A stretch of DNA of 36,789 nucleotides from Candidatus Margulisiibacteriota bacterium (lineage in GTDB: Bacteria; Margulisbacteria; WOR-1; XYC2-FULL-46-14; WPAF01). This document shows, piece by piece, positions 1-36,789 of the stretch; position 1 is the stretch's first letter; each line of letters opens with the position of its first letter. A program made the translations under genes and the position numbers. The notes under the pieces are model-generated. The model had not been told where the DNA came from. It worked only from the letters and a program-made list of their open reading frames with translations, and did no database searches. The stretch covers positions 1-36,789 of the forward strand of contig JBAZPF010000002.1 of assembly GCA_041648295.1 (NCBI GenBank). The letters run 5' to 3'.

Positions 1-603
1 GTAATATTCGTAAAAAGGATTTTCCTGGTCGTTTTCGATTATCCATTTGGCCATCAGCGCCCCACCCCTGCTTACGATATCCATCAGCCGCGGATGCTTT
101 TTTAAAGCATCGACCGAAGCTCTGGTCACCCCGCAATGGATGGTCATAAAGTCGACGCCTTCTTTGGCCTGCGACTCGACTACGGAAAACATTCCGTCTA
201 TTGTCATTTTATCTTCAACCATGGCTTGATAGATGGGAACGGTGCCCAGAGGAACCGGACAATTTTTAATTATTTGCTTCCGGATAGCGTTAATGTTGCC
301 GCCGGTAGATAGGTCCATTACGGCATCGGTCTTTGAATCTAGCGCAGCTTTAAGTTTCTTTAATTCTTCTTTTACATTGGGATAATCGGCGGAGGTGCCG
401 ATGTTCGCATTAACCTTTACCCTCATCCCTCTGCCTATGCCTACGCCTTTTGAATTCTTATGCAGAGGATTAAAAGGAATTGCAATTATTCCGGACGCAA
501 CACCACGAAGTATCTCTTTCTCCGGCAAATGTTCGTCGCGCGCGACCTGCCGAATTTCCCGGGTTATTATCCCCTTGAGGGCTTGTTGTCTCTGGGTTGG
601 CAT
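1..603 (-). CDS. thiC: Phosphomethylpyrimidine synthase ThiC, N-terminal ~200 aa; gene runs off the left edge
   Basis: Hand translation of the reverse strand from ATG 603-601 gives MPTQRQQALKGIITREIRQVARDEHLPEKEILRGVASGIIAIPFNPLHK...VKVNANIGTSADY...DAVMDLSTGGNINAIRKQIIKNCPVPLGTVPIYQA...GVDFMTIHCGVTRA, open to position 1. VNANIGTS, DLSTGG, PLGTVPIYQA and DFMTIHCG are ThiC signature blocks. It is missing from the ORF track only because it is truncated. Confidence 0.9.
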   Translation of the reverse strand, partial: MPTQRQQALKGIITREIRQVARDEHLPEKEILRGVASGIIAIPFNPLHKNSKGVGIGRGMRVKVNANIGTSADYPNVKEELKKLKAALDSKTDAVMDLSTGGNINAIRKQIIKNCPVPLGTVPIYQAMVEDKMTIDGMFSVVESQAKEGVDFMTIHCGVTRASVDALKKHPRLMDIVSRGGALMAKWIIENDQENPFYEYY

Positions 604-1124
604 TATGTCTTATATTCGCGGGTTTCTTCGGGGGGCCGTGCTTCTTTTGCCAGTTTCATTGCCAGGGCAACCGCTTCTTTTGCCGTATTGGCGCGATGGA
701 CCTTTTGGTCCATTTGTCCGCTGTGGTGGATAAATTGCCAGGTATTGAGGCCGACCACCGGGATTTCATATCCGAGCGCAAATGCAATCTCGGAAAGCGT
801 GCCGTAGCTTCCGCCGACCGCAAGAACCACATGACCGGTTTTGATGACCAGTTTATTCCTGGCATAACCGATGCCGGTGACGATCGGGTAATCGATGTAC
901 GGATTGGCTTCTTCGCGTTTGCTGCCGGGAAGGATCCCGATAGTCGTGCCGCCCGCGCTTTTTGCGCCCCTGCACGCGGACTCCATCGCTCCTTTTAACC
1001 CCCCGCAAACCAGAACCGCACCGGCTTTAGCTATCTCTGCCCCGACCTCTTCGGCCAGTTTGGAGATCTCAGGCGAGGCATGGCTTTCACCCACAACTGA
1101 TATGAATATTTTTTTATCTGGCAT
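603..1124 (-). CDS. LOG / TIGR00725-family Rossmann-fold protein (lysine-decarboxylase-like)
   Basis: 173-aa ORF. CGGLKGAMESACRGA and VGGSYGTLSEIAFAL match the GGxxGxM and (P)GGxGTxxE blocks of the LOG/TIGR00725 family. Its stop overlaps the thiC ATG (TAATG on the - strand at 605-601). Confidence 0.75.
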   Translation of the reverse strand: MPDKKIFISVVGESHASPEISKLAEEVGAEIAKAGAVLVCGGLKGAMESACRGAKSAGGTTIGILPGSKREEANPYIDYPIVTGIGYARNKLVIKTGHVVLAVGGSYGTLSEIAFALGYEIPVVGLNTWQFIHHSGQMDQKVHRANTAKEAVALAMKLAKEARPPEETREYKT

Positions 1125-1130
1125 GGATTG

Positions 1131-1139
1131 ATTATATCA
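1131..1139 (-). promoter_or_regulatory. Extended -10 promoter (TGATATAAT), 6 nt before ATG 1124: leaderless LOG-thiC transcript
   Basis: The reverse complement of 1131-1139 is TGATATAAT. 1125-1130 (caatcc on the - strand) is the only sequence before the ATG, and there is no SD. Confidence 0.6.
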
Positions 1140-1140
1140 C

Positions 1141-1170
1141 AAAAAAAGTGGCAGGTTTAATTGCCACTTT
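1141..1170 (-). terminator. Rho-independent terminator of the 1198-1746 gene
   Basis: The - strand reads AAAGTGGCA-ATTAAACC-TGCCACTTT followed by TTTT (7 consecutive T in total), 28 nt after the stop of the upstream gene. Confidence 0.7.
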
Positions 1171-1197
1171 ATCGTTTCGATCTTATTCCCTGCCTGT

Positions 1198-1746
1198 TTA
1201 TTTAGGTAATGGCAGTTTTGATGGCTGAATAATGATCGGTCCCTGGATTTTATACGCTAAAGTTTTTGACATCGTTAAAATGAAGGGATTCTTATCGGTA
1301 CCAAACCCATCACCGTTCTTTTTCTTTCCTGATGGAGGGACACCATTGTCAGCACTTATCCCCTTTAAGGCGCTGAACAATATATCCAATGTTTGCTTAT
1401 AGTACCCTGCTTTGGTTGCTTCCAATTTAATATTTGCGGTGAGCATAGGCGGGGTCGTGCTCTTATATGTATCGTATTCTATTGAATTCATTTTGGCTGG
1501 ATCTTTTCTAAGCCCAAAATAAAAATCAACATTGCCTTTGCTGTCAGACAATAACGGCGAACCTTTGGCATAATAAAATTTATCCTGCCAAGCATCGGTC
1601 AGCGTCAGATCAACCGAAACGCCGTTTATTGGGGTTTGCAAAGTATAATCAATAACTTTTACGGAAATATGGTCATATGCCCCATAGCTCACGGAAAACA
1701 AAGCTAAAACGAACAAGATCAGCAGACCTCGCGTTGTATATTTCAT
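1198..1746 (-). CDS. Secreted hypothetical protein (signal peptide; possible prealbumin-like beta-sandwich)
   Basis: 182 aa. N-terminus MKYTTRGLLILFVLALFSVSYGA looks like a signal peptide. SD GGAGGG lies 5 nt upstream of ATG 1746 and TATAAT lies further upstream. No family recognised with confidence. Confidence 0.7.
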   Translation of the reverse strand: MKYTTRGLLILFVLALFSVSYGAYDHISVKVIDYTLQTPINGVSVDLTLTDAWQDKFYYAKGSPLLSDSKGNVDFYFGLRKDPAKMNSIEYDTYKSTTPPMLTANIKLEATKAGYYKQTLDILFSALKGISADNGVPPSGKKKNGDGFGTDKNPFILTMSKTLAYKIQGPIIIQPSKLPLPK

Positions 1747-1798
1747 ATTTTCCCTCCATAAAAATTATACCCCCCTTTTAAGAAAAGGCAAATGCTAT

Positions 1799-1827
1799 TT
1801 GAAATATTTCTCTATCTTTGATAAGAT
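1799..1827 (+). promoter_or_regulatory. Sigma70-like promoter of leuC (TTGAAA-17-TAAGAT with TG extension)
   Basis: TTGAAA at 1799-1804, 17-nt spacer, TGATAAGAT ending at 1827. ATG 1839 is only 11 nt downstream and there is no SD, so the leader is very short. Confidence 0.5.
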
Positions 1828-1838
1828 GAATTGAACAT

Positions 1839-3122
1839 ATGCCACAAACCATCTCTCAAAAAATATTAGCCAAGCACGCGGGATTAAAGTCCGTCGAACC
1901 CGGACAGCTGATCAACTGCAAAGTTGATCTCGTCCTGGGCAATGACATAACCGCCCCTACGGCAATAAAAGAATTTGAAAAGATCGGCGTAAGCAAAGTA
2001 TTTGATAAAAAGAAGATCTTCCTTGTGCCCGATCACTTTACCCCTGCCAAAGATATAAAGTCCGCCGAGCAGGTCAAGATGATGCGGCATTTTGCCAAGA
2101 AATACGGGATCGTCAATTTCTTTGAGATCGGCTGTATGGGAGTTGAACACGCATTACTGCCGGAGATCGGCGCGATAAAACCGGGTATGCTGATAATCGG
2201 CGCGGATTCGCACACCTGCACCTACGGCGCGCTGGGCGCATTTTCCACCGGCGTCGGGTCAACGGACATGGCGGCAGGAATGGCTACCGGAGAGGTTTGG
2301 TTCAAGGTCCCCGAACAATTAAAGTTTATTTACAAAGGAAAACTGCAGAAATGGGTCGAAGCAAAAGACCTGATCCTCTACACCATCGGGCAGATCGGCG
2401 TCGACGGCGCGCGTTACATGTCAATGGAATTCACCGGTCCAGTGATTGATAAACTTACGATCGAAGGCAGATTAACTATGGCGAACATGGCCATCGAGGC
2501 TGGCGGGAAAAATGGCATTTTTGCGCCGGATCGTAAAGTTTATGATTATTTAAAAAATAAAATAAAACTCAATAATTGGACATTGGAAATTGGACATTGG
2601 AAATTATTTGAATCTGATCCTGACGCCGAATATAAACAGGTTTATGAGTGGGATGTTTCAAAGATCGAACCGCAGATCTCCTTCCCTCACCTGCCCAGCA
2701 ACACCAAGCCGGTGAGCAAATGTAAACATATAAAGATCGACCAGTCGGTTATAGGCTCCTGCACCAACGGGCGGATTGAAGATATGCGGGTCGCGGCCAA
2801 AGTGCTTAAAGGCAAAAAGGTCCATCCCGATGTCAGATTAATTATTCTTCCGGCCACGCAGAACATTGAACTGCAAATGATCAAGGAAGGTTTAACGGAG
2901 ATTTTCATCAAAGCGGGCGCGGCGGTCTCCACCCCTACCTGCGGCCCCTGCCTCGGCGGCCATATGGGAATTTTGGCGGAGGGCGAAAGATCGATCGCGA
3001 CGACAAATAGAAACTTTGTCGGCAGAATGGGACATCCAAAATCTGAAGTTTATTTATCTAATGTGGCGGTGGCAGCGGCGTCAGCAGTAGCGGGACACAT
3101 CGTCAGTCCGGAAGACCTTTAA
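1839..3122 (+). CDS. leuC: 3-isopropylmalate / homoaconitate dehydratase large subunit (short archaeal-type LeuC/HacA)
   Basis: 427 aa. Aconitase-family blocks are [28 protein letters not shown] and [12 protein letters not shown] (Fe-S Cys ligands). No small-subunit gene is adjacent. Confidence 0.9.
2575..2602 (+). repeat. 7-bp x4 tandem repeat inside leuC (ATTGGAC ATTGGAA ATTGGAC ATTGGAA)
   Basis: Read directly; it is equivalent to a perfect 14-bp x2 duplication. It encodes [10 protein letters not shown] in what looks like a variable linker of the enzyme. Confidence 0.9.
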
Positions 3123-3125
3123 AGA

Positions 3126-4382
3126 TCACTTCTTCGGGTCCTTTTCCGCTTTCCGCGCCATTTTCATCCAGCGCCTGGCCACGGCGGCTTTATCGCCTTC
3201 GCCCTTGGCTTCCAGCGCCAGCGAAAGTGAAAATAATCTTGCGATCTCGCGGCTGTTCTGGTTTTCTCCGCCTCCCCCAGCTTTTACTGTTTGTCCGGCC
3301 AAGCCACGGACTTTTAAAAGGAGCGTTTCCACTCCTGCGCGCTCTACAGGTGAAAGCTCCTTTAATTCAGCCCGCAATGCATCGATCTCTTCCGTTCCTG
3401 CCCGACCTTTCACAATATCGTCACTTAACTTTATGGCCTTCCCGACCGGCCCCAGGCATTCACACTCATCGAGCAATTTTTTCCACAGCCTGGAATGAAG
3501 CGCACGCGCATCGGGAGCCGAAGGATCTATTTGGGTCAAAGCATTGGAGGTTTCCATCGCTTGGCTTATTCGGACAAGGCGCTCTAGATCTTTATTAAAG
3601 TTCGTATCTACTTTTGGACCGTTTTCAGCCAGGGTTTTGCCGTTACCCTGCAGCGTTTCTAAGCATTGCTTGACCTTCGACAATTCCCTCCTCAATTCGT
3701 CCAATCCCGTCTTAACCAAATCAATCTGCGCGAGGCTCACGTTCAGTTCTCCGGAAAGCGCCACTCTTTCCAGTTCAAGCAAACGGGTCCTTCCCGTTAC
3801 TTCTTCCGAATATTCAGCCAGCTCTTTTAGCAACTGCATTTTCCTGTCTTCGCACTCCAGGATCTCCGATCGAAGCTTAGCCTGACTGTTCCTGGAACCG
3901 AAATAGACAAGAACAAAAAACGCGGTTACAACTGCCGCGCCTAATGTAAGAACAAGTCCATGAGACAATAAGCCAAAAGCATGCAAACTGCCCGCTGCGA
4001 TCGCCGAGGAAGCCGACACCCCGCTCATAACAAACGCTATCCCTTCCATCCAACTATCTTTTTTTAATTCGCTTATCAGCTTGATGGAACGGTTCATTTC
4101 ATTTTCGATTGCTTCGAGAGATTTATGCGTTACCGGAAATGTCCTGACCAGGTCATCGCCTGCCGTTCCCTCACCCCGGACAAAAACCGCAGGCAGTTCC
4201 ATATCGACCGGCCGACGATCGATATTTACATTTGCATACGCCGGCTGCAAGCCGTTTAAGAGCACCGGAAATTCCCGTATGACCTCCGCGCCGGCGCGGA
4301 AGATCTCTCTGGTCGTAAGGTTCCGATAGGCAAGCTGGCCGACTTTATATGCGATCCGGTTGGAGACAGCTCTTATTCCCAT
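3126..4382 (-). CDS. Hypothetical membrane protein: central ~48-aa bilobed hydrophobic segment plus long coiled-coil-like C-terminal region
   Basis: 418 aa. IAFVMSGVSASSAIAAGSLHAFGLLSHGLVLTLGAAVVTAFFVLVYFG reads as two adjacent TM helices. It is followed by heptad-like charged sequence (LRSEILECEDRKMQLLKELAEYSEE...). The ATG overlaps the upstream gene by 10 nt. Confidence 0.7.
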   Translation of the reverse strand: MGIRAVSNRIAYKVGQLAYRNLTTREIFRAGAEVIREFPVLLNGLQPAYANVNIDRRPVDMELPAVFVRGEGTAGDDLVRTFPVTHKSLEAIENEMNRSIKLISELKKDSWMEGIAFVMSGVSASSAIAAGSLHAFGLLSHGLVLTLGAAVVTAFFVLVYFGSRNSQAKLRSEILECEDRKMQLLKELAEYSEEVTGRTRLLELERVALSGELNVSLAQIDLVKTGLDELRRELSKVKQCLETLQGNGKTLAENGPKVDTNFNKDLERLVRISQAMETSNALTQIDPSAPDARALHSRLWKKLLDECECLGPVGKAIKLSDDIVKGRAGTEEIDALRAELKELSPVERAGVETLLLKVRGLAGQTVKAGGGGENQNSREIARLFSLSLALEAKGEGDKAAVARRWMKMARKAEKDPKK

Positions 4383-5302
4383 GATTTCAATTTAATGCCG
4401 TCCCAAAGCGCGGAAAATATTTGGCGGGTCTCCTCATAAAGCGCTTTGTATTCACGGATATTAAAACCCTGGACCAGATCGGCGTTGCCGGTTTTTTCTG
4501 CCAAGACCCTGATAGCGGCCGCGGAACTGAAGGTCACTACATCTCTTGGATCGCCGATCATGTCTCTAATGTCTTCTCTTATCACACTGCCGTTGGCCGG
4601 TTTATCAGGCATGGTCAAAACCGCGATCCGGTTTGCGACCACTTCACCGAGAGCGAACAGCAAGCAGTCCATAATAAACTCCGCCGATTCATAATCTTCG
4701 TTTTCTGCCGCTATTTTTTCGTAGATCCTATAAATATCAAAGGCTTCGCTTTTTAGGCCCGTTACAAATGGGCTTGAAATTCCTTCCGCCAGCGAGCGGG
4801 CAAAGATCTTAAGTAGATCAAGCGCTTTGAGCTTATCAAGATTTCCCGCCCGGACGAGGCGCATATGTTGGGCGGCCCAAGTTTTTGTATTTTCGGAAAC
4901 TCCCTGCCAGAGGATATTATGATCCAGGGTCAATACGTGGCCATATTCATGCGCCAGATAAAAATCGAATTTCTTTAATAAGCTCAGAGGTGGATTCTGA
5001 GACGGATTTATGATCAACTCTTTTCCGACGATCGCGATCGGATCGTCGATCATGCCTTTTTTCTCGTCCGTAAACGCCACGCTGGTTATTTTTACTGGTT
5101 CAAATGAAGGCCCAAAGAGGCTGAATAAACGCCGCTCAAACGATCCAATCTTCCGCACAACTCCCTGCAGAATAGCGTTGGTATAGCCATGATGCTGTGC
5201 AACGGCTGCTCCGTATAAGCGGGCCGCATTGGCCGGCGGCGGTGTTGATCCAATAGTACTCATACTATAGTATCTTTGGTTTAGTTCGAATATTTCACTC
5301 AA
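4373..5302 (-). CDS. Putative zinc metallopeptidase (HExxH; motif context resembles ImmA/IrrE-type FxLAHExGH)
   Basis: 309 aa with FYLAHEYGHVLTLDH. The start is uncertain (TTG at 5302, or ATG 39 nt downstream at 5263), and no clear SD precedes either. Confidence 0.6.
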   Translation of the reverse strand: MSEIFELNQRYYSMSTIGSTPPPANAARLYGAAVAQHHGYTNAILQGVVRKIGSFERRLFSLFGPSFEPVKITSVAFTDEKKGMIDDPIAIVGKELIINPSQNPPLSLLKKFDFYLAHEYGHVLTLDHNILWQGVSENTKTWAAQHMRLVRAGNLDKLKALDLLKIFARSLAEGISSPFVTGLKSEAFDIYRIYEKIAAENEDYESAEFIMDCLLFALGEVVANRIAVLTMPDKPANGSVIREDIRDMIGDPRDVVTFSSAAAIRVLAEKTGNADLVQGFNIREYKALYEETRQIFSALWDGIKLKSWE

Positions 5303-5330
5303 TTTTCTGAACGCGTCTTTGCCGTTGGAT

Positions 5331-6071
5331 TTATTTTAGCCCCGCCAGCTTAATGCTTGCGGCATATTGAGCGAAAGGGACCTCGTCCAAGACTTTCAGC
5401 TTTTTAAATCCGGCTTTCTTTGCAAAGCCGATATAATCTTTTTTAAGCACCGCGCCGGCGATACAGCCAACATAAGCTTTTTTTGAATTCTTTACGGACG
5501 CGGGCAATTCTTTTAAGAGAACGATATCGGAGACCATCAATCGGCCGCCTTTCTTGAGAACGCGAAAGGCCTCTTTAAAGACCTTGGCTTTATCCGGCGA
5601 GAGATTGATAACACAATTGGAGATAACGATATCGATCGAATTATTTTCGACCGGCAACTGTTCGATCTCGCCCAGCCGGAATTCGACATTAGAATATTTC
5701 CCTTTGCGTACATTCTGCCTCGCCTTCTCGATCATTTCGGGCGTCATGTCGACGCCGATGACCTTGCCTTTTTTACCGACTCTTCTAGCGGCGAGGAAGC
5801 TATCGAAACCGGGACCGGAACCGAGGTCAAGGACGATTTCGCCCGGTTTGATGGATGCGAGCGCAATGGGGTTGCCACAACCGAGGCCGAGGTTGGCGCC
5901 TTCGGGAACCGATGATATCTCTTTATCGGAGTAGCCGATTGCTTTGCTGGCCGCTTTCGCTTCACTTCCACAGCACGGTTCATTCGCCGCACTGCAGCAA
6001 CAGGAACTACTCTTTTTAGCGATCACCCCGTAGTTTTCACGAACTTTTTGTTTTATATTTTTGGATTTCAT
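5331..6071 (-). CDS. arsM: Arsenite S-adenosylmethionine methyltransferase-like (ArsM family)
   Basis: 246 aa. Cys-rich N-terminus ([14 protein letters not shown]), SAM motif [11 protein letters not shown], and conserved Cys contexts [12 protein letters not shown] and VGCIAGA typical of ArsM. SD GAGGAG lies 6 nt upstream, preceded by TATAAT. Confidence 0.8.
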
Positions 6072-6161
6072 GTTCAGCTCCTCAAGGAGATTATACTATA
6101 TACTGTGAAATCCCCGACAATATTTTTTGATAACCTATTAAGCACTATGTGAGAGGAACAA

Positions 6162-6830
6162 TTATCCGGTAAGGTCTGCAGGGACATAATGATATTTTTC
6201 CACTAAAACATTAAATATCCTAAGGCTCAATTTTAGAAATTCTACTCCTCTTGAATAATTCAGGCCCTCTTTCTCCTCTGTTTTCGCTGCGGTTCGCAGG
6301 GAATCGATCTTTTCTGCCGTTATCCCCAGGTCACGCATTGCCTGATCGACTGCTTCACATTTTGGCCGAGTGAGGCCAATAAGGCTCGGCTCGCGATAAA
6401 ATCCATCGGGAAAGTATAATGGAAAATTGTTGAGGTAAGAACCAAGGCCCAGCCACAGGTCACGATCATTATAAGAATCAGGCTGTAGAAGCAGCTCTTT
6501 TAACCTTTGCCTGGTCTTTTTGGCAATTGGATCATCATAGAAACCTTTTATGCTGTCTATTAGGAGCTGATCGTTCGGATCACTGGCTCTAAATAAATGA
6601 CAATTTTTAATCGGGAGAAAACAGTAACGATAAAAAGGGTCTTCGCGCATCATCTGAATGGTCCGCGCCGGTATCTCGCGCAATCCCATGAATCGGGCTA
6701 AATCAACAATTTGGCGCAATAGATTGTACGTTCTTCCGGGATTAAGAGGCAAGCCTGTTTTTAACGGCTGAAGGCGCAAGCCCGCGCCGCTAAATTTTAT
6801 TCTATCAAAGACAGAAATATCATATGCCAT
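6162..6830 (-). CDS. Hypothetical protein
   Basis: 222-aa ORF with normal-looking composition. No motif recognised. Confidence 0.6.
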   Translation of the reverse strand: MAYDISVFDRIKFSGAGLRLQPLKTGLPLNPGRTYNLLRQIVDLARFMGLREIPARTIQMMREDPFYRYCFLPIKNCHLFRASDPNDQLLIDSIKGFYDDPIAKKTRQRLKELLLQPDSYNDRDLWLGLGSYLNNFPLYFPDGFYREPSLIGLTRPKCEAVDQAMRDLGITAEKIDSLRTAAKTEEKEGLNYSRGVEFLKLSLRIFNVLVEKYHYVPADLTG

Positions 6831-6850
6831 TCTAATTGTTTATCGATACG

Positions 6851-6966
6851 AATAATGAAAAATTTCAGAGAGAACCGGAAGAGAAGCCAACCAAACGAAT
6901 GGGATTTATTGCGGAATAACGTGCCGAGTCCGTACGGACGAGGCACACATCAATTCGTCATTAATC
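6851..6966 (+). repeat. Bracketing element, copy A (AATAATGAAA ... hairpin GTGCC-GA-GTCCGTACGGAC-GA-GGCAC ... ACATCAATTCGTCATTAATC)
   Basis: It shares ordered blocks with copy B at 13727-13785 (AATAAT..GAAA, TGCCGA, CGAGGCA, ACAT, ATTCGTCATTA, ATC). The hairpin lies at 6921-6946. Confidence 0.7.
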
Positions 6967-7011
6967 TGGGATTGGCAACGAAACGGGCCGCGCTGAAAAT
7001 GTTTATTCTAT

Positions 7012-7650
7012 TCATGACAGATTTTGCAAAATAAATTCCTCTGTGAAGCTTATAAGACTTTTAACGTTTTGCATATCTATTTTGCTCCAATCAGCGTGAA
7101 AAGCCTTATTCCGCGTTTGCACATAAGAAGATAATAAACTAGCTTGCGGACCTTTAATTAATCCTTTGCTTTTAATAGCGTTAATCACTTCTGACATATC
7201 TTTTCCTTCTACATCCAATCCATTTAATGCTGAATATCTTTTTAATGCATCTTCAATTGCGGCCGAAGCTAAAACGGCAGCAACATCTTTTTGACCATCT
7301 TCAGCAATTGACTTCGACAACGCAAGAAAATCAGCAACCACACTACCAATAACTTGTTTTTCTAAATTAAAAATTAATTCATTACTTATATCTGATCGTA
7401 TGCCTTTTAAAACACCCAACAAATAATCTTTACATTCTTGCATAGAACTTGTTTGCCAAGAAACGGAATCATATATTTTAACTTTATAATCAGACATAGT
7501 TTTCAGCCTTGTATCATTCCTACCGTATAGATTCTCAATTATTGTCACTGTCCTAAAATAGACCTGGTTGATTATCTCAGGCGTAATTCCCACATTAAAC
7601 AGAGAAACAATTTCATCCACAATGCGCGAATAATCTTCTTTCTTTTTCAT
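7012..7650 (-). CDS. HEPN-like protein (Abi_C / DUF4145-like C-terminal domain with Rx4H motif)
   Basis: 212 aa. The C-terminal helical region ...AAIEDALKRYSALNG...LSSYVQTRNKAFHADW carries R-N-K-A-F-H (Rx4H), the HEPN catalytic signature. SD GGGGGA is upstream. The gene is AT-rich. Confidence 0.55.
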   Translation of the reverse strand: MKKKEDYSRIVDEIVSLFNVGITPEIINQVYFRTVTIIENLYGRNDTRLKTMSDYKVKIYDSVSWQTSSMQECKDYLLGVLKGIRSDISNELIFNLEKQVIGSVVADFLALSKSIAEDGQKDVAAVLASAAIEDALKRYSALNGLDVEGKDMSEVINAIKSKGLIKGPQASLLSSYVQTRNKAFHADWSKIDMQNVKSLISFTEEFILQNLS

Positions 7651-7971
7651 TTAACATTCCCCCAATATTTTATTTATTATATCATGCCTCCCCTTGCTTT
7701 TTCCTATAAAGGGCGTAGAATTTTAATGGTTTCAATTGAGTCTAAAGATGCTCGAAACATAATTTTGTGATGCTCATAATAATAGGGGCACAACAACAAG
7801 AAAAGGAATGGCGATATTTTGGCTGAGGAAAACAAACAGGGTAAAACGATAATAAAAAAGAATGCAGCAGATTACGATGCGATAATTCAAGCAGTCCGGA
7901 ATCGAGGAACAGAAAAAGAAGAGGTACAAGGAACCGACACTCCCCCTCTTGAGAAAGAGAAGGAATAGTAA

Positions 7972-8370
7972 ATGGATATTGTTGCCGATTTTTTCGCTAA
8001 ATATGGGCCACTTGTCATAAGTTTGGCAACTACAATAATTGCAATAGTTACGATATGGAAGCAGACAGACCAACAAAGGACTAATTTACTTTTTAATATC
8101 TATAAAGAAGAAAGGGGAATTCGCGCTCATATAAGTAATATGCTCAAAAAAGAAGAATTGTCTGATTTGGACGCGGAAACCTTCTTTAATCATTTTGAGA
8201 TGTTGGCTTATCTAGTCAATAAAAAGAAAATCAAGGAAGAGGATGTAAGGGCCATTTTTCTTCCAGGCATAAAGGCTGTATATTTGAACTTGAAAGAGAA
8301 GGAAAAAATAAAAGGGGATAAATACAAAGAAATAAATGAATTCATTGAAAGAATTCAGAGGAAATTATAA
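7972..8370 (+). CDS. Small membrane-anchored hypothetical protein
   Basis: 132 aa with an N-terminal TM helix (GPLVISLATTIIAIVTIW) and a Lys/Glu-rich soluble part. RBS AGAAGGAA is upstream. Confidence 0.6.
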   Translation: MDIVADFFAKYGPLVISLATTIIAIVTIWKQTDQQRTNLLFNIYKEERGIRAHISNMLKKEELSDLDAETFFNHFEMLAYLVNKKKIKEEDVRAIFLPGIKAVYLNLKEKEKIKGDKYKEINEFIERIQRKL

Positions 8371-8579
8371 TGACTGGAAAATCAAAGAAACCTAAAAATG
8401 GGACATCTCATAAAGAACATAATAAAAAAGTAAAGTTTTCTAATAAAGGTGTAATGCGTGGACGTTCAGGACAAGGCGCTTCAGTTGTTAATTGTTTTGG
8501 TTGCAAAGCAATGGATTATGATGAAATATTAAAAATACTGAAGCCCAATGGAAGAAAAAAGAAGAAGAAAAAAGCATAA
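8370..8579 (+). CDS. Lys-rich mini-protein, hypothetical
   Basis: 69 aa. The ATG directly abuts the preceding TAA stop (TAAATG). Very basic, ends in KKKKKKA, with a single CFGC. The coding status is plausible but unproven. Confidence 0.4.
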   Translation: MTGKSKKPKNGTSHKEHNKKVKFSNKGVMRGRSGQGASVVNCFGCKAMDYDEILKILKPNGRKKKKKKA

Positions 8580-8676
8580 CCACTTTAAAATACAAAATAA
8601 ACCTTTCAGAGCAACAAACCTCATCAGCACTCAGGCATCATTGCTTTTTTCCGTAAACAGCGTAGAATTTCTGCAT

Positions 8677-9078
8677 ATGATGCATGGGAAAGATAATCCA
8701 GTAAACATCTTAATCATTTATGATGAGCCTAGTGTTGTGGAATCTCTTAAAATGATTTTTTTGATCAAGGACTACAATGTTTTATCCGCCAGAAATGCTA
8801 AACAAGGAATGGAATTAATTAGCCCTGATATAAATATCATTTTTTTAGGGTTTCGTATACATGATTTAAATATTATTAATGCTATCCATGAGATTAAGAA
8901 ATTAAACCCCAATATTCCAATAATTTTATTTTCTGCTTATGAAAATAATCAATTTATAGCCGATTTGAAAAATGCTGGCGCATATGAATTCCTTTGTATG
9001 CCTTTTATGATGGAACAAGCATATGAGCTTATTTATAAGGCAATTGATTTTCAAGAGAAGCATAAAAAAGAAGGTTAA
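8677..9078 (+). CDS. Stand-alone response-regulator receiver domain, atypical (pseudo-receiver)
   Basis: CheY-like pattern NILIIYDEPSV...INIIFLGFRIHDLN...PIILFSAY...GAYEFLCMPF. The phospho-acceptor Asp position is Gly (FLG) and the conserved Lys of KP is Met (CMP). The start is taken at ATG 8677 (MMHGKD); the track ORF begins at 8548, but that extension is low-complexity. Confidence 0.7.
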   Translation: MMHGKDNPVNILIIYDEPSVVESLKMIFLIKDYNVLSARNAKQGMELISPDINIIFLGFRIHDLNIINAIHEIKKLNPNIPIILFSAYENNQFIADLKNAGAYEFLCMPFMMEQAYELIYKAIDFQEKHKKEG

Positions 9079-9132
9079 TTGTTCAAAATCTAACCTTGGT
9101 AGAAAGCCATTTAATTTTTATAATTCTCATAT

Positions 9133-9175
9133 CCCCCCATCTTTTGGTGTCAATGTCTTGGAAGAGGAAGGTGGG
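9133..9175 (+). repeat. Island motif copy 1 (ccccccatcttttggtgtcaatgtcttggaagaggaaggtggg)
   Basis: Read directly. It folds as an imperfect hairpin (C-rich arm / TCTT ... AAGA / GGTGGG arm). It begins 55 nt past the receiver gene stop. Confidence 0.9.
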
Positions 9176-9183
9176 AATGAGGG

Positions 9184-9239
9184 GCTGAAGGACTAAGGGA
9201 CTGAGGAACTAAGGAACTAAGGAACTAGGGACAAGGGAC
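9184..9239. repeat. 8-bp-period degenerate array, GGACTAAG type (7 units)
   Basis: gctgaagg actaaggg actgagga actaagga actaagga actaggga caagggac; the phase is kept throughout. Confidence 0.9.
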
Positions 9240-9252
9240 TATTATTGCCGCT

Positions 9253-9711
9253 TTACTGATAGATCTTCTTTCCTCGTCTAAAACTTGGGTCGGGATCCCA
9301 GGCGCTCGGACCTGCCAGGTCTTCGATAAGATCAAAAGAATCGGCGCTTTCCGTAAAAGCGTCCAGCTTTTCCGGTAGCCGACTTAACCTATCGAGCAAG
9401 CCTCGCGCTTTCATATTGACAGCCGCGAACATTCTCAAATCGTCGCCCTTCAGCTTCAGCGCCGGATTTATTCGGATCGTTTCCCGAACATCGCGCAACA
9501 TCCGCAGCGAAATAGTCGCCATCTTCTTAAGTTGAACAGCCATCGTTTTATTGATCGTTCCGGAATGACCCAGATCTTCCGCTTTGCTGATAGCCGCTTC
9601 AAACGTGGAGAGCTTTTGCTGATAAGCCGGAAAGCTCGATCTCATAGCGAATATTCTTCGGGAAAATATTTGCCCTGCGTTAACAGGATTGATACCGGCT
9701 AGTTTTGGCAT
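9253..9711 (-). CDS. Hypothetical protein
   Basis: 152-aa ORF with no recognised motif. GATAAG lies 5 nt upstream of the ATG and there is no SD, so it is possibly leaderless. Confidence 0.55.
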   Translation of the reverse strand: MPKLAGINPVNAGQIFSRRIFAMRSSFPAYQQKLSTFEAAISKAEDLGHSGTINKTMAVQLKKMATISLRMLRDVRETIRINPALKLKGDDLRMFAAVNMKARGLLDRLSRLPEKLDAFTESADSFDLIEDLAGPSAWDPDPSFRRGKKIYQ

Positions 9712-9878
9712 ACTGTCTTATCTGCGCTATTTAAGAATAATTTCAGTTCTTTCTAAAACACTGTGTGTGTATACTTCCCATTTGACAAAGATCCGCTTTA
9801 GATCAACCAGTATGGTTTGTCTGTCTGCTGGGAATTAATGCCGTTGGGGTGCTGGAGATCATCTATATCTCGTTCTTT

Positions 9879-9932
9879 CAGAAGAAACAGAAGAAACAGA
9901 AGAAACAGAAAAACCAAAGAATTCAAATCAAA
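9879..9932. repeat. 9-bp-period array (CAGAAGAAA x3 perfect, then 3 decayed units)
   Basis: cagaagaaa cagaagaaa cagaagaaa cagaaaaac caaagaatt caaatcaaa. It overlaps the stop codon of the 9928-10620 gene. Confidence 0.9.
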
Positions 9933-10620
9933 GGATATAACTGATCCCTATCAGGAAATTCGAAACCCCGCCATTAAAATGCGAAGACGACGGCGTACCG
10001 TCAATATTCCCGGCTACCGGAACATTTATGAACCCGGGAGCATATGAAAAGCTTAACAATAAATTCCAGAAATATTTTTTAACCGTGAGAGGAAATGTGA
10101 CCATGTATCCCGTGCCGCTGAAACTGGAATAACTATCAATATAGGGGCTCTGGCCATATATTTTGCTGCCTGTCTTTCTTATGTTCAGATAGTCAATGCG
10201 AACGCCAAGATCATATTCAATAAGCGAAGCAGCCGAGCGGAGATCCAAAACATAGAGCAGCTCCAGAAAATAATTATTTAAGAATAAATTATAGGCTTCA
10301 TCATTGGTGCCGCCGAAAAAAGAAGCGTTATGCCGGCCCCAGCCTTCAGAAAAAACCCCGGTCCCAAGAGAATATTTAAATCTGTTCTTTGACGGGAAGC
10401 TTAATTTAAGCTCAATCCCGGTAAGATTGGCATTTATTGGCTCATTACCCGTAAGGACAGCCGCATTTGGAGCGGTCAAAAATGAATAATTGACCTCAAT
10501 GTTCCTATTTTTAAAATTACTCAAGAGATCGGCAGCTTCATCGGCCAAAGAAATATTGGTCGAGGCTATGGTTAGAAATAACAGAAAAATCAGTATTTTT
10601 TTATTATAATCATAAGTCAT
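9928..10620 (-). CDS. Putative outer-membrane beta-barrel protein
   Basis: 230 aa. Signal peptide (KKILIFLLFLTIASTNISLA), alternating hydrophobic/aromatic beta-strand-like pattern, rich in G/Y/S/N. No family assigned. Confidence 0.6.
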   Translation of the reverse strand: MTYDYNKKILIFLLFLTIASTNISLADEAADLLSNFKNRNIEVNYSFLTAPNAAVLTGNEPINANLTGIELKLSFPSKNRFKYSLGTGVFSEGWGRHNASFFGGTNDEAYNLFLNNYFLELLYVLDLRSAASLIEYDLGVRIDYLNIRKTGSKIYGQSPYIDSYSSFSGTGYMVTFPLTVKKYFWNLLLSFSYAPGFINVPVAGNIDGTPSSSHFNGGVSNFLIGISYIL

Positions 10621-10626
10621 GTCGTA

Positions 10627-10655
10627 ATTGTCCCACCCTGCTCTTTTGGTGTCAA
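10627..10655 (-). promoter_or_regulatory. Motif-embedded promoter: TTGACA-17-GACAAT, 6 nt before ATG 10620
   Basis: The - strand reads TTGACA (10655-10650), a 17-nt spacer ccaaaagagcagggtgg, GACAAT (10632-10627), tacgac, then ATG. The alternative is that GGGTGGGA acts as a weak SD. Confidence 0.45.
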
Positions 10656-10678
10656 TGTCTTGGAAGAGGAATGTGGGA
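10632..10678 (+). repeat. Island motif copy 2 (cccaccctgctcttttggtgtcaatgtcttggaagaggaatgtggg)
   Basis: Read directly. Hairpin CCCAC-CCTG-CTCTT-loop-AAGAG-GAAT-GTGGG. 10642-10709 matches 9140-9207 at 64 of 68 positions by hand alignment. Confidence 0.9.
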
Positions 10679-10685
10679 GCGAGGG

Positions 10686-10717
10686 GCTGAGGGACTAAGG
10701 GACTGAGGATTCAGCAC
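10686..10717. repeat. 8-bp-period array, GGACTAAG type (3-4 units)
   Basis: gctgaggg actaaggg actgagga ttcagcac. Confidence 0.8.
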
Positions 10718-10726
10718 AAATATTCC

Positions 10727-10755
10727 TTGACTTGGTATAACTTATAAGTTATATT
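10727..10755 (+). promoter_or_regulatory. Sigma70-like promoter of the XRE-Fic operon (TTGACT-17-TATATT)
   Basis: TTGACT at 10727-10732, 17-nt spacer, TATATT at 10750-10755. SD GGGGG lies upstream of ATG 10808. Confidence 0.65.
10736..10753. promoter_or_regulatory. Operator-like perfect 18-bp palindrome O1 (TATAACTTATAAGTTATA) inside the promoter spacer
   Basis: Self-complementarity checked by hand. It overlaps the spacer and the -10 element. Confidence 0.7.
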
Positions 10756-10768
10756 TATTGCTTAAGAT

Positions 10769-10786
10769 TATAACCTATAGGTTATA
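10769..10786. promoter_or_regulatory. Operator-like perfect 18-bp palindrome O2 (TATAACCTATAGGTTATA)
   Basis: Same half-site TATAAC..GTTATA as O1. The centres are 33 bp apart, and O2 lies in the predicted 5' UTR. Confidence 0.7.
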
Positions 10787-10807
10787 TTTGCATAAAAGGG
10801 GGTAAAT

Positions 10808-11257
10808 ATGGCAGATTTAAAGGGGTTAAAATTAAAGCAAATTTCCGAAGCGGTCAAAGCAGTCCGCCCAGTGCCGGCTGAAAAGATAGGCCAGCGGATC
10901 CGTGATATCAGGGAAGCTCTCGGTATGACGCAAAAACAACTGTCAAAAAGACTAAAGATCAGCCAGCCGCTGCTTTCGCGAATAGAAGAAAATGCGGAGG
11001 CCTGCGCGATTAAAACTTTAGTTAAAATAGCTCAAGGGCTGGAATGTGAATTTATGGGGGTTATAGTTTCAAAAGAAGGCTTGGAGAAAACCATCAATAA
11101 ACAGGCCGAAATAAAAGCCAGGGAGATGCTAAAACGGACCTTTGCCAATATGGCTATGGAAAAACAGGCGCCAACCGATAATGCGTACGCCTATCAATTT
11201 AAAAAGCTTACCGAGGAACTGGCAAACAATCCGGGACCTAACCTCTGGGAGAAATAA
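10808..11257 (+). CDS. XRE-family HTH protein, 'mobile mystery protein A'-like (putative antitoxin/regulator)
   Basis: 149 aa. HTH_3 pattern IGQRIRDIREALGMTQKQLSKRLKISQPLLSRIEENAE. The stop abuts the ATG of the Fic gene (TAAATG). Confidence 0.8.
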   Translation: MADLKGLKLKQISEAVKAVRPVPAEKIGQRIRDIREALGMTQKQLSKRLKISQPLLSRIEENAEACAIKTLVKIAQGLECEFMGVIVSKEGLEKTINKQAEIKAREMLKRTFANMAMEKQAPTDNAYAYQFKKLTEELANNPGPNLWEK

Positions 11258-11851
11258 ATGCCTTTTTTGGAAGATGTCCCCGGGGCAACGCCCGTAGAAG
11301 ACATTTCAGATCTTATCCCTTCCCATATAACGACCCGTTCAGAATTGAACGAATGGGAAGCCGCCAATATCCTTAAAGCGACCAGACACTATTTAACGGA
11401 AAAAAGAAAACTTGAGATCGATGTTGCCTGGTTGAAAAAACTGCATAAGGAAATGTTCGATGAAACATGGAAATGGGCGGGCCAATTCAGGCAAAAGAAT
11501 TTCAATTTGGGCATTGATTGGCATAATATCAATGACCAAGTAAAGGCGCTTATTGATGATATGGTTTTTTGGAAAAAGGGGCCGATGGATCTAAGCATTT
11601 TTGATCAAAGCATTCGCGTCCATCATCGGCTTGTTAAAATCCACCCTTTCGTGAATGGTAATGGCCGGCATGCGCGATTGGCATCTGATATATTTCTTTA
11701 TTATAATAACCATAAACTTCCGACCTGGCCCAGCCAATCATTGCTTGAAGAAAGCGATGTAAGAAAACGTTATATCACTGCCCTTCAGGAAGCAGATAAG
11801 GGAAATTACAAACTGTTGGAAAAATTCACTGATGATTTGATAAGTAAATAA
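11258..11851 (+). CDS. Fic-domain protein, 'mobile mystery protein B'-like (putative toxin)
   Basis: 197 aa. Fic motif HPFVNGNGRHARL (HPFxxGNGRxxR). The N-terminal GATPVEDISDLIPSHITTRSELNEWEAANI is typical of the TIGR02613 family as I recall it. Confidence 0.85.
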   Translation: MPFLEDVPGATPVEDISDLIPSHITTRSELNEWEAANILKATRHYLTEKRKLEIDVAWLKKLHKEMFDETWKWAGQFRQKNFNLGIDWHNINDQVKALIDDMVFWKKGPMDLSIFDQSIRVHHRLVKIHPFVNGNGRHARLASDIFLYYNNHKLPTWPSQSLLEESDVRKRYITALQEADKGNYKLLEKFTDDLISK

Positions 11852-11852
11852 T

Positions 11853-11880
11853 CCCCCCACCCCCATCTTTTGGTGTCAAC
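11853..11880 (+). repeat. Island motif copy 3 (ccccccacccccatcttttggtgtcaac)
   Basis: Read directly. It begins 2 nt past the Fic stop codon. Confidence 0.85.
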
Positions 11881-11883
11881 TCT

Positions 11884-11897
11884 TCAGCAGATCAGGA
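11884..11897 (+). repeat. 14-bp direct repeat TCAGCAGATCAGGA, copy 1
   Basis: Identical to 11951-11964. Confidence 0.9.
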
Positions 11898-11898
11898 T

Positions 11899-11920
11899 AC
11901 CTGCCTGCCGGCAGGCAGGT
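11899..11920. repeat. Perfect 22-bp palindrome ACCTGCCTGCCGGCAGGCAGGT
   Basis: Self-complementarity checked by hand. It lies between the two 14-bp direct repeats. Confidence 0.9.
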
Positions 11921-11950
11921 CAGGGAATCAGTGGGAAGAGAATCGGCGTA

Positions 11951-11964
11951 TCAGCAGATCAGGA
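11951..11964 (+). repeat. 14-bp direct repeat TCAGCAGATCAGGA, copy 2
   Basis: Identical to 11884-11897. It is followed by the small hairpin TCAGG-AAAAA-CCTGA. Confidence 0.9.
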
Positions 11965-11968
11965 AAAA

Positions 11969-12032
11969 CCTGATGCCCTGATTATCTGATATTCTGCCTG
12001 CTGATATTCTGATAATCTGATATCCTGCCGAG
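11969..12032. repeat. 8-bp-period array, CTGATAWT type
   Basis: cctgatgc c ctgattat ctgatatt ctgcctg ctgatatt ctgataat ctgatatc ctgccgag. One unit is 7 nt. Confidence 0.85.
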
Positions 12033-12055
12033 CCCCCTCTTTTAGTGTCAAATTG
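12032..12055 (+). repeat. Island motif copy 4 (gccccctcttttagtgtcaaattg)
   Basis: Read directly; a diverged copy in the same orientation. Confidence 0.75.
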
Positions 12056-12070
12056 TTTGTATTTTGCTTT

Positions 12071-12118
12071 TTGGTTATTGGAATTTGTTTGGTTATTGTT
12101 TCTTGATTATTGGTTATT
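12071..12118. repeat. TTGGTTATT word x3 at 18- and 21-bp spacing
   Basis: TTGGTTATT occurs at 12071, 12089 and 12110, in T/G-rich low-complexity sequence directly 3' of the ICMT-like gene. Confidence 0.8.
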
Positions 12119-12134
12119 AAAGAAGCTGGGAATT

Positions 12135-12842
12135 TTACCAAATCAATGGGATAAGCCGGTATCGGGCCTTCTTTGTATATTCAACATACCCTTCGAGCTC
12201 TTTTTGCAACGTCGCATCCTCCAGCGCGGTGCGGATCACAAACAATAAAGCGGTAAAGAGTGAAGCGAAAAGCGCGTAAAAAGAGCCGACGATCATTGGA
12301 AATGAAAAATACAGTAAGATGAACGCGATATAGCCCGGATGCCGGACAATGGCATAAGGCCCGGTAGAAACTACCTTTTGCCCCCGCTCCTTCTGGATCC
12401 GGACCCCAAGCTCAAAGAATTTGTTCTCCATAAGCGCCCACTCGGAAAGGAACATCGCAAAAAGCAGAGAGATCACCCCGGCGACCATCCACCAGATATT
12501 AAGCTCCGACCAGTTATATCTCCCGACATCAAGCCCGGCAATGATCGGTATCAGGATCATTGTGACGATCGAATAGAAGACCGCAAACAATTTGTCCCAG
12601 ACCTTCGGCATCTTCATTTCACCTCGGGCATTGACCACTTCGGCCATCTCCGGGAAGCGGGTAAACAACAGAATAAAGAAGAACGTCTGACAAAGCATTA
12701 TAACAATAAAATAAACCCAGGCGCGCATAAGATCAATCCTTCCGGCCGCGGCAAAAAAGAGGACGGCATTTAATAACATGACCAGATAGATCACGATGAT
12801 CCGTTTATAACCCGAGCTTGTGAGCTTTGGCTTTTCGTTCAT
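12135..12842 (-). CDS. Isoprenylcysteine carboxyl methyltransferase (ICMT/PEMT)-family membrane methyltransferase
   Basis: 235 aa, multi-pass membrane protein. VVSTGPYAIVRHPGYIAFILLYFSFPM matches the ICMT-family TxGxYxxxRHPxY block. Confidence 0.75.
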   Translation of the reverse strand: MNEKPKLTSSGYKRIIVIYLVMLLNAVLFFAAAGRIDLMRAWVYFIVIMLCQTFFFILLFTRFPEMAEVVNARGEMKMPKVWDKLFAVFYSIVTMILIPIIAGLDVGRYNWSELNIWWMVAGVISLLFAMFLSEWALMENKFFELGVRIQKERGQKVVSTGPYAIVRHPGYIAFILLYFSFPMIVGSFYALFASLFTALLFVIRTALEDATLQKELEGYVEYTKKARYRLIPLIW

Positions 12843-12848
12843 GAGGAT

Positions 12849-12877
12849 ATTCTCCCACCGTGGTCTTTTTGTGTCAA
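12849..12877 (-). promoter_or_regulatory. Motif-embedded promoter: TTGACA-17-GAGAAT, 6 nt before ATG 12842
   Basis: The - strand reads TTGACA (12877-12872), a 17-nt spacer, GAGAAT (12854-12849), atcctc, then ATG. The alternative is that GGGAG serves as an SD 9 nt upstream. Confidence 0.45.
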
Positions 12878-12884
12878 TGTGTGG
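12852..12884 (+). repeat. Island motif copy 5 (ctcccaccgtggtctttttgtgtcaatgtgtgg)
   Basis: Read directly. Confidence 0.85.
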
Positions 12885-12890
12885 AAAGGG

Positions 12891-12946
12891 GCTAGGAACT
12901 GTGGGACTAAGGGGCTAAGGGACTAAGGGATTGAGGAATCAGGGAT
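12891..12946. repeat. 8-bp-period array, GGACTAAG type (7 units)
   Basis: gctaggaa ctgtggga ctaagggg ctaaggga ctaaggga ttgaggaa tcagggat. Confidence 0.9.
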
Positions 12947-12959
12947 TATAATGGGATTA

Positions 12960-12988
12960 TTGCATATTTACTCGCAATGCCATATAAT
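12960..12988 (+). promoter_or_regulatory. Promoter TTGCAT-17-TATAAT, 7 nt before ATG 12996 (leaderless)
   Basis: TTGCAT at 12960-12965 and TATAAT at 12983-12988. There is no SD in the 7 nt before the ATG. Confidence 0.55.
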
Positions 12989-12995
12989 TATCACC

Positions 12996-13217
12996 ATGGT
13001 TCCCGAACAAAAAAGAAAACATCAAGATTTTGAGTGGTTAGGGAAAAATATGCATAAATTACAGCAAAAACATGCCGGTAAAGTAGTGGCGGTTGTCAAT
13101 AAACATGCAAGCATCGGTAAAAATGCCATTGAGGCTTATAAAATATCCAGGAAACAATATCCCGACAATGAACCAGTAATGTCTGCGATCCCCACTAAAG
13201 ATGCCCTCTTATTATGA
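12996..13217 (+). CDS. DUF5678-like small protein
   Basis: 73 aa from ATG 12996. EWLGKNMHKLQQKHAGKVVAVVNKHASIGKNAIEAYKISRKQYPDNEPVMSAIP fits the DUF5678 pattern as I recall it. The track start at 12951 lies inside the repeat array. Confidence 0.65.
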   Translation: MVPEQKRKHQDFEWLGKNMHKLQQKHAGKVVAVVNKHASIGKNAIEAYKISRKQYPDNEPVMSAIPTKDALLL

Positions 13218-13615
13218 TCAAATACGACTGGCATGAGGAGTATTCCGAATCCTTCGGATTAGTCAAAAGACCGGTTGCTGAAATCCATATGAAAGATAAA
13301 AATAAGATCTGGCGCGCAATCAACATGTATGTGGATTCTGGCGCTGATGTAAGCATTATTCAAAATAGTTTTGGTGAATTATTCGGACATAATGTTGAAA
13401 AAGGCCGTAAAATCAGGTTAAAAGGCATTGGCAAAGAAGAAATAATTGCTTATATCCATAAAATGGATTTACTGATCGGCGCTCATGAAGTAAATATTGA
13501 AGTGGCAATTGGCGAAAATGATAACGTCCCAAATGTTCTTGGCCGCAAGGGTGTCTTTAATTTTTTCGAAATCCAGTTTAAAAATAAAGAAGAAGCTACT
13601 CACTTTTTGAAATAA
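13214..13615 (+). CDS. Retropepsin-like (clan AA) aspartic protease
   Basis: 133 aa with YVDSGADVSII (the D-S/T-G-A active-site motif). It overlaps the upstream gene by 4 nt (ATGA). Confidence 0.75.
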   Translation: MIKYDWHEEYSESFGLVKRPVAEIHMKDKNKIWRAINMYVDSGADVSIIQNSFGELFGHNVEKGRKIRLKGIGKEEIIAYIHKMDLLIGAHEVNIEVAIGENDNVPNVLGRKGVFNFFEIQFKNKEEATHFLK

Positions 13616-13640
13616 TCACATTAGCTACCAAACTGTTTAG

Positions 13641-13672
13641 CCACCCCCATCTTTTGATGTCAATGCTTTGGG
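13641..13672 (+). repeat. Island motif copy 6 (ccacccccatcttttgatgtcaatgctttggg)
   Basis: Read directly. It begins 26 nt past the protease stop codon. Confidence 0.85.
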
Positions 13673-13676
13673 AAAT

Positions 13677-13711
13677 AATTACGAATTGCGAATTACTAAT
13701 TATGAATTGTT
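13677..13711. repeat. 7-bp-period array AATTNNN (5 units)
   Basis: aattacg aattgcg aattact aattatg aattgtt. Confidence 0.9.
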
Positions 13712-13726
13712 GTGTCTCTGCGCGAC

Positions 13727-13785
13727 AATAATATGAAATGCCGAACGAAGCGAGGCATACATTCATTCGTCATTAGTCATTAATC
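13727..13785 (+). repeat. Bracketing element, copy B (AATAATATGAAA-ATGCC-GA-ACGAAGC-GA-GGCAT-ACATTCATTCGTCATTAgtcattaATC)
   Basis: Same ordered blocks as copy A. The hairpin lies at 13738-13758 and its closing pair is A-T, versus G-C in copy A. It includes a TCATTNN 7-bp x3 array at 13763-13783. Confidence 0.7.
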
Positions 13786-13800
13786 CCCATCAATGTCTTG
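13785..13800 (+). repeat. Island motif copy 7, internally deleted (ccccat/caatgtcttg; lacks CTTTTGGTGT)
   Basis: It matches both ends of the consensus, with the central 10 bp missing. Confidence 0.6.
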
Positions 13801-13803
13801 CCG

Positions 13804-13832
13804 TTGACAAATATTCGCGGGAATAAGATAAT
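13804..13832 (+). promoter_or_regulatory. Sigma70-like promoter TTGACA-17-GATAAT for the small membrane protein gene
   Basis: TTGACA at 13804-13809 and GATAAT at 13827-13832. SD GGAGG at 13839-13843 lies 8 nt before ATG 13852. Confidence 0.65.
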
Positions 13833-13851
13833 AATTCCGGAGGAAAATGAA

Positions 13852-14022
13852 ATGAAAGACAAAGGATTTTTCGGCGGAGTATACGGGTTGGCTTTTATCG
13901 GCGCTCTGGTTTATTACATTCAGCACTCGACTTCTTTTCTAAACGGCGTGGTTGGAATTCTAAAAGCCTTATTTTGGCCGGCGGTGCTGATGTTCAAAGT
14001 GCTTGAACTCCTGCATATGTAG
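13852..14022 (+). CDS. Small two-helix membrane protein, hypothetical
   Basis: 56 aa from ATG 13852 (MKDKGFFGGVYGLAFIGALVYYIQ...ALFWPAVLMF). The track start is a TTG at 13798, upstream of the promoter -10. Confidence 0.6.
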   Translation: MKDKGFFGGVYGLAFIGALVYYIQHSTSFLNGVVGILKALFWPAVLMFKVLELLHM

Positions 14023-14234
14023 TTTTTCCGCCTGACCTATATGCGGTTTTTATTCCGGGTTCAATCTTCTTCGGACTATTTCCCTGACCGCGTCCCTCTC
14101 CCTCTTGTCGATCGATTTCTCGTTAAACAGTTTATTTAAATCAGGAGCGATCATTATAAGCAGTAAGCGCTTCCCTGCCGCAAAAGGCCAGCAATTTTTC
14201 CTCCGAATAGAACATCAACTTAAAGAATATTTCA

Positions 14235-14243
14235 TGTTATAAT
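14235..14243 (+). promoter_or_regulatory. Extended -10 (TGTTATAAT), 6 nt before ATG 14250: leaderless metH
   Basis: Read directly. Only ttgtcc separates the -10 from the ATG. Confidence 0.6.
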
Positions 14244-14249
14244 TTGTCC

Positions 14250-16694
14250 ATGAACAGCTTTCTTCAAGAATTAAAAAAGAGAATATTGGTCGTAGACGGC
14301 GCCATGGGGACGCTCCTCATGAACGCGGGCGTGCGGCCGGAAGAAGGTTTTGACCTCCAGGTACTAAAAAGACCGGAAATCGTCAAGTCCATCCACAAAT
14401 CCTATATCGATGCCGGCGCGGATATCATCGAAACCTGCACATTCGGCGCTAATCGAATAAAACTCGCCGACTATCTCGCGCAGGATAAAGTTGCCGAAAT
14501 AAATAAAAAGGCGGTCGCATTGGCGAAAGAAGCAGCCAACGGAAAAGCCTTTGTCTGCGGATCAATCGGCCCTCTGGGCAAATTCCTCCGCCCAATGGGC
14601 GAAGTTTCGTTTGATGAAGCGTTTGATACTTTTGCCGAACAGGCCAAAGCGATGGAAGAAGCCGGCGCCGATTGCGTATCGATCGAAACTATTTCCGACT
14701 TGCAGGAAATGAGAGCGGCCGTGATCGCGGTAAAACAAAATACAAAACTTTCCATCATCGCCAGCCTGACTTATGATGAAAATGAGCTGACCGTTTTTGG
14801 GACATCGCCCGAGGCCGCGGTCGTGACGCTTGAAGCGCTTGGGATCGATGTTATCTCCGCCAATTGCTCTACCGGTCCCGAAGGGCTTTTAAAAATAGCA
14901 AAGAGATATCTGGCCGCGACCTCTCTTCCGGTCATGGTCATGCCCAATGCCGGCATGCCGGTCATTGAAGGTGATCGCGCTATTTATAAAATGACACCGG
15001 ATAAGTTTGGAGTGTTCGCCGGCAAGTTCGCCAAGCTTGGAGTTTCGATCATTGGTGGCTGCTGCGGGACGACACCGGAACATATAGCTGCGGTGAAATC
15101 CTCATTGGAACCGCGAGGTTCACTCGCAGGTTCCAATGGACGCCGCGGTTCCTTCGCCTCCCGCAGCAAAGTCATCGAATTAAAACCCGGCAAACTGCTC
15201 GCGATCGGTGAAAAGATAAATCCGACCGGAAAGAAACTGATGCAGGCGGAAATAAAGAATAACCGCTTCGGGATCATAAGGGACGAAGCGGTCGCGCAGA
15301 CCAAAGCCAAAGCCGATTTGCTTGAATGCAATATCAGCGTTCCGGAAGCGGACGATAAGGCCAATATCATGCAGGCGATCGATATTATCTCAAAAGCGTC
15401 AACCCTGCCTTTGTCGATCGACTCTCCTAACCCGTCCGTCCTCGAAGCGGGTCTTAAAGAATTTTGCGGCAGAGCTTTGCTTAATTCGGTTAATGGAAAA
15501 AAAGAAAGCATTGAAAAAGTGATCCCATTGGCAAAAAAGTACGGCGCCTCGATCATTGCCCTTGCGCTTGATGAAAAAGGGATCCCAAAAACGGTAAATG
15601 AAAAAGTCGCTATCGTCAAAAGAATAATTGACGCCGCAATTGAACATGGTATATCAAGGAATTCGATATTTGTCGACGCGCTCGTTATGACCGCAGGGGT
15701 AAGCTTAAACGACAGCCTGGAAACGTTAAAGGCAATCCCGGTCATCAAGGAAAAGTTCGGGGTCAACACCAGTTTGGGCATAAGCAATGTCTCGCATGGT
15801 TTGCCAGACCGGGCAAAAATAAACGCCCTCTATCTCCAGCTCGCCCTGCTCTACGGCCTGGATGCCGCCATTATTGACGTAACCGATAAAGAGATCAAGA
15901 AGGTTTTAAAAGGACAAAAAGAACTGTTAAAAGGCGACCAGAAGAAAAAGATCGAAAAATTTACCGCTTTGCTTAAAAAGGAAGTTGATAAAGCGCGCGC
16001 CCTGCCGAAAATAAAAACGGAAGAAAAACTATCCGTGAGGAAAGCATCCAAATTCACCAGCCTGTCCGACATCAAAAATGCCGTGATCGCGGGAGACGGG
16101 GAAAAGGTCGTTCAACTCGTAACCGAAGCTTTAAATAAAAATCATCCGCCGCAAAAGATAATCGACGCCGCCCTGGTCCCCGGGATGGAGATCGTCGGGG
16201 AAAGATTTTCAAAAAAAATATACTTCCTGCCGCAGGTTTTGGCATCAGCGGAAGCAATGGCCTCCGGGTTCAAACTCTGCAAAGAAAAGATCCCCAAAGA
16301 GAGCATTAAAAATGTCGGAAAGATACTGATCGCCACCGTCCGCGGCGACATTCACGATATCGGGAAAAATATCGTTAAAATGATGCTTGAGAACCATGGA
16401 TTTGAAGTGATCGACCTGGGCAAAGACGTGCCGCCAGAGATCATAATCGAAAGAGCAAAAAAAGAAAAGCCGAACGCCATCGCCCTCTCCGCTCTGCTGA
16501 CGACTACCATGCTTGAGATGAAAGTGGTAAAGCAGGAGCTGGACGCGGCGGGATTGAATATACCGGTCATCATCGGCGGCGCCGTAGTAACAAACGATTA
16601 CGCGGAAAGGATCGGAGCCTCGTACGGATCGGACGCGGCTCGCGCGGTAGCCCTGGCAAAAAAGATAATCAGCCTGCCAGCTGGTGGACGGTAA
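14250..16694 (+). CDS. metH: Cobalamin-dependent methionine synthase, short form (Hcy-MT + pterin-binding + B12-binding domains; no AdoMet reactivation domain)
   Basis: N-terminal homocysteine S-methyltransferase domain (VVDGAMGT..., IIGGCCGTTPEHI), central pterin-binding region, and C-terminal B12 domain with the DxHxxG motif (GDIHDIGKN). The protein ends right after the B12 domain. Confidence 0.9.
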   Translation: MNSFLQELKKRILVVDGAMGTLLMNAGVRPEEGFDLQVLKRPEIVKSIHKSYIDAGADIIETCTFGANRIKLADYLAQDKVAEINKKAVALAKEAANGKAFVCGSIGPLGKFLRPMGEVSFDEAFDTFAEQAKAMEEAGADCVSIETISDLQEMRAAVIAVKQNTKLSIIASLTYDENELTVFGTSPEAAVVTLEALGIDVISANCSTGPEGLLKIAKRYLAATSLPVMVMPNAGMPVIEGDRAIYKMTPDKFGVFAGKFAKLGVSIIGGCCGTTPEHIAAVKSSLEPRGSLAGSNGRRGSFASRSKVIELKPGKLLAIGEKINPTGKKLMQAEIKNNRFGIIRDEAVAQTKAKADLLECNISVPEADDKANIMQAIDIISKASTLPLSIDSPNPSVLEAGLKEFCGRALLNSVNGKKESIEKVIPLAKKYGASIIALALDEKGIPKTVNEKVAIVKRIIDAAIEHGISRNSIFVDALVMTAGVSLNDSLETLKAIPVIKEKFGVNTSLGISNVSHGLPDRAKINALYLQLALLYGLDAAIIDVTDKEIKKVLKGQKELLKGDQKKKIEKFTALLKKEVDKARALPKIKTEEKLSVRKASKFTSLSDIKNAVIAGDGEKVVQLVTEALNKNHPPQKIIDAALVPGMEIVGERFSKKIYFLPQVLASAEAMASGFKLCKEKIPKESIKNVGKILIATVRGDIHDIGKNIVKMMLENHGFEVIDLGKDVPPEIIIERAKKEKPNAIALSALLTTTMLEMKVVKQELDAAGLNIPVIIGGAVVTNDYAERIGASYGSDAARAVALAKKIISLPAGGR

Positions 16695-17727
16695 ACTCGG
16701 AACTTACTCTTCTTAACTCCCCCGCCACTTCAAGCATGCTTTGAGGCCTCATTTCGCTTCGCGGATGGACCATTGCGAACAATAATCTTGCCAGACTGGT
16801 GCTTTTAAATTCTTCCGGGATATTGCTCAATTTGATCAAGTCCTTAACGCTTTTATTGCTGTACTGCCAGACCGCGCGGCAATATTTGTCCTGCCTTGTT
16901 TCCGTAGATTCGCTTCCCTCCCATGGATTTGGCATTGACGGGTGATACATAAGAGGCCTCATACTTGAGATCAGAGCCAGCAGAGCGGCTCCCAGGCCGA
17001 AAATATCAATGCTTACATCGTCGCTTTTTACTAAGCCGAGGGCATGATCGGGAGGGAAAAATCCGGGAGAACCGCAATCTTCGCGAGTGATCTTTGCCCC
17101 TTTAATATTGGCGGAGCCAAAATCAATTATGGACGGCCCGTGATACTGATCAAAAAGAATATTTGCCGGTTTGAGGTCGCGATGAATAATATATGCATCA
17201 TGGACCTCTGCCATGATCAGGCACTCTTCATAAAATATTTCGATCAGGGAACCTACTTCTTCTCTGGTCGGGATGCGCATGGCCCATTTTTCGGCTATAT
17301 CGCAAAGGCGTTCGCCGGGTAGCTTGGGCATGACAAAATAAGGGGCTCTCCTGCTAACGTCCGATTGGCCACTGGCAGATTCGGTAACAGAAACGTCTCC
17401 ACGGGCTAAGACCTTTGGAACAAAAGGATACAAATCCCTAAGATAATGGATCATTATGTTGGCTTCATATTGCAGCCATGGGTCAAAACGCTCGGTAGGC
17501 GATACTTTAACGATTATCTCCTTTATTTCCGATCGGCTAACCGGCGCGATGAATGCCGCCTCCGGAACAAGATAGCCGGTAAAAGTCCCCAACCCCAATA
17601 CCTGGTTAATGACAATGCTGTTATCCTGCTTTTTGCCGACAACGATATAATTGACGCCCGGTTTTAACCCGGCGTTAGTTACCGCTTGAGGCGTTAAAGA
17701 AGCTCTCCCGTTAACCCAAAATCCCAT
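16669..17727 (-). CDS. Eukaryotic-like Ser/Thr protein kinase, atypical N-lobe
   Basis: 352 aa with HRDLKPANILF (catalytic loop) and IIDFGSA (DFG). There is no canonical GxGxxG; GLGTFTG is the nearest match. SD GGAGAG is upstream. The 3' end overlaps the metH 3' end by 26 nt (convergent). Confidence 0.8.
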   Translation of the reverse strand: MGFWVNGRASLTPQAVTNAGLKPGVNYIVVGKKQDNSIVINQVLGLGTFTGYLVPEAAFIAPVSRSEIKEIIVKVSPTERFDPWLQYEANIMIHYLRDLYPFVPKVLARGDVSVTESASGQSDVSRRAPYFVMPKLPGERLCDIAEKWAMRIPTREEVGSLIEIFYEECLIMAEVHDAYIIHRDLKPANILFDQYHGPSIIDFGSANIKGAKITREDCGSPGFFPPDHALGLVKSDDVSIDIFGLGAALLALISSMRPLMYHPSMPNPWEGSESTETRQDKYCRAVWQYSNKSVKDLIKLSNIPEEFKSTSLARLLFAMVHPRSEMRPQSMLEVAGELRRVSSEFTVHQLAG

Positions 17728-17819
17728 TTAGCACTCTCCATATGATTATCCGCTTCGCGAACAAAAGATTTCATCCTTTTATATTTTCGCGCCATGAGCT
17801 ATAATTCATCATAAGGAAC

Positions 17820-19244
17820 ATGAAAATGGGAATAAGACCGACTTCCGGATTTTTTGACTTCTGGACCTCTAGACTTCTGGACTTCTGGACCTTAAAAAAT
17901 AGGTCTAGAGGTCTAGCGGTCAAGCAGTCTAGCTGCCTGGCGGTCATGCTCGGCCTTCTTATCTTACAGTCCGCCTGCCCCGCCCTGACCCTTAAAGAAA
18001 GCATAGATATCGCTTTAAAGGAGAATCCGTCGCTCCAGGCCGCGCAAAAAAAACTTAATGCCGCGGATGCCCGTTTTGCCCAGGCGGTCGGTTCTTTCTT
18101 CCCGACTATAAAAGTTGACGGGAGCATCAGCAGAAACTACCAGCAGCCTTCGACCGTTCAGATCACGAGCCAAACCTCTGCGGGAGCGATCACCCAAAAT
18201 CTGTCGTTTGGCACCGATTCCACGTCAGACATGAAAAGCATAAAAACTTCCTTGAACCAGCCGATCTTTGTCCCTGCCCTTTTCCCGGCTGTAAAGATCG
18301 CCCAAAAAAGCCTGGACCTGGCAAAAGAAGACTTTAAAAAGGCAACGCTTGAAACTTCTTTTAACGCCATCCAGGCTTATTTTAATGTGATAAAAGCTGA
18401 AAAAATGGCAACATTCGCGGAACAATCAAAAGAAATGGCGAATTCTCATCTGGACCAGGTAAAAGCAATGCTTGCCGCCGGCGTCGTCACCCGGGCCGAC
18501 CTGCTCCGAACAGAAGTTCAGTTTGATAATTCCGAAGTCGCTTTGACGCGGGCAAAAAATGCCCTTGAACTGGCAAAGGACGCGTTCAATAACGCTCTCG
18601 GGCGCGACCTGGAAACAGATATTAAGCTCAAGGAAGAAGGCTTTGCCGGCACGGTTTCAAATATTCCCGATTACAAAGACCTTCTTAAGCTGGCGTTTGA
18701 ATACCAGCCCGAATGGAAACAATTTATATTATCGAAACAAATAGGCGAAGAAAATGTCTGGGTAACAAAAACCGGTTACCTGCCAAATGTCTTCCTTTCC
18801 GGCCAGACCGGAAATCAGATCGTGGACTACCCCACATTCAAAACGGACACGAATTCATGGTCGATTATCGGCTCGGCTTCCTGGACGCTGTTTGACGGCC
18901 TCGCCACCCAGAATAAAATAAAAGAAGCGGAAGCCAACCTTGATGCCCAGCAAGCGTCCGAAGAACAGATCAAGAACGGGATCACGCTTCAAGTCCGCGA
19001 CGCTTATTTAAGTCTCACAAGTTCGCTTGATACCATAAATTCCGCAAAAAAAGCGGTCGAATCCGCCGAAGAAAATGAAAAAGTTTCTTCCCTGCGTTTT
19101 GCCTCCGGCGTCGGCACCAACATTGAAGTGCTCGACGCCCAGGTTTCCCTCACTCAGGCAAGGACAAATTACCTGCAATCTCTTTTTGATGTGGAGATTG
19201 CAAAGGCCAAACTTAATAAAGTCGTCGGATGGGAGGTCATTTAA
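17820..19244 (+). CDS. TolC-family outer membrane efflux protein (start ambiguous: ATG 17820, 17826 or 17946)
   Basis: TolC/OEP-like repeats start at LKESIDIALKENPSLQAAQ. The signal/lipobox-like LLILQSAC follows M43. The first 42 codons are encoded by the 8-bp repeat array. TATAAT lies at 17800-17805. Confidence 0.85.
   Translation: MKMGIRPTSGFFDFWTSRLLDFWTLKNRSRGLAVKQSSCLAVMLGLLILQSACPALTLKESIDIALKENPSLQAAQKKLNAADARFAQAVGSFFPTIKVDGSISRNYQQPSTVQITSQTSAGAITQNLSFGTDSTSDMKSIKTSLNQPIFVPALFPAVKIAQKSLDLAKEDFKKATLETSFNAIQAYFNVIKAEKMATFAEQSKEMANSHLDQVKAMLAAGVVTRADLLRTEVQFDNSEVALTRAKNALELAKDAFNNALGRDLETDIKLKEEGFAGTVSNIPDYKDLLKLAFEYQPEWKQFILSKQIGEENVWVTKTGYLPNVFLSGQTGNQIVDYPTFKTDTNSWSIIGSASWTLFDGLATQNKIKEAEANLDAQQASEEQIKNGITLQVRDAYLSLTSSLDTINSAKKAVESAEENEKVSSLRFASGVGTNIEVLDAQVSLTQARTNYLQSLFDVEIAKAKLNKVVGWEVI
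17856..17943. repeat. 8-bp-period array, 11 units (GACTTCTG type, then TCTAGNGG type), inside the 5' end of the TolC-like ORF
   Basis: gacttctg gacctcta gacttctg gacttctg gaccttaa aaaatagg tctagagg tctagcgg tcaagcag tctagctg cctggcgg. Confidence 0.9.
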
Positions 19245-20117
19245 TGGTTAAAAAAGACAGAAAATGGTTATGGATACTTATCGGAATAATTGTTGCCCTG
19301 CTCATTATTTATATCGGCGTCAAATGGTGGAACCGCGACATCATATCCGTAAAAACAGCAACGGTGTTCAGGGGAGAGATCGAAGCGGTCGTTTCTGCCA
19401 GCGGAATTGTTGACGCACCGGTCTACGAATTGAGCCCGAAAATGGGCGGGAAGGTCATGGTAATCAACGTCCGGGAAGGCCAACGGGTTTACGGCGGCCA
19501 AACCCTGGTGGAATTCGACGATACGACCCGGCTGGTCGCGCCGGCCGGCGGGGTTGTCGCCAAAATCAACTACGATCCGGGGGAGACCGCGACACCCGGG
19601 CAACCGGCGGTTGTGGTGGTTAATTACGGCCGCTCGTGGGTCAATGCCCAGATCGATGAGATCGACAGCGCCAATGTCCGGATCGGTGATCGGGTTAAGA
19701 TCACGTCCGATGTTTATCCTGAAAAAGTTTTCGCCGGTGAGATCTATTGGATCGCGCCGTTGGCGGAACTGCGCAAGGTCGGCGGCCGGGTCAAGATGGA
19801 TGAAGAATCATATGTCTTTCCCTGCAAGATACGGTTTCTGGGCAGCCATGACGAGCTGAAGGTCAACATGTCGGTTAACGTTGATATCGCCACCAAGAAG
19901 AACTCGAACGCCTTGATCGTGCCGCGGGAGGCATTGATCAGCAAGGACGACAGCTCTTACATCTTTACGGTCGGCAAGTCCAACCGGGTCAAAGAGACGA
20001 AGATTGAGATAGGAATCCGCTCTTTCAGCAGTATCGAGGCGGTTAGCGGCGTAACTGCCGGTGATCGTGTGGTCGTTACCAATGTCAGCAAGCTTAAGGA
20101 CAAGGGGAGAGTCAAGA

Positions 20118-20128
<11 letters not shown>
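19244..20128 (+). CDS. HlyD/MacA-family periplasmic adaptor
   Basis: N-terminal anchor WLWILIGIIVALLIIYIG with beta-rich lipoyl/barrel-like regions. ATG 19244 overlaps the TolC stop (TAATG), and RBS GGGAGG lies 7 nt upstream. Confidence 0.8.
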
Positions 20129-20849
<721 letters not shown>

Positions 20850-22043
20850 ATGATCAACCTGATCGAGCCGCTCAAGATCTCCTCCGCTTCTCTGCTGGCG
20901 AACCGGACTCGCTCGCTCCTGACAATGCTCGGGGTCATCATCGGTGTCGCCGCAGTCATTACTTTAGTTTCCATGGGAGAAGGCGCGAAAAGCTACATCC
21001 TGGACCAGGTCGGCAGCTGGGGGGTCGGTTCCAACAGCATCACGATCAATCCCGGCAAAGAGAATTCGCACTCGATCGAGATGAACCTGACCTACGCTGA
21101 TGCCCAGGCCTTGCGGCAAAAGGTCAATAATCTCGAGTATCTGATGGCCGAATTTGTCGGTTTGGGGCGGCTGAGCTACGGCAAAAAAGAATATAAGCCC
21201 GGGTTCACGCTCGGCGTGTCGGCCGATTATCCTTTTGCCTACAAACAAGGAGCGGCCGAAGGGCGGTTCTTTACGCACGCCGAGGACGCCGGGCGCAAAC
21301 GGTTGGCGGTCATCGGCAAGACGGTGGCGCGCAATCTCTTTGGCGAGTTCTCGCCGCTCGGCGAGAATATCAAGATCAACGGCATCAGCTTTAAGGTGGT
21401 TGGCGTGCTGGAAGAGAAGGGAACGATGATGACTTACGACATGGACGACATGGTATTAATCCCGTCTACCCTGTCGGAGCTGGTCCTGGGAACCAACAAG
21501 ATCTGGGAGATGTTCATTACGGTAAATAACGAGGACCAGGTGCCGCAGGCCGTTCAGGAGATAAAAAAGATTCTGATTGCGCGCCACCGCAAAGAAGATT
21601 TTCACATCCATACCCAGCAGGGGATGATCGATATCATTAATAATATTTTAAACGCCATGACCGGCATCGTCTCGGCGATCGCGGCCATTTCGCTCCTGGT
21701 CGGCGGGATCGGGATCATGAACATCATGCTGGTCGCCGTCACGGAGCGGACCCGGGAGATCGGCATCCGCAAGGCGATCGGCGCCAAGCAGCGCGACATC
21801 TTCTTCCAGTTCGTTTTTGAGTCGGTCCTGATCACCATGAGCGGGGCGCTGATCGGTATTACCCTTGGCACGCTGGCCGCCTGGGGGATCATGACCTGGC
21901 TTAAGATGTCAGCGGTCGTCGCCTGGGGAGCGGTTTACATGGCCTGCCTGGTCGCCTTTCTGGTCGGGACTTTCTTCGGGGTCTATCCGGCGATGCGCGC
22001 TTCCAAGTTAGACCCGGTCGAAGCTTTGAGGTTTGAGGCATGA
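20850..22043 (+). CDS. MacB-type ABC permease (periplasmic core domain + FtsX), paralog 1
   Basis: 397 aa. N-terminal TM, a large periplasmic domain, and the C-terminal FtsX block LLVGGIGIMNIMLVAVTERTREIGIRKAIGAK. The ATG abuts the ATPase stop. Confidence 0.85.
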   Translation: MINLIEPLKISSASLLANRTRSLLTMLGVIIGVAAVITLVSMGEGAKSYILDQVGSWGVGSNSITINPGKENSHSIEMNLTYADAQALRQKVNNLEYLMAEFVGLGRLSYGKKEYKPGFTLGVSADYPFAYKQGAAEGRFFTHAEDAGRKRLAVIGKTVARNLFGEFSPLGENIKINGISFKVVGVLEEKGTMMTYDMDDMVLIPSTLSELVLGTNKIWEMFITVNNEDQVPQAVQEIKKILIARHRKEDFHIHTQQGMIDIINNILNAMTGIVSAIAAISLLVGGIGIMNIMLVAVTERTREIGIRKAIGAKQRDIFFQFVFESVLITMSGALIGITLGTLAAWGIMTWLKMSAVVAWGAVYMACLVAFLVGTFFGVYPAMRASKLDPVEALRFEA

Positions 22044-23242
22044 ACACGCTATTGTATTCCATCTGGGAAGAGATGAAGCAGGCCTGGCGCGCCTTGTTGT
22101 CGAACAAGGTTCGCAGCGCCCTGACCATGCTTGGCGTGATCATCGGCATCTTCTCGGTTATCACGCTGGTGACAATCGGGGAAGGGGCCAAGAGCTACGT
22201 GACCGACCAGATCAAGAACCTGGGGGCCGGTTACGATTCGTTTATCCTGGTGGCCGGCAAGGATACTAACTCTCCGCCTAATCCCAAATTCACCTATGCC
22301 GACATCGCTCATTATAAAAGCCGGGTGCCGGAGATCAAGGATATTGTGGCGTTGAATGTCGGTTCCGGTGACCTCTCGTACGGTAAAAAGACGGTCAAGA
22401 ACGCGGTGGTCATGGGGATGACGGCAAATTCGCTGGAATTAATGGGCGGTAAAATAGCAGCTGGCCGTTATTTCACCCAGGCAGAAGTCGAATCACGGCG
22501 CAAGGTGGCGGTAATCGGTCCCCGGGCGGCAACGGAGCTGTTCGGCGAGAGCAGTCCGCTGGGCGAACGGATCAAGATGGCCGGCAACCAGTACCTGATC
22601 ATCGGCATGAGCGAAGCGCGCGGCAGCATCGGCCCGATGGATATGGACCGGCGGATCACCCTGCCGGTAACGATCGTCAAAAACATGTTCGGCAATTATA
22701 ATATTATGCGTTTTAATATTTTTCCAAAGGATGTCAATAAGCTGGATGAGGTCAAGGAAAAAGTTCGGCTTGTTACTCTGCGCCGTCTGGGCAATGACGA
22801 TTTCCGCTTCATGACCCAACAGGGGATCCTCAATATCGTCAATAATGTCATGGGCGCGCTGACCGGCTTTGTTACCGGGATCGCGGCGATTTCGCTTTTA
22901 GTCGGCGGGATCGGGATCATGAACATCATGCTGGTAGCGGTCAATGAACGGGTCCGAGAGATCGGTGTCAGAAAAGCGATCGGCGCCAAGAGCCGCGACA
23001 TTGTCCTCCAGTTCCTGGTCGAATCGATGATGATCAGCCTGATCGGCGGCATACTCGGCATAATCTTCGGCATACTCGGCGCGTTCCTGATTATGTTTTT
23101 TATCAAAGGGACATTGGTCATTGCCTGGTGGGCAGTGATCATGGCTACGGGAATCTCCGCCGTGGTCGGCATCTTTTTTGGGGTTTATCCGGCTATGAGA
23201 GCGGCAAAGCTTGATCCAGTGGTAGCGTTGCGTTACGAATAA
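22040..23242 (+). CDS. MacB-type ABC permease, paralog 2
   Basis: 400 aa with the same architecture (LLVGGIGIMNIMLVAVNERVREIGVRKAIGAK). It overlaps paralog 1 through ATGA. Confidence 0.85.
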   Translation: MNTLLYSIWEEMKQAWRALLSNKVRSALTMLGVIIGIFSVITLVTIGEGAKSYVTDQIKNLGAGYDSFILVAGKDTNSPPNPKFTYADIAHYKSRVPEIKDIVALNVGSGDLSYGKKTVKNAVVMGMTANSLELMGGKIAAGRYFTQAEVESRRKVAVIGPRAATELFGESSPLGERIKMAGNQYLIIGMSEARGSIGPMDMDRRITLPVTIVKNMFGNYNIMRFNIFPKDVNKLDEVKEKVRLVTLRRLGNDDFRFMTQQGILNIVNNVMGALTGFVTGIAAISLLVGGIGIMNIMLVAVNERVREIGVRKAIGAKSRDIVLQFLVESMMISLIGGILGIIFGILGAFLIMFFIKGTLVIAWWAVIMATGISAVVGIFFGVYPAMRAAKLDPVVALRYE

Positions 23243-23265
23243 ACTATATCTAAAACCCGACATAA

Positions 23266-23299
23266 GATGGAACCTGAGAGTAAAACTCTCGGTTCCATC
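23266..23299. terminator. Hairpin 1 between convergent operons (GATGGAACC-T-GAGAG / TAAAA / CTCTC-GGTTCCATC)
   Basis: A 14-bp stem with one bulge. No canonical U-tract follows, so terminator function is only presumed from the position. Confidence 0.4.
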
Positions 23300-23310
23300 A
23301 AGTGAACAGT

Positions 23311-23350
23311 ATATTTGGAACCGCGACTTTTAGTCGCAGGTTCCAAATAT
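23311..23350. terminator. Hairpin 2 (ATATTTGGAACC-GCGACT / TTT / AGTCGC-A-GGTTCCAAATAT)
   Basis: An 18-bp stem with one bulged A. It shares the GGAACC/GGTTCC outer stem with hairpin 1. Confidence 0.4.
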
Positions 23351-23366
23351 ATATCGAGTCTGGGAG

Positions 23367-23861
23367 CTACATCTCGCTTTTGACAAAATCCCGCAGCGAG
23401 CTCTTCACATTATCATCATAATCGACCAGGATGCTCTTTATCTTTCCGTCTCTGCCGATAGCAATGGTGGTAGGAATGACCAGGATCGAATAACTATTTA
23501 AAGTGGACAGTTTCTTGTCGATCAGGAAATCAAAAGAGAGATTTTGGCCGTTAACATACTCCTTCAAAGTTTTCTGTTTTTTATCAAATGAGATCGCCAG
23601 GACCTCAAGCGAAGACTGGTATAGGGCTGAAAGTTCTTGAAGCGTTTGAAGTTCTTCCTGGCAGGATTTGCTCCAGGAGGCGAAAAATACCAGTATCATG
23701 GGTTTACCCGAAAATTCGGCGATATTTACGTTCTTTCCATCTAAATTGGGCAAAGAAATACCGGGCGGGGCGCTGCCTACGGCAGGCAAGTCGGCCGCAA
23801 TACATGGATTGGCAACTATAAAAGCCGCCATTGCAACCAATAAGAAGCGTTTTATTAACAT
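23367..23861 (-). CDS. TlpA/redoxin-like periplasmic thioredoxin-fold protein with SxxC instead of CxxC
   Basis: 164 aa with a signal peptide. ILVFFASWSKSCQEE aligns to the FWATWCxPC motif, with the first Cys replaced by Ser. Confidence 0.7.
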   Translation of the reverse strand: MLIKRFLLVAMAAFIVANPCIAADLPAVGSAPPGISLPNLDGKNVNIAEFSGKPMILVFFASWSKSCQEELQTLQELSALYQSSLEVLAISFDKKQKTLKEYVNGQNLSFDFLIDKKLSTLNSYSILVIPTTIAIGRDGKIKSILVDYDDNVKSSLRDFVKSEM

Positions 23862-23862
23862 A

Positions 23863-24588
23863 TCAATCTATTTTAAAGACCGAATCGGAGATCCCTTCAT
23901 TGACTTTAATATTTTCAAATCTCATTTCGGCCTTCATTTTCCCGCCTGGCAGTTTAACCTCGGATACGCTCTTTGATATGACCCAGATATTATTTATTTT
24001 TGCATATTCAATATCGGAAGTTGAAACCACGCCTCCGGTCGGATTATAGATTTCAATTTTCACCGGCAGATAGCGGTCAGTATCAACATAAAAATTAACT
24101 TTGCCCAGAAACTTGTTCGCTTTTTTGGGATTTCCTTCTATTATAATTTGCTTTCCGCTTGATTTAACCAGCTTCAGGTTAAAGAAATCATACATCTTCT
24201 TTTTGTCCATGGTCTTGGACCCCTGCCCCAGGTCGACCTGGCCGTTCTTTTCCCTCAATTTTTTAAGGTCCTGGACAAATTTTTGTCCGGTAGCGGGATC
24301 GATCATCGCCATCTTATCCCCTGAAGTAATGGTTACCTGTTTTACCGGCTCGATCATTTCCATTTTGCTTTTGTCGTCGCCCTTGACCCAGATCTTTCCT
24401 TTTTGCCGGCTTTCTTTTTTCTCTTTCATTTCGGCCTTGATCACGGTTATCACATCCGCCTGCATATCCTTGATCAACGATTGATTGGTCGCTATTTTAT
24501 TTAAAACATCTTCAACCCCCGGATCAACGCCCCAGGCCGCATAAGCTATTACCAAACAAATCACGATCGCAAAAATCTTTTTTAACAT
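23863..24588 (-). CDS. LolA-like outer-membrane lipoprotein-sorting family protein
   Basis: 241 aa with a signal peptide. The pattern is typical of LolA-like/COG2834 proteins (...IKDMQADVITVIKA...GKIWVKGDDKSKMEM...). Confidence 0.6.
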   Translation of the reverse strand: MLKKIFAIVICLVIAYAAWGVDPGVEDVLNKIATNQSLIKDMQADVITVIKAEMKEKKESRQKGKIWVKGDDKSKMEMIEPVKQVTITSGDKMAMIDPATGQKFVQDLKKLREKNGQVDLGQGSKTMDKKKMYDFFNLKLVKSSGKQIIIEGNPKKANKFLGKVNFYVDTDRYLPVKIEIYNPTGGVVSTSDIEYAKINNIWVISKSVSEVKLPGGKMKAEMRFENIKVNEGISDSVFKID

Positions 24589-24589
24589 T

Positions 24590-25537
24590 TTATACCGTCC
24601 TTCTTTTTACTATCGGAGTTATTTTTTTCTTTTCACATCCGTCGTCGCGGGTGGCTTCGACCGGTATCGCCTGTTCGCCGTCCGGAAAAGCGTACCTGGC
24701 GGAAAATGTCCCGTCAGACCTCAATTTTACCGGAGATCCCTGTATGGTAACGCTGGCAGTAGGCTCGGTCGCGCCGTAAACTATAACCTCGCAGTTCGCT
24801 ACCAGCCAGAAAGGCCTCGGCTGCTTCGGCCTGACCGGGGAAAACAGCGATGACACTCCCGGAGAAGAAATCTGCTGCAACAGCCTCTTTTCCATCATCT
24901 GCCGTAATTCCAAAGATCCCTGCCCAACCCTGAAACCGCCGGACAGGGCGTACATCCTTTCCCAATCCGGGATCATCCACTCTTCATCGATAACTTCCGA
25001 CATGCTGTCCCGCGGCGTTACCACCACATTGCTTCTGGCCGCGCAGATAAAAATTCCTTCCGCCGTTAAAAAACCGACGTCGACGCAATACGAAGTATTG
25101 GGCCGCCCCACATTTATGTACCAATTACCCGCAAGTCCATGGACCGGCAGGTCAAAAAAGTTCCAGTTTTGGGCGTCATATACTCTAAGTATTAATTTCG
25201 CCTGATCGAATTTAGCTCCCAGTTCCGACCTGATCTCCTGCAGTTTATTTTGGTTAATCTCCCAATAAGCGTAAATCCAGTAAGGATCCCGGACCATTAT
25301 AACTATCCGGTTATCTCCATACCCCTGCGGAAGTTCATAAGGCCTGGCCCCGGAAAATTTCTGGATCACGGGGCCGGAATAATACTTGCTTTCCTCCGCC
25401 CGTTCTTCGCCCCTTAAATTCATTTCCGGAGCGGCAAGAGCCGCCTTTTTCTTTCCCGGCTTCTTTATTTGAGCTTTTACGGAGCTTGGCTGTCTCGTTT
25501 TCTTTGACTTGACGACCGCTCTCTTCCTTACCGGCAT
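24590..25537 (-). CDS. DUF4912 domain protein
   Basis: 315 aa with a Lys-rich N-terminus. RDPYWIYAYWEINQNKLQEI matches the DUF4912 hallmark as I recall it. This family is commonly found next to GH57 genes. Confidence 0.65.
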   Translation of the reverse strand: MPVRKRAVVKSKKTRQPSSVKAQIKKPGKKKAALAAPEMNLRGEERAEESKYYSGPVIQKFSGARPYELPQGYGDNRIVIMVRDPYWIYAYWEINQNKLQEIRSELGAKFDQAKLILRVYDAQNWNFFDLPVHGLAGNWYINVGRPNTSYCVDVGFLTAEGIFICAARSNVVVTPRDSMSEVIDEEWMIPDWERMYALSGGFRVGQGSLELRQMMEKRLLQQISSPGVSSLFSPVRPKQPRPFWLVANCEVIVYGATEPTASVTIQGSPVKLRSDGTFSARYAFPDGEQAIPVEATRDDGCEKKKITPIVKRRTV

Positions 25538-25548
25538 TCTATGCCTCC

Positions 25549-26583
25549 TTAGATGATCTCGCTCAAATATTTTGCCGCTTCTTCAGGCGAAGTAGGATTA
25601 ATGTACAGGCCCGATCCCCATTCAAAACCGGCCTGCTTTGTTAACCGGGGGATGATCTCAAAATGCCAGTGGAAATCGTAACTTATCGTTCCCCAGTAAT
25701 CCGGCTTGCCGGGCCTGGGAACGGAATTTGGAGCCGTATGGATGACAAAATTATACGGAGGATCGTTTAATGTCTTTTTCAACCTGGTTAAAATGTCCTT
25801 TAAGCAGCGCGCCAGCTGCAGCCTCTCCTCATCCGCCAGTTCCTGAAAATTGGCGTGGTGGCGGCGGGGAAAGACCCAGGTCTCAAAAGGAAAGCGCGAA
25901 GCAAACGGAGCAAAAGCCACAAAATACTCATTTTCATAGACCATGCGCTCGCCGGAACCCAATTCCTGGCGGATCATGTCGCAAAATAGGCACCTTTCCT
26001 TTTCGTGGAAGTAAGTGCGCGAATTTTGAAGTTCGAGTTTAACGTATCTTGGCGTTATCGGCGTAGCGATCAGCTGCGAATGGGGATGGTTAAGCGAGGC
26101 GCCGGCCGCGCTGCCGTAATTCTTGAAAACAAGTATATACCGGAACCTTTTGTCTTTCTCAAGATCGGTAAGACGCTGCTTATACGCCCAAAGGACCTTT
26201 TCGATGTGGCTTTCTTCCATGTCGGCCATGGTGACGTTATGGTCAGGAGTTTCTACGATCACCTCATGCGCGCCAATGCCCGACATCATGTCAAATATGC
26301 CTATTCCGGAGCGGTTGACATCGCCCTCGATCACCAGCGCGGGGAATTTGTTCGGTATGACCCTTACCTGCCAGCCAGGCTTGTTCGGTTGAGTGTCGGA
26401 CCTTCTCCAGGCAATTATCTCGGGCGGCGTTTTATCTTCATTGCCTTCGCACATCGGGCATTTGCTGGTATCTTCTTTGGCCGCGGCAACGGTCGATCCT
26501 CCAAAATCAGAAGGCCGGCGGCCCCGTTCCGTCGAGATCACAACCCAGCGGTCGGAAATGGGACATTTGCGTAATTCAGGCAT
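25549..26583 (-). CDS. galT: Galactose-1-phosphate uridylyltransferase (HIT superfamily)
   Basis: 344 aa with the zinc motif CPMCEG and the active-site motif LNHPHSQ (HxHxQ). Confidence 0.85.
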   Translation of the reverse strand: MPELRKCPISDRWVVISTERGRRPSDFGGSTVAAAKEDTSKCPMCEGNEDKTPPEIIAWRRSDTQPNKPGWQVRVIPNKFPALVIEGDVNRSGIGIFDMMSGIGAHEVIVETPDHNVTMADMEESHIEKVLWAYKQRLTDLEKDKRFRYILVFKNYGSAAGASLNHPHSQLIATPITPRYVKLELQNSRTYFHEKERCLFCDMIRQELGSGERMVYENEYFVAFAPFASRFPFETWVFPRRHHANFQELADEERLQLARCLKDILTRLKKTLNDPPYNFVIHTAPNSVPRPGKPDYWGTISYDFHWHFEIIPRLTKQAGFEWGSGLYINPTSPEEAAKYLSEII

Positions 26584-26584
26584 T

Positions 26585-28636
26585 TTAGCTCTCCATTCTT
26601 ATCACAATTTTATTGGTCCACTTGCCTTGAGGCTCAAGCTCGAGATCAAAACCAAAAAGCAGGCAGGTCCCCTGATAAGTTCTTTCAAATCCGCCTTCGG
26701 ACTGCGATACCGTCTCGATCGGAAACCAGAAAAGTTTGCTTTCCTTTTCCAGCCCCAATGATACACTAAAACCTTTCCATTCGTCAATGAGCTTGACTTC
26801 AAATACTTCATTTTTTTTGCCCGAACTGTTCATCTTTAATTTATCGTCAGACCCGGAAATTATGATCGCCCGGTCGGGCGCGTCCGGGGCAAGAAGAGTG
26901 AGGTTGAATTCAACGCCAAAAAGGGCGTGTATTTTCTTTTCGGAAAGATTGGTCACTTCGTATTCAACGTTCAGGATGCTCTGCCCCGCCATTAACGACG
27001 CCAATTTATTAACGGATACGGAATGTCCGTCCACCCTGCCGGTCCTTGAAAAATTGACCGACGCTTCATCTCCCTTGCGGTGGGGGAAAAAATTATAGGC
27101 CCCTTCCGCAAAATCGCCGAGCTCAAAATAATTTTCGTCCTTCAGCGCTTCGAGATCGGTGTCGACCGGCATAAAATGGTCGACCAGCGAAATACGGCGG
27201 CGCCGGCGGTCATATTTTAAAAATTTTTCTATTCCGCTTTCCTTTACGCTGATGAGGTCATGGATGCTTTTGGTCCCGCCGCCGACTTTAACATTTTCTT
27301 TCGGCGTCTCAAGGATCTTTTTATGGTAAGGCTCGGGACGGCGGGTAAGCACATTGGTGAGGTTAAATGCTTTTGGCCGGTAATCAAGTTCAAAAAGCCC
27401 GCCTCCGGACTTCGGGGAAAGGTAAACGTTCAGGTACGGGTTGGACATCAGCACTTCTTCCGAACCGTCCTTGTCAAAATCGGTGACTAATATTTCGGTA
27501 AAATTCTTGTTCCCTCTTTGCAATTTTTGAATGATGTTCTCCGCTTTTATCAGATGTTCATAAACCGCGTCCCTCAAATAGGACAGGTATAAGCCGCCAA
27601 ATACGCCGTGCCAGTAAGCGCAGTTGCATTGGCCCATGTAAAGCTCGCGCTCCGCGAGGGTGGTCAGCTTTTGCCGGTCTTCAGAAGTTTCCGACTTTTT
27701 TATGGTCTGGAGTTTGGAGCTTATCAAAAGCATCTTCTTATGCATGTTGTTCGATTCCGGATACTTGACGAAAAAGTTCCTGAAATATCCTCCGGACCAT
27801 TCGATCATCTCGGCGTAAGAAGCGGAAGGCAGATATACCTGGCCGAGAGCGGGATATTCGTCAAGGTATTCTGAAAATGTCATCGGCCTTATCCAGTCAA
27901 GATTATCTTCCAGCATCTTTAATAAATTTTCAAGGTACCCATCCTGGTAGACCCACTTATGAGTGCCGGGCCACACTCCGAATTTTTCGCCGTCATCGGC
28001 CAGGATCGCGGCTTTCCTGCCGTCATCCGAAGCTATCCCCCGCAGGAATTTGATGGTCTCTTCCGGCATTTTAAACGGAATGAGGTACCTCAACTCTTTG
28101 CTTATCGGAAAAACATTCAGCATCGCGCCCTGCTCTTCGGTCACATAGTATCCATACAGATCTTCCTTTTTAAACCCGGCGGAAAAGAAATGGAAATCGT
28201 CGACGGTCACATATTCAATTCCCGCTTCAGACAGGATCTTCGGCAGGTGCGGCTCCCAGATCCGTTCGGTCAGCCAGAGGCCGCGCGGCGACTGTTTAAA
28301 ATTTTTCTTTATGAAGTCGGTCTGCATCTTTATCTGGCCGAGCTTGTCGGCATCCGGTATGATCGGGATGATCGGCTCATAATAACCGGCGGTCATCACC
28401 TCGACCTGCCCGCGCTTTACCAGTTTGTTGATCAAGTCGATGAATTCAGGGTGCTTTTTCAAGAACCAGTCATAAAGTATGCCGCTGTAATGGACGGAAA
28501 ATTTAATCCGGGGATGGCATTCGAGCGTTTCAATGAACGGACGGTAGCAGTTTTCAAACGATTCGTCGAATATGTGCTCAAAATTACCGACCGGTTGGTG
28601 ACAGTGTATCCCAAACAGGAAATTTATTTTTTTCAT
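26585..28636 (-). CDS. GH57-family enzyme, 4-alpha-glucanotransferase/alpha-amylase-like
   Basis: 683 aa. The N-terminal FGIHCHQPVGNF is typical of GH57, and the size resembles archaeal GH57 4-alpha-glucanotransferases. Confidence 0.8.
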   Translation of the reverse strand: MKKINFLFGIHCHQPVGNFEHIFDESFENCYRPFIETLECHPRIKFSVHYSGILYDWFLKKHPEFIDLINKLVKRGQVEVMTAGYYEPIIPIIPDADKLGQIKMQTDFIKKNFKQSPRGLWLTERIWEPHLPKILSEAGIEYVTVDDFHFFSAGFKKEDLYGYYVTEEQGAMLNVFPISKELRYLIPFKMPEETIKFLRGIASDDGRKAAILADDGEKFGVWPGTHKWVYQDGYLENLLKMLEDNLDWIRPMTFSEYLDEYPALGQVYLPSASYAEMIEWSGGYFRNFFVKYPESNNMHKKMLLISSKLQTIKKSETSEDRQKLTTLAERELYMGQCNCAYWHGVFGGLYLSYLRDAVYEHLIKAENIIQKLQRGNKNFTEILVTDFDKDGSEEVLMSNPYLNVYLSPKSGGGLFELDYRPKAFNLTNVLTRRPEPYHKKILETPKENVKVGGGTKSIHDLISVKESGIEKFLKYDRRRRRISLVDHFMPVDTDLEALKDENYFELGDFAEGAYNFFPHRKGDEASVNFSRTGRVDGHSVSVNKLASLMAGQSILNVEYEVTNLSEKKIHALFGVEFNLTLLAPDAPDRAIIISGSDDKLKMNSSGKKNEVFEVKLIDEWKGFSVSLGLEKESKLFWFPIETVSQSEGGFERTYQGTCLLFGFDLELEPQGKWTNKIVIRMES

Positions 28637-28640
28637 TTCT

Positions 28641-28680
28641 CTGATCTCCTGATAATCTGATACTCTGATATTCTCATACT
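28641..28680. repeat. 8-bp-period array, CTGATAWT type (5 units), filling the spacer between the two GH57 genes
   Basis: ctgatctc ctgataat ctgatact ctgatatt ctcatact. On the - strand the last units form the SD AGGAG, 9 nt before ATG 28636. Confidence 0.9.
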
Positions 28681-30814
28681 ATACGCTCCACTGCTCCATT
28701 TCATAGGTTGTGGTGGGGGCTTTTAGCGATATCACGCCACCCCTCGGCCACCTTTCGAGCTCCTTGCCGTCTTTCATTATCACAATGCAGAATTGAAGCT
28801 CGTCCCCCGGGTTTATCCCAAGATCGGAAAAGGGAATTGAGAACTCAACGATCTTTTTGATCGCAAATGAATTCATTTTTTTTATCTCTTCCCAATTCTC
28901 TTCCCGCCCCATCCGGCATAATACCATTTCATTATTATTGATCTCGGCTTTCATTTCATTGGGCGTATAAGTGATCAGGCCGAAAGAAAACTGTTTTGGT
29001 TCTTCATTTATAAAATCTATTTGACAGTCAAGCCTGATAAAAAGTTCCGTCCGGCTGAAGCCATAATAGAAAGCCTTGAGTAAAGTGTCGATTTGATGCA
29101 TCGCCCCTTTTGATTTTTCAACATCAAAATACCCGGCCGACAGCCATTCGTAATAATTGGTCACCACCCCGTCGATCTCCGGATTTATCAAATAGACCGG
29201 TTCGCGGGTGGGCTTGAAGGTTTTTACGCTCTTGATCGGCTTATCAAGATATTTGGGAGCTTCTTTGCCGAGAAGCTGATAAATGTTCTTTAAATGTTTG
29301 CGGTACAGGGAATCAAAGGCTTCATCGTTTTCCGAAGAATGGTCGTCGCCATACCACCAGCACCAGTCGGAACCTTCCGCGATATATAATTCCTGCCAGG
29401 CCAGGGCGTTGTCCGTTCCCTCAATGACCGCGCGGACGCGCGCCAGATAATCCCAGGCAAGATTGTCTTCTTCATGCCCGATCCAAATCCGGAAATTATT
29501 ATTGATCCATGAAGCCGCGAACAGCCGGTTGATCCGGTCAGGCGAAGGATTGTTCGCCATATAATCTTTCGGCCTGGTCGTTATTATATTGTGGTCGGAA
29601 GCTATCCGCTGGTAAAATTCGCGCAGAAATTCTTCCCCGCCGTCTTTATAATATTCCCAGGCGTTTTCTCCGTCCAATATGACGGTAACCAGATAATTTC
29701 TTCCGTCCGACGGCAGGCTGGCGCGGATATTGTGCAGATGCTTAATAAAATCGTTGGCGGAGTCCTTTGCTCTCCATCTCTGGTATACAAAACCTACCTG
29801 ATCAGACAAGAAGTGATTGCGGAATATAATATTTAACTGGTCGCCGACGGCATACGGTTTATATAATTCATTTGAGGCCAGCTGGCGCGGCACGTTCAGC
29901 GAAGAAGCCAGCACGCTTTCGTCGGTCGCGATCCATTTTATCCCCGCGTCTTTTAAAAGAGGCAAGATCTGTTCGGAAACGCTGCCCTCGGACGGCCACA
30001 TTCCCGCCGGTTTTTCTCCGAAATGGGCTTCATGGAAGGCAACCGCCGATTCTATCTGATGTTTCGCGTCTTCGGGATGCTGGTAGCGGACCGAAGGAAG
30101 GTTAATATGAGGCATTGATTCCTTGGCCGCGTTGGTATCGCATATCAAAGGAAGGATCGGATGGTAAAACGGCGAGGTGGTCAGCTCTATCTGGCCGCGC
30201 GCCGCCAGTTCTTTGTACTTCGGCATGGTCAAAGACATTATTTCTTTCTGTTTGGCCAGCACCGCCCTTTTATCTTCCGCGGAAAAATTCTTTCCTTTTT
30301 CGATCATGGCTTTTACGACCGGGTCCTTTTTGCGGTAGTTAAATCCGAACCAGCTCAAGTTAAACCAGACCTGGAGGTCCATTATTTCCTGCGCGCTTAA
30401 CCGGGTGGCAACGCGGGTCAGCTCGGAAATTGACGAAAAGCGGCCTCTCTTCAGGAGAAGGTCATGGTAGCGGCGGTACGGCTTGATCATTACTTCCCAG
30501 TTCGTCATGAAAAAATTCTTAAGTATGTAGACTATTTCTTCCGTAGTGAGGTCTTTCGGGTCTTTTTCCGAAAGCAAAAGGCTTTTGTCTTTGGCGTCAT
30601 TCTGCACATAATCCTCTATCTGCGAAAAAAGCGACGGCACCAGGTTGAAAGTCGCTTTTACGTTCGGATAATCGTCAAGGATAGCCACCATATCATAATA
30701 ATCTTTCGCGCAGTGTAATCTTACCCAGGGAAGAATGTATTCGCCCGTAACGAGGTCTTTGTAATAAGGCTGATGCATATGCCAGATGATGGCAAGATAG
30801 ATCGGATTATTCAT
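28679..30814 (-). CDS. GH57-family glycoside hydrolase (amylopullulanase/alpha-amylase-like)
   Basis: 711 aa with the N-terminal GH57 block IIWHMHQPYYKD. Confidence 0.8.
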   Translation of the reverse strand: MNNPIYLAIIWHMHQPYYKDLVTGEYILPWVRLHCAKDYYDMVAILDDYPNVKATFNLVPSLFSQIEDYVQNDAKDKSLLLSEKDPKDLTTEEIVYILKNFFMTNWEVMIKPYRRYHDLLLKRGRFSSISELTRVATRLSAQEIMDLQVWFNLSWFGFNYRKKDPVVKAMIEKGKNFSAEDKRAVLAKQKEIMSLTMPKYKELAARGQIELTTSPFYHPILPLICDTNAAKESMPHINLPSVRYQHPEDAKHQIESAVAFHEAHFGEKPAGMWPSEGSVSEQILPLLKDAGIKWIATDESVLASSLNVPRQLASNELYKPYAVGDQLNIIFRNHFLSDQVGFVYQRWRAKDSANDFIKHLHNIRASLPSDGRNYLVTVILDGENAWEYYKDGGEEFLREFYQRIASDHNIITTRPKDYMANNPSPDRINRLFAASWINNNFRIWIGHEEDNLAWDYLARVRAVIEGTDNALAWQELYIAEGSDWCWWYGDDHSSENDEAFDSLYRKHLKNIYQLLGKEAPKYLDKPIKSVKTFKPTREPVYLINPEIDGVVTNYYEWLSAGYFDVEKSKGAMHQIDTLLKAFYYGFSRTELFIRLDCQIDFINEEPKQFSFGLITYTPNEMKAEINNNEMVLCRMGREENWEEIKKMNSFAIKKIVEFSIPFSDLGINPGDELQFCIVIMKDGKELERWPRGGVISLKAPTTTYEMEQWSV

Positions 30815-32457
30815 CGGTTCCGATTATACAATAACTCGTCGGGGATTTCGACCCCTCTTTTTTTAAGTTCCTCGATATAGAAAGCCGCGTCTTTAAGATT
30901 GTTTTTCCGGTAATTATAAACGGCCAGATATCTGTAAGCGTCAAGATATTCGGGGTTCAGCTCGATCGTTTTTTTCAACAATCCTTCCCCTTCTCTCCCC
31001 CTCCCCATATTAAGGTAAAGCAATCCCAGATTAAAATAAGCGGTCTCGAATAAAGGATTTATTTTAATTTCCCGTTTAAACTCCGCTTCGGCTTCTTTTA
31101 ACTTTCCATTTTTCATGTAAATAAGGCCGATATTGTTGTTCGCCATCGGCTCAAGCGGATTAAGAAGAAGCGCTTTTTGGTATTCCGGAAGCGCCTTTTC
31201 CGGAAAACCTTCCAAATAATACATCGCGCCAAGGTTCCGGTGGGCCAGAGGCGAATGAGGGGAGCTCTTCGCCGCCGATTCCCAAAAATTGATCCGATCC
31301 TTAAACACTTCCAGATGGATAAAAGTGACCGCAGAAAAAACCGCCAAAATCATCAGGGATATAATTAGATGGCTTTTCTTTTTAAAGTCGAACCTGTTCA
31401 CAATATCCGTTTCCAGTAATATTATAAATATCCCGATTATCGGCAGGTAAACCCGGTGTTCAAATAATTCCGTAACGGCCTGAGGATTGGGCCTCACAAA
31501 TGAAGGTATGAGAAAAAGCACAAACCAGGACAATCCAAAAATAAGATAACCCGTGCGCTTGGTTTTTGAGATCGCCAGCAATGCAATCAGTATTGCTAAA
31601 GAAACAATACCATAGATATAAGTGGTATCAACCATTAACGGCAGGACGGAGAGGTTAAAGGGAAGGAAGATCTTCCCCAAATACTGGATGACGGCGGGAA
31701 GATTGTCCCAAAGCGAGAGCAGGCCGTCGCTGACAAGGAAATTCGAAGGGCTTCTAAGGCCGTAATTCCTCAAAAAATACCAGCCGACAACCACCAGCAG
31801 CCAGCCGGCGCCAACCATTAGTTTATCTAACGTTATTTTTTTATCGTTATTGATCAGATAAATATAAAGGACGAACATTGGTATCAGGACTAAAGCCGTC
31901 TCTTTGGTCAAAAGCGCCAGCGCAAAGAAAATAAGGCTTAGAAAAAAAGACCAGATGTTCTTATTCTCGAAAAAGTTGATGAAAAAGATAAAGCATGACA
32001 GGGCGAAGACCATGAGCAGAGAGTCGTTCCTTCCGGGTATCCATCCCACCGCCTGGGAGAGGACCGGATGAACGGCAAAGATCAGAGAAAAAAAGAACGA
32101 GAGGTCCCTGCGGTATTTCATTTTTATCAGCAGAGTAAAAAGCAGGCATGATGACAGAACATGGAGAAGAATATTCGTAAGATGAAAGACCAAAGGAGAA
32201 GCGCCGTTAAATTGCGCGTCTATAATGAACGAGACCGTCAACAGCGGCCGGTAATAGAATGCCAAACTGCTGATCTGGCGGAAGACATCCTGCCCGAAAG
32301 CCGCCGCGATATTGGATATGTTCCTTATAAAATAAAAATTATCAAGGATCAGATTGTTATCATCCAAATAAGTAAAGTTAAAGAACAGGGCTTTAAAATA
32401 TAAAAGAAGGCAGATTGCCGCGATCCAAAGATACGGCCGCCATGAATTTTTAAACAA
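30811..32457 (-). CDS. Polytopic membrane protein (GT-C/PMT-like glycosyltransferase fold) with C-terminal TPR repeats
   Basis: 548 aa. About 10 TM segments are followed by TPR-like repeats (AHRNLGAMYYLEGFPEKALPEYQKALLLNP...). It overlaps both neighbouring genes (by 8 and 4 nt). Confidence 0.65.
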   Translation of the reverse strand: MFKNSWRPYLWIAAICLLLYFKALFFNFTYLDDNNLILDNFYFIRNISNIAAAFGQDVFRQISSLAFYYRPLLTVSFIIDAQFNGASPLVFHLTNILLHVLSSCLLFTLLIKMKYRRDLSFFFSLIFAVHPVLSQAVGWIPGRNDSLLMVFALSCFIFFINFFENKNIWSFFLSLIFFALALLTKETALVLIPMFVLYIYLINNDKKITLDKLMVGAGWLLVVVGWYFLRNYGLRSPSNFLVSDGLLSLWDNLPAVIQYLGKIFLPFNLSVLPLMVDTTYIYGIVSLAILIALLAISKTKRTGYLIFGLSWFVLFLIPSFVRPNPQAVTELFEHRVYLPIIGIFIILLETDIVNRFDFKKKSHLIISLMILAVFSAVTFIHLEVFKDRINFWESAAKSSPHSPLAHRNLGAMYYLEGFPEKALPEYQKALLLNPLEPMANNNIGLIYMKNGKLKEAEAEFKREIKINPLFETAYFNLGLLYLNMGRGREGEGLLKKTIELNPEYLDAYRYLAVYNYRKNNLKDAAFYIEELKKRGVEIPDELLYNRNR

Positions 32458-33061
32458 TTTTATTTGCCAGCCGCCCTATTCCTTCGATCTCAACGGCCAC
32501 GACATCCCCTTTTTGCATCGGGCCTATTCCCGGCGGGGTTCCGGTCAGGATAACATCGCCGGGCAAAAGCGTCATGATGTTAGAGATGAAAGAAACCAGG
32601 TAAAGCGGCTTAAATATTAATTTGTTCGTATTCGATGACTGCTTAATCTCATTGTTCAGGAACAACTTAATGTCCAGGTTGTCGGGATCGATGTCGGAAA
32701 CGATATCAGGACCAAGCGGGCAAAAGGTATCAAATGATTTTGCCCGGCCCCACTGGCCGTCTATGCGCTGAAGATCCCTCGCGGTAACGTCATTGCCGCA
32801 GGTGTAACCCAGAATATGTTTTTTTGCTTCTTCCACGGAGACATTTCTTGTTTTATCCTTTATAACTATCGCGAGTTCAGCTTCGTAATGCAGTTCTTTG
32901 GTCTGATGTTCGGGATAAATAATATTATCTCCATCCCCTATTACCGATGTCGGCGGCTTGAGGAAAATGATCGGATGAGTCGGAACCGCCATTTTCATTT
33001 CCTGGGCATGGTCTAGATAGTTAAGTCCGACGCAGATTATTTTGGAGGGATTAAATTTCAT
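32450..33061 (-). CDS. Fumarylacetoacetate hydrolase (FAH)-family protein
   Basis: KIICVGLNYLDHAQEM, YEAELAIVI, GYTCGNDVTARDLQ and PGDVILTGTPPGIGP match FAH-family blocks. The start is placed at ATG 33061 because TGTTATAAT lies 6 nt upstream; the track start at 33151 is upstream of that promoter. Confidence 0.85.
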   Translation of the reverse strand: MKFNPSKIICVGLNYLDHAQEMKMAVPTHPIIFLKPPTSVIGDGDNIIYPEHQTKELHYEAELAIVIKDKTRNVSVEEAKKHILGYTCGNDVTARDLQRIDGQWGRAKSFDTFCPLGPDIVSDIDPDNLDIKLFLNNEIKQSSNTNKLIFKPLYLVSFISNIMTLLPGDVILTGTPPGIGPMQKGDVVAVEIEGIGRLANKIV

Positions 33062-33067
33062 GCGAAC

Positions 33068-33076
33068 ATTATAACA
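33068..33076 (-). promoter_or_regulatory. Extended -10 (TGTTATAAT), 6 nt before ATG 33061: leaderless start of the 8-gene operon
   Basis: The reverse complement of 33068-33076 is TGTTATAAT, followed by gttcgc and then ATG. Confidence 0.6.
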
Positions 33077-33176
33077 TCCGCATAACGCATTTGCTGAAAA
33101 ATAACCTGAAATTTTCATTTTTGGGTACGGATATAAAAAAGGAAAGGTCAATCATTATAAATAAAGGAGAATAACA

Positions 33177-34283
33177 ATGGTAATAGCAACTAAGCCCCCA
33201 GTCGCAAATGTTTCGGGAACAGCGGGAATAGGCAGAGCAGGTCTACAGCACATGGATGCTTTAACGGTCAGAACTGAAGCTATCCTGTCCCATGTCCTGT
33301 CACTTAAGGCCGGAGAAAGAGTTTTGATCCTTCATGATCAGGGAAAAGACCGTATTGTAAACGCTTTTACCGAAGGAGCCAAAGCTCTTGGCGCAACGGC
33401 GATCGATACCTACAAGTTTAAAGACTGCCGTTATAAACAAGGCGGCGTCGAAGAAATGATCGCCAAGGTCCAGGGTCGTTATGATGTTTGCCTCAATTTG
33501 ATAGACGGAGGCGGGGATGAAATTCCCGATCGGGTTAAGCTGATTAAGGCCGAGATGGCAAGCAAGGCTCGCACCGGTCACGGCCCGGGGATTACCGAAG
33601 AGATGCTTTTGACTGAAGTTGATTATGAAGCGCTTAAGTTACAGGGTAAAAAGCTGAATGCCGTTTTTAAGGACGCTGAAAAAGTGGTCATTACCACTCC
33701 GCTGGGCACCAGCATAGAGATCAAGATAAAGGGCCGAAAATGGTGCGATGATCTGTCAATTGGCACGGGCAGTATTGGAAACATCCCAAATGGTGAAATA
33801 TTTTGCGGTCCGATCGAAGACGGCGCCAACGGAACGATCGTGGTTGACGGTTCGATCGGCGGCAACCGGGGATTGGTACCTTCACCTATTATCATAGAAG
33901 TTAAAGACGGAAAAATAGTACAAGAGAACGGCGTTTTGAACGGCGTGCGCTGGCTCGATCCGAATTATGTCGATAAAAGCGGATATCTTCAAGAACTCCA
34001 ACGTCTTCTTTCGAAAGATGAAATGGCTTCTGTGATCGGCGAACTCGGGATCGGGCTGGTTGCTTTCGCTGTCTGCGGCAATCTGCTGCAAGACGAAAAA
34101 GCTCTAGAGACTATTCACATAGCTTTTGGCAACAATGATGACGAAGACGAGATGGCGGGCAACAATCATTCAATGACCCATCTCGACGTTCTGGTCAGGA
34201 ACCCAAATTTTGTGGTTTATTATATCAAGGAATCAGGCAAACAACCTTTCGCGCTAATGGAGAATGGGAATATCCTGATCTAA
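33177..34283 (+). CDS. M29-family aminopeptidase (AmpS/aminopeptidase T-like)
   Basis: 368 aa. IPNGEIFCGPIEDGANGTIVVDGSIG and the C-terminal HIAFGNN are typical of peptidase M29. SD AAAGGAGA is upstream. Confidence 0.75.
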   Translation: MVIATKPPVANVSGTAGIGRAGLQHMDALTVRTEAILSHVLSLKAGERVLILHDQGKDRIVNAFTEGAKALGATAIDTYKFKDCRYKQGGVEEMIAKVQGRYDVCLNLIDGGGDEIPDRVKLIKAEMASKARTGHGPGITEEMLLTEVDYEALKLQGKKLNAVFKDAEKVVITTPLGTSIEIKIKGRKWCDDLSIGTGSIGNIPNGEIFCGPIEDGANGTIVVDGSIGGNRGLVPSPIIIEVKDGKIVQENGVLNGVRWLDPNYVDKSGYLQELQRLLSKDEMASVIGELGIGLVAFAVCGNLLQDEKALETIHIAFGNNDDEDEMAGNNHSMTHLDVLVRNPNFVVYYIKESGKQPFALMENGNILI

Positions 34284-34327
34284 ACTTTCTTAACTGCCCA
34301 TTATAAAGCTCAACATGGCAGCCGCTA

Positions 34328-34336
34328 TGTTATAAT
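34328..34336 (+). promoter_or_regulatory. Extended -10 (TGTTATAAT), 6 nt before GTG 34343: leaderless MBL gene
   Basis: Read directly. Only aaattt separates the -10 from the GTG. Confidence 0.55.
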
Positions 34337-34342
34337 AAATTT

Positions 34343-34915
34343 GTGCAGATAAAAACCATAAAAGTCGGCGAATTAAGAACAAACTGCTATATCGTCTCCG
34401 ATGAAGAGACAAATGAAGGCATTGTCATAGATCCCGGATTTGAGATCGAAGATATAATGAATGAAATCGGCGCCATTAAAATTAAAGCCGTCATCCTGAC
34501 CCACGGCCACTACGACCATGTCACGGAAGCTTTTCATCTGGCGGAAACGATCAAGGTACCGGTAATGATACATGAAAAAGACGAGGCCTTGATGGTCTTC
34601 AGCACCAAAAAAACAGCGGACAAAACATTGAAAGATGAAGAGATATTTACGGTTGGGCCTTTATCATTTGAAGTTATACTTACGTCCGGACATACTGGCG
34701 GCGGTATCTGTTTATATAATAAAGAAGAAGGCGTGCTTTTTTCCGGCGACACGCTCTTTAGCAGGGACTACGGCCGGACCGACCTCCCCGGAGGATCACA
34801 GCGGGAAATGGAAGCTTCCTTAAAAAAATTGCTTGCCCTGCCCGCGCATACTAAAGTCTATCCCGGCCACGGACGAACAACCACTATTGGAGACGAGCAA
34901 AATCTGTTAGAATAG
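34343..34915 (+). CDS. MBL-fold metallo-hydrolase (glyoxalase II-like)
   Basis: 190 aa with LTHGHYDH (HxHxDH) and the typical N-terminus IKTIKVGELRTNCYIV. It uses a GTG start. Confidence 0.85.
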   Translation: MQIKTIKVGELRTNCYIVSDEETNEGIVIDPGFEIEDIMNEIGAIKIKAVILTHGHYDHVTEAFHLAETIKVPVMIHEKDEALMVFSTKKTADKTLKDEEIFTVGPLSFEVILTSGHTGGGICLYNKEEGVLFSGDTLFSRDYGRTDLPGGSQREMEASLKKLLALPAHTKVYPGHGRTTTIGDEQNLLE

Positions 34916-34933
34916 CAAAAAGGAGGACAAAAA

Positions 34934-35017
34934 ATGAGAGAAAGAGCAAAAGAAATAGCCCGACGCAGGCGCAGGAAGAAAAAAGTTCTGAAAGCCAAAA
35001 AGAAAGCACAGGCATAA
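34934..35017 (+). CDS. 27-aa highly basic mini-ORF (MRERAKEIARRRRRKKKVLKAKKKAQA), translationally coupled to thyX
   Basis: Found by hand. A strong SD AGGAGG lies 7 nt upstream of ATG 34934, and the stop overlaps the thyX ATG (TAATG). It is below the track length cutoff. Confidence 0.45.
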   Translation: MRERAKEIARRRRRKKKVLKAKKKAQA

Positions 35018-36423
35018 TGAAGATCCTGCTTGCCGGATATAATCTCGATACCGAAGTAATCGAGGGTTTAAAACGCGGAGAAACTAACCGAACCGATGTT
35101 ACTCCAGAGGTGCTTTCCGCTTCTTACGCGCGCATCAGCCGCGACCCCAGGCCGATCGATGAATTAAGAGCGGTCGCGCGCAAGGAAGTCGAAAAGGCAA
35201 GAAAATCCAACCAAAGCATAATCTTTAAAATGGGCCACCACTCCGTGGCCGAACACGCTGTTTTTAACTTTGACATGATCGGCGTCACCCGTCTGGCTTT
35301 TGAAGAGATCGAAAAATTCCGGCTTTGTTCTTATACCGAAAAATCCCAACGCTATCAGAAATTAGAAGGGAATTATTTGGTCCCCGAAAAAATCGACAGT
35401 TCCGGCTTCAAACAGCTCTTTATTGAAACGGTAGAAGCTCAAAACTCCGCTTACGCGGAAATGGTCAATAAAAATGTCCCGCCCGAAGATGCTCGTTACA
35501 TAACTTCGTTCGCCACCCTCGGACAGGTCGGAATGACGCTTAACGCGCGGAACCTTGAACTTCTATTCAGAAGGTTTGCTTCAAATCCTTTAAAAGAGGT
35601 ACAGGCGATCGGGAAAGCCATGTATGAGCTGATAAAGCCGATCGCCCCTTCGATCATATTATTCACCGAACCAAACCCTCTTGATCGCGATACTTACTCG
35701 GAACTTTCAAAACAGGCGCAAAAATTAAAACCGGCTAAAGGAAAAGAAAAAATAAATGAAGTGCGATTAATTGATCACACAAAAGGCGCGGACGATAAAT
35801 TGATTGCCGCTTTGTTGTGTACAAGCTCCAATCTTCCGTACCAGTCATGCTTAAAAACGGCTAAAAGTTTAAGCGGACCAAAAAAAGAAGCGGTCATAAA
35901 GACCTCTTTAAAGAACATGGAATTTTACGATTCAACCCTGCGGGAATTTGAATTCCCCGACCTTACTTTTGAGATCGTCCTTTCAGCCGCCTGTTTCGGA
36001 CAGTTAAAGAGACACCGGATGGCAACCCTTGCCTGCCAGGATTATGATCCCTCCCTCGGAATAACCATTCCGCCTACTATAATTGAGGCCGGCCTTGAAA
36101 AGCAATTTAAAAAGATAGCGTCACAGACCGAAGCGGCCTATTCAAAGCTCAAAAAGGCGGTCCCGCACGCCGCCAATTACATATTGACCAATGCGCACCG
36201 CAAACGCGTCCTTTTTAAATGCAACGCCCGGGAGCTTTATCATATTTCAAGATTAAGGGAAGACGCGCACGCGCAATGGGACATTATGAACATTTCAAAG
36301 GCGATGGCCGCGGCCGCAAAAAAAGTGATGCCAGGAACCATGATGACAATCTGCGGGAAAGATGTTTATCCTGAAGTCTACGAGAAAGTATTCGGCGGGA
36401 AACCGAAAATAATTCCCGCCTAA
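35017..36423 (+). CDS. thyX: FAD-dependent thymidylate synthase ThyX, two tandem ThyX-like domains
   Basis: 468 aa. The N-half has GHHSVAEHAVFNF and KFRLCSYTEKSQRY. The C-half has LKRHRMATLACQDY and NARELYHISRLREDAHAQWDI (ThyX RHR and AQWEIR-type motifs). Confidence 0.85.
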   Translation: MKILLAGYNLDTEVIEGLKRGETNRTDVTPEVLSASYARISRDPRPIDELRAVARKEVEKARKSNQSIIFKMGHHSVAEHAVFNFDMIGVTRLAFEEIEKFRLCSYTEKSQRYQKLEGNYLVPEKIDSSGFKQLFIETVEAQNSAYAEMVNKNVPPEDARYITSFATLGQVGMTLNARNLELLFRRFASNPLKEVQAIGKAMYELIKPIAPSIILFTEPNPLDRDTYSELSKQAQKLKPAKGKEKINEVRLIDHTKGADDKLIAALLCTSSNLPYQSCLKTAKSLSGPKKEAVIKTSLKNMEFYDSTLREFEFPDLTFEIVLSAACFGQLKRHRMATLACQDYDPSLGITIPPTIIEAGLEKQFKKIASQTEAAYSKLKKAVPHAANYILTNAHRKRVLFKCNARELYHISRLREDAHAQWDIMNISKAMAAAAKKVMPGTMMTICGKDVYPEVYEKVFGGKPKIIPA

Positions 36424-36426
36424 CCC

Positions 36427-36455
36427 TTGTCAATCACGGCATTTCATGAGATAAT
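36427..36455 (+). promoter_or_regulatory. Promoter TTGTCA-17-GATAAT (with TG extension), 10 nt before ATG 36466
   Basis: TTGTCA at 36427-36432 and TGAGATAAT ending at 36455. There is no SD. Confidence 0.5.
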
Positions 36456-36465
36456 ATCAAAAATA

Positions 36466-36789
36466 ATGAAAAACAAATTAATCGTTACGGGTTTGATCTG
36501 CACGTTCATTTTGGGCGGATTGGCATTTTATAATTCTTATAAAACACCCCCTGCCCCTCATTTTTACGCGAAACCGTTCCTTGATGATAAAGTCCAGGAG
36601 TTAGCCAGCCGCTACAGCAACGGCGACGTTATTGTCGTAAGCAAAAAAGACCATCTTCTTTATTACTGCCATAAAGGGCTGATAGTCAGAGGAGACCGTT
36701 TCGGCGGTTTCGTATTTAATTTCCCCGTTCCGGTATCGCTTGGCGTGAATAATAAATGGACCCCGGAAGGGAAATTCAAAGTTTACGTA
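36466..36789 (+). CDS. L,D-transpeptidase (YkuD)-like protein, N-terminal 108 aa; runs off the right edge
   Basis: Hand translation gives MKNKLIVTGLICTFILGGLAFYNSYKTPP...VIVVSKKDHLLYYCHKGLIVRGDRFGGFVFNFPVPVSLGVNNKWTPEGKFKVYV. It has a TM anchor, and the ...TPEGKFKV pattern is typical of YkuD domains. Confidence 0.5.
   Translation, partial: MKNKLIVTGLICTFILGGLAFYNSYKTPPAPHFYAKPFLDDKVQELASRYSNGDVIVVSKKDHLLYYCHKGLIVRGDRFGGFVFNFPVPVSLGVNNKWTPEGKFKVYV

Follow-up and report, generated by a model that had tools for sequence, protein, structure and literature searches.

A repeated motif at the boundaries of small gene modules

Within the window (the whole 36,789-nt stretch of DNA that we analyzed), an array of small gene modules lies between a SAM-methyltransferase gene and a MetH gene (Table 1). 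A previous reading of this DNA, from the sequence alone, had named an XRE protein and a Fic protein (mobile mystery proteins A and B), an ICMT-like methyltransferase, a DUF5678 protein, and a retropepsin-like protease, and these gene calls were upheld. The XRE/Fic module contains two palindromic operator-like sites. For the 230-aa and 152-aa proteins of the two-gene module, no family match was found for either.

The sequence-only reading had also described a repeated motif of about 30 bp at the module boundaries. We found six matches to TCTTTTGGTGTCAATG in the window (up to three mismatches allowed), all on the plus strand, at 9140, 10642, 11866, 12038, 12864, and 13650 (M1 to M6 in Table 1). 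Shuffled sequences gave a chance expectation of 0.42 matches, and none of 100 shuffles reached six. An nhmmer search (--max) with a profile made from 22 motif copies returned the same six copies and no others in the 36.8 kb (E values of 2e-9 to 2e-5), as the earlier inspection by eye had suggested. A seventh site, at 13785–13800 (M7'), reads CCCCAT and then CAATGTCTTG; all 16 of its bases agree with the consensus around a 10-nt deletion, and it is a true relic of the motif, though it lacks TTGACA. The repeat is thus real: six copies and one relic, confined to 9.1–13.8 kb, on one strand, and all intergenic at the module edges that had been listed. In some copies, the similarity is longer than 30 bp: 9140–9207 and 10642–10709 are 94% identical across 68 nt. 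The GC content of the motif region is 0.31–0.45, as compared to about 0.49 in the flanks.

Table 1. Motif copies, gene modules with their predicted promoters, and tandem repeats in the array. Positions are those of the window.
Feature	Position	Strand	Details
M1, degenerate orphan	9134..9164	-	GAGAAT at 19-nt spacing; no ORF after
Tandem octamers, AAGGAACT/GGGACTAA type	9173..9232		Upstream of M1 in promoter orientation
Two-gene module under M2	9253..10620	-	230-aa protein (9928-10620) and 152-aa protein (9253-9711)
M2, complete predicted promoter	10626..10666	-	TTGACA 10655-10650; 17-nt spacer CCAAAAGAGCAGGGTGG with TGn; -10 GACAAT 10632-10627; 6 nt; ATG 10620; gene 9928-10620
Tandem octamers, GAGGGACT	10675..10708		Upstream of M2, between the divergent M2 and XRE promoters
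XRE/Fic module (mobile mystery protein A/B)	10727..11851	+	Own promoter TTGACT-17-TATATT, 10727-10755
M3, truncated orphan	11850..11890	-	G-tract abuts Fic stop codon (11849-11851); no -10 box, no gene
Tandem repeats flanking M4	11970..12118		TCTGATAT x5.5 (11985-12027); TTGGTTA x7.3 (12071-12118)
M4, truncated orphan	12027..12059	-	TTGACACTAAAAGAGGGGGC, then ATCAG-type octamer repeats; no -10 box, no gene
ICMT-like methyltransferase gene	12135..12842	-	Lineage-wide conservation, 59-88% identity
M5, complete predicted promoter	12847..12887	-	TTGACA 12877-12872; spacer CAAAAAGACCACGGTGG; -10 GAGAAT 12854-12849; 6 nt; ATG 12842; gene ICMT-like, 12135-12842
Tandem octamers, GGGACTAA	12895..12942		Upstream of M5
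DUF5678 + retropepsin-like protease module	12983..13615	+	Own leaderless promoter: TATAAT 12983-12988, 7 nt, ATG 12996
M6, truncated orphan	13635..13674	-	TTGACATCAAAAGATGGGGGTGG, then CTAAAC; points at 3' end of protease gene
Heptamers AATTACG and TCATTAG	13677..13782		13677-13708 and 13763-13782; between M6 and M7'
M7', relic	13785..13800	-	10-nt internal deletion took most of -35 box and A-tract
Small membrane-protein gene	13804..14022	+	Own promoter; ATG 13852

The motif resembles a promoter on the minus strand

When read in this direction, the repeat is TTGACAC-n-AAAAGA-tGGGGGTGG-GAGAAT-N6-ATG on the minus strand, with a C/T-rich tract upstream in the consensus. The conserved block extends from 0 to +22 relative to the -35 box and, in complete copies, includes the -10 box. 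Judging from its sequence, the motif is a predicted sigma-70-type promoter, with a -35 box, a 17-nt spacer with an extended -10 TG, and a -10 box; the final TGG of tGGGGGTGG supplies the “TGn.” Two of the copies in the window are complete (M2 and M5), and each places TTGACA, 17 nt, GA(G/C)AAT, and 6 nt before the ATG of a minus-strand gene. At both genes, the start codon coincides with the predicted transcription start, and the M2 gene has no Shine-Dalgarno sequence, so the geometry is leaderless. Leaderless layouts (TATAAT-N6-8-ATG) also occur at other genes in the window, such as MetH, 603–1124, and 34343.

These features match known leaderless promoters of the extended -10, sigma-70 type, which have TTGACA, a 17-nt spacer, TGn directly before the -10 hexamer, A at position 2 and T at position 6 of the hexamer, a start codon 6 nt past the hexamer at the expected +1, and no Shine-Dalgarno sequence. 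Two features are unusual: the -10 box of the putative promoter is GAGAAT instead of TATAAT, and, unlike in ordinary promoters, the spacer (C-n-AAAAGA-tGGGGGTGG) is conserved across genes and genomes.

We compared the locus to related loci in other Margulisbacteria/Saganbacteria-type metagenome contigs (designated by L numbers). In five of them (L128, L129, L132, L134, and L136), the ICMT orthologue shows this layout too, and TTGACA stands 35 nt ahead of the ATG; the ICMT-like gene is the one that carries the promoter stably. For the 230-aa gene, the orthologues in L143 and L144 (72% and 65% identity) have different neighbors and keep TTGACA-17-GAGAAT-6-ATG. The motif is retained by orthologues of its gene, so it is not a property of the neighboring cassette. 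The sequence-only reading had offered a family-specific promoter as one option, and the arrangement at these two genes and their orthologues supports it. The promoter is also found before unrelated genes, namely DUF6036 (L134, 14827), an RF-1/ArfB-like gene (L140, 8065), DUF167 (L142, 9356), and a 79-aa gene (L140, 2381). L132 11219–11249 and L134 14826–14856, which are from two different genomes, are 100% identical over 31 nt.

Incomplete copies in a hotspot of module turnover

The other four copies in the window are degenerate or end before the -10 box, and they face the 3' ends of plus-strand modules. Three of them (M1, M3, and M6) are each directed into a plus-strand module, 2–55 nt past its stop codon; M1 points at the 3' end of a response-regulator gene (8548–9078, plus strand). 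M1 shares with M2 the -35 box, AAAAGA, and the 68 nt of upstream similarity. The relic M7' is directly upstream of the plus-strand promoter of the small membrane-protein gene (TTGACA-17-GATAAT, 13804–13832). Across loci, about 11 copies lose similarity within one 13-nt stretch, from AAAAGA to the -10 box, although this clustering partly reflects detection bias. The shared end of similarity could indicate that truncation was not random but favored one junction.

The interval between the ICMT-like and SAM-methyltransferase genes is densely filled with 7–9-nt tandem repeats, and each relative that we examined has different genes there. The genes between these two are unrelated in the window, L132, L134, and L139. 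The small membrane-protein gene is on the opposite side of the ICMT gene in L128 and L134 and is present only as a relic in L030 and L136. From the -35 box of M5 to the MetH promoter, the window is 1357 nt longer than L132. In L134, a block of 506 nt is duplicated (86% identity) and stops no more than about 100 nt from two motif copies; the motif copies there, together with their octamer tracts, repeat each other almost exactly. Strains that share an identical ICMT protein vary directly beside a motif copy (L129 versus L130/L131); here the junction is in the octamer repeats and not inside the motif. Homology ends beside the motif at variable positions. Motif copies cluster in the variable interval only, and about 100 kb of conserved flanks have none. 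At this locus, modules turn over in a hotspot with conserved genes on both sides, and the one-orientation, truncated motif copies mark old junctions.

In Neisseria, “minimal mobile elements” are hotspots between conserved genes that exchange their content by homologous recombination. Similarly, a SAM-methyltransferase gene together with ICMT or MetH brackets unrelated gene sets across the genomes considered here. Unlike the Neisseria elements, this locus has an internal repeated promoter and octamer tracts, and the mechanism of exchange is putative.

Origin of the gene-less copies

We think it probable, given the sequence comparisons, that the motif is a lineage-specific promoter that has been reused in a variable hotspot and that the extra copies are relics of duplication and replacement. 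The promoter class would be specific to the Margulisbacteria/Saganbacteria-type lineage, and the motif would be its -35 box and conserved spacer. Transcription by RNA polymerase with a sigma-70-family factor would start at the A of the ATG, which would make the mRNA leaderless. Intact M2 and M5 would drive 9928–10620 and 12135–12842, respectively. M1 would be a recent duplicate of the region upstream of M2 with a spoiled spacer, and M3, M4, and M6 would be copies that end inside or just past the G-tract. We infer that the dead copies are what remains of units made up of a promoter and its gene. Such units, duplicated locally as direct repeats or by unequal crossing-over between promoter or octamer repeats, would keep their orientation; foreign modules, some on the opposite strand, would then have been inserted or have replaced sequence, so that the -10 box and the gene were lost. 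No RNA family or structure was found at the motif.

Three observations count against promoter relics. First, four of the six copies in the window lack a gene, yet their first 20–23 nt are nearly perfect, which would not be expected of decaying relics, except of young or constrained ones. Second, across loci, all eight of the orphans that face convergent genes are on the same strand as the complete copies. Third, the clustered loss of similarity described above may reflect a preferred junction.

An unlikely alternative is that the octamer repeats and the motif together act as a small mobile element of the non-autonomous kind (a “mobile promoter” similar to Correia, ERIC, or REPIN elements), which would place new copies of itself in intergenic DNA, in some cases at a position from which a gene can be driven. 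This would account for near-identical copies before non-homologous genes or before none, including the identical 31 nt in L132 and L134, and for the extended identity of M1 and M2. The octamer tract also accompanies the motif in the window, L030, L134, and L136. Promoter-bearing repeats are documented, as are “putative mobile promoters,” which are highly similar upstream sequences before non-homologous genes with no recognizable mobile element (Matus-Garcia, Nijveen and van Passel 2012; PMC3575422). As with those, our motif is reused before non-homologous genes within one genome and across relatives; in contrast, it forms a one-strand local array in a hypervariable hotspot, with many truncated gene-less copies and tandem octamer tracts. 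Against a mobile element, we found neither terminal inverted repeats nor target-site duplications, and the outer boundaries were not fixed; the upstream units vary by copy (GGGACTAA, TTGGTTA, or AATTACG); and no transposase or RAYT-like gene was seen. The restriction of copies to variable islands, with one strand per locus, fits local duplication better than transposition.

It is rather improbable that a recombinase encoded elsewhere integrates modules at the motif, with the whole motif or only the left half and its G-tract as an att-like crossover site. Each integration would leave a same-orientation copy on either side and so build a cassette array. The single strand per locus, which includes orphans beside opposite-strand genes, and the confinement of copies to the variable interval agree with this, as does the ending of many truncated copies in the same G-rich stretch. 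One breakpoint of the difference between the window and L132 is at the upstream edge of M5. Also, the XRE-Fic module occurs in three contexts with the motif: bracketed by copies in the window and in L142, and with one copy upstream in L140. However, the Fic-side junction shifts from the G-tract (window) to past about 80 nt of a DUF167 fragment (L142) to beyond a whole gene (L140), and in L141 the module is flanked by a different repeat of about 130 nt. In agreement with the sequence-only reading, our searches of the window turned up no integrase and no recombinase of another kind, and none is among the genes listed within 10 kb at any related locus. The motif has no dyad symmetry, inverted-repeat core, or single-strand hairpin. 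Its retention with its own gene in orthologues and the strain junction outside it also argue against a crossover site.

Less probable still, AAAAGA and the G-tract might be the site for a dedicated regulator or alternative sigma factor, and the gene-less copies might work as antisense or convergent promoters or, when bound by protein, as roadblocks that halt read-through from plus-strand modules. The spacer conservation far exceeds what a generic sigma-70 promoter needs. M1, M3, and M6 lie just past plus-strand stop codons, copies are arranged in the same way behind Fic in L142 and behind other genes in L129 and L132, and no intrinsic terminators were predicted at the 3' ends of the modules at M1, M3, and M6. 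Against this, three of the four orphans in the window have no acceptable -10 box at 16–18 nt, the genes with complete promoters (ICMT, 230-aa, DUF6036, ArfB-like, and DUF167) share no evident function, and no candidate regulator accompanies the motif.

The locus resembles integron arrays (IntI, attI, attC) in its accessory modules of one or two genes, including a toxin-antitoxin-like pair, in the one-orientation repeat between them, and in its variable content among relatives. Nevertheless, the integron-like cassette boundary that the sequence-only reading had put forward is not supported: there is no IntI in the window, and no attC hairpin (fold z-scores of -0.8 to +1.5), or inverted-repeat core, the R'/R'' cores are absent as that reading had noted, the modules are in both orientations with their own promoters, and a predicted promoter core that stays with its gene and has dead copies in a hotspot would not be such a boundary.

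Tandem repeats and G4 motifs

The short tandemly repeated repetitive (STRR) sequences of filamentous cyanobacteria are 7-bp-class tandem repeats in intergenic or promoter regions, and some can form hairpins (PMC2670836). Similarly, 7–9-nt tandem tracts follow every motif copy in the window (on the plus strand), but the host here belongs to a non-photosynthetic sibling group of Cyanobacteria. One published STRR unit, TTGGTCA, is close to the TTGGTTA that flanks M4; the units here are mostly 8 nt and of many different kinds, and no claim of homology is possible. The window has just two canonical G4 motifs, both on the plus strand: one is within the octamers upstream of M2 and the other, at 12903–12929, within those upstream of M5. 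A small hairpin lies between the AATTACG and TCATTAG heptamer tracts. Elsewhere in the window, further 7–9-nt tandem tracts are present at 17840–17932 and 28640–28680.

Motif copies in the window

When we searched for the 16-mer TCTTTTGGTGTCAATG with up to three mismatches, we found six matches, all on the plus strand (M1–M6 in the table). Shuffled sequences give a chance expectation of 0.42 matches, and six were reached in 0 of 100 shuffles. A profile search without speed filters, using a profile built from 22 copies from the window and its relatives, found the same six matches and no others in the 36.8 kb. Another site (M7′) fits the consensus to the left and right of a 10-nt deletion and is a genuine relic. 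These searches bear out the sequence-only reading, which had reported six same-orientation copies plus a deleted seventh and none elsewhere in the window. Its calls for the flanking genes were also confirmed, and all of the copies are intergenic.

On the plus strand, every copy is followed by tandem repeats of 7–9 nt. GC content is lower at 7–14 kb than in the remaining contig, and the other contents of the contig are those of an ordinary chromosome (ThiC, an aconitase-family protein, MetH, TolC/MacAB, GH57 glycogen genes, and ThyX). In the ~200 kb that we examined, motif copies were confined to variable intergenic DNA.

Coordinates of motif copies, promoters, tandem arrays, and recurrent neighboring genes. 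M1–M7′ are the window copies; L numbers are related loci from metagenome contigs or MAGs. Promoters are written on the minus strand.
Feature	Sequence	Coordinates	16-mer match (plus strand)	Promoter	Gene or remark
M1	window	9134–9164	9140		
M2	window	10626–10666	10642	TTGACA-CCAAAAGAGCAGGGTGG-GACAAT-TACGAC-ATG	230-aa gene, 9928–10620 (-)
M3	window	11850–11890	11866		
M4	window	12027–12059	12038		
M5	window	12847–12887	12864	TTGACA-CAAAAAGACCACGGTGG-GAGAAT-ATCCTC-ATG	ICMT-like gene, 12135–12842 (-)
M6	window	13635–13674	13650		
M7′	window	13785–13800			10-nt-deleted relic
DUF6036	L134	14827		leaderless	unrelated gene with promoter
RF-1/ArfB-like	L140	8065			unrelated gene with promoter
DUF167	L142	9356		leaderless	unrelated gene with promoter
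79-aa gene	L140	2381			unrelated gene with promoter
GmrSD	L139	15460			probably preceded by promoter
Period 7–9 arrays (Tandem Repeats Finder)	window	9173–9232, 9879–9914, 10681–10708, 11970–12029, 12053–12118, 12903–12930, 13677–13708, 13763–13782, 17840–17932, 28640–28680			
ORF6N/23S-IVP	L129	10974–11480, 12638–			
ORF6N/23S-IVP	L134	13968–14706			
ORF6N/23S-IVP	L138	10693–11591			
ORF6N/23S-IVP	L139	12835–13780			
ORF6N/23S-IVP	L140	2485–2994, 4165–4707			

The motif reads as a probable leaderless promoter

Read on the minus strand, the motif is CA-TTGACAC-n-AAAAGA-nnn-GGGTGG. In M2 and M5, TTGACA begins 35 nt ahead of the A of the ATG and is followed by a 17-nt spacer, with a TGn before the -10 hexamer. 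Neither gene has a Shine-Dalgarno sequence, and the ATG is located at the expected transcription start, which is the geometry of a leaderless mRNA. Judged by geometry only, the motif belongs functionally with sigma-70-type promoters that have an extended -10 box and give a leaderless start. A -35 box, a 16–18-nt spacer, a -10 box with A2 and T6, and TGn are all present in M2, M5, and 14 further copies in relatives; M3, M4, and M6 lack this combination, and the spacer of M1 is 19 nt. The distance from the -10 hexamer to the ATG is 6 nt (a statement about geometry only) in M2, M5, the ICMT orthologues of L128, L129, L132, L134, and L136, and also L142 and L143/L144; it is 5 nt for the DUF6036 gene of L134. 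When 28 copies are aligned at the -35 box, a block from 0 to +22 is conserved, plus the -10 box in complete copies. Upstream of the block there is no sequence conservation, and the tract there is mostly pyrimidine-rich.

We looked for the motif in other sequences. An exact search of genome contigs with the 16-mer gave ~120 single chance matches in unrelated taxa and just one real locus, in a Margulisiibacteriota MAG (L030), where the motif is followed by the same GGGACT octamers as in the window. A 19-base pattern matched eight loci among metagenome contigs, of which only L128 is related, and two pattern scans of viral contigs gave no match. Homologues of the window's proteins come from sources named Margulisbacteria, Saganbacteria, or WOR-1. 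The ICMT-like protein has many orthologues (59–88% identity), and in L128, L129, L132, L134, and L136 its gene has the same promoter at the same 35-nt distance. We did not find a clear copy before the gene in L139 (which has a weaker profile match) or the 72%-identical gene in L138. The protein collection contained only two homologues of the 230-aa gene (L143 and L144); both are preceded by TTGACA-17-GAGAAT-6-ATG, and their neighbors differ. The promoter also precedes unrelated genes (see table).

Because orthologues keep the promoter, unrelated genes carry it, and the core block is conserved, the motif is, judged from sequence, a promoter class of a Margulisbacteria-type lineage that stays with the genes it drives. 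It is expected to be active and to give leaderless transcripts. A family-specific promoter had been the second suggestion of the sequence-only reading, and the promoter's anatomy, its conservation in orthologues, and its presence before unrelated genes all support it.

Highly similar upstream sequences before unrelated genes have been described as putative mobile promoters, whose vehicle was not identified (PMC3575422). They were defined as sequences before non-paralogous genes that share at least 80% identity across 50 nt or more, at positions -150 to -50 from the start codon (PMC3575422). By comparison, M2 and M5, which precede genes unrelated to each other (230-aa and ICMT), share 79.8% identity over 94 nt; M1 shares 94% identity with M2 over 68 nt but is gene-less; and the -150 to -50 range does not suit leaderless genes. 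The evolution of the motif seems to match promoter reuse and putative mobile promoters, and the motif adds a new case, from an uncultured phylum, to a kind that is already known.

Gene-less and truncated copies

Only M2 and M5 are complete in the window. M1 is a duplicate of the M2 upstream region, with GAGAAT at 19-nt spacing and no ORF after it. The G-tract end of M3 abuts the Fic stop codon, and M4 and M6 lose similarity past the G-tract. Among the relatives there are 14 complete copies with a gene (not counting M2 and M5), six truncated copies that lie 50–216 nt upstream of a co-oriented gene, and four gene-less copies that face a convergent gene (eight with the window's four orphans). Within each locus, the significant copies are all on one strand, and all eight convergent orphans are on the strand of the working copies (by our estimate, a ~1-in-256 outcome if orientations were independent). 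Local direct duplication would produce this arrangement. About 11 copies lose similarity within the same 13-nt stretch before the -10 box, which is partly due to how copies were detected and classified; this clustering remains the one feature that a simple “decaying relic” model does not predict.

We infer that each gene-less copy is a young remnant of a unit that once joined the promoter to a gene. Local direct duplication or unequal crossing-over may have raised the number of such units, which insertion or replacement may then have truncated. That the copies reflect promoter reuse, and relics formed by duplication and truncation or replacement within a hotspot, is in our judgment probably correct. 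The locus would then document promoter reuse and its relics inside a hypervariable region of a chromosome.

A variable interval around the ICMT gene

The ICMT-like gene and a SAM-methyltransferase gene (5331–6071 in the window) are both present in the window, L132, L134, and L139, and the intervening 3.5–9 kb have no genes in common. Outside this interval, the gene order of L132 follows that of the window (LDcluster4, aconitase-family gene, methyltransferase ... ICMT, MetH); its ICMT and MetH genes are divergent and 73 nt apart. Relative to L132, the window is 1,357 nt longer from the M5 -35 box to the MetH promoter, and this added DNA contains octamers, the DUF5678 and protease genes, M6, M7′, and the small membrane-protein gene. 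In L128 and L134 this last gene is found beyond the opposite end of ICMT, and L030 and L136 have a fragment of it. L129, L130, and L131, from three samples, encode an identical ICMT protein and diverge directly past an ORF6N gene, which is followed by a 23S-IVP-family gene in L130 and L131 and by octamer repeats and an orphan copy in L129. L134 has a duplicated block of 506 nt (86% identity) that includes a YgaP-like gene and stops ~100 nt or less from two motif copies, which together with their octamer tracts are near-identical repeats of each other. The locus has repeatedly undergone duplication, deletion, and replacement. Homologous or homology-facilitated recombination may be anchored on the repeated promoter and octamer tracts.

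L136 has a 50-nt fragment of the ICMT 3′ end (13245–13294, 88% identical to L136 10679–10728) 2.5 kb downstream of the intact gene, adjoining a piece that resembles the end of the L134 DUF6036 gene. Past duplication and shuffling in the hotspot are directly documented by this stray fragment. ORF6N (KilA-N-like) genes recur beside ICMT in the variable region of many relatives, sometimes twice per locus, and are often paired with a 23S-rRNA-IVP/bAvd-family four-helix-bundle gene. A second insertion/deletion difference has no motif copy near it: in the window, two genes without family matches (3126–5302; 418 and 309 aa) separate the methyltransferase gene from the aconitase-family gene, which is its direct neighbor in L132.

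Does the motif mark a recombination site?

One alternative is a second role for the promoter's left half (octamer tract, TTGACAC-n-AAAAGA, and G-tract) as a preferred junction or anchor for module exchange, in a dedicated hotspot on the chromosomes of Margulisbacteria-type genomes. We consider this unlikely. If true, the hotspot would be a cassette system without an integrase at the locus, relying on a recombinase that acts in trans or on homology-facilitated recombination at repeats. Each insertion would leave a same-orientation copy and could give the neighboring gene a ready-made leaderless promoter.

It is quite improbable that the motif is itself a recombination site, as in the cassette array with a new type of boundary that the sequence-only reading had proposed. 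The strict one-strand arrangement, the clustered truncation points, and the near-perfect orphan cores keep a small probability for such a role. Against it, the junctions are variable and the promoter stays with its gene, which disfavors site-specific recombination at the motif. If the motif were a boundary of this kind, strain-level breakpoints should fall inside it; the junction between L129 and L130/L131 is in the octamer tract instead. As the sequence-only reading had noted, the motif has no RYYYAAC/GTTRRRY attC cores and the window no integrase. Searches with Pfam and NCBIfam identified no integrase, transposase, or other recombinase among the window's ORFs, including the unannotated ones (1198–1746, 3126–4382, 4373–5302, 6162–6830, 7012–7650, 9253–9711, and 9928–10620), and there was no recombinase among precomputed Pfam hits within 10 kb at nine related loci. 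No inverted repeats flank or span the copies, and no tRNA gene is nearby as an integration target. Single-stranded DNA folds of the M1, M2, M5, and M6 units, on both strands, were no more stable than shuffles (z-scores of -0.8 to +1.5); the exception to the shuffled controls is a GC palindrome at 11901–11920. Rfam at permissive thresholds gave one chance snoRNA-like match in 6–15 kb.

We tested the defining features of three known kinds of element and rejected each identity. Integron arrays have IntI beside the array, attC hairpins, and mostly promoterless, co-oriented cassettes under a common Pc, none of which is seen in the window; its modules are on both strands, and the XRE, DUF5678, and small membrane-protein genes have promoter-like sites of their own. 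Xer/dif-like (pdif) sites span 28 bp, have inverted arms of 11 bp on either side of a 6-bp spacer, and alternate in orientation around modules; the motif core TCTTTTnnTGTCAA lacks dyad symmetry, and the copies have one orientation. Unlike MITEs or Correia-type elements, the motif has no terminal inverted repeats, and aligned copies share only the core, with variable flanks. That the unit is a small mobile element of some kind has a similarly low probability to that of a recombination site. Less probable than either is a role for the orphans as antisense promoters or roadblocks.

We also considered the motif as part of the XRE-Fic module (“mobile mystery protein A/B”), as a copy is divergently upstream of XRE in three different contexts (the window, L140, and L142). 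This pair was the strongest candidate for a mobile module. We set the idea aside as the main explanation, since the 230-aa gene's orthologues have the promoter but no XRE-Fic, and in L141 XRE-Fic occurs with no motif. On the Fic side, the next copy is directly at the stop codon in the window, past ~80 nt of a DUF167 gene fragment in L142, and past a complete ArfB-like gene in L140. At 10560–10654 of L142 (minus strand), right after Fic, a second promoter copy leads into the first ~25 codons of a DUF167-like frame (MTEILVE...), antisense into the 3′ end of Fic; a full DUF167 gene with its own copy is on the other side of XRE-Fic. In L141, XRE-Fic is flanked by a different direct repeat of ~130 nt (at about 3550–3720 and 4965–5095), which hints that the pair does insert as one unit, through a mechanism that does not involve the motif.

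Overall, a repeat that bounds small accessory modules in a single orientation is not necessarily a site of recombination, which is a caution for scans for new cassette systems.

Leaderless starts and other intergenic repeats

The leaderless geometry is also seen with ordinary TATAAT boxes, at 603–1124 (-), DUF5678 (12996, +), MetH (14250, +), and 34343 (+). Because other genes of the contig share it, leaderless starts appear to be usual in the source organism. Several housekeeping genes, these four and 28679–30814 (-), have TATAAT 6–8 nt before the start codon and no Shine-Dalgarno sequence. The longest-ORF starts of MetH (14244) and DUF5678 (12951) are probably too far upstream, and the start call of the L143 gene is 25 nt too early. 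As far as we could establish, there are no mapped promoters for this phylum. For an uncultured phylum, the motif offers a concrete promoter consensus that can be tested and that includes a leaderless start, and it helps to correct start-codon calls.

The intergenic DNA of this lineage abounds in tandem repeats of 7–9 nt, which also occur in L129, L134, L136, and L142. The units are many and diverse, and include GGGACTAA, TCTGATAT, TTGGTTA, AATTACG, GACTTCTG, and CAGAAGAAA. Filamentous cyanobacteria have STRR sequences, which are intergenic tandem arrays of ~7-bp units and of unknown function (PMC2670836). The window's tandem heptamers and octamers are arrays of this form, a resemblance that does not imply homology. 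STRR-like tracts in a sibling lineage of the cyanobacteria may bear on the unexplained origin of STRRs. The only two canonical G-quadruplex motifs in the 36.8 kb (four runs of at least three Gs, loops of up to 7 nt) are on the plus strand at 10675–10701 and 12903–12929, in the octamer tracts immediately upstream of the intact M2 and M5 promoters, between divergent promoters. The leader of the TolC-like gene contains a long hairpin, formed at 17840–17932 by octamer arrays in opposite orientations; the ATG at 17946 is probably the true start of this gene.

Both ends of the low-GC stretch (6921–6966 and 13741–13784) have a second repeat family, in which a small hairpin precedes ACAT(T)CATTCGTCATTA(G/A)TC. 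It could mark the ends of an island or be just another intergenic repeat. We considered its 28-nt repeat (6939–6966 and 13751–13778) as att sites and dropped this reading because the similarity is short (~45 nt with a gap) and there is a look-alike beside a motif copy in L129; we treat it as one more intergenic repeat family. In L129, this look-alike of TAATGACGAAT comes after a motif copy (11570–11600). An identical 20-nt GC palindrome, CCTGCCTGCCGGCAGGCAGG, is beside a motif copy in two genomes (window 11901–11920 and L129 12505–12524, the latter in the leader of an ORF6N gene). Finally, a 32-nt palindromic repeat, TTGGAACCGCGA...TCGCAGGTTCCAA, occurs inside the MetH frame (15105–15136) and, 88% identical, between convergent genes (23315–23346).

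Follow-up and report, generated by a model that had tools for sequence, protein, structure and literature searches.

Tandem repeats of 5 to 11 nt, mainly heptamers, have been described in Cyanobacteria, Xanthomonas, Beggiatoaceae, and Bacteroidetes; known examples are the heptamers GGGGA(C/T)T of Nostoc and GGGAATC of Xanthomonas. The consensus sequences of STRR1-3 reportedly go back to Mazel et al. in 1990. The metbox of MetJ is 8 bp long, and the ribbon-helix-helix protein omega2 of pSM19035 has arrays of 6 to 10 unspaced WATCACW heptads. Direct TAACTGA repeats occur in marine Beggiatoaceae, Cyanobacteria, and Bacteroidetes, with a proposed role in regulator binding (PMC4679880).

The window analyzed here is a 36,789-nt stretch of DNA from a Margulisbacteria/Saganbacteria-like lineage, whose phylum is sibling to Cyanobacteria. 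The initial annotation regarded its periodic arrays as an undescribed class of element. Given the tandem repeats already known, this view has to be abandoned: the arrays are heptamer and octamer simple repeats of the cyanobacterial STRR/LSSR type, and the related locus L053 carries, at 4096-4127, a GGGGACT heptamer identical to that of Nostoc. As in cyanobacterial STRR/LSSR, the units are tandem, often degenerate, and of the 7-nt class, with many unit families per genome; they are chiefly intergenic, at times inside genes, and sometimes in inverted pairs, and G-rich members are G-quadruplex capable. Unlike STRR/LSSR, many units here measure 8 bp instead of 7 bp, the host is a nonphotosynthetic sibling lineage, and the arrays are fused to a conserved, predicted promoter core at cassette joints, an arrangement of which we found no description in the literature.

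The CTGATAA core of the TAACTGA repeats equals the CTGATAWT unit of the window minus one base, and those repeats likewise come in sets of 2 to 6 units, some a few nucleotides ahead of a start codon, as at 28640-28680 here. They differ in that the window has an 8-nt phase in which a pentamer is conserved and the 3-nt linker is free to vary, that most copies lie upstream of a -35 hexamer or in inverted pairs, and that the sense strand at 28640-28680 reads ATCAG, the complement of the Beggiatoaceae orientation. Ribbon-helix-helix operator and centromere arrays share the unspaced 7- to 8-bp units, direct and inverted, the promoter-region location, and a conserved core per unit. However, the arrays here end 14 to 35 nt before the -35 hexamer and do not overlap it, many unit families stand side by side, similar arrays occur in coding DNA too, and no ribbon-helix-helix gene or other candidate for an array-binding protein was found in the window. 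Our preferred reading, to which we give a probability of about one-half, is that these STRR/LSSR-like arrays form the upstream part of a copied promoter module at cassette joints and would act on the DNA itself rather than as slippage switches.

Periodic arrays and motif copies in the window

The arrays, as called by Tandem Repeats Finder (TRF), and the conserved motif copies are listed by position; arrays other than the first carry no strand assignment.

2574..2605, plus strand: AATTGGA heptamer array inside an aconitase-family gene (TRF)
9133..9156, minus strand: motif copy 1, -35 TTGACA at 9148-9153, spacer conserved, degenerate -10 ATGAGA
9160..9239: GGRACTRR array of 8-bp units, G-rich on the plus strand (TRF 9188-9231: period 8, 5.6 copies, 86% matches)
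9879..9914: 9-bp CAGAAGAAA array without a motif, between two minus-strand genes (TRF)
10626..10658, minus strand: motif copy 2, predicted leaderless promoter of gene 9928..10620 (TTGACA, 17 nt, (TG)GACAAT, 6 nt, ATG)
10660..10717: GGRACTRR array (TRF 10681-10708: period 8, 3.5 copies)
11850..11881, minus strand: motif copy 3, consensus -35 and spacer, GGGGAT in place of the -10, adjoining the Fic gene stop codon
11882..12032: paired inverted arrays, read on the minus strand as ATCAG 8-mers, a T-rich loop, and CTGAT 8-mers (fold z = -2.9); CTGATAWT part at TRF 11985-12027, period 8, 5.5 copies, 69% matches
12027..12053, minus strand: motif copy 4, the most diverged, GCAGGA in place of the -10, ATCAG arm directly next
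12071..12118: TTGGTTA(T) array (TRF: period 7, 7.3 copies, 69% matches), 19 nt upstream of the copy 4 -35 and right after the stop codon of 12135..12842
12848..12880, minus strand: motif copy 5, predicted leaderless promoter of 12135..12842, an ICMT-family gene (TTGACA, 17 nt, (TG)GAGAAT, 6 nt, ATG)
12891..12946: GGRACTRR array (TRF 12903-12930: period 8, 3.5 copies, 90% matches)
13637..13665, minus strand: motif copy 6, CTAAAC in place of the -10, aimed into the 3' end of 13214..13615
13677..13711: AATTACG heptamer array (TRF 13677-13708: period 7, 4.6 copies), 14 nt upstream of the copy 6 -35
13737..13783: GC hairpin, then a TCATTAG heptamer array (TRF 13763-13782: period 7, 2.9 copies, weak); direct repeat of 6929-6966, 21 nt upstream of a predicted ordinary plus-strand promoter at 13804-13832 (TTGACA-17-GATAAT)
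17840..17932: paired inverted arrays GACTTCTG and AGGTCTAG without a motif (TRF), upstream of a TolC-like gene, folding into a ladder hairpin (z = -3.6)
28640..28680: 8-mer array of ATCAG type without a motif (TRF 28649-28678), filling the 42-bp junction of two minus-strand genes and ending 6 nt before an ATG

TRF was run over the window, and arrays were counted with a fixed filter (period 6-10, score at least 36, at least 2.8 copies). Twelve arrays pass in the whole window, compared to an average of 0.05 and at most 1 in 100 dinucleotide-preserving shuffles, so comparable arrays are not equally frequent in shuffled sequence; they cover 13.6% of the intergenic bases. TRF calls an array at each site named by the initial annotation, confirming the periodicity, while the wording "strictly periodic" is overstated because TRF shows 2 to 9% indels in several arrays. 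Every listed site falls within an inter-ORF spacer, and the noncoding assignment therefore stands for these sites.

The motif occurs six times in the window, all on the plus strand as scored, versus 1.16 copies expected by chance. A TRF array begins 14 to 35 nt rightward of five of these copies; at the sixth (11867), ATCAG units come next and are called by TRF only from 106 nt onward. Random intergenic placement gives at least five such proximities with P = 0.0026, and placement in the island (9.1-13.8 kb) alone gives P = 0.038, only moderately above chance. Arrays are present in all five motif-bearing spacers and in 3 of the remaining 12 that measure 40 bp or more (Fisher 0.009), which upholds the proposed linkage of the listed, nonrandom tracts to the motif, and the recurring architecture of motif plus variable array is seen again in independent related loci. 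Confinement to motif-flanked islands does not hold: motif-less arrays lie at 2574-2605 (coding), 9879-9914, 13763-13782, 17840-17932, and 28649-28678. The settings in which arrays occur include motif-less spacers, an operon junction, a likely 5'-UTR, and in-frame coding loops.

Lineage distribution and conservation of phased units

Arrays of 7- to 8-bp units are endemic to the Margulisbacteria/Saganbacteria-like lineage, where they fill much spacer DNA: related loci totaling 88.9 kb hold 17 of them, and unrelated metagenome loci totaling 483.5 kb hold 7 (Poisson P = 6e-14). They are present in motif-less relatives (L099, L113, and L114), and within coding loops of the lineage they lie in frame, in multiples of three units; the aconitase-family gene is 7 aa longer than its L101 homologue (21 nt, three units). 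Since arrays occur without a promoter nearby (operon junction, likely 5'-UTR, and coding loops), many may have no promoter-linked role. Their presence in all kinds of unconstrained DNA, the many unrelated unit sequences, the degenerate units (69 to 90% matches by TRF), and the fast turnover of the MetH linker are all in line with a neutral by-product, whereby slippage or template-switching bias seeds arrays in unconstrained DNA and those beside the motif hitchhike, functionless, with a duplicated promoter spacer. We regard such an origin as unlikely, though it deserves serious attention, and the 5-of-5 versus 3-of-12 distribution among spacers speaks against it, as does the conservation described next.

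The ATCAG element with its motif is common to the window and to the related loci L029, L077, and L119, with 79 to 86% identity. In the four-copy alignment, 55 of 59 columns of the ATCAG/CTGAT pentamers at 8-bp phase are invariant, compared to 24 of 51 in the linkers (P = 9e-8); the 3-nt linkers between ATCAG pentamers drift while the pentamers are kept, and no 8-nt, unit-size indel is found among the four copies, which are about 80% alike. The GGRACT-type and ATCAG-type families also recur across genomes, with position and orientation relative to the -35 unchanged. Instead of protein contacts, pairing within the hairpins or concerted evolution might account for the conserved pentamers. Two suggestions of the initial annotation appear partly favored on this sequence evidence: tandem protein-binding sites by the conserved phased ATCAG cores, and structural or insulator DNA by the hairpin and G-quadruplex potential.

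Of the G-rich arrays, the one at 9160..9239 lies upstream of the motif copy 1 -35 and shows no hairpin potential (z = +1.1). Divergent -35 hexamers flank the array at 10660..10717 (10650-10655, minus; 10727-10732, plus, XRE-Fic operon) and that at 12891..12946 (12872-12877, minus; 12960-12965, plus), the last belonging to the predicted promoter of a DUF5678 gene (TTGCAT-17-TATAAT-7-ATG). The window contains just two canonical G-quadruplex motifs (10675-10701 and 12903-12929), each inside one of these flanked GGRACTRR arrays. Because no predicted transcript covers two of the three G-rich arrays, which lie entirely between divergent -35 hexamers, action at the DNA level is suggested.

A copied module with a predicted promoter core

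Read on the minus strand, the motif is predicted to be a sigma-70-type promoter core: TTGACA is followed by a spacer that is always 17 nt long (ccaaaagaKgggggtgg), and intact copies also have a TG-extended -10 (GAGAAT). The order given initially, with arrays following the motif, is thereby reversed, since a minus-strand core positions the arrays upstream of the -35 hexamer (about -50 to -110). TTGACA is invariant in 19 of 19 motif copies. In both intact window copies, a GAGAAT or GACAAT hexamer preceded by TG lies 17 nt from TTGACA and an ATG follows 6 nt further; transcription is predicted to start at or beside this ATG, yielding a leaderless mRNA. The layout TGnTAnAAT-N6-ATG also precedes the unrelated window genes 603..1124, 14250.., and 34343... 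Four single-base differences from two other assemblies are clustered in motif copy 2.

Of the six copies in the window, four lack a usable -10 and are not directed at a gene start, although their -35 and spacer are perfect; copy 1, for example, aims into the 3' end of 8548..9078, a response-regulator gene, and hence drives no gene. A pure promoter role leaves this retention unexplained. In relatives, nearly all copies with an intact -10 have a same-strand start codon 5 to 55 nt on (L014, L053, L077 with three copies, L093, L115, L117, and L118); in L049 the start is 52 nt on, before the contig end, and in L097 there is only an ORF of 24 aa. Among the relatives' copies whose -10 is degenerate, most are directed at the 3' end of a convergent gene or at another array.

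Array and core travel jointly as a dispersed 70- to 150-bp module. Copies 9141 and 10643 share 94% identity over 68 bp, array included, and of seven further motif copies from independently fetched related loci, six have an array ahead of the -35. Reused or putative mobile promoters similarly place a near-identical promoter, noncontact spacer included, ahead of unrelated genes within and across genomes (PMC3575422); in contrast, the copied unit here stops before the -10, carries a variable tandem-repeat block, and is concentrated in one island in fixed orientation.

Cassette joints in a hypervariable island

Comparison of about ten related metagenome loci, all from one narrow clade, shows that between-strain homology breaks at the -10 edge. 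L014 and L075 match at 96.5% identity as far as "...gggggtgg" but show no relationship past that point, and the four ATCAG-module copies also diverge right there. L119 and L118 are 99.1% identical from TATAAT-N6-ATG on and unrelated before, at a joint without the motif. The modules appear to sit at joints of exchangeable "-10 + ORF" cassettes in a hypervariable island (9.1-13.8 kb in the window), whose content of small accessory genes, toxin-antitoxin-like pairs included, varies between strains.

Integrons possess an integrase, inverted R''/R' core sites, GTTRRRY, and clustered, co-oriented attC sites at the boundaries of small accessory cassettes. The island resembles such cassette arrays in its clustered, co-oriented repeats bounding small accessory-gene cassettes that include toxin-antitoxin-like pairs, in content that differs among close strains, and in a repeat with a conserved end and a variable middle, but it lacks an integrase, inverted R''/R' core sites, and GTTRRRY, and its cassettes bring their own -10 and occupy both strands. 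Motif and array might be the site where cassettes are cut and joined by a putative site- or structure-specific recombinase, functionally attC-like, with the promoter role secondary. The sharply defined position at which homology ends in each of two independent module families, between ...GGGGGTGG and the -10, would suit this proposal, as would the co-orientation of motif copies per locus (15 of 15 strong copies in 7 loci aim toward a conserved methyltransferase gene), the perfect core kept in copies without -10 or gene, the strain-variable mix of accessory genes, and the ~38-nt direct repeat bracketing the window island. It remains doubtful to us: neither the 36.8-kb window nor roughly 45 kb of island sequence from five related loci yielded an integrase, transposase, or other recombinase domain, the motif showed neither dyad symmetry nor an inverted partner, a GTTRRRY-type core is absent, and the L119/L118 joint is equally sharp without the motif.

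Hairpins and unit-number stability

Paired inverted arrays fold into long ladder hairpins (z = -2.5 to -4.1), and the 11882..12032 element is a ladder-like imperfect palindrome located between convergent genes. Such paired arrays often come right after stop codons, as in L113, which has two paralogous copies, and the 28640-28680 array and the AGGAACTA arrays of relatives adjoin start codons and contain Shine-Dalgarno-like GGA. Transcribed arrays might accordingly work at the RNA level, as 3'-end hairpins (terminators or stabilizers, cf. REP) or as phased translational-regulator sites like those proposed for TAACTGA repeats. This is improbable given the position of two of the three G-rich arrays between divergent promoters and outside predicted transcripts, the absence of folding in unidirectional arrays (z about 0), hairpin-arm linkers that vary without compensation, no U-run after the hairpins, a negative terminator scan at the arrays, and no Rfam match. 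REP/REPIN/BIME elements (PMC3116915) resemble the paired inverted arrays, which are dispersed, imperfectly palindromic, intergenic, and often past stop codons; here, by contrast, the arms consist of phased 7- to 8-nt units, unidirectional arrays are nonpalindromic, and no RAYT-type transposase was seen.

The initial suggestion of contingency (phase-variation) tracts, in which unit gain or loss by slippage switches or tunes flanking promoters, had in its favor short tandem units near promoters, some divergent, and the known use of slippage-prone repeats upstream of genes as switches in host-adapted bacteria, but it is rejected: unit number is unchanged, with no array indel, against near-identical assemblies from two other samples (a 15.1-kb contig of ERZ27249422 and 5.0-kb and 3.8-kb contigs of run SRR8449827, all 44 differences in the last lying within the MetH linker), copy numbers are equal in L099 and L100, the four ATCAG copies lack 8-nt indels, units are imperfect, and arrays lie upstream of the -35, neither between -35 and -10 nor in reading frames.

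Phased DNA-level binding or structural sites together with recombination-prone linkers fit best, and we infer from the sequence that the arrays would act at the level of the DNA. Under the preferred reading of a copied promoter module, arrays at about -50 to -110 of the 70- to 150-bp module would serve, just upstream of the sigma-70-type core, as phased multisite platforms for protein binding and/or non-B structures (cruciforms and G-quadruplexes), and their repeated homology may ease cassette exchange.

Short tandem arrays in the window and in related loci

The initial annotation had described strictly periodic tracts between 9.1 and 13.8 kb, mostly next to copies of a dispersed motif. Tandem Repeats Finder (TRF) calls an array at every site at which such a tract had been noted, as well as several motif-less arrays.

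Arrays called in the window by TRF
9188-9231, 8-bp units, GGRACTRR type
10681-10708, 8-bp units, GGRACTRR type
11985-12027, 8-bp units, CTGATAWT
12071-12118, 7-bp units, TTGGTTA
12903-12930, 8-bp units, GGRACTRR type
13677-13708, 7-bp units, AATTACG
13763-13782, 7-bp units, TCATTAG, only 2.9 copies
2574-2605, motif-less array
9879-9914, motif-less array
17840-17932, motif-less array
28649-28678, motif-less array

With a single fixed filter, 12 arrays with a period of 6 to 10 bp are counted in the window, compared to a mean of 0.05 and a maximum of 1 in 100 dinucleotide-preserving shuffles, and arrays account for 13.6% of the 2,885 intergenic bases. The repeats are real and periodic, with units matching at 69 to 90% (TRF), but "strictly" is too strong a word, because several arrays contain indels. 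Arrays are also not confined to motif sites, as the motif-less ones at 2574, 9879, 17840, and 28649 indicate. The link between array and motif is borne out: among spacers of at least 40 bp, arrays occur in 5 of 5 that bear the motif versus 3 of 12 others (Fisher test, 0.009). The TRF array begins 14 to 35 nt beyond the motif in five of the six copies, a proximity with P = 0.0026 under random intergenic placement and 0.038 inside the island alone, the hypervariable accessory region that holds the motif copies.

The best named relatives of the window MetH fall in Candidatus Margulisbacteria/Margulisiibacteriota, Saganbacteria, and WOR-1, with one 76% match labeled Omnitrophota, and the ArsM-like methyltransferase gene at 5331..6071 has 82% and 73% matches labeled Margulisiibacteriota. 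Gene order over more than 10 genes is common to the window and L101, a metagenome locus whose MetH is source-labeled Saganbacteria. Margulisbacteria, Saganbacteria, and WOR-1 are siblings of Cyanobacteria (PMC6349859).

Arrays with a period of 7 to 8 bp are typical of this lineage, numbering 17 in 88.9 kb of motif-family loci versus 7 in 483.5 kb of unrelated metagenome loci retrieved by chance (Poisson P = 6e-14), and they are also present in relatives (L099, L113, L114, and L115 to L119). Three of these relatives are motif-less. In L099, ATTACGG repeated 3.9 times lies 14 nt upstream of a leaderless TolC promoter; in L113, two paralogous AGAACGT/ACGTTCT palindromes are positioned after stop codons; and in L114, from a WOR-1 genome, five copies of CTGATATT (14912-14953) adjoin the 5' end of tRNA-Tyr downstream of a TATAAT, so that this array would lie in the tRNA precursor leader. 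Five loci adjoining the same methyltransferase gene are richer still, with up to 11 units per array. The trait is patchy, since the more distant L101 (68% MetH identity) has almost no arrays. Within ~200 kb of clade DNA, arrays are mainly intergenic and dispersed rather than tied to a single locus.

In-gene arrays are whole-codon multiples, and AATTGGA units are found in an aconitase-family gene that is 7 amino acids (21 nt) longer than its L101 homologue. The MetH linker between the Hcy and pterin domains (15056-15149) is the sole region that differs between the window and L105, a 3.8-kb contig from run SRR8449827, with 44 differences in 94 nt and a net change of +9 nt. AAATCCG-type heptamer arrays occupy the same linker in L099 (4038-4067) and L103 (1001-1032), and that of L105 has the palindrome CCCCTCGCCCTCTGGGAGAGGGG, which resembles the G-rich array family. 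A small dispersed repeat of 33 nt lies at 7691-7723, in the 7012..7650/7972..8370 spacer, and shows 94% identity with part of a spacer in locus L029 (3173-3205).

The motif as a predicted minus-strand promoter core

The motif, CTTTTGGTGTCAATG, occurs in six copies with at most three mismatches (9141-13665), all on the plus strand, against 1.16 expected; a seventh match, at 34123, is a chance match. Read on the minus strand, every copy gives TTGACA followed by a conserved 17-nt spacer, ccaaaagaKgggggtgg. In the copies at 10643 and 12865, the spacer leads to a GACAAT or GAGAAT hexamer preceded by TG, and a minus-strand gene starts with its ATG exactly 6 nt past this -10. A consensus promoter scan returns the same two sites.

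Predicted promoters over motif copies
10655-10627, minus strand, 10/12 with TG, before gene 9928..10620
12877-12849, minus strand, 10/12 with TG, before gene 12135..12842

These two intact copies have the -35/-10 spacing and the ATG at the predicted start of a sigma-70-type leaderless promoter, and they probably serve as such. Since the motif reads as a minus-strand promoter core, the arrays do not "follow" it, as had been proposed, but lie upstream of the -35 (about -50 to -110).

The layout TGnTAnAAT-N6-ATG also precedes unrelated window genes (603..1124, MetH at 14250, and 34343..), as well as MetH and a TolC-like gene in relatives, and a similar layout precedes window genes 12996.. and 28679..30814. 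The operon-heading genes 603-1124 (minus), 12996 (plus), 14250 (plus), 28679-30814 (minus), and 34343 (plus) have TGnTAnAAT 6 to 8 nt before the start and no Shine-Dalgarno sequence. Because the layout recurs before unrelated genes and in relatives, leaderless transcripts look normal for this organism, in which leaderless mRNAs seem to be common.

In the other four window copies, the -35 and spacer are perfect and the -10 is replaced by ATGAGA, GGGGAT, GCAGGA, or CTAAAC. Three of them face the 3' end of a gene on the plus strand; the one at 12039 runs straight into the ATCAG element, a paired array at 11882-12032. Across loci, one 29-nt core stands upstream of non-homologous genes, including those for ICMT, a 230-aa protein, a CAAX protease, TspO, and an ORC/CDC6-like ATPase.

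Within a single motif copy (10639-10641 and 10656) lie 4 of the 6 single-base differences from L001, a 15.1-kb contig (ERZ27249422), and 4 of 4 from L002, a 5.0-kb contig of run SRR8449827. The changes are TGC>CCA and T>G, and gene conversion between motif copies is suggested at 10639-10656, because the triple change brings the spacer nearer the family consensus. Two 18-bp palindromes, TATAACTTATAAGTTATA (10736-10753) and TATAACCTATAGGTTATA (10769-10786), overlap the predicted promoter of an XRE-Fic operon and probably serve the XRE protein as autoregulatory operators.

A terminal inverted repeat of a MITE or insertion sequence was rejected as an identity for the motif, all copies being on one strand with no inverted partner, and so was a phage or plasmid origin, as six viral-contig matches were chance hits without the extended motif. 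In a scan of species-representative genomes, the only match was a doubtful one to a Dehalococcoidia MAG, and a literature search on the motif sequence matched human primers only.

Arrays and predicted promoter cores at cassette joints

A degenerate 19-mer matched 95 metagenome stretches, mostly by chance (e.g., in primase coding sequence), and the extended motif TTCTCCCACCCCCMTCTTTTGGTGTCAA is present in 8 of the 95, often two or three times and with arrays alongside. All-against-all BLAST revealed that several motif loci are the same chromosomal neighborhood in related strains: L075 and L014 share the left flank of the window (methyltransferase 5331..6071 and a 222-aa gene), L049 shares its right flank (the small membrane gene before MetH), and the ICMT gene is common to L077 and the window. 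A homologue search with the 222-aa protein returned one cluster only. In L101, the aconitase gene is followed almost directly by MetH; in the window, ~10.7 kb containing all six motif copies lies between them.

Array and core are inherited together, with 94% identity over 68 bp including the array for the copies at 9141 and 10643, whose surroundings are unrelated. The architecture of motif plus array recurs in the independently fetched loci L115 to L119, with arrays just upstream of the -35 in 6 of 7 new motif copies; in these loci, a gene begins after each of the three GAGAAT copies. Over seven loci, the 15 strong motif copies are all directed toward the methyltransferase gene.

The joints are sharp. 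Identity between L014 and L075 is 96.5% as far as "...gggggtgg" of the motif, past which the two are unrelated; four copies of the ATCAG module (array plus promoter core; window, L029, L077, and L119) diverge at the same point; and L119 and L118 are 99.1% identical from a DUF7670 gene on, with homology lost right at the upstream edge of the TATAAT-N6-ATG of that gene. Since homology breaks at the edge between motif and -10, the exchangeable unit looks like "-10 plus leaderless ORF," and the array with its -35/spacer block would belong to the joint. The content of the island differs between loci, the repeats marking the boundaries of strain-variable cassettes. The cargo includes XRE-Fic, DUF5678 with a retropepsin-like protease, ICMT, CAAX protease, TspO, NUDIX, and DeoC, and further ORC/CDC6-like ATPase, PEGA, HEPN, DUF7670, and ORF6N with a 23S-IVP/bAvd-like protein.

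A direct repeat of ~38 nt, a GC hairpin followed by ACATTCATTCGTCATTA(G), brackets the island at 6929-6966 and 13739-13777, and homology between the window and L075 ends within the TCATT array of this repeat (L075 961-1005). The repeat may represent either an att-like duplication or a terminator-plus-array unit of a common kind.

Related islands repeatedly contain a gene pair, neither member of which occurs in the window: one gene encodes the DNA-binding domain ORF6N and the other a four-helix protein of the 23S-rRNA-IVP/bAvd-like type.

Sites of ORF6N and IVP genes
L077, 4345-5750
L113, 12407-13100
L115, 561-1560
L117, 2757-3700
L118, 3241-3730 and 4786-5935
L119, 1112-1955

An array of the AGGAACTA type separates the two genes, and C-rich arrays after the IVP gene are followed by the motif; in L113, a lone IVP gene has the same palindromic AGAACGT array element on both sides. 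The pair may be the agent that spreads the arrays, with ORF6N as the array-binding protein. A literature search on 23S-IVP proteins and heptamer arrays found no link.

A proposed promoter module for leaderless cassettes and its alternatives

We give a probability of about one half to the reading that the module, a 70- to 150-bp unit of array and promoter core, supplies the -35 and spacer to leaderless cassettes. Just upstream, the arrays would work at the DNA level, as a platform with many sites for a protein, as sequence prone to non-B-DNA between close promoters, or as both, and their repeated homology may ease cassette exchange. The descriptive part of this account is solid; the functional part is drawn from the sequence of about ten loci of one clade. 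The initial annotation had offered slippage tracts, tandem binding sites, or structural DNA as its interpretation, which is supported in part, and its observation itself is confirmed.

Arrays might also be neutral slippage debris that hitch-hikes with the spacer, an explanation that we consider unlikely yet worth weighing. In its favor are the array-bearing coding loops and the multitude of unit families. The position and orientation of the arrays are fixed, however, and the phased cores are conserved. The ATCAG element and its motif have pairwise identities of 79 to 86% among the window, L029, L077, and L119, and 55 of 59 columns are invariant in the ATCAG/CTGAT pentamers, which keep an 8-nt phase, versus 24 of 51 in the 3-nt linkers (P = 9e-8). 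The pentamer cores thus appear to be under constraint. The perfect 20-nt palindrome CCTGCCTGCCGGCAGGCAGG at 11900-11919 is inserted in the right arm of the window copy relative to the other three, and it was found in none of the 103 loci searched beyond the near-identical L001 and L002 copies. The Logan assembly of SRR8449827 stops exactly at the ATCAG palindrome (the ends of L002 and L105, window about 11923-12076), which could reflect assembly trouble with a hairpin or repeat or heterogeneity at the site.

It is improbable, in our estimate, that motif and array together form a true recombination site. Homology breaks at one point, motif copies are co-oriented, and gene-less copies are perfectly kept, as such a site would have it; site-specific joining would place the breakpoint immediately after GGGGGTGG, whereas ordinary homologous or illegitimate recombination would scatter it. 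On the other hand, the motif has no dyad symmetry, and no recombinase domain was found by Pfam on 30 window ORFs, in precomputed Pfam for all other called genes, or in five related islands. A bolder version, which we hold to be quite improbable, is that an integrase-less system shuffles cassettes in Margulisbacteria-like bacteria and uses the array-plus-motif linkers as its working joints. Cutting and joining of minimal "-10 plus leaderless ORF" cassettes would take place precisely at the border of the conserved -35/spacer block, which would complete the promoter of each cassette, and recognition or structure formation at the site would fall to the phased 7- to 8-bp arrays. Such a system might be spread by the ORF6N and 23S-IVP/bAvd-like pairs, which are array-flanked in relatives.

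Hairpins or regulator sites acting at the RNA level are a very improbable explanation. Paired inverted arrays (window 11882-12032 and 17836-17936; elements in L029, L077, L049, and L053) do fold into ladder-like hairpins of 5- to 6-bp helices, with z from -2.5 to -4.1. No potential to fold is seen in unidirectional arrays (GGRACTRR, TTGGTTA, and GAGAAGGAGG), whose z stays between -1 and +1, which removes the hairpin as a general explanation, and the linkers of the ATCAG hairpin vary without compensatory change. No Rfam family matched at the gathering score or E <= 1, and no tRNA or tmRNA is found in the window. The window contains only two canonical G-quadruplex motifs, both in G-rich arrays between divergent -35 hexamers.

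Divergent -35 pairs around the G-rich arrays
10650-55 and 10727-32
12872-77 and 12960-65

As both arrays lie outside any predicted transcript, any role must be on DNA. With a canonical motif in only two arrays and A/T-rich families unable to form the structure, the G-quadruplex was rejected as a general explanation too.

Unit number is stable. L001 and L002, each assembled from another sample, align to the window without gaps at 99.9% identity (15.1 kb and 5.0 kb) and differ from it by 6 and 4 single bases, respectively. In L105, from the same run as L002, the arrays at 12891-12946 and 13677-13783 are unchanged, and its 44 differences all fall in the MetH linker. Copy numbers are equal in L099 and L100, and across the four diverged ATCAG-module copies there are no unit-size (8-nt) indels, the length changes being single bases and the 20-nt palindrome in the window copy. 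Together, these comparisons rule out fast slippage as far as assemblies show. Contingency tracts, one of the initial proposals, are hardly credible: they call for near-perfect repeats in frame or between -35 and -10, and the arrays have degenerate units (69 to 90% matches), lie outside the -35/-10 interval (14 to 35 nt upstream of the -35), and have no indels in L001, L002, or L105, all assemblies.

Relation to known repeats and implications

In Cyanobacteria, tandem repeats of the heptamer class have been on record since 1990, when Mazel and colleagues are said to have given the consensus sequences of STRR1 to STRR3. To our knowledge, their origin and function are still unexplained. The arrays had not been recognized as a described class, a view that we revise, because they fit the described simple repeats of 5 to 11 nt. 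Among these long simple sequence repeats, heptamers dominate and Cyanobacteria are rich in them, according to what PMC4679880 relays of Mrazek et al. 2007. Like STRRs and long simple sequence repeats, the window arrays consist of head-to-tail units and are more frequent than composition predicts. Repeats of GGGGA(C/T)T are described in Nostoc and of GGGAATC in Xanthomonas (PMC4692102); locus L053 (4096-4127) has the identical GGGGACT heptamer, and the window units GGGACTAA and CTGATAAT are 8-mer relatives of it, not identical. Adding one base to TAACTGA, the unit described in Beggiatoaceae, Cyanobacteria, and Bacteroidetes, gives the CTGATAWT unit of the window.

The phased, unspaced units of 7 to 8 bp, each with a conserved core and set in direct or inverted orientation in a promoter region, are arranged much like the metboxes of MetJ. 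The omega2 heptad operators have a similar architecture (PMC4627068). No cognate array-binding domain, of RHH type or similar, was found among window ORFs, and ORF6N is found in related islands only. Promoters described as reused or mobile (PMC3575422) offer a parallel to the copied promoter before non-homologous genes. In having repeats at variable cassette boundaries, the island behaves as an integron cassette array does, but it lacks the defining features. An attC-like site was rejected for want of an integrase and inverted core sites: no GTTRRRY is seen by eye in the aligned motif copies, and the test for RYYYAAC ... GTTRRRY gave no inverted partner, the six copies being on one strand. Paired arrays are palindromic and dispersed like REP/REPIN elements (PMC3116915) but differ in being built from phased units, and no RAYT transposase gene was found in the clade loci examined, which cover part of the genome.

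What the window contains are short tandem repeats of the cyanobacterial type, joined to a portable promoter core where cassettes meet, in a non-photosynthetic phylum that is sibling to Cyanobacteria. Such repeats account for about 14% of window spacer DNA and offer three handles absent from the cyanobacterial literature: phased pentamers that appear to be constrained, a fixed array position just upstream of a -35 and fused to a copied promoter core, and arrays at the exact joints of exchangeable leaderless cassettes. Were cassette shuffling true, the same mechanism might underlie the STRR repeats of Cyanobacteria. Should a link with cassette exchange or with a binding protein prove false, a useful annotation rule still follows for this clade, in which such tracts are ordinary spacer DNA and not coding sequence, CRISPR-like arrays, or phase-variation switches; if it is true, these arrays would represent a new way in which bacteria wire acquired genes for expression.
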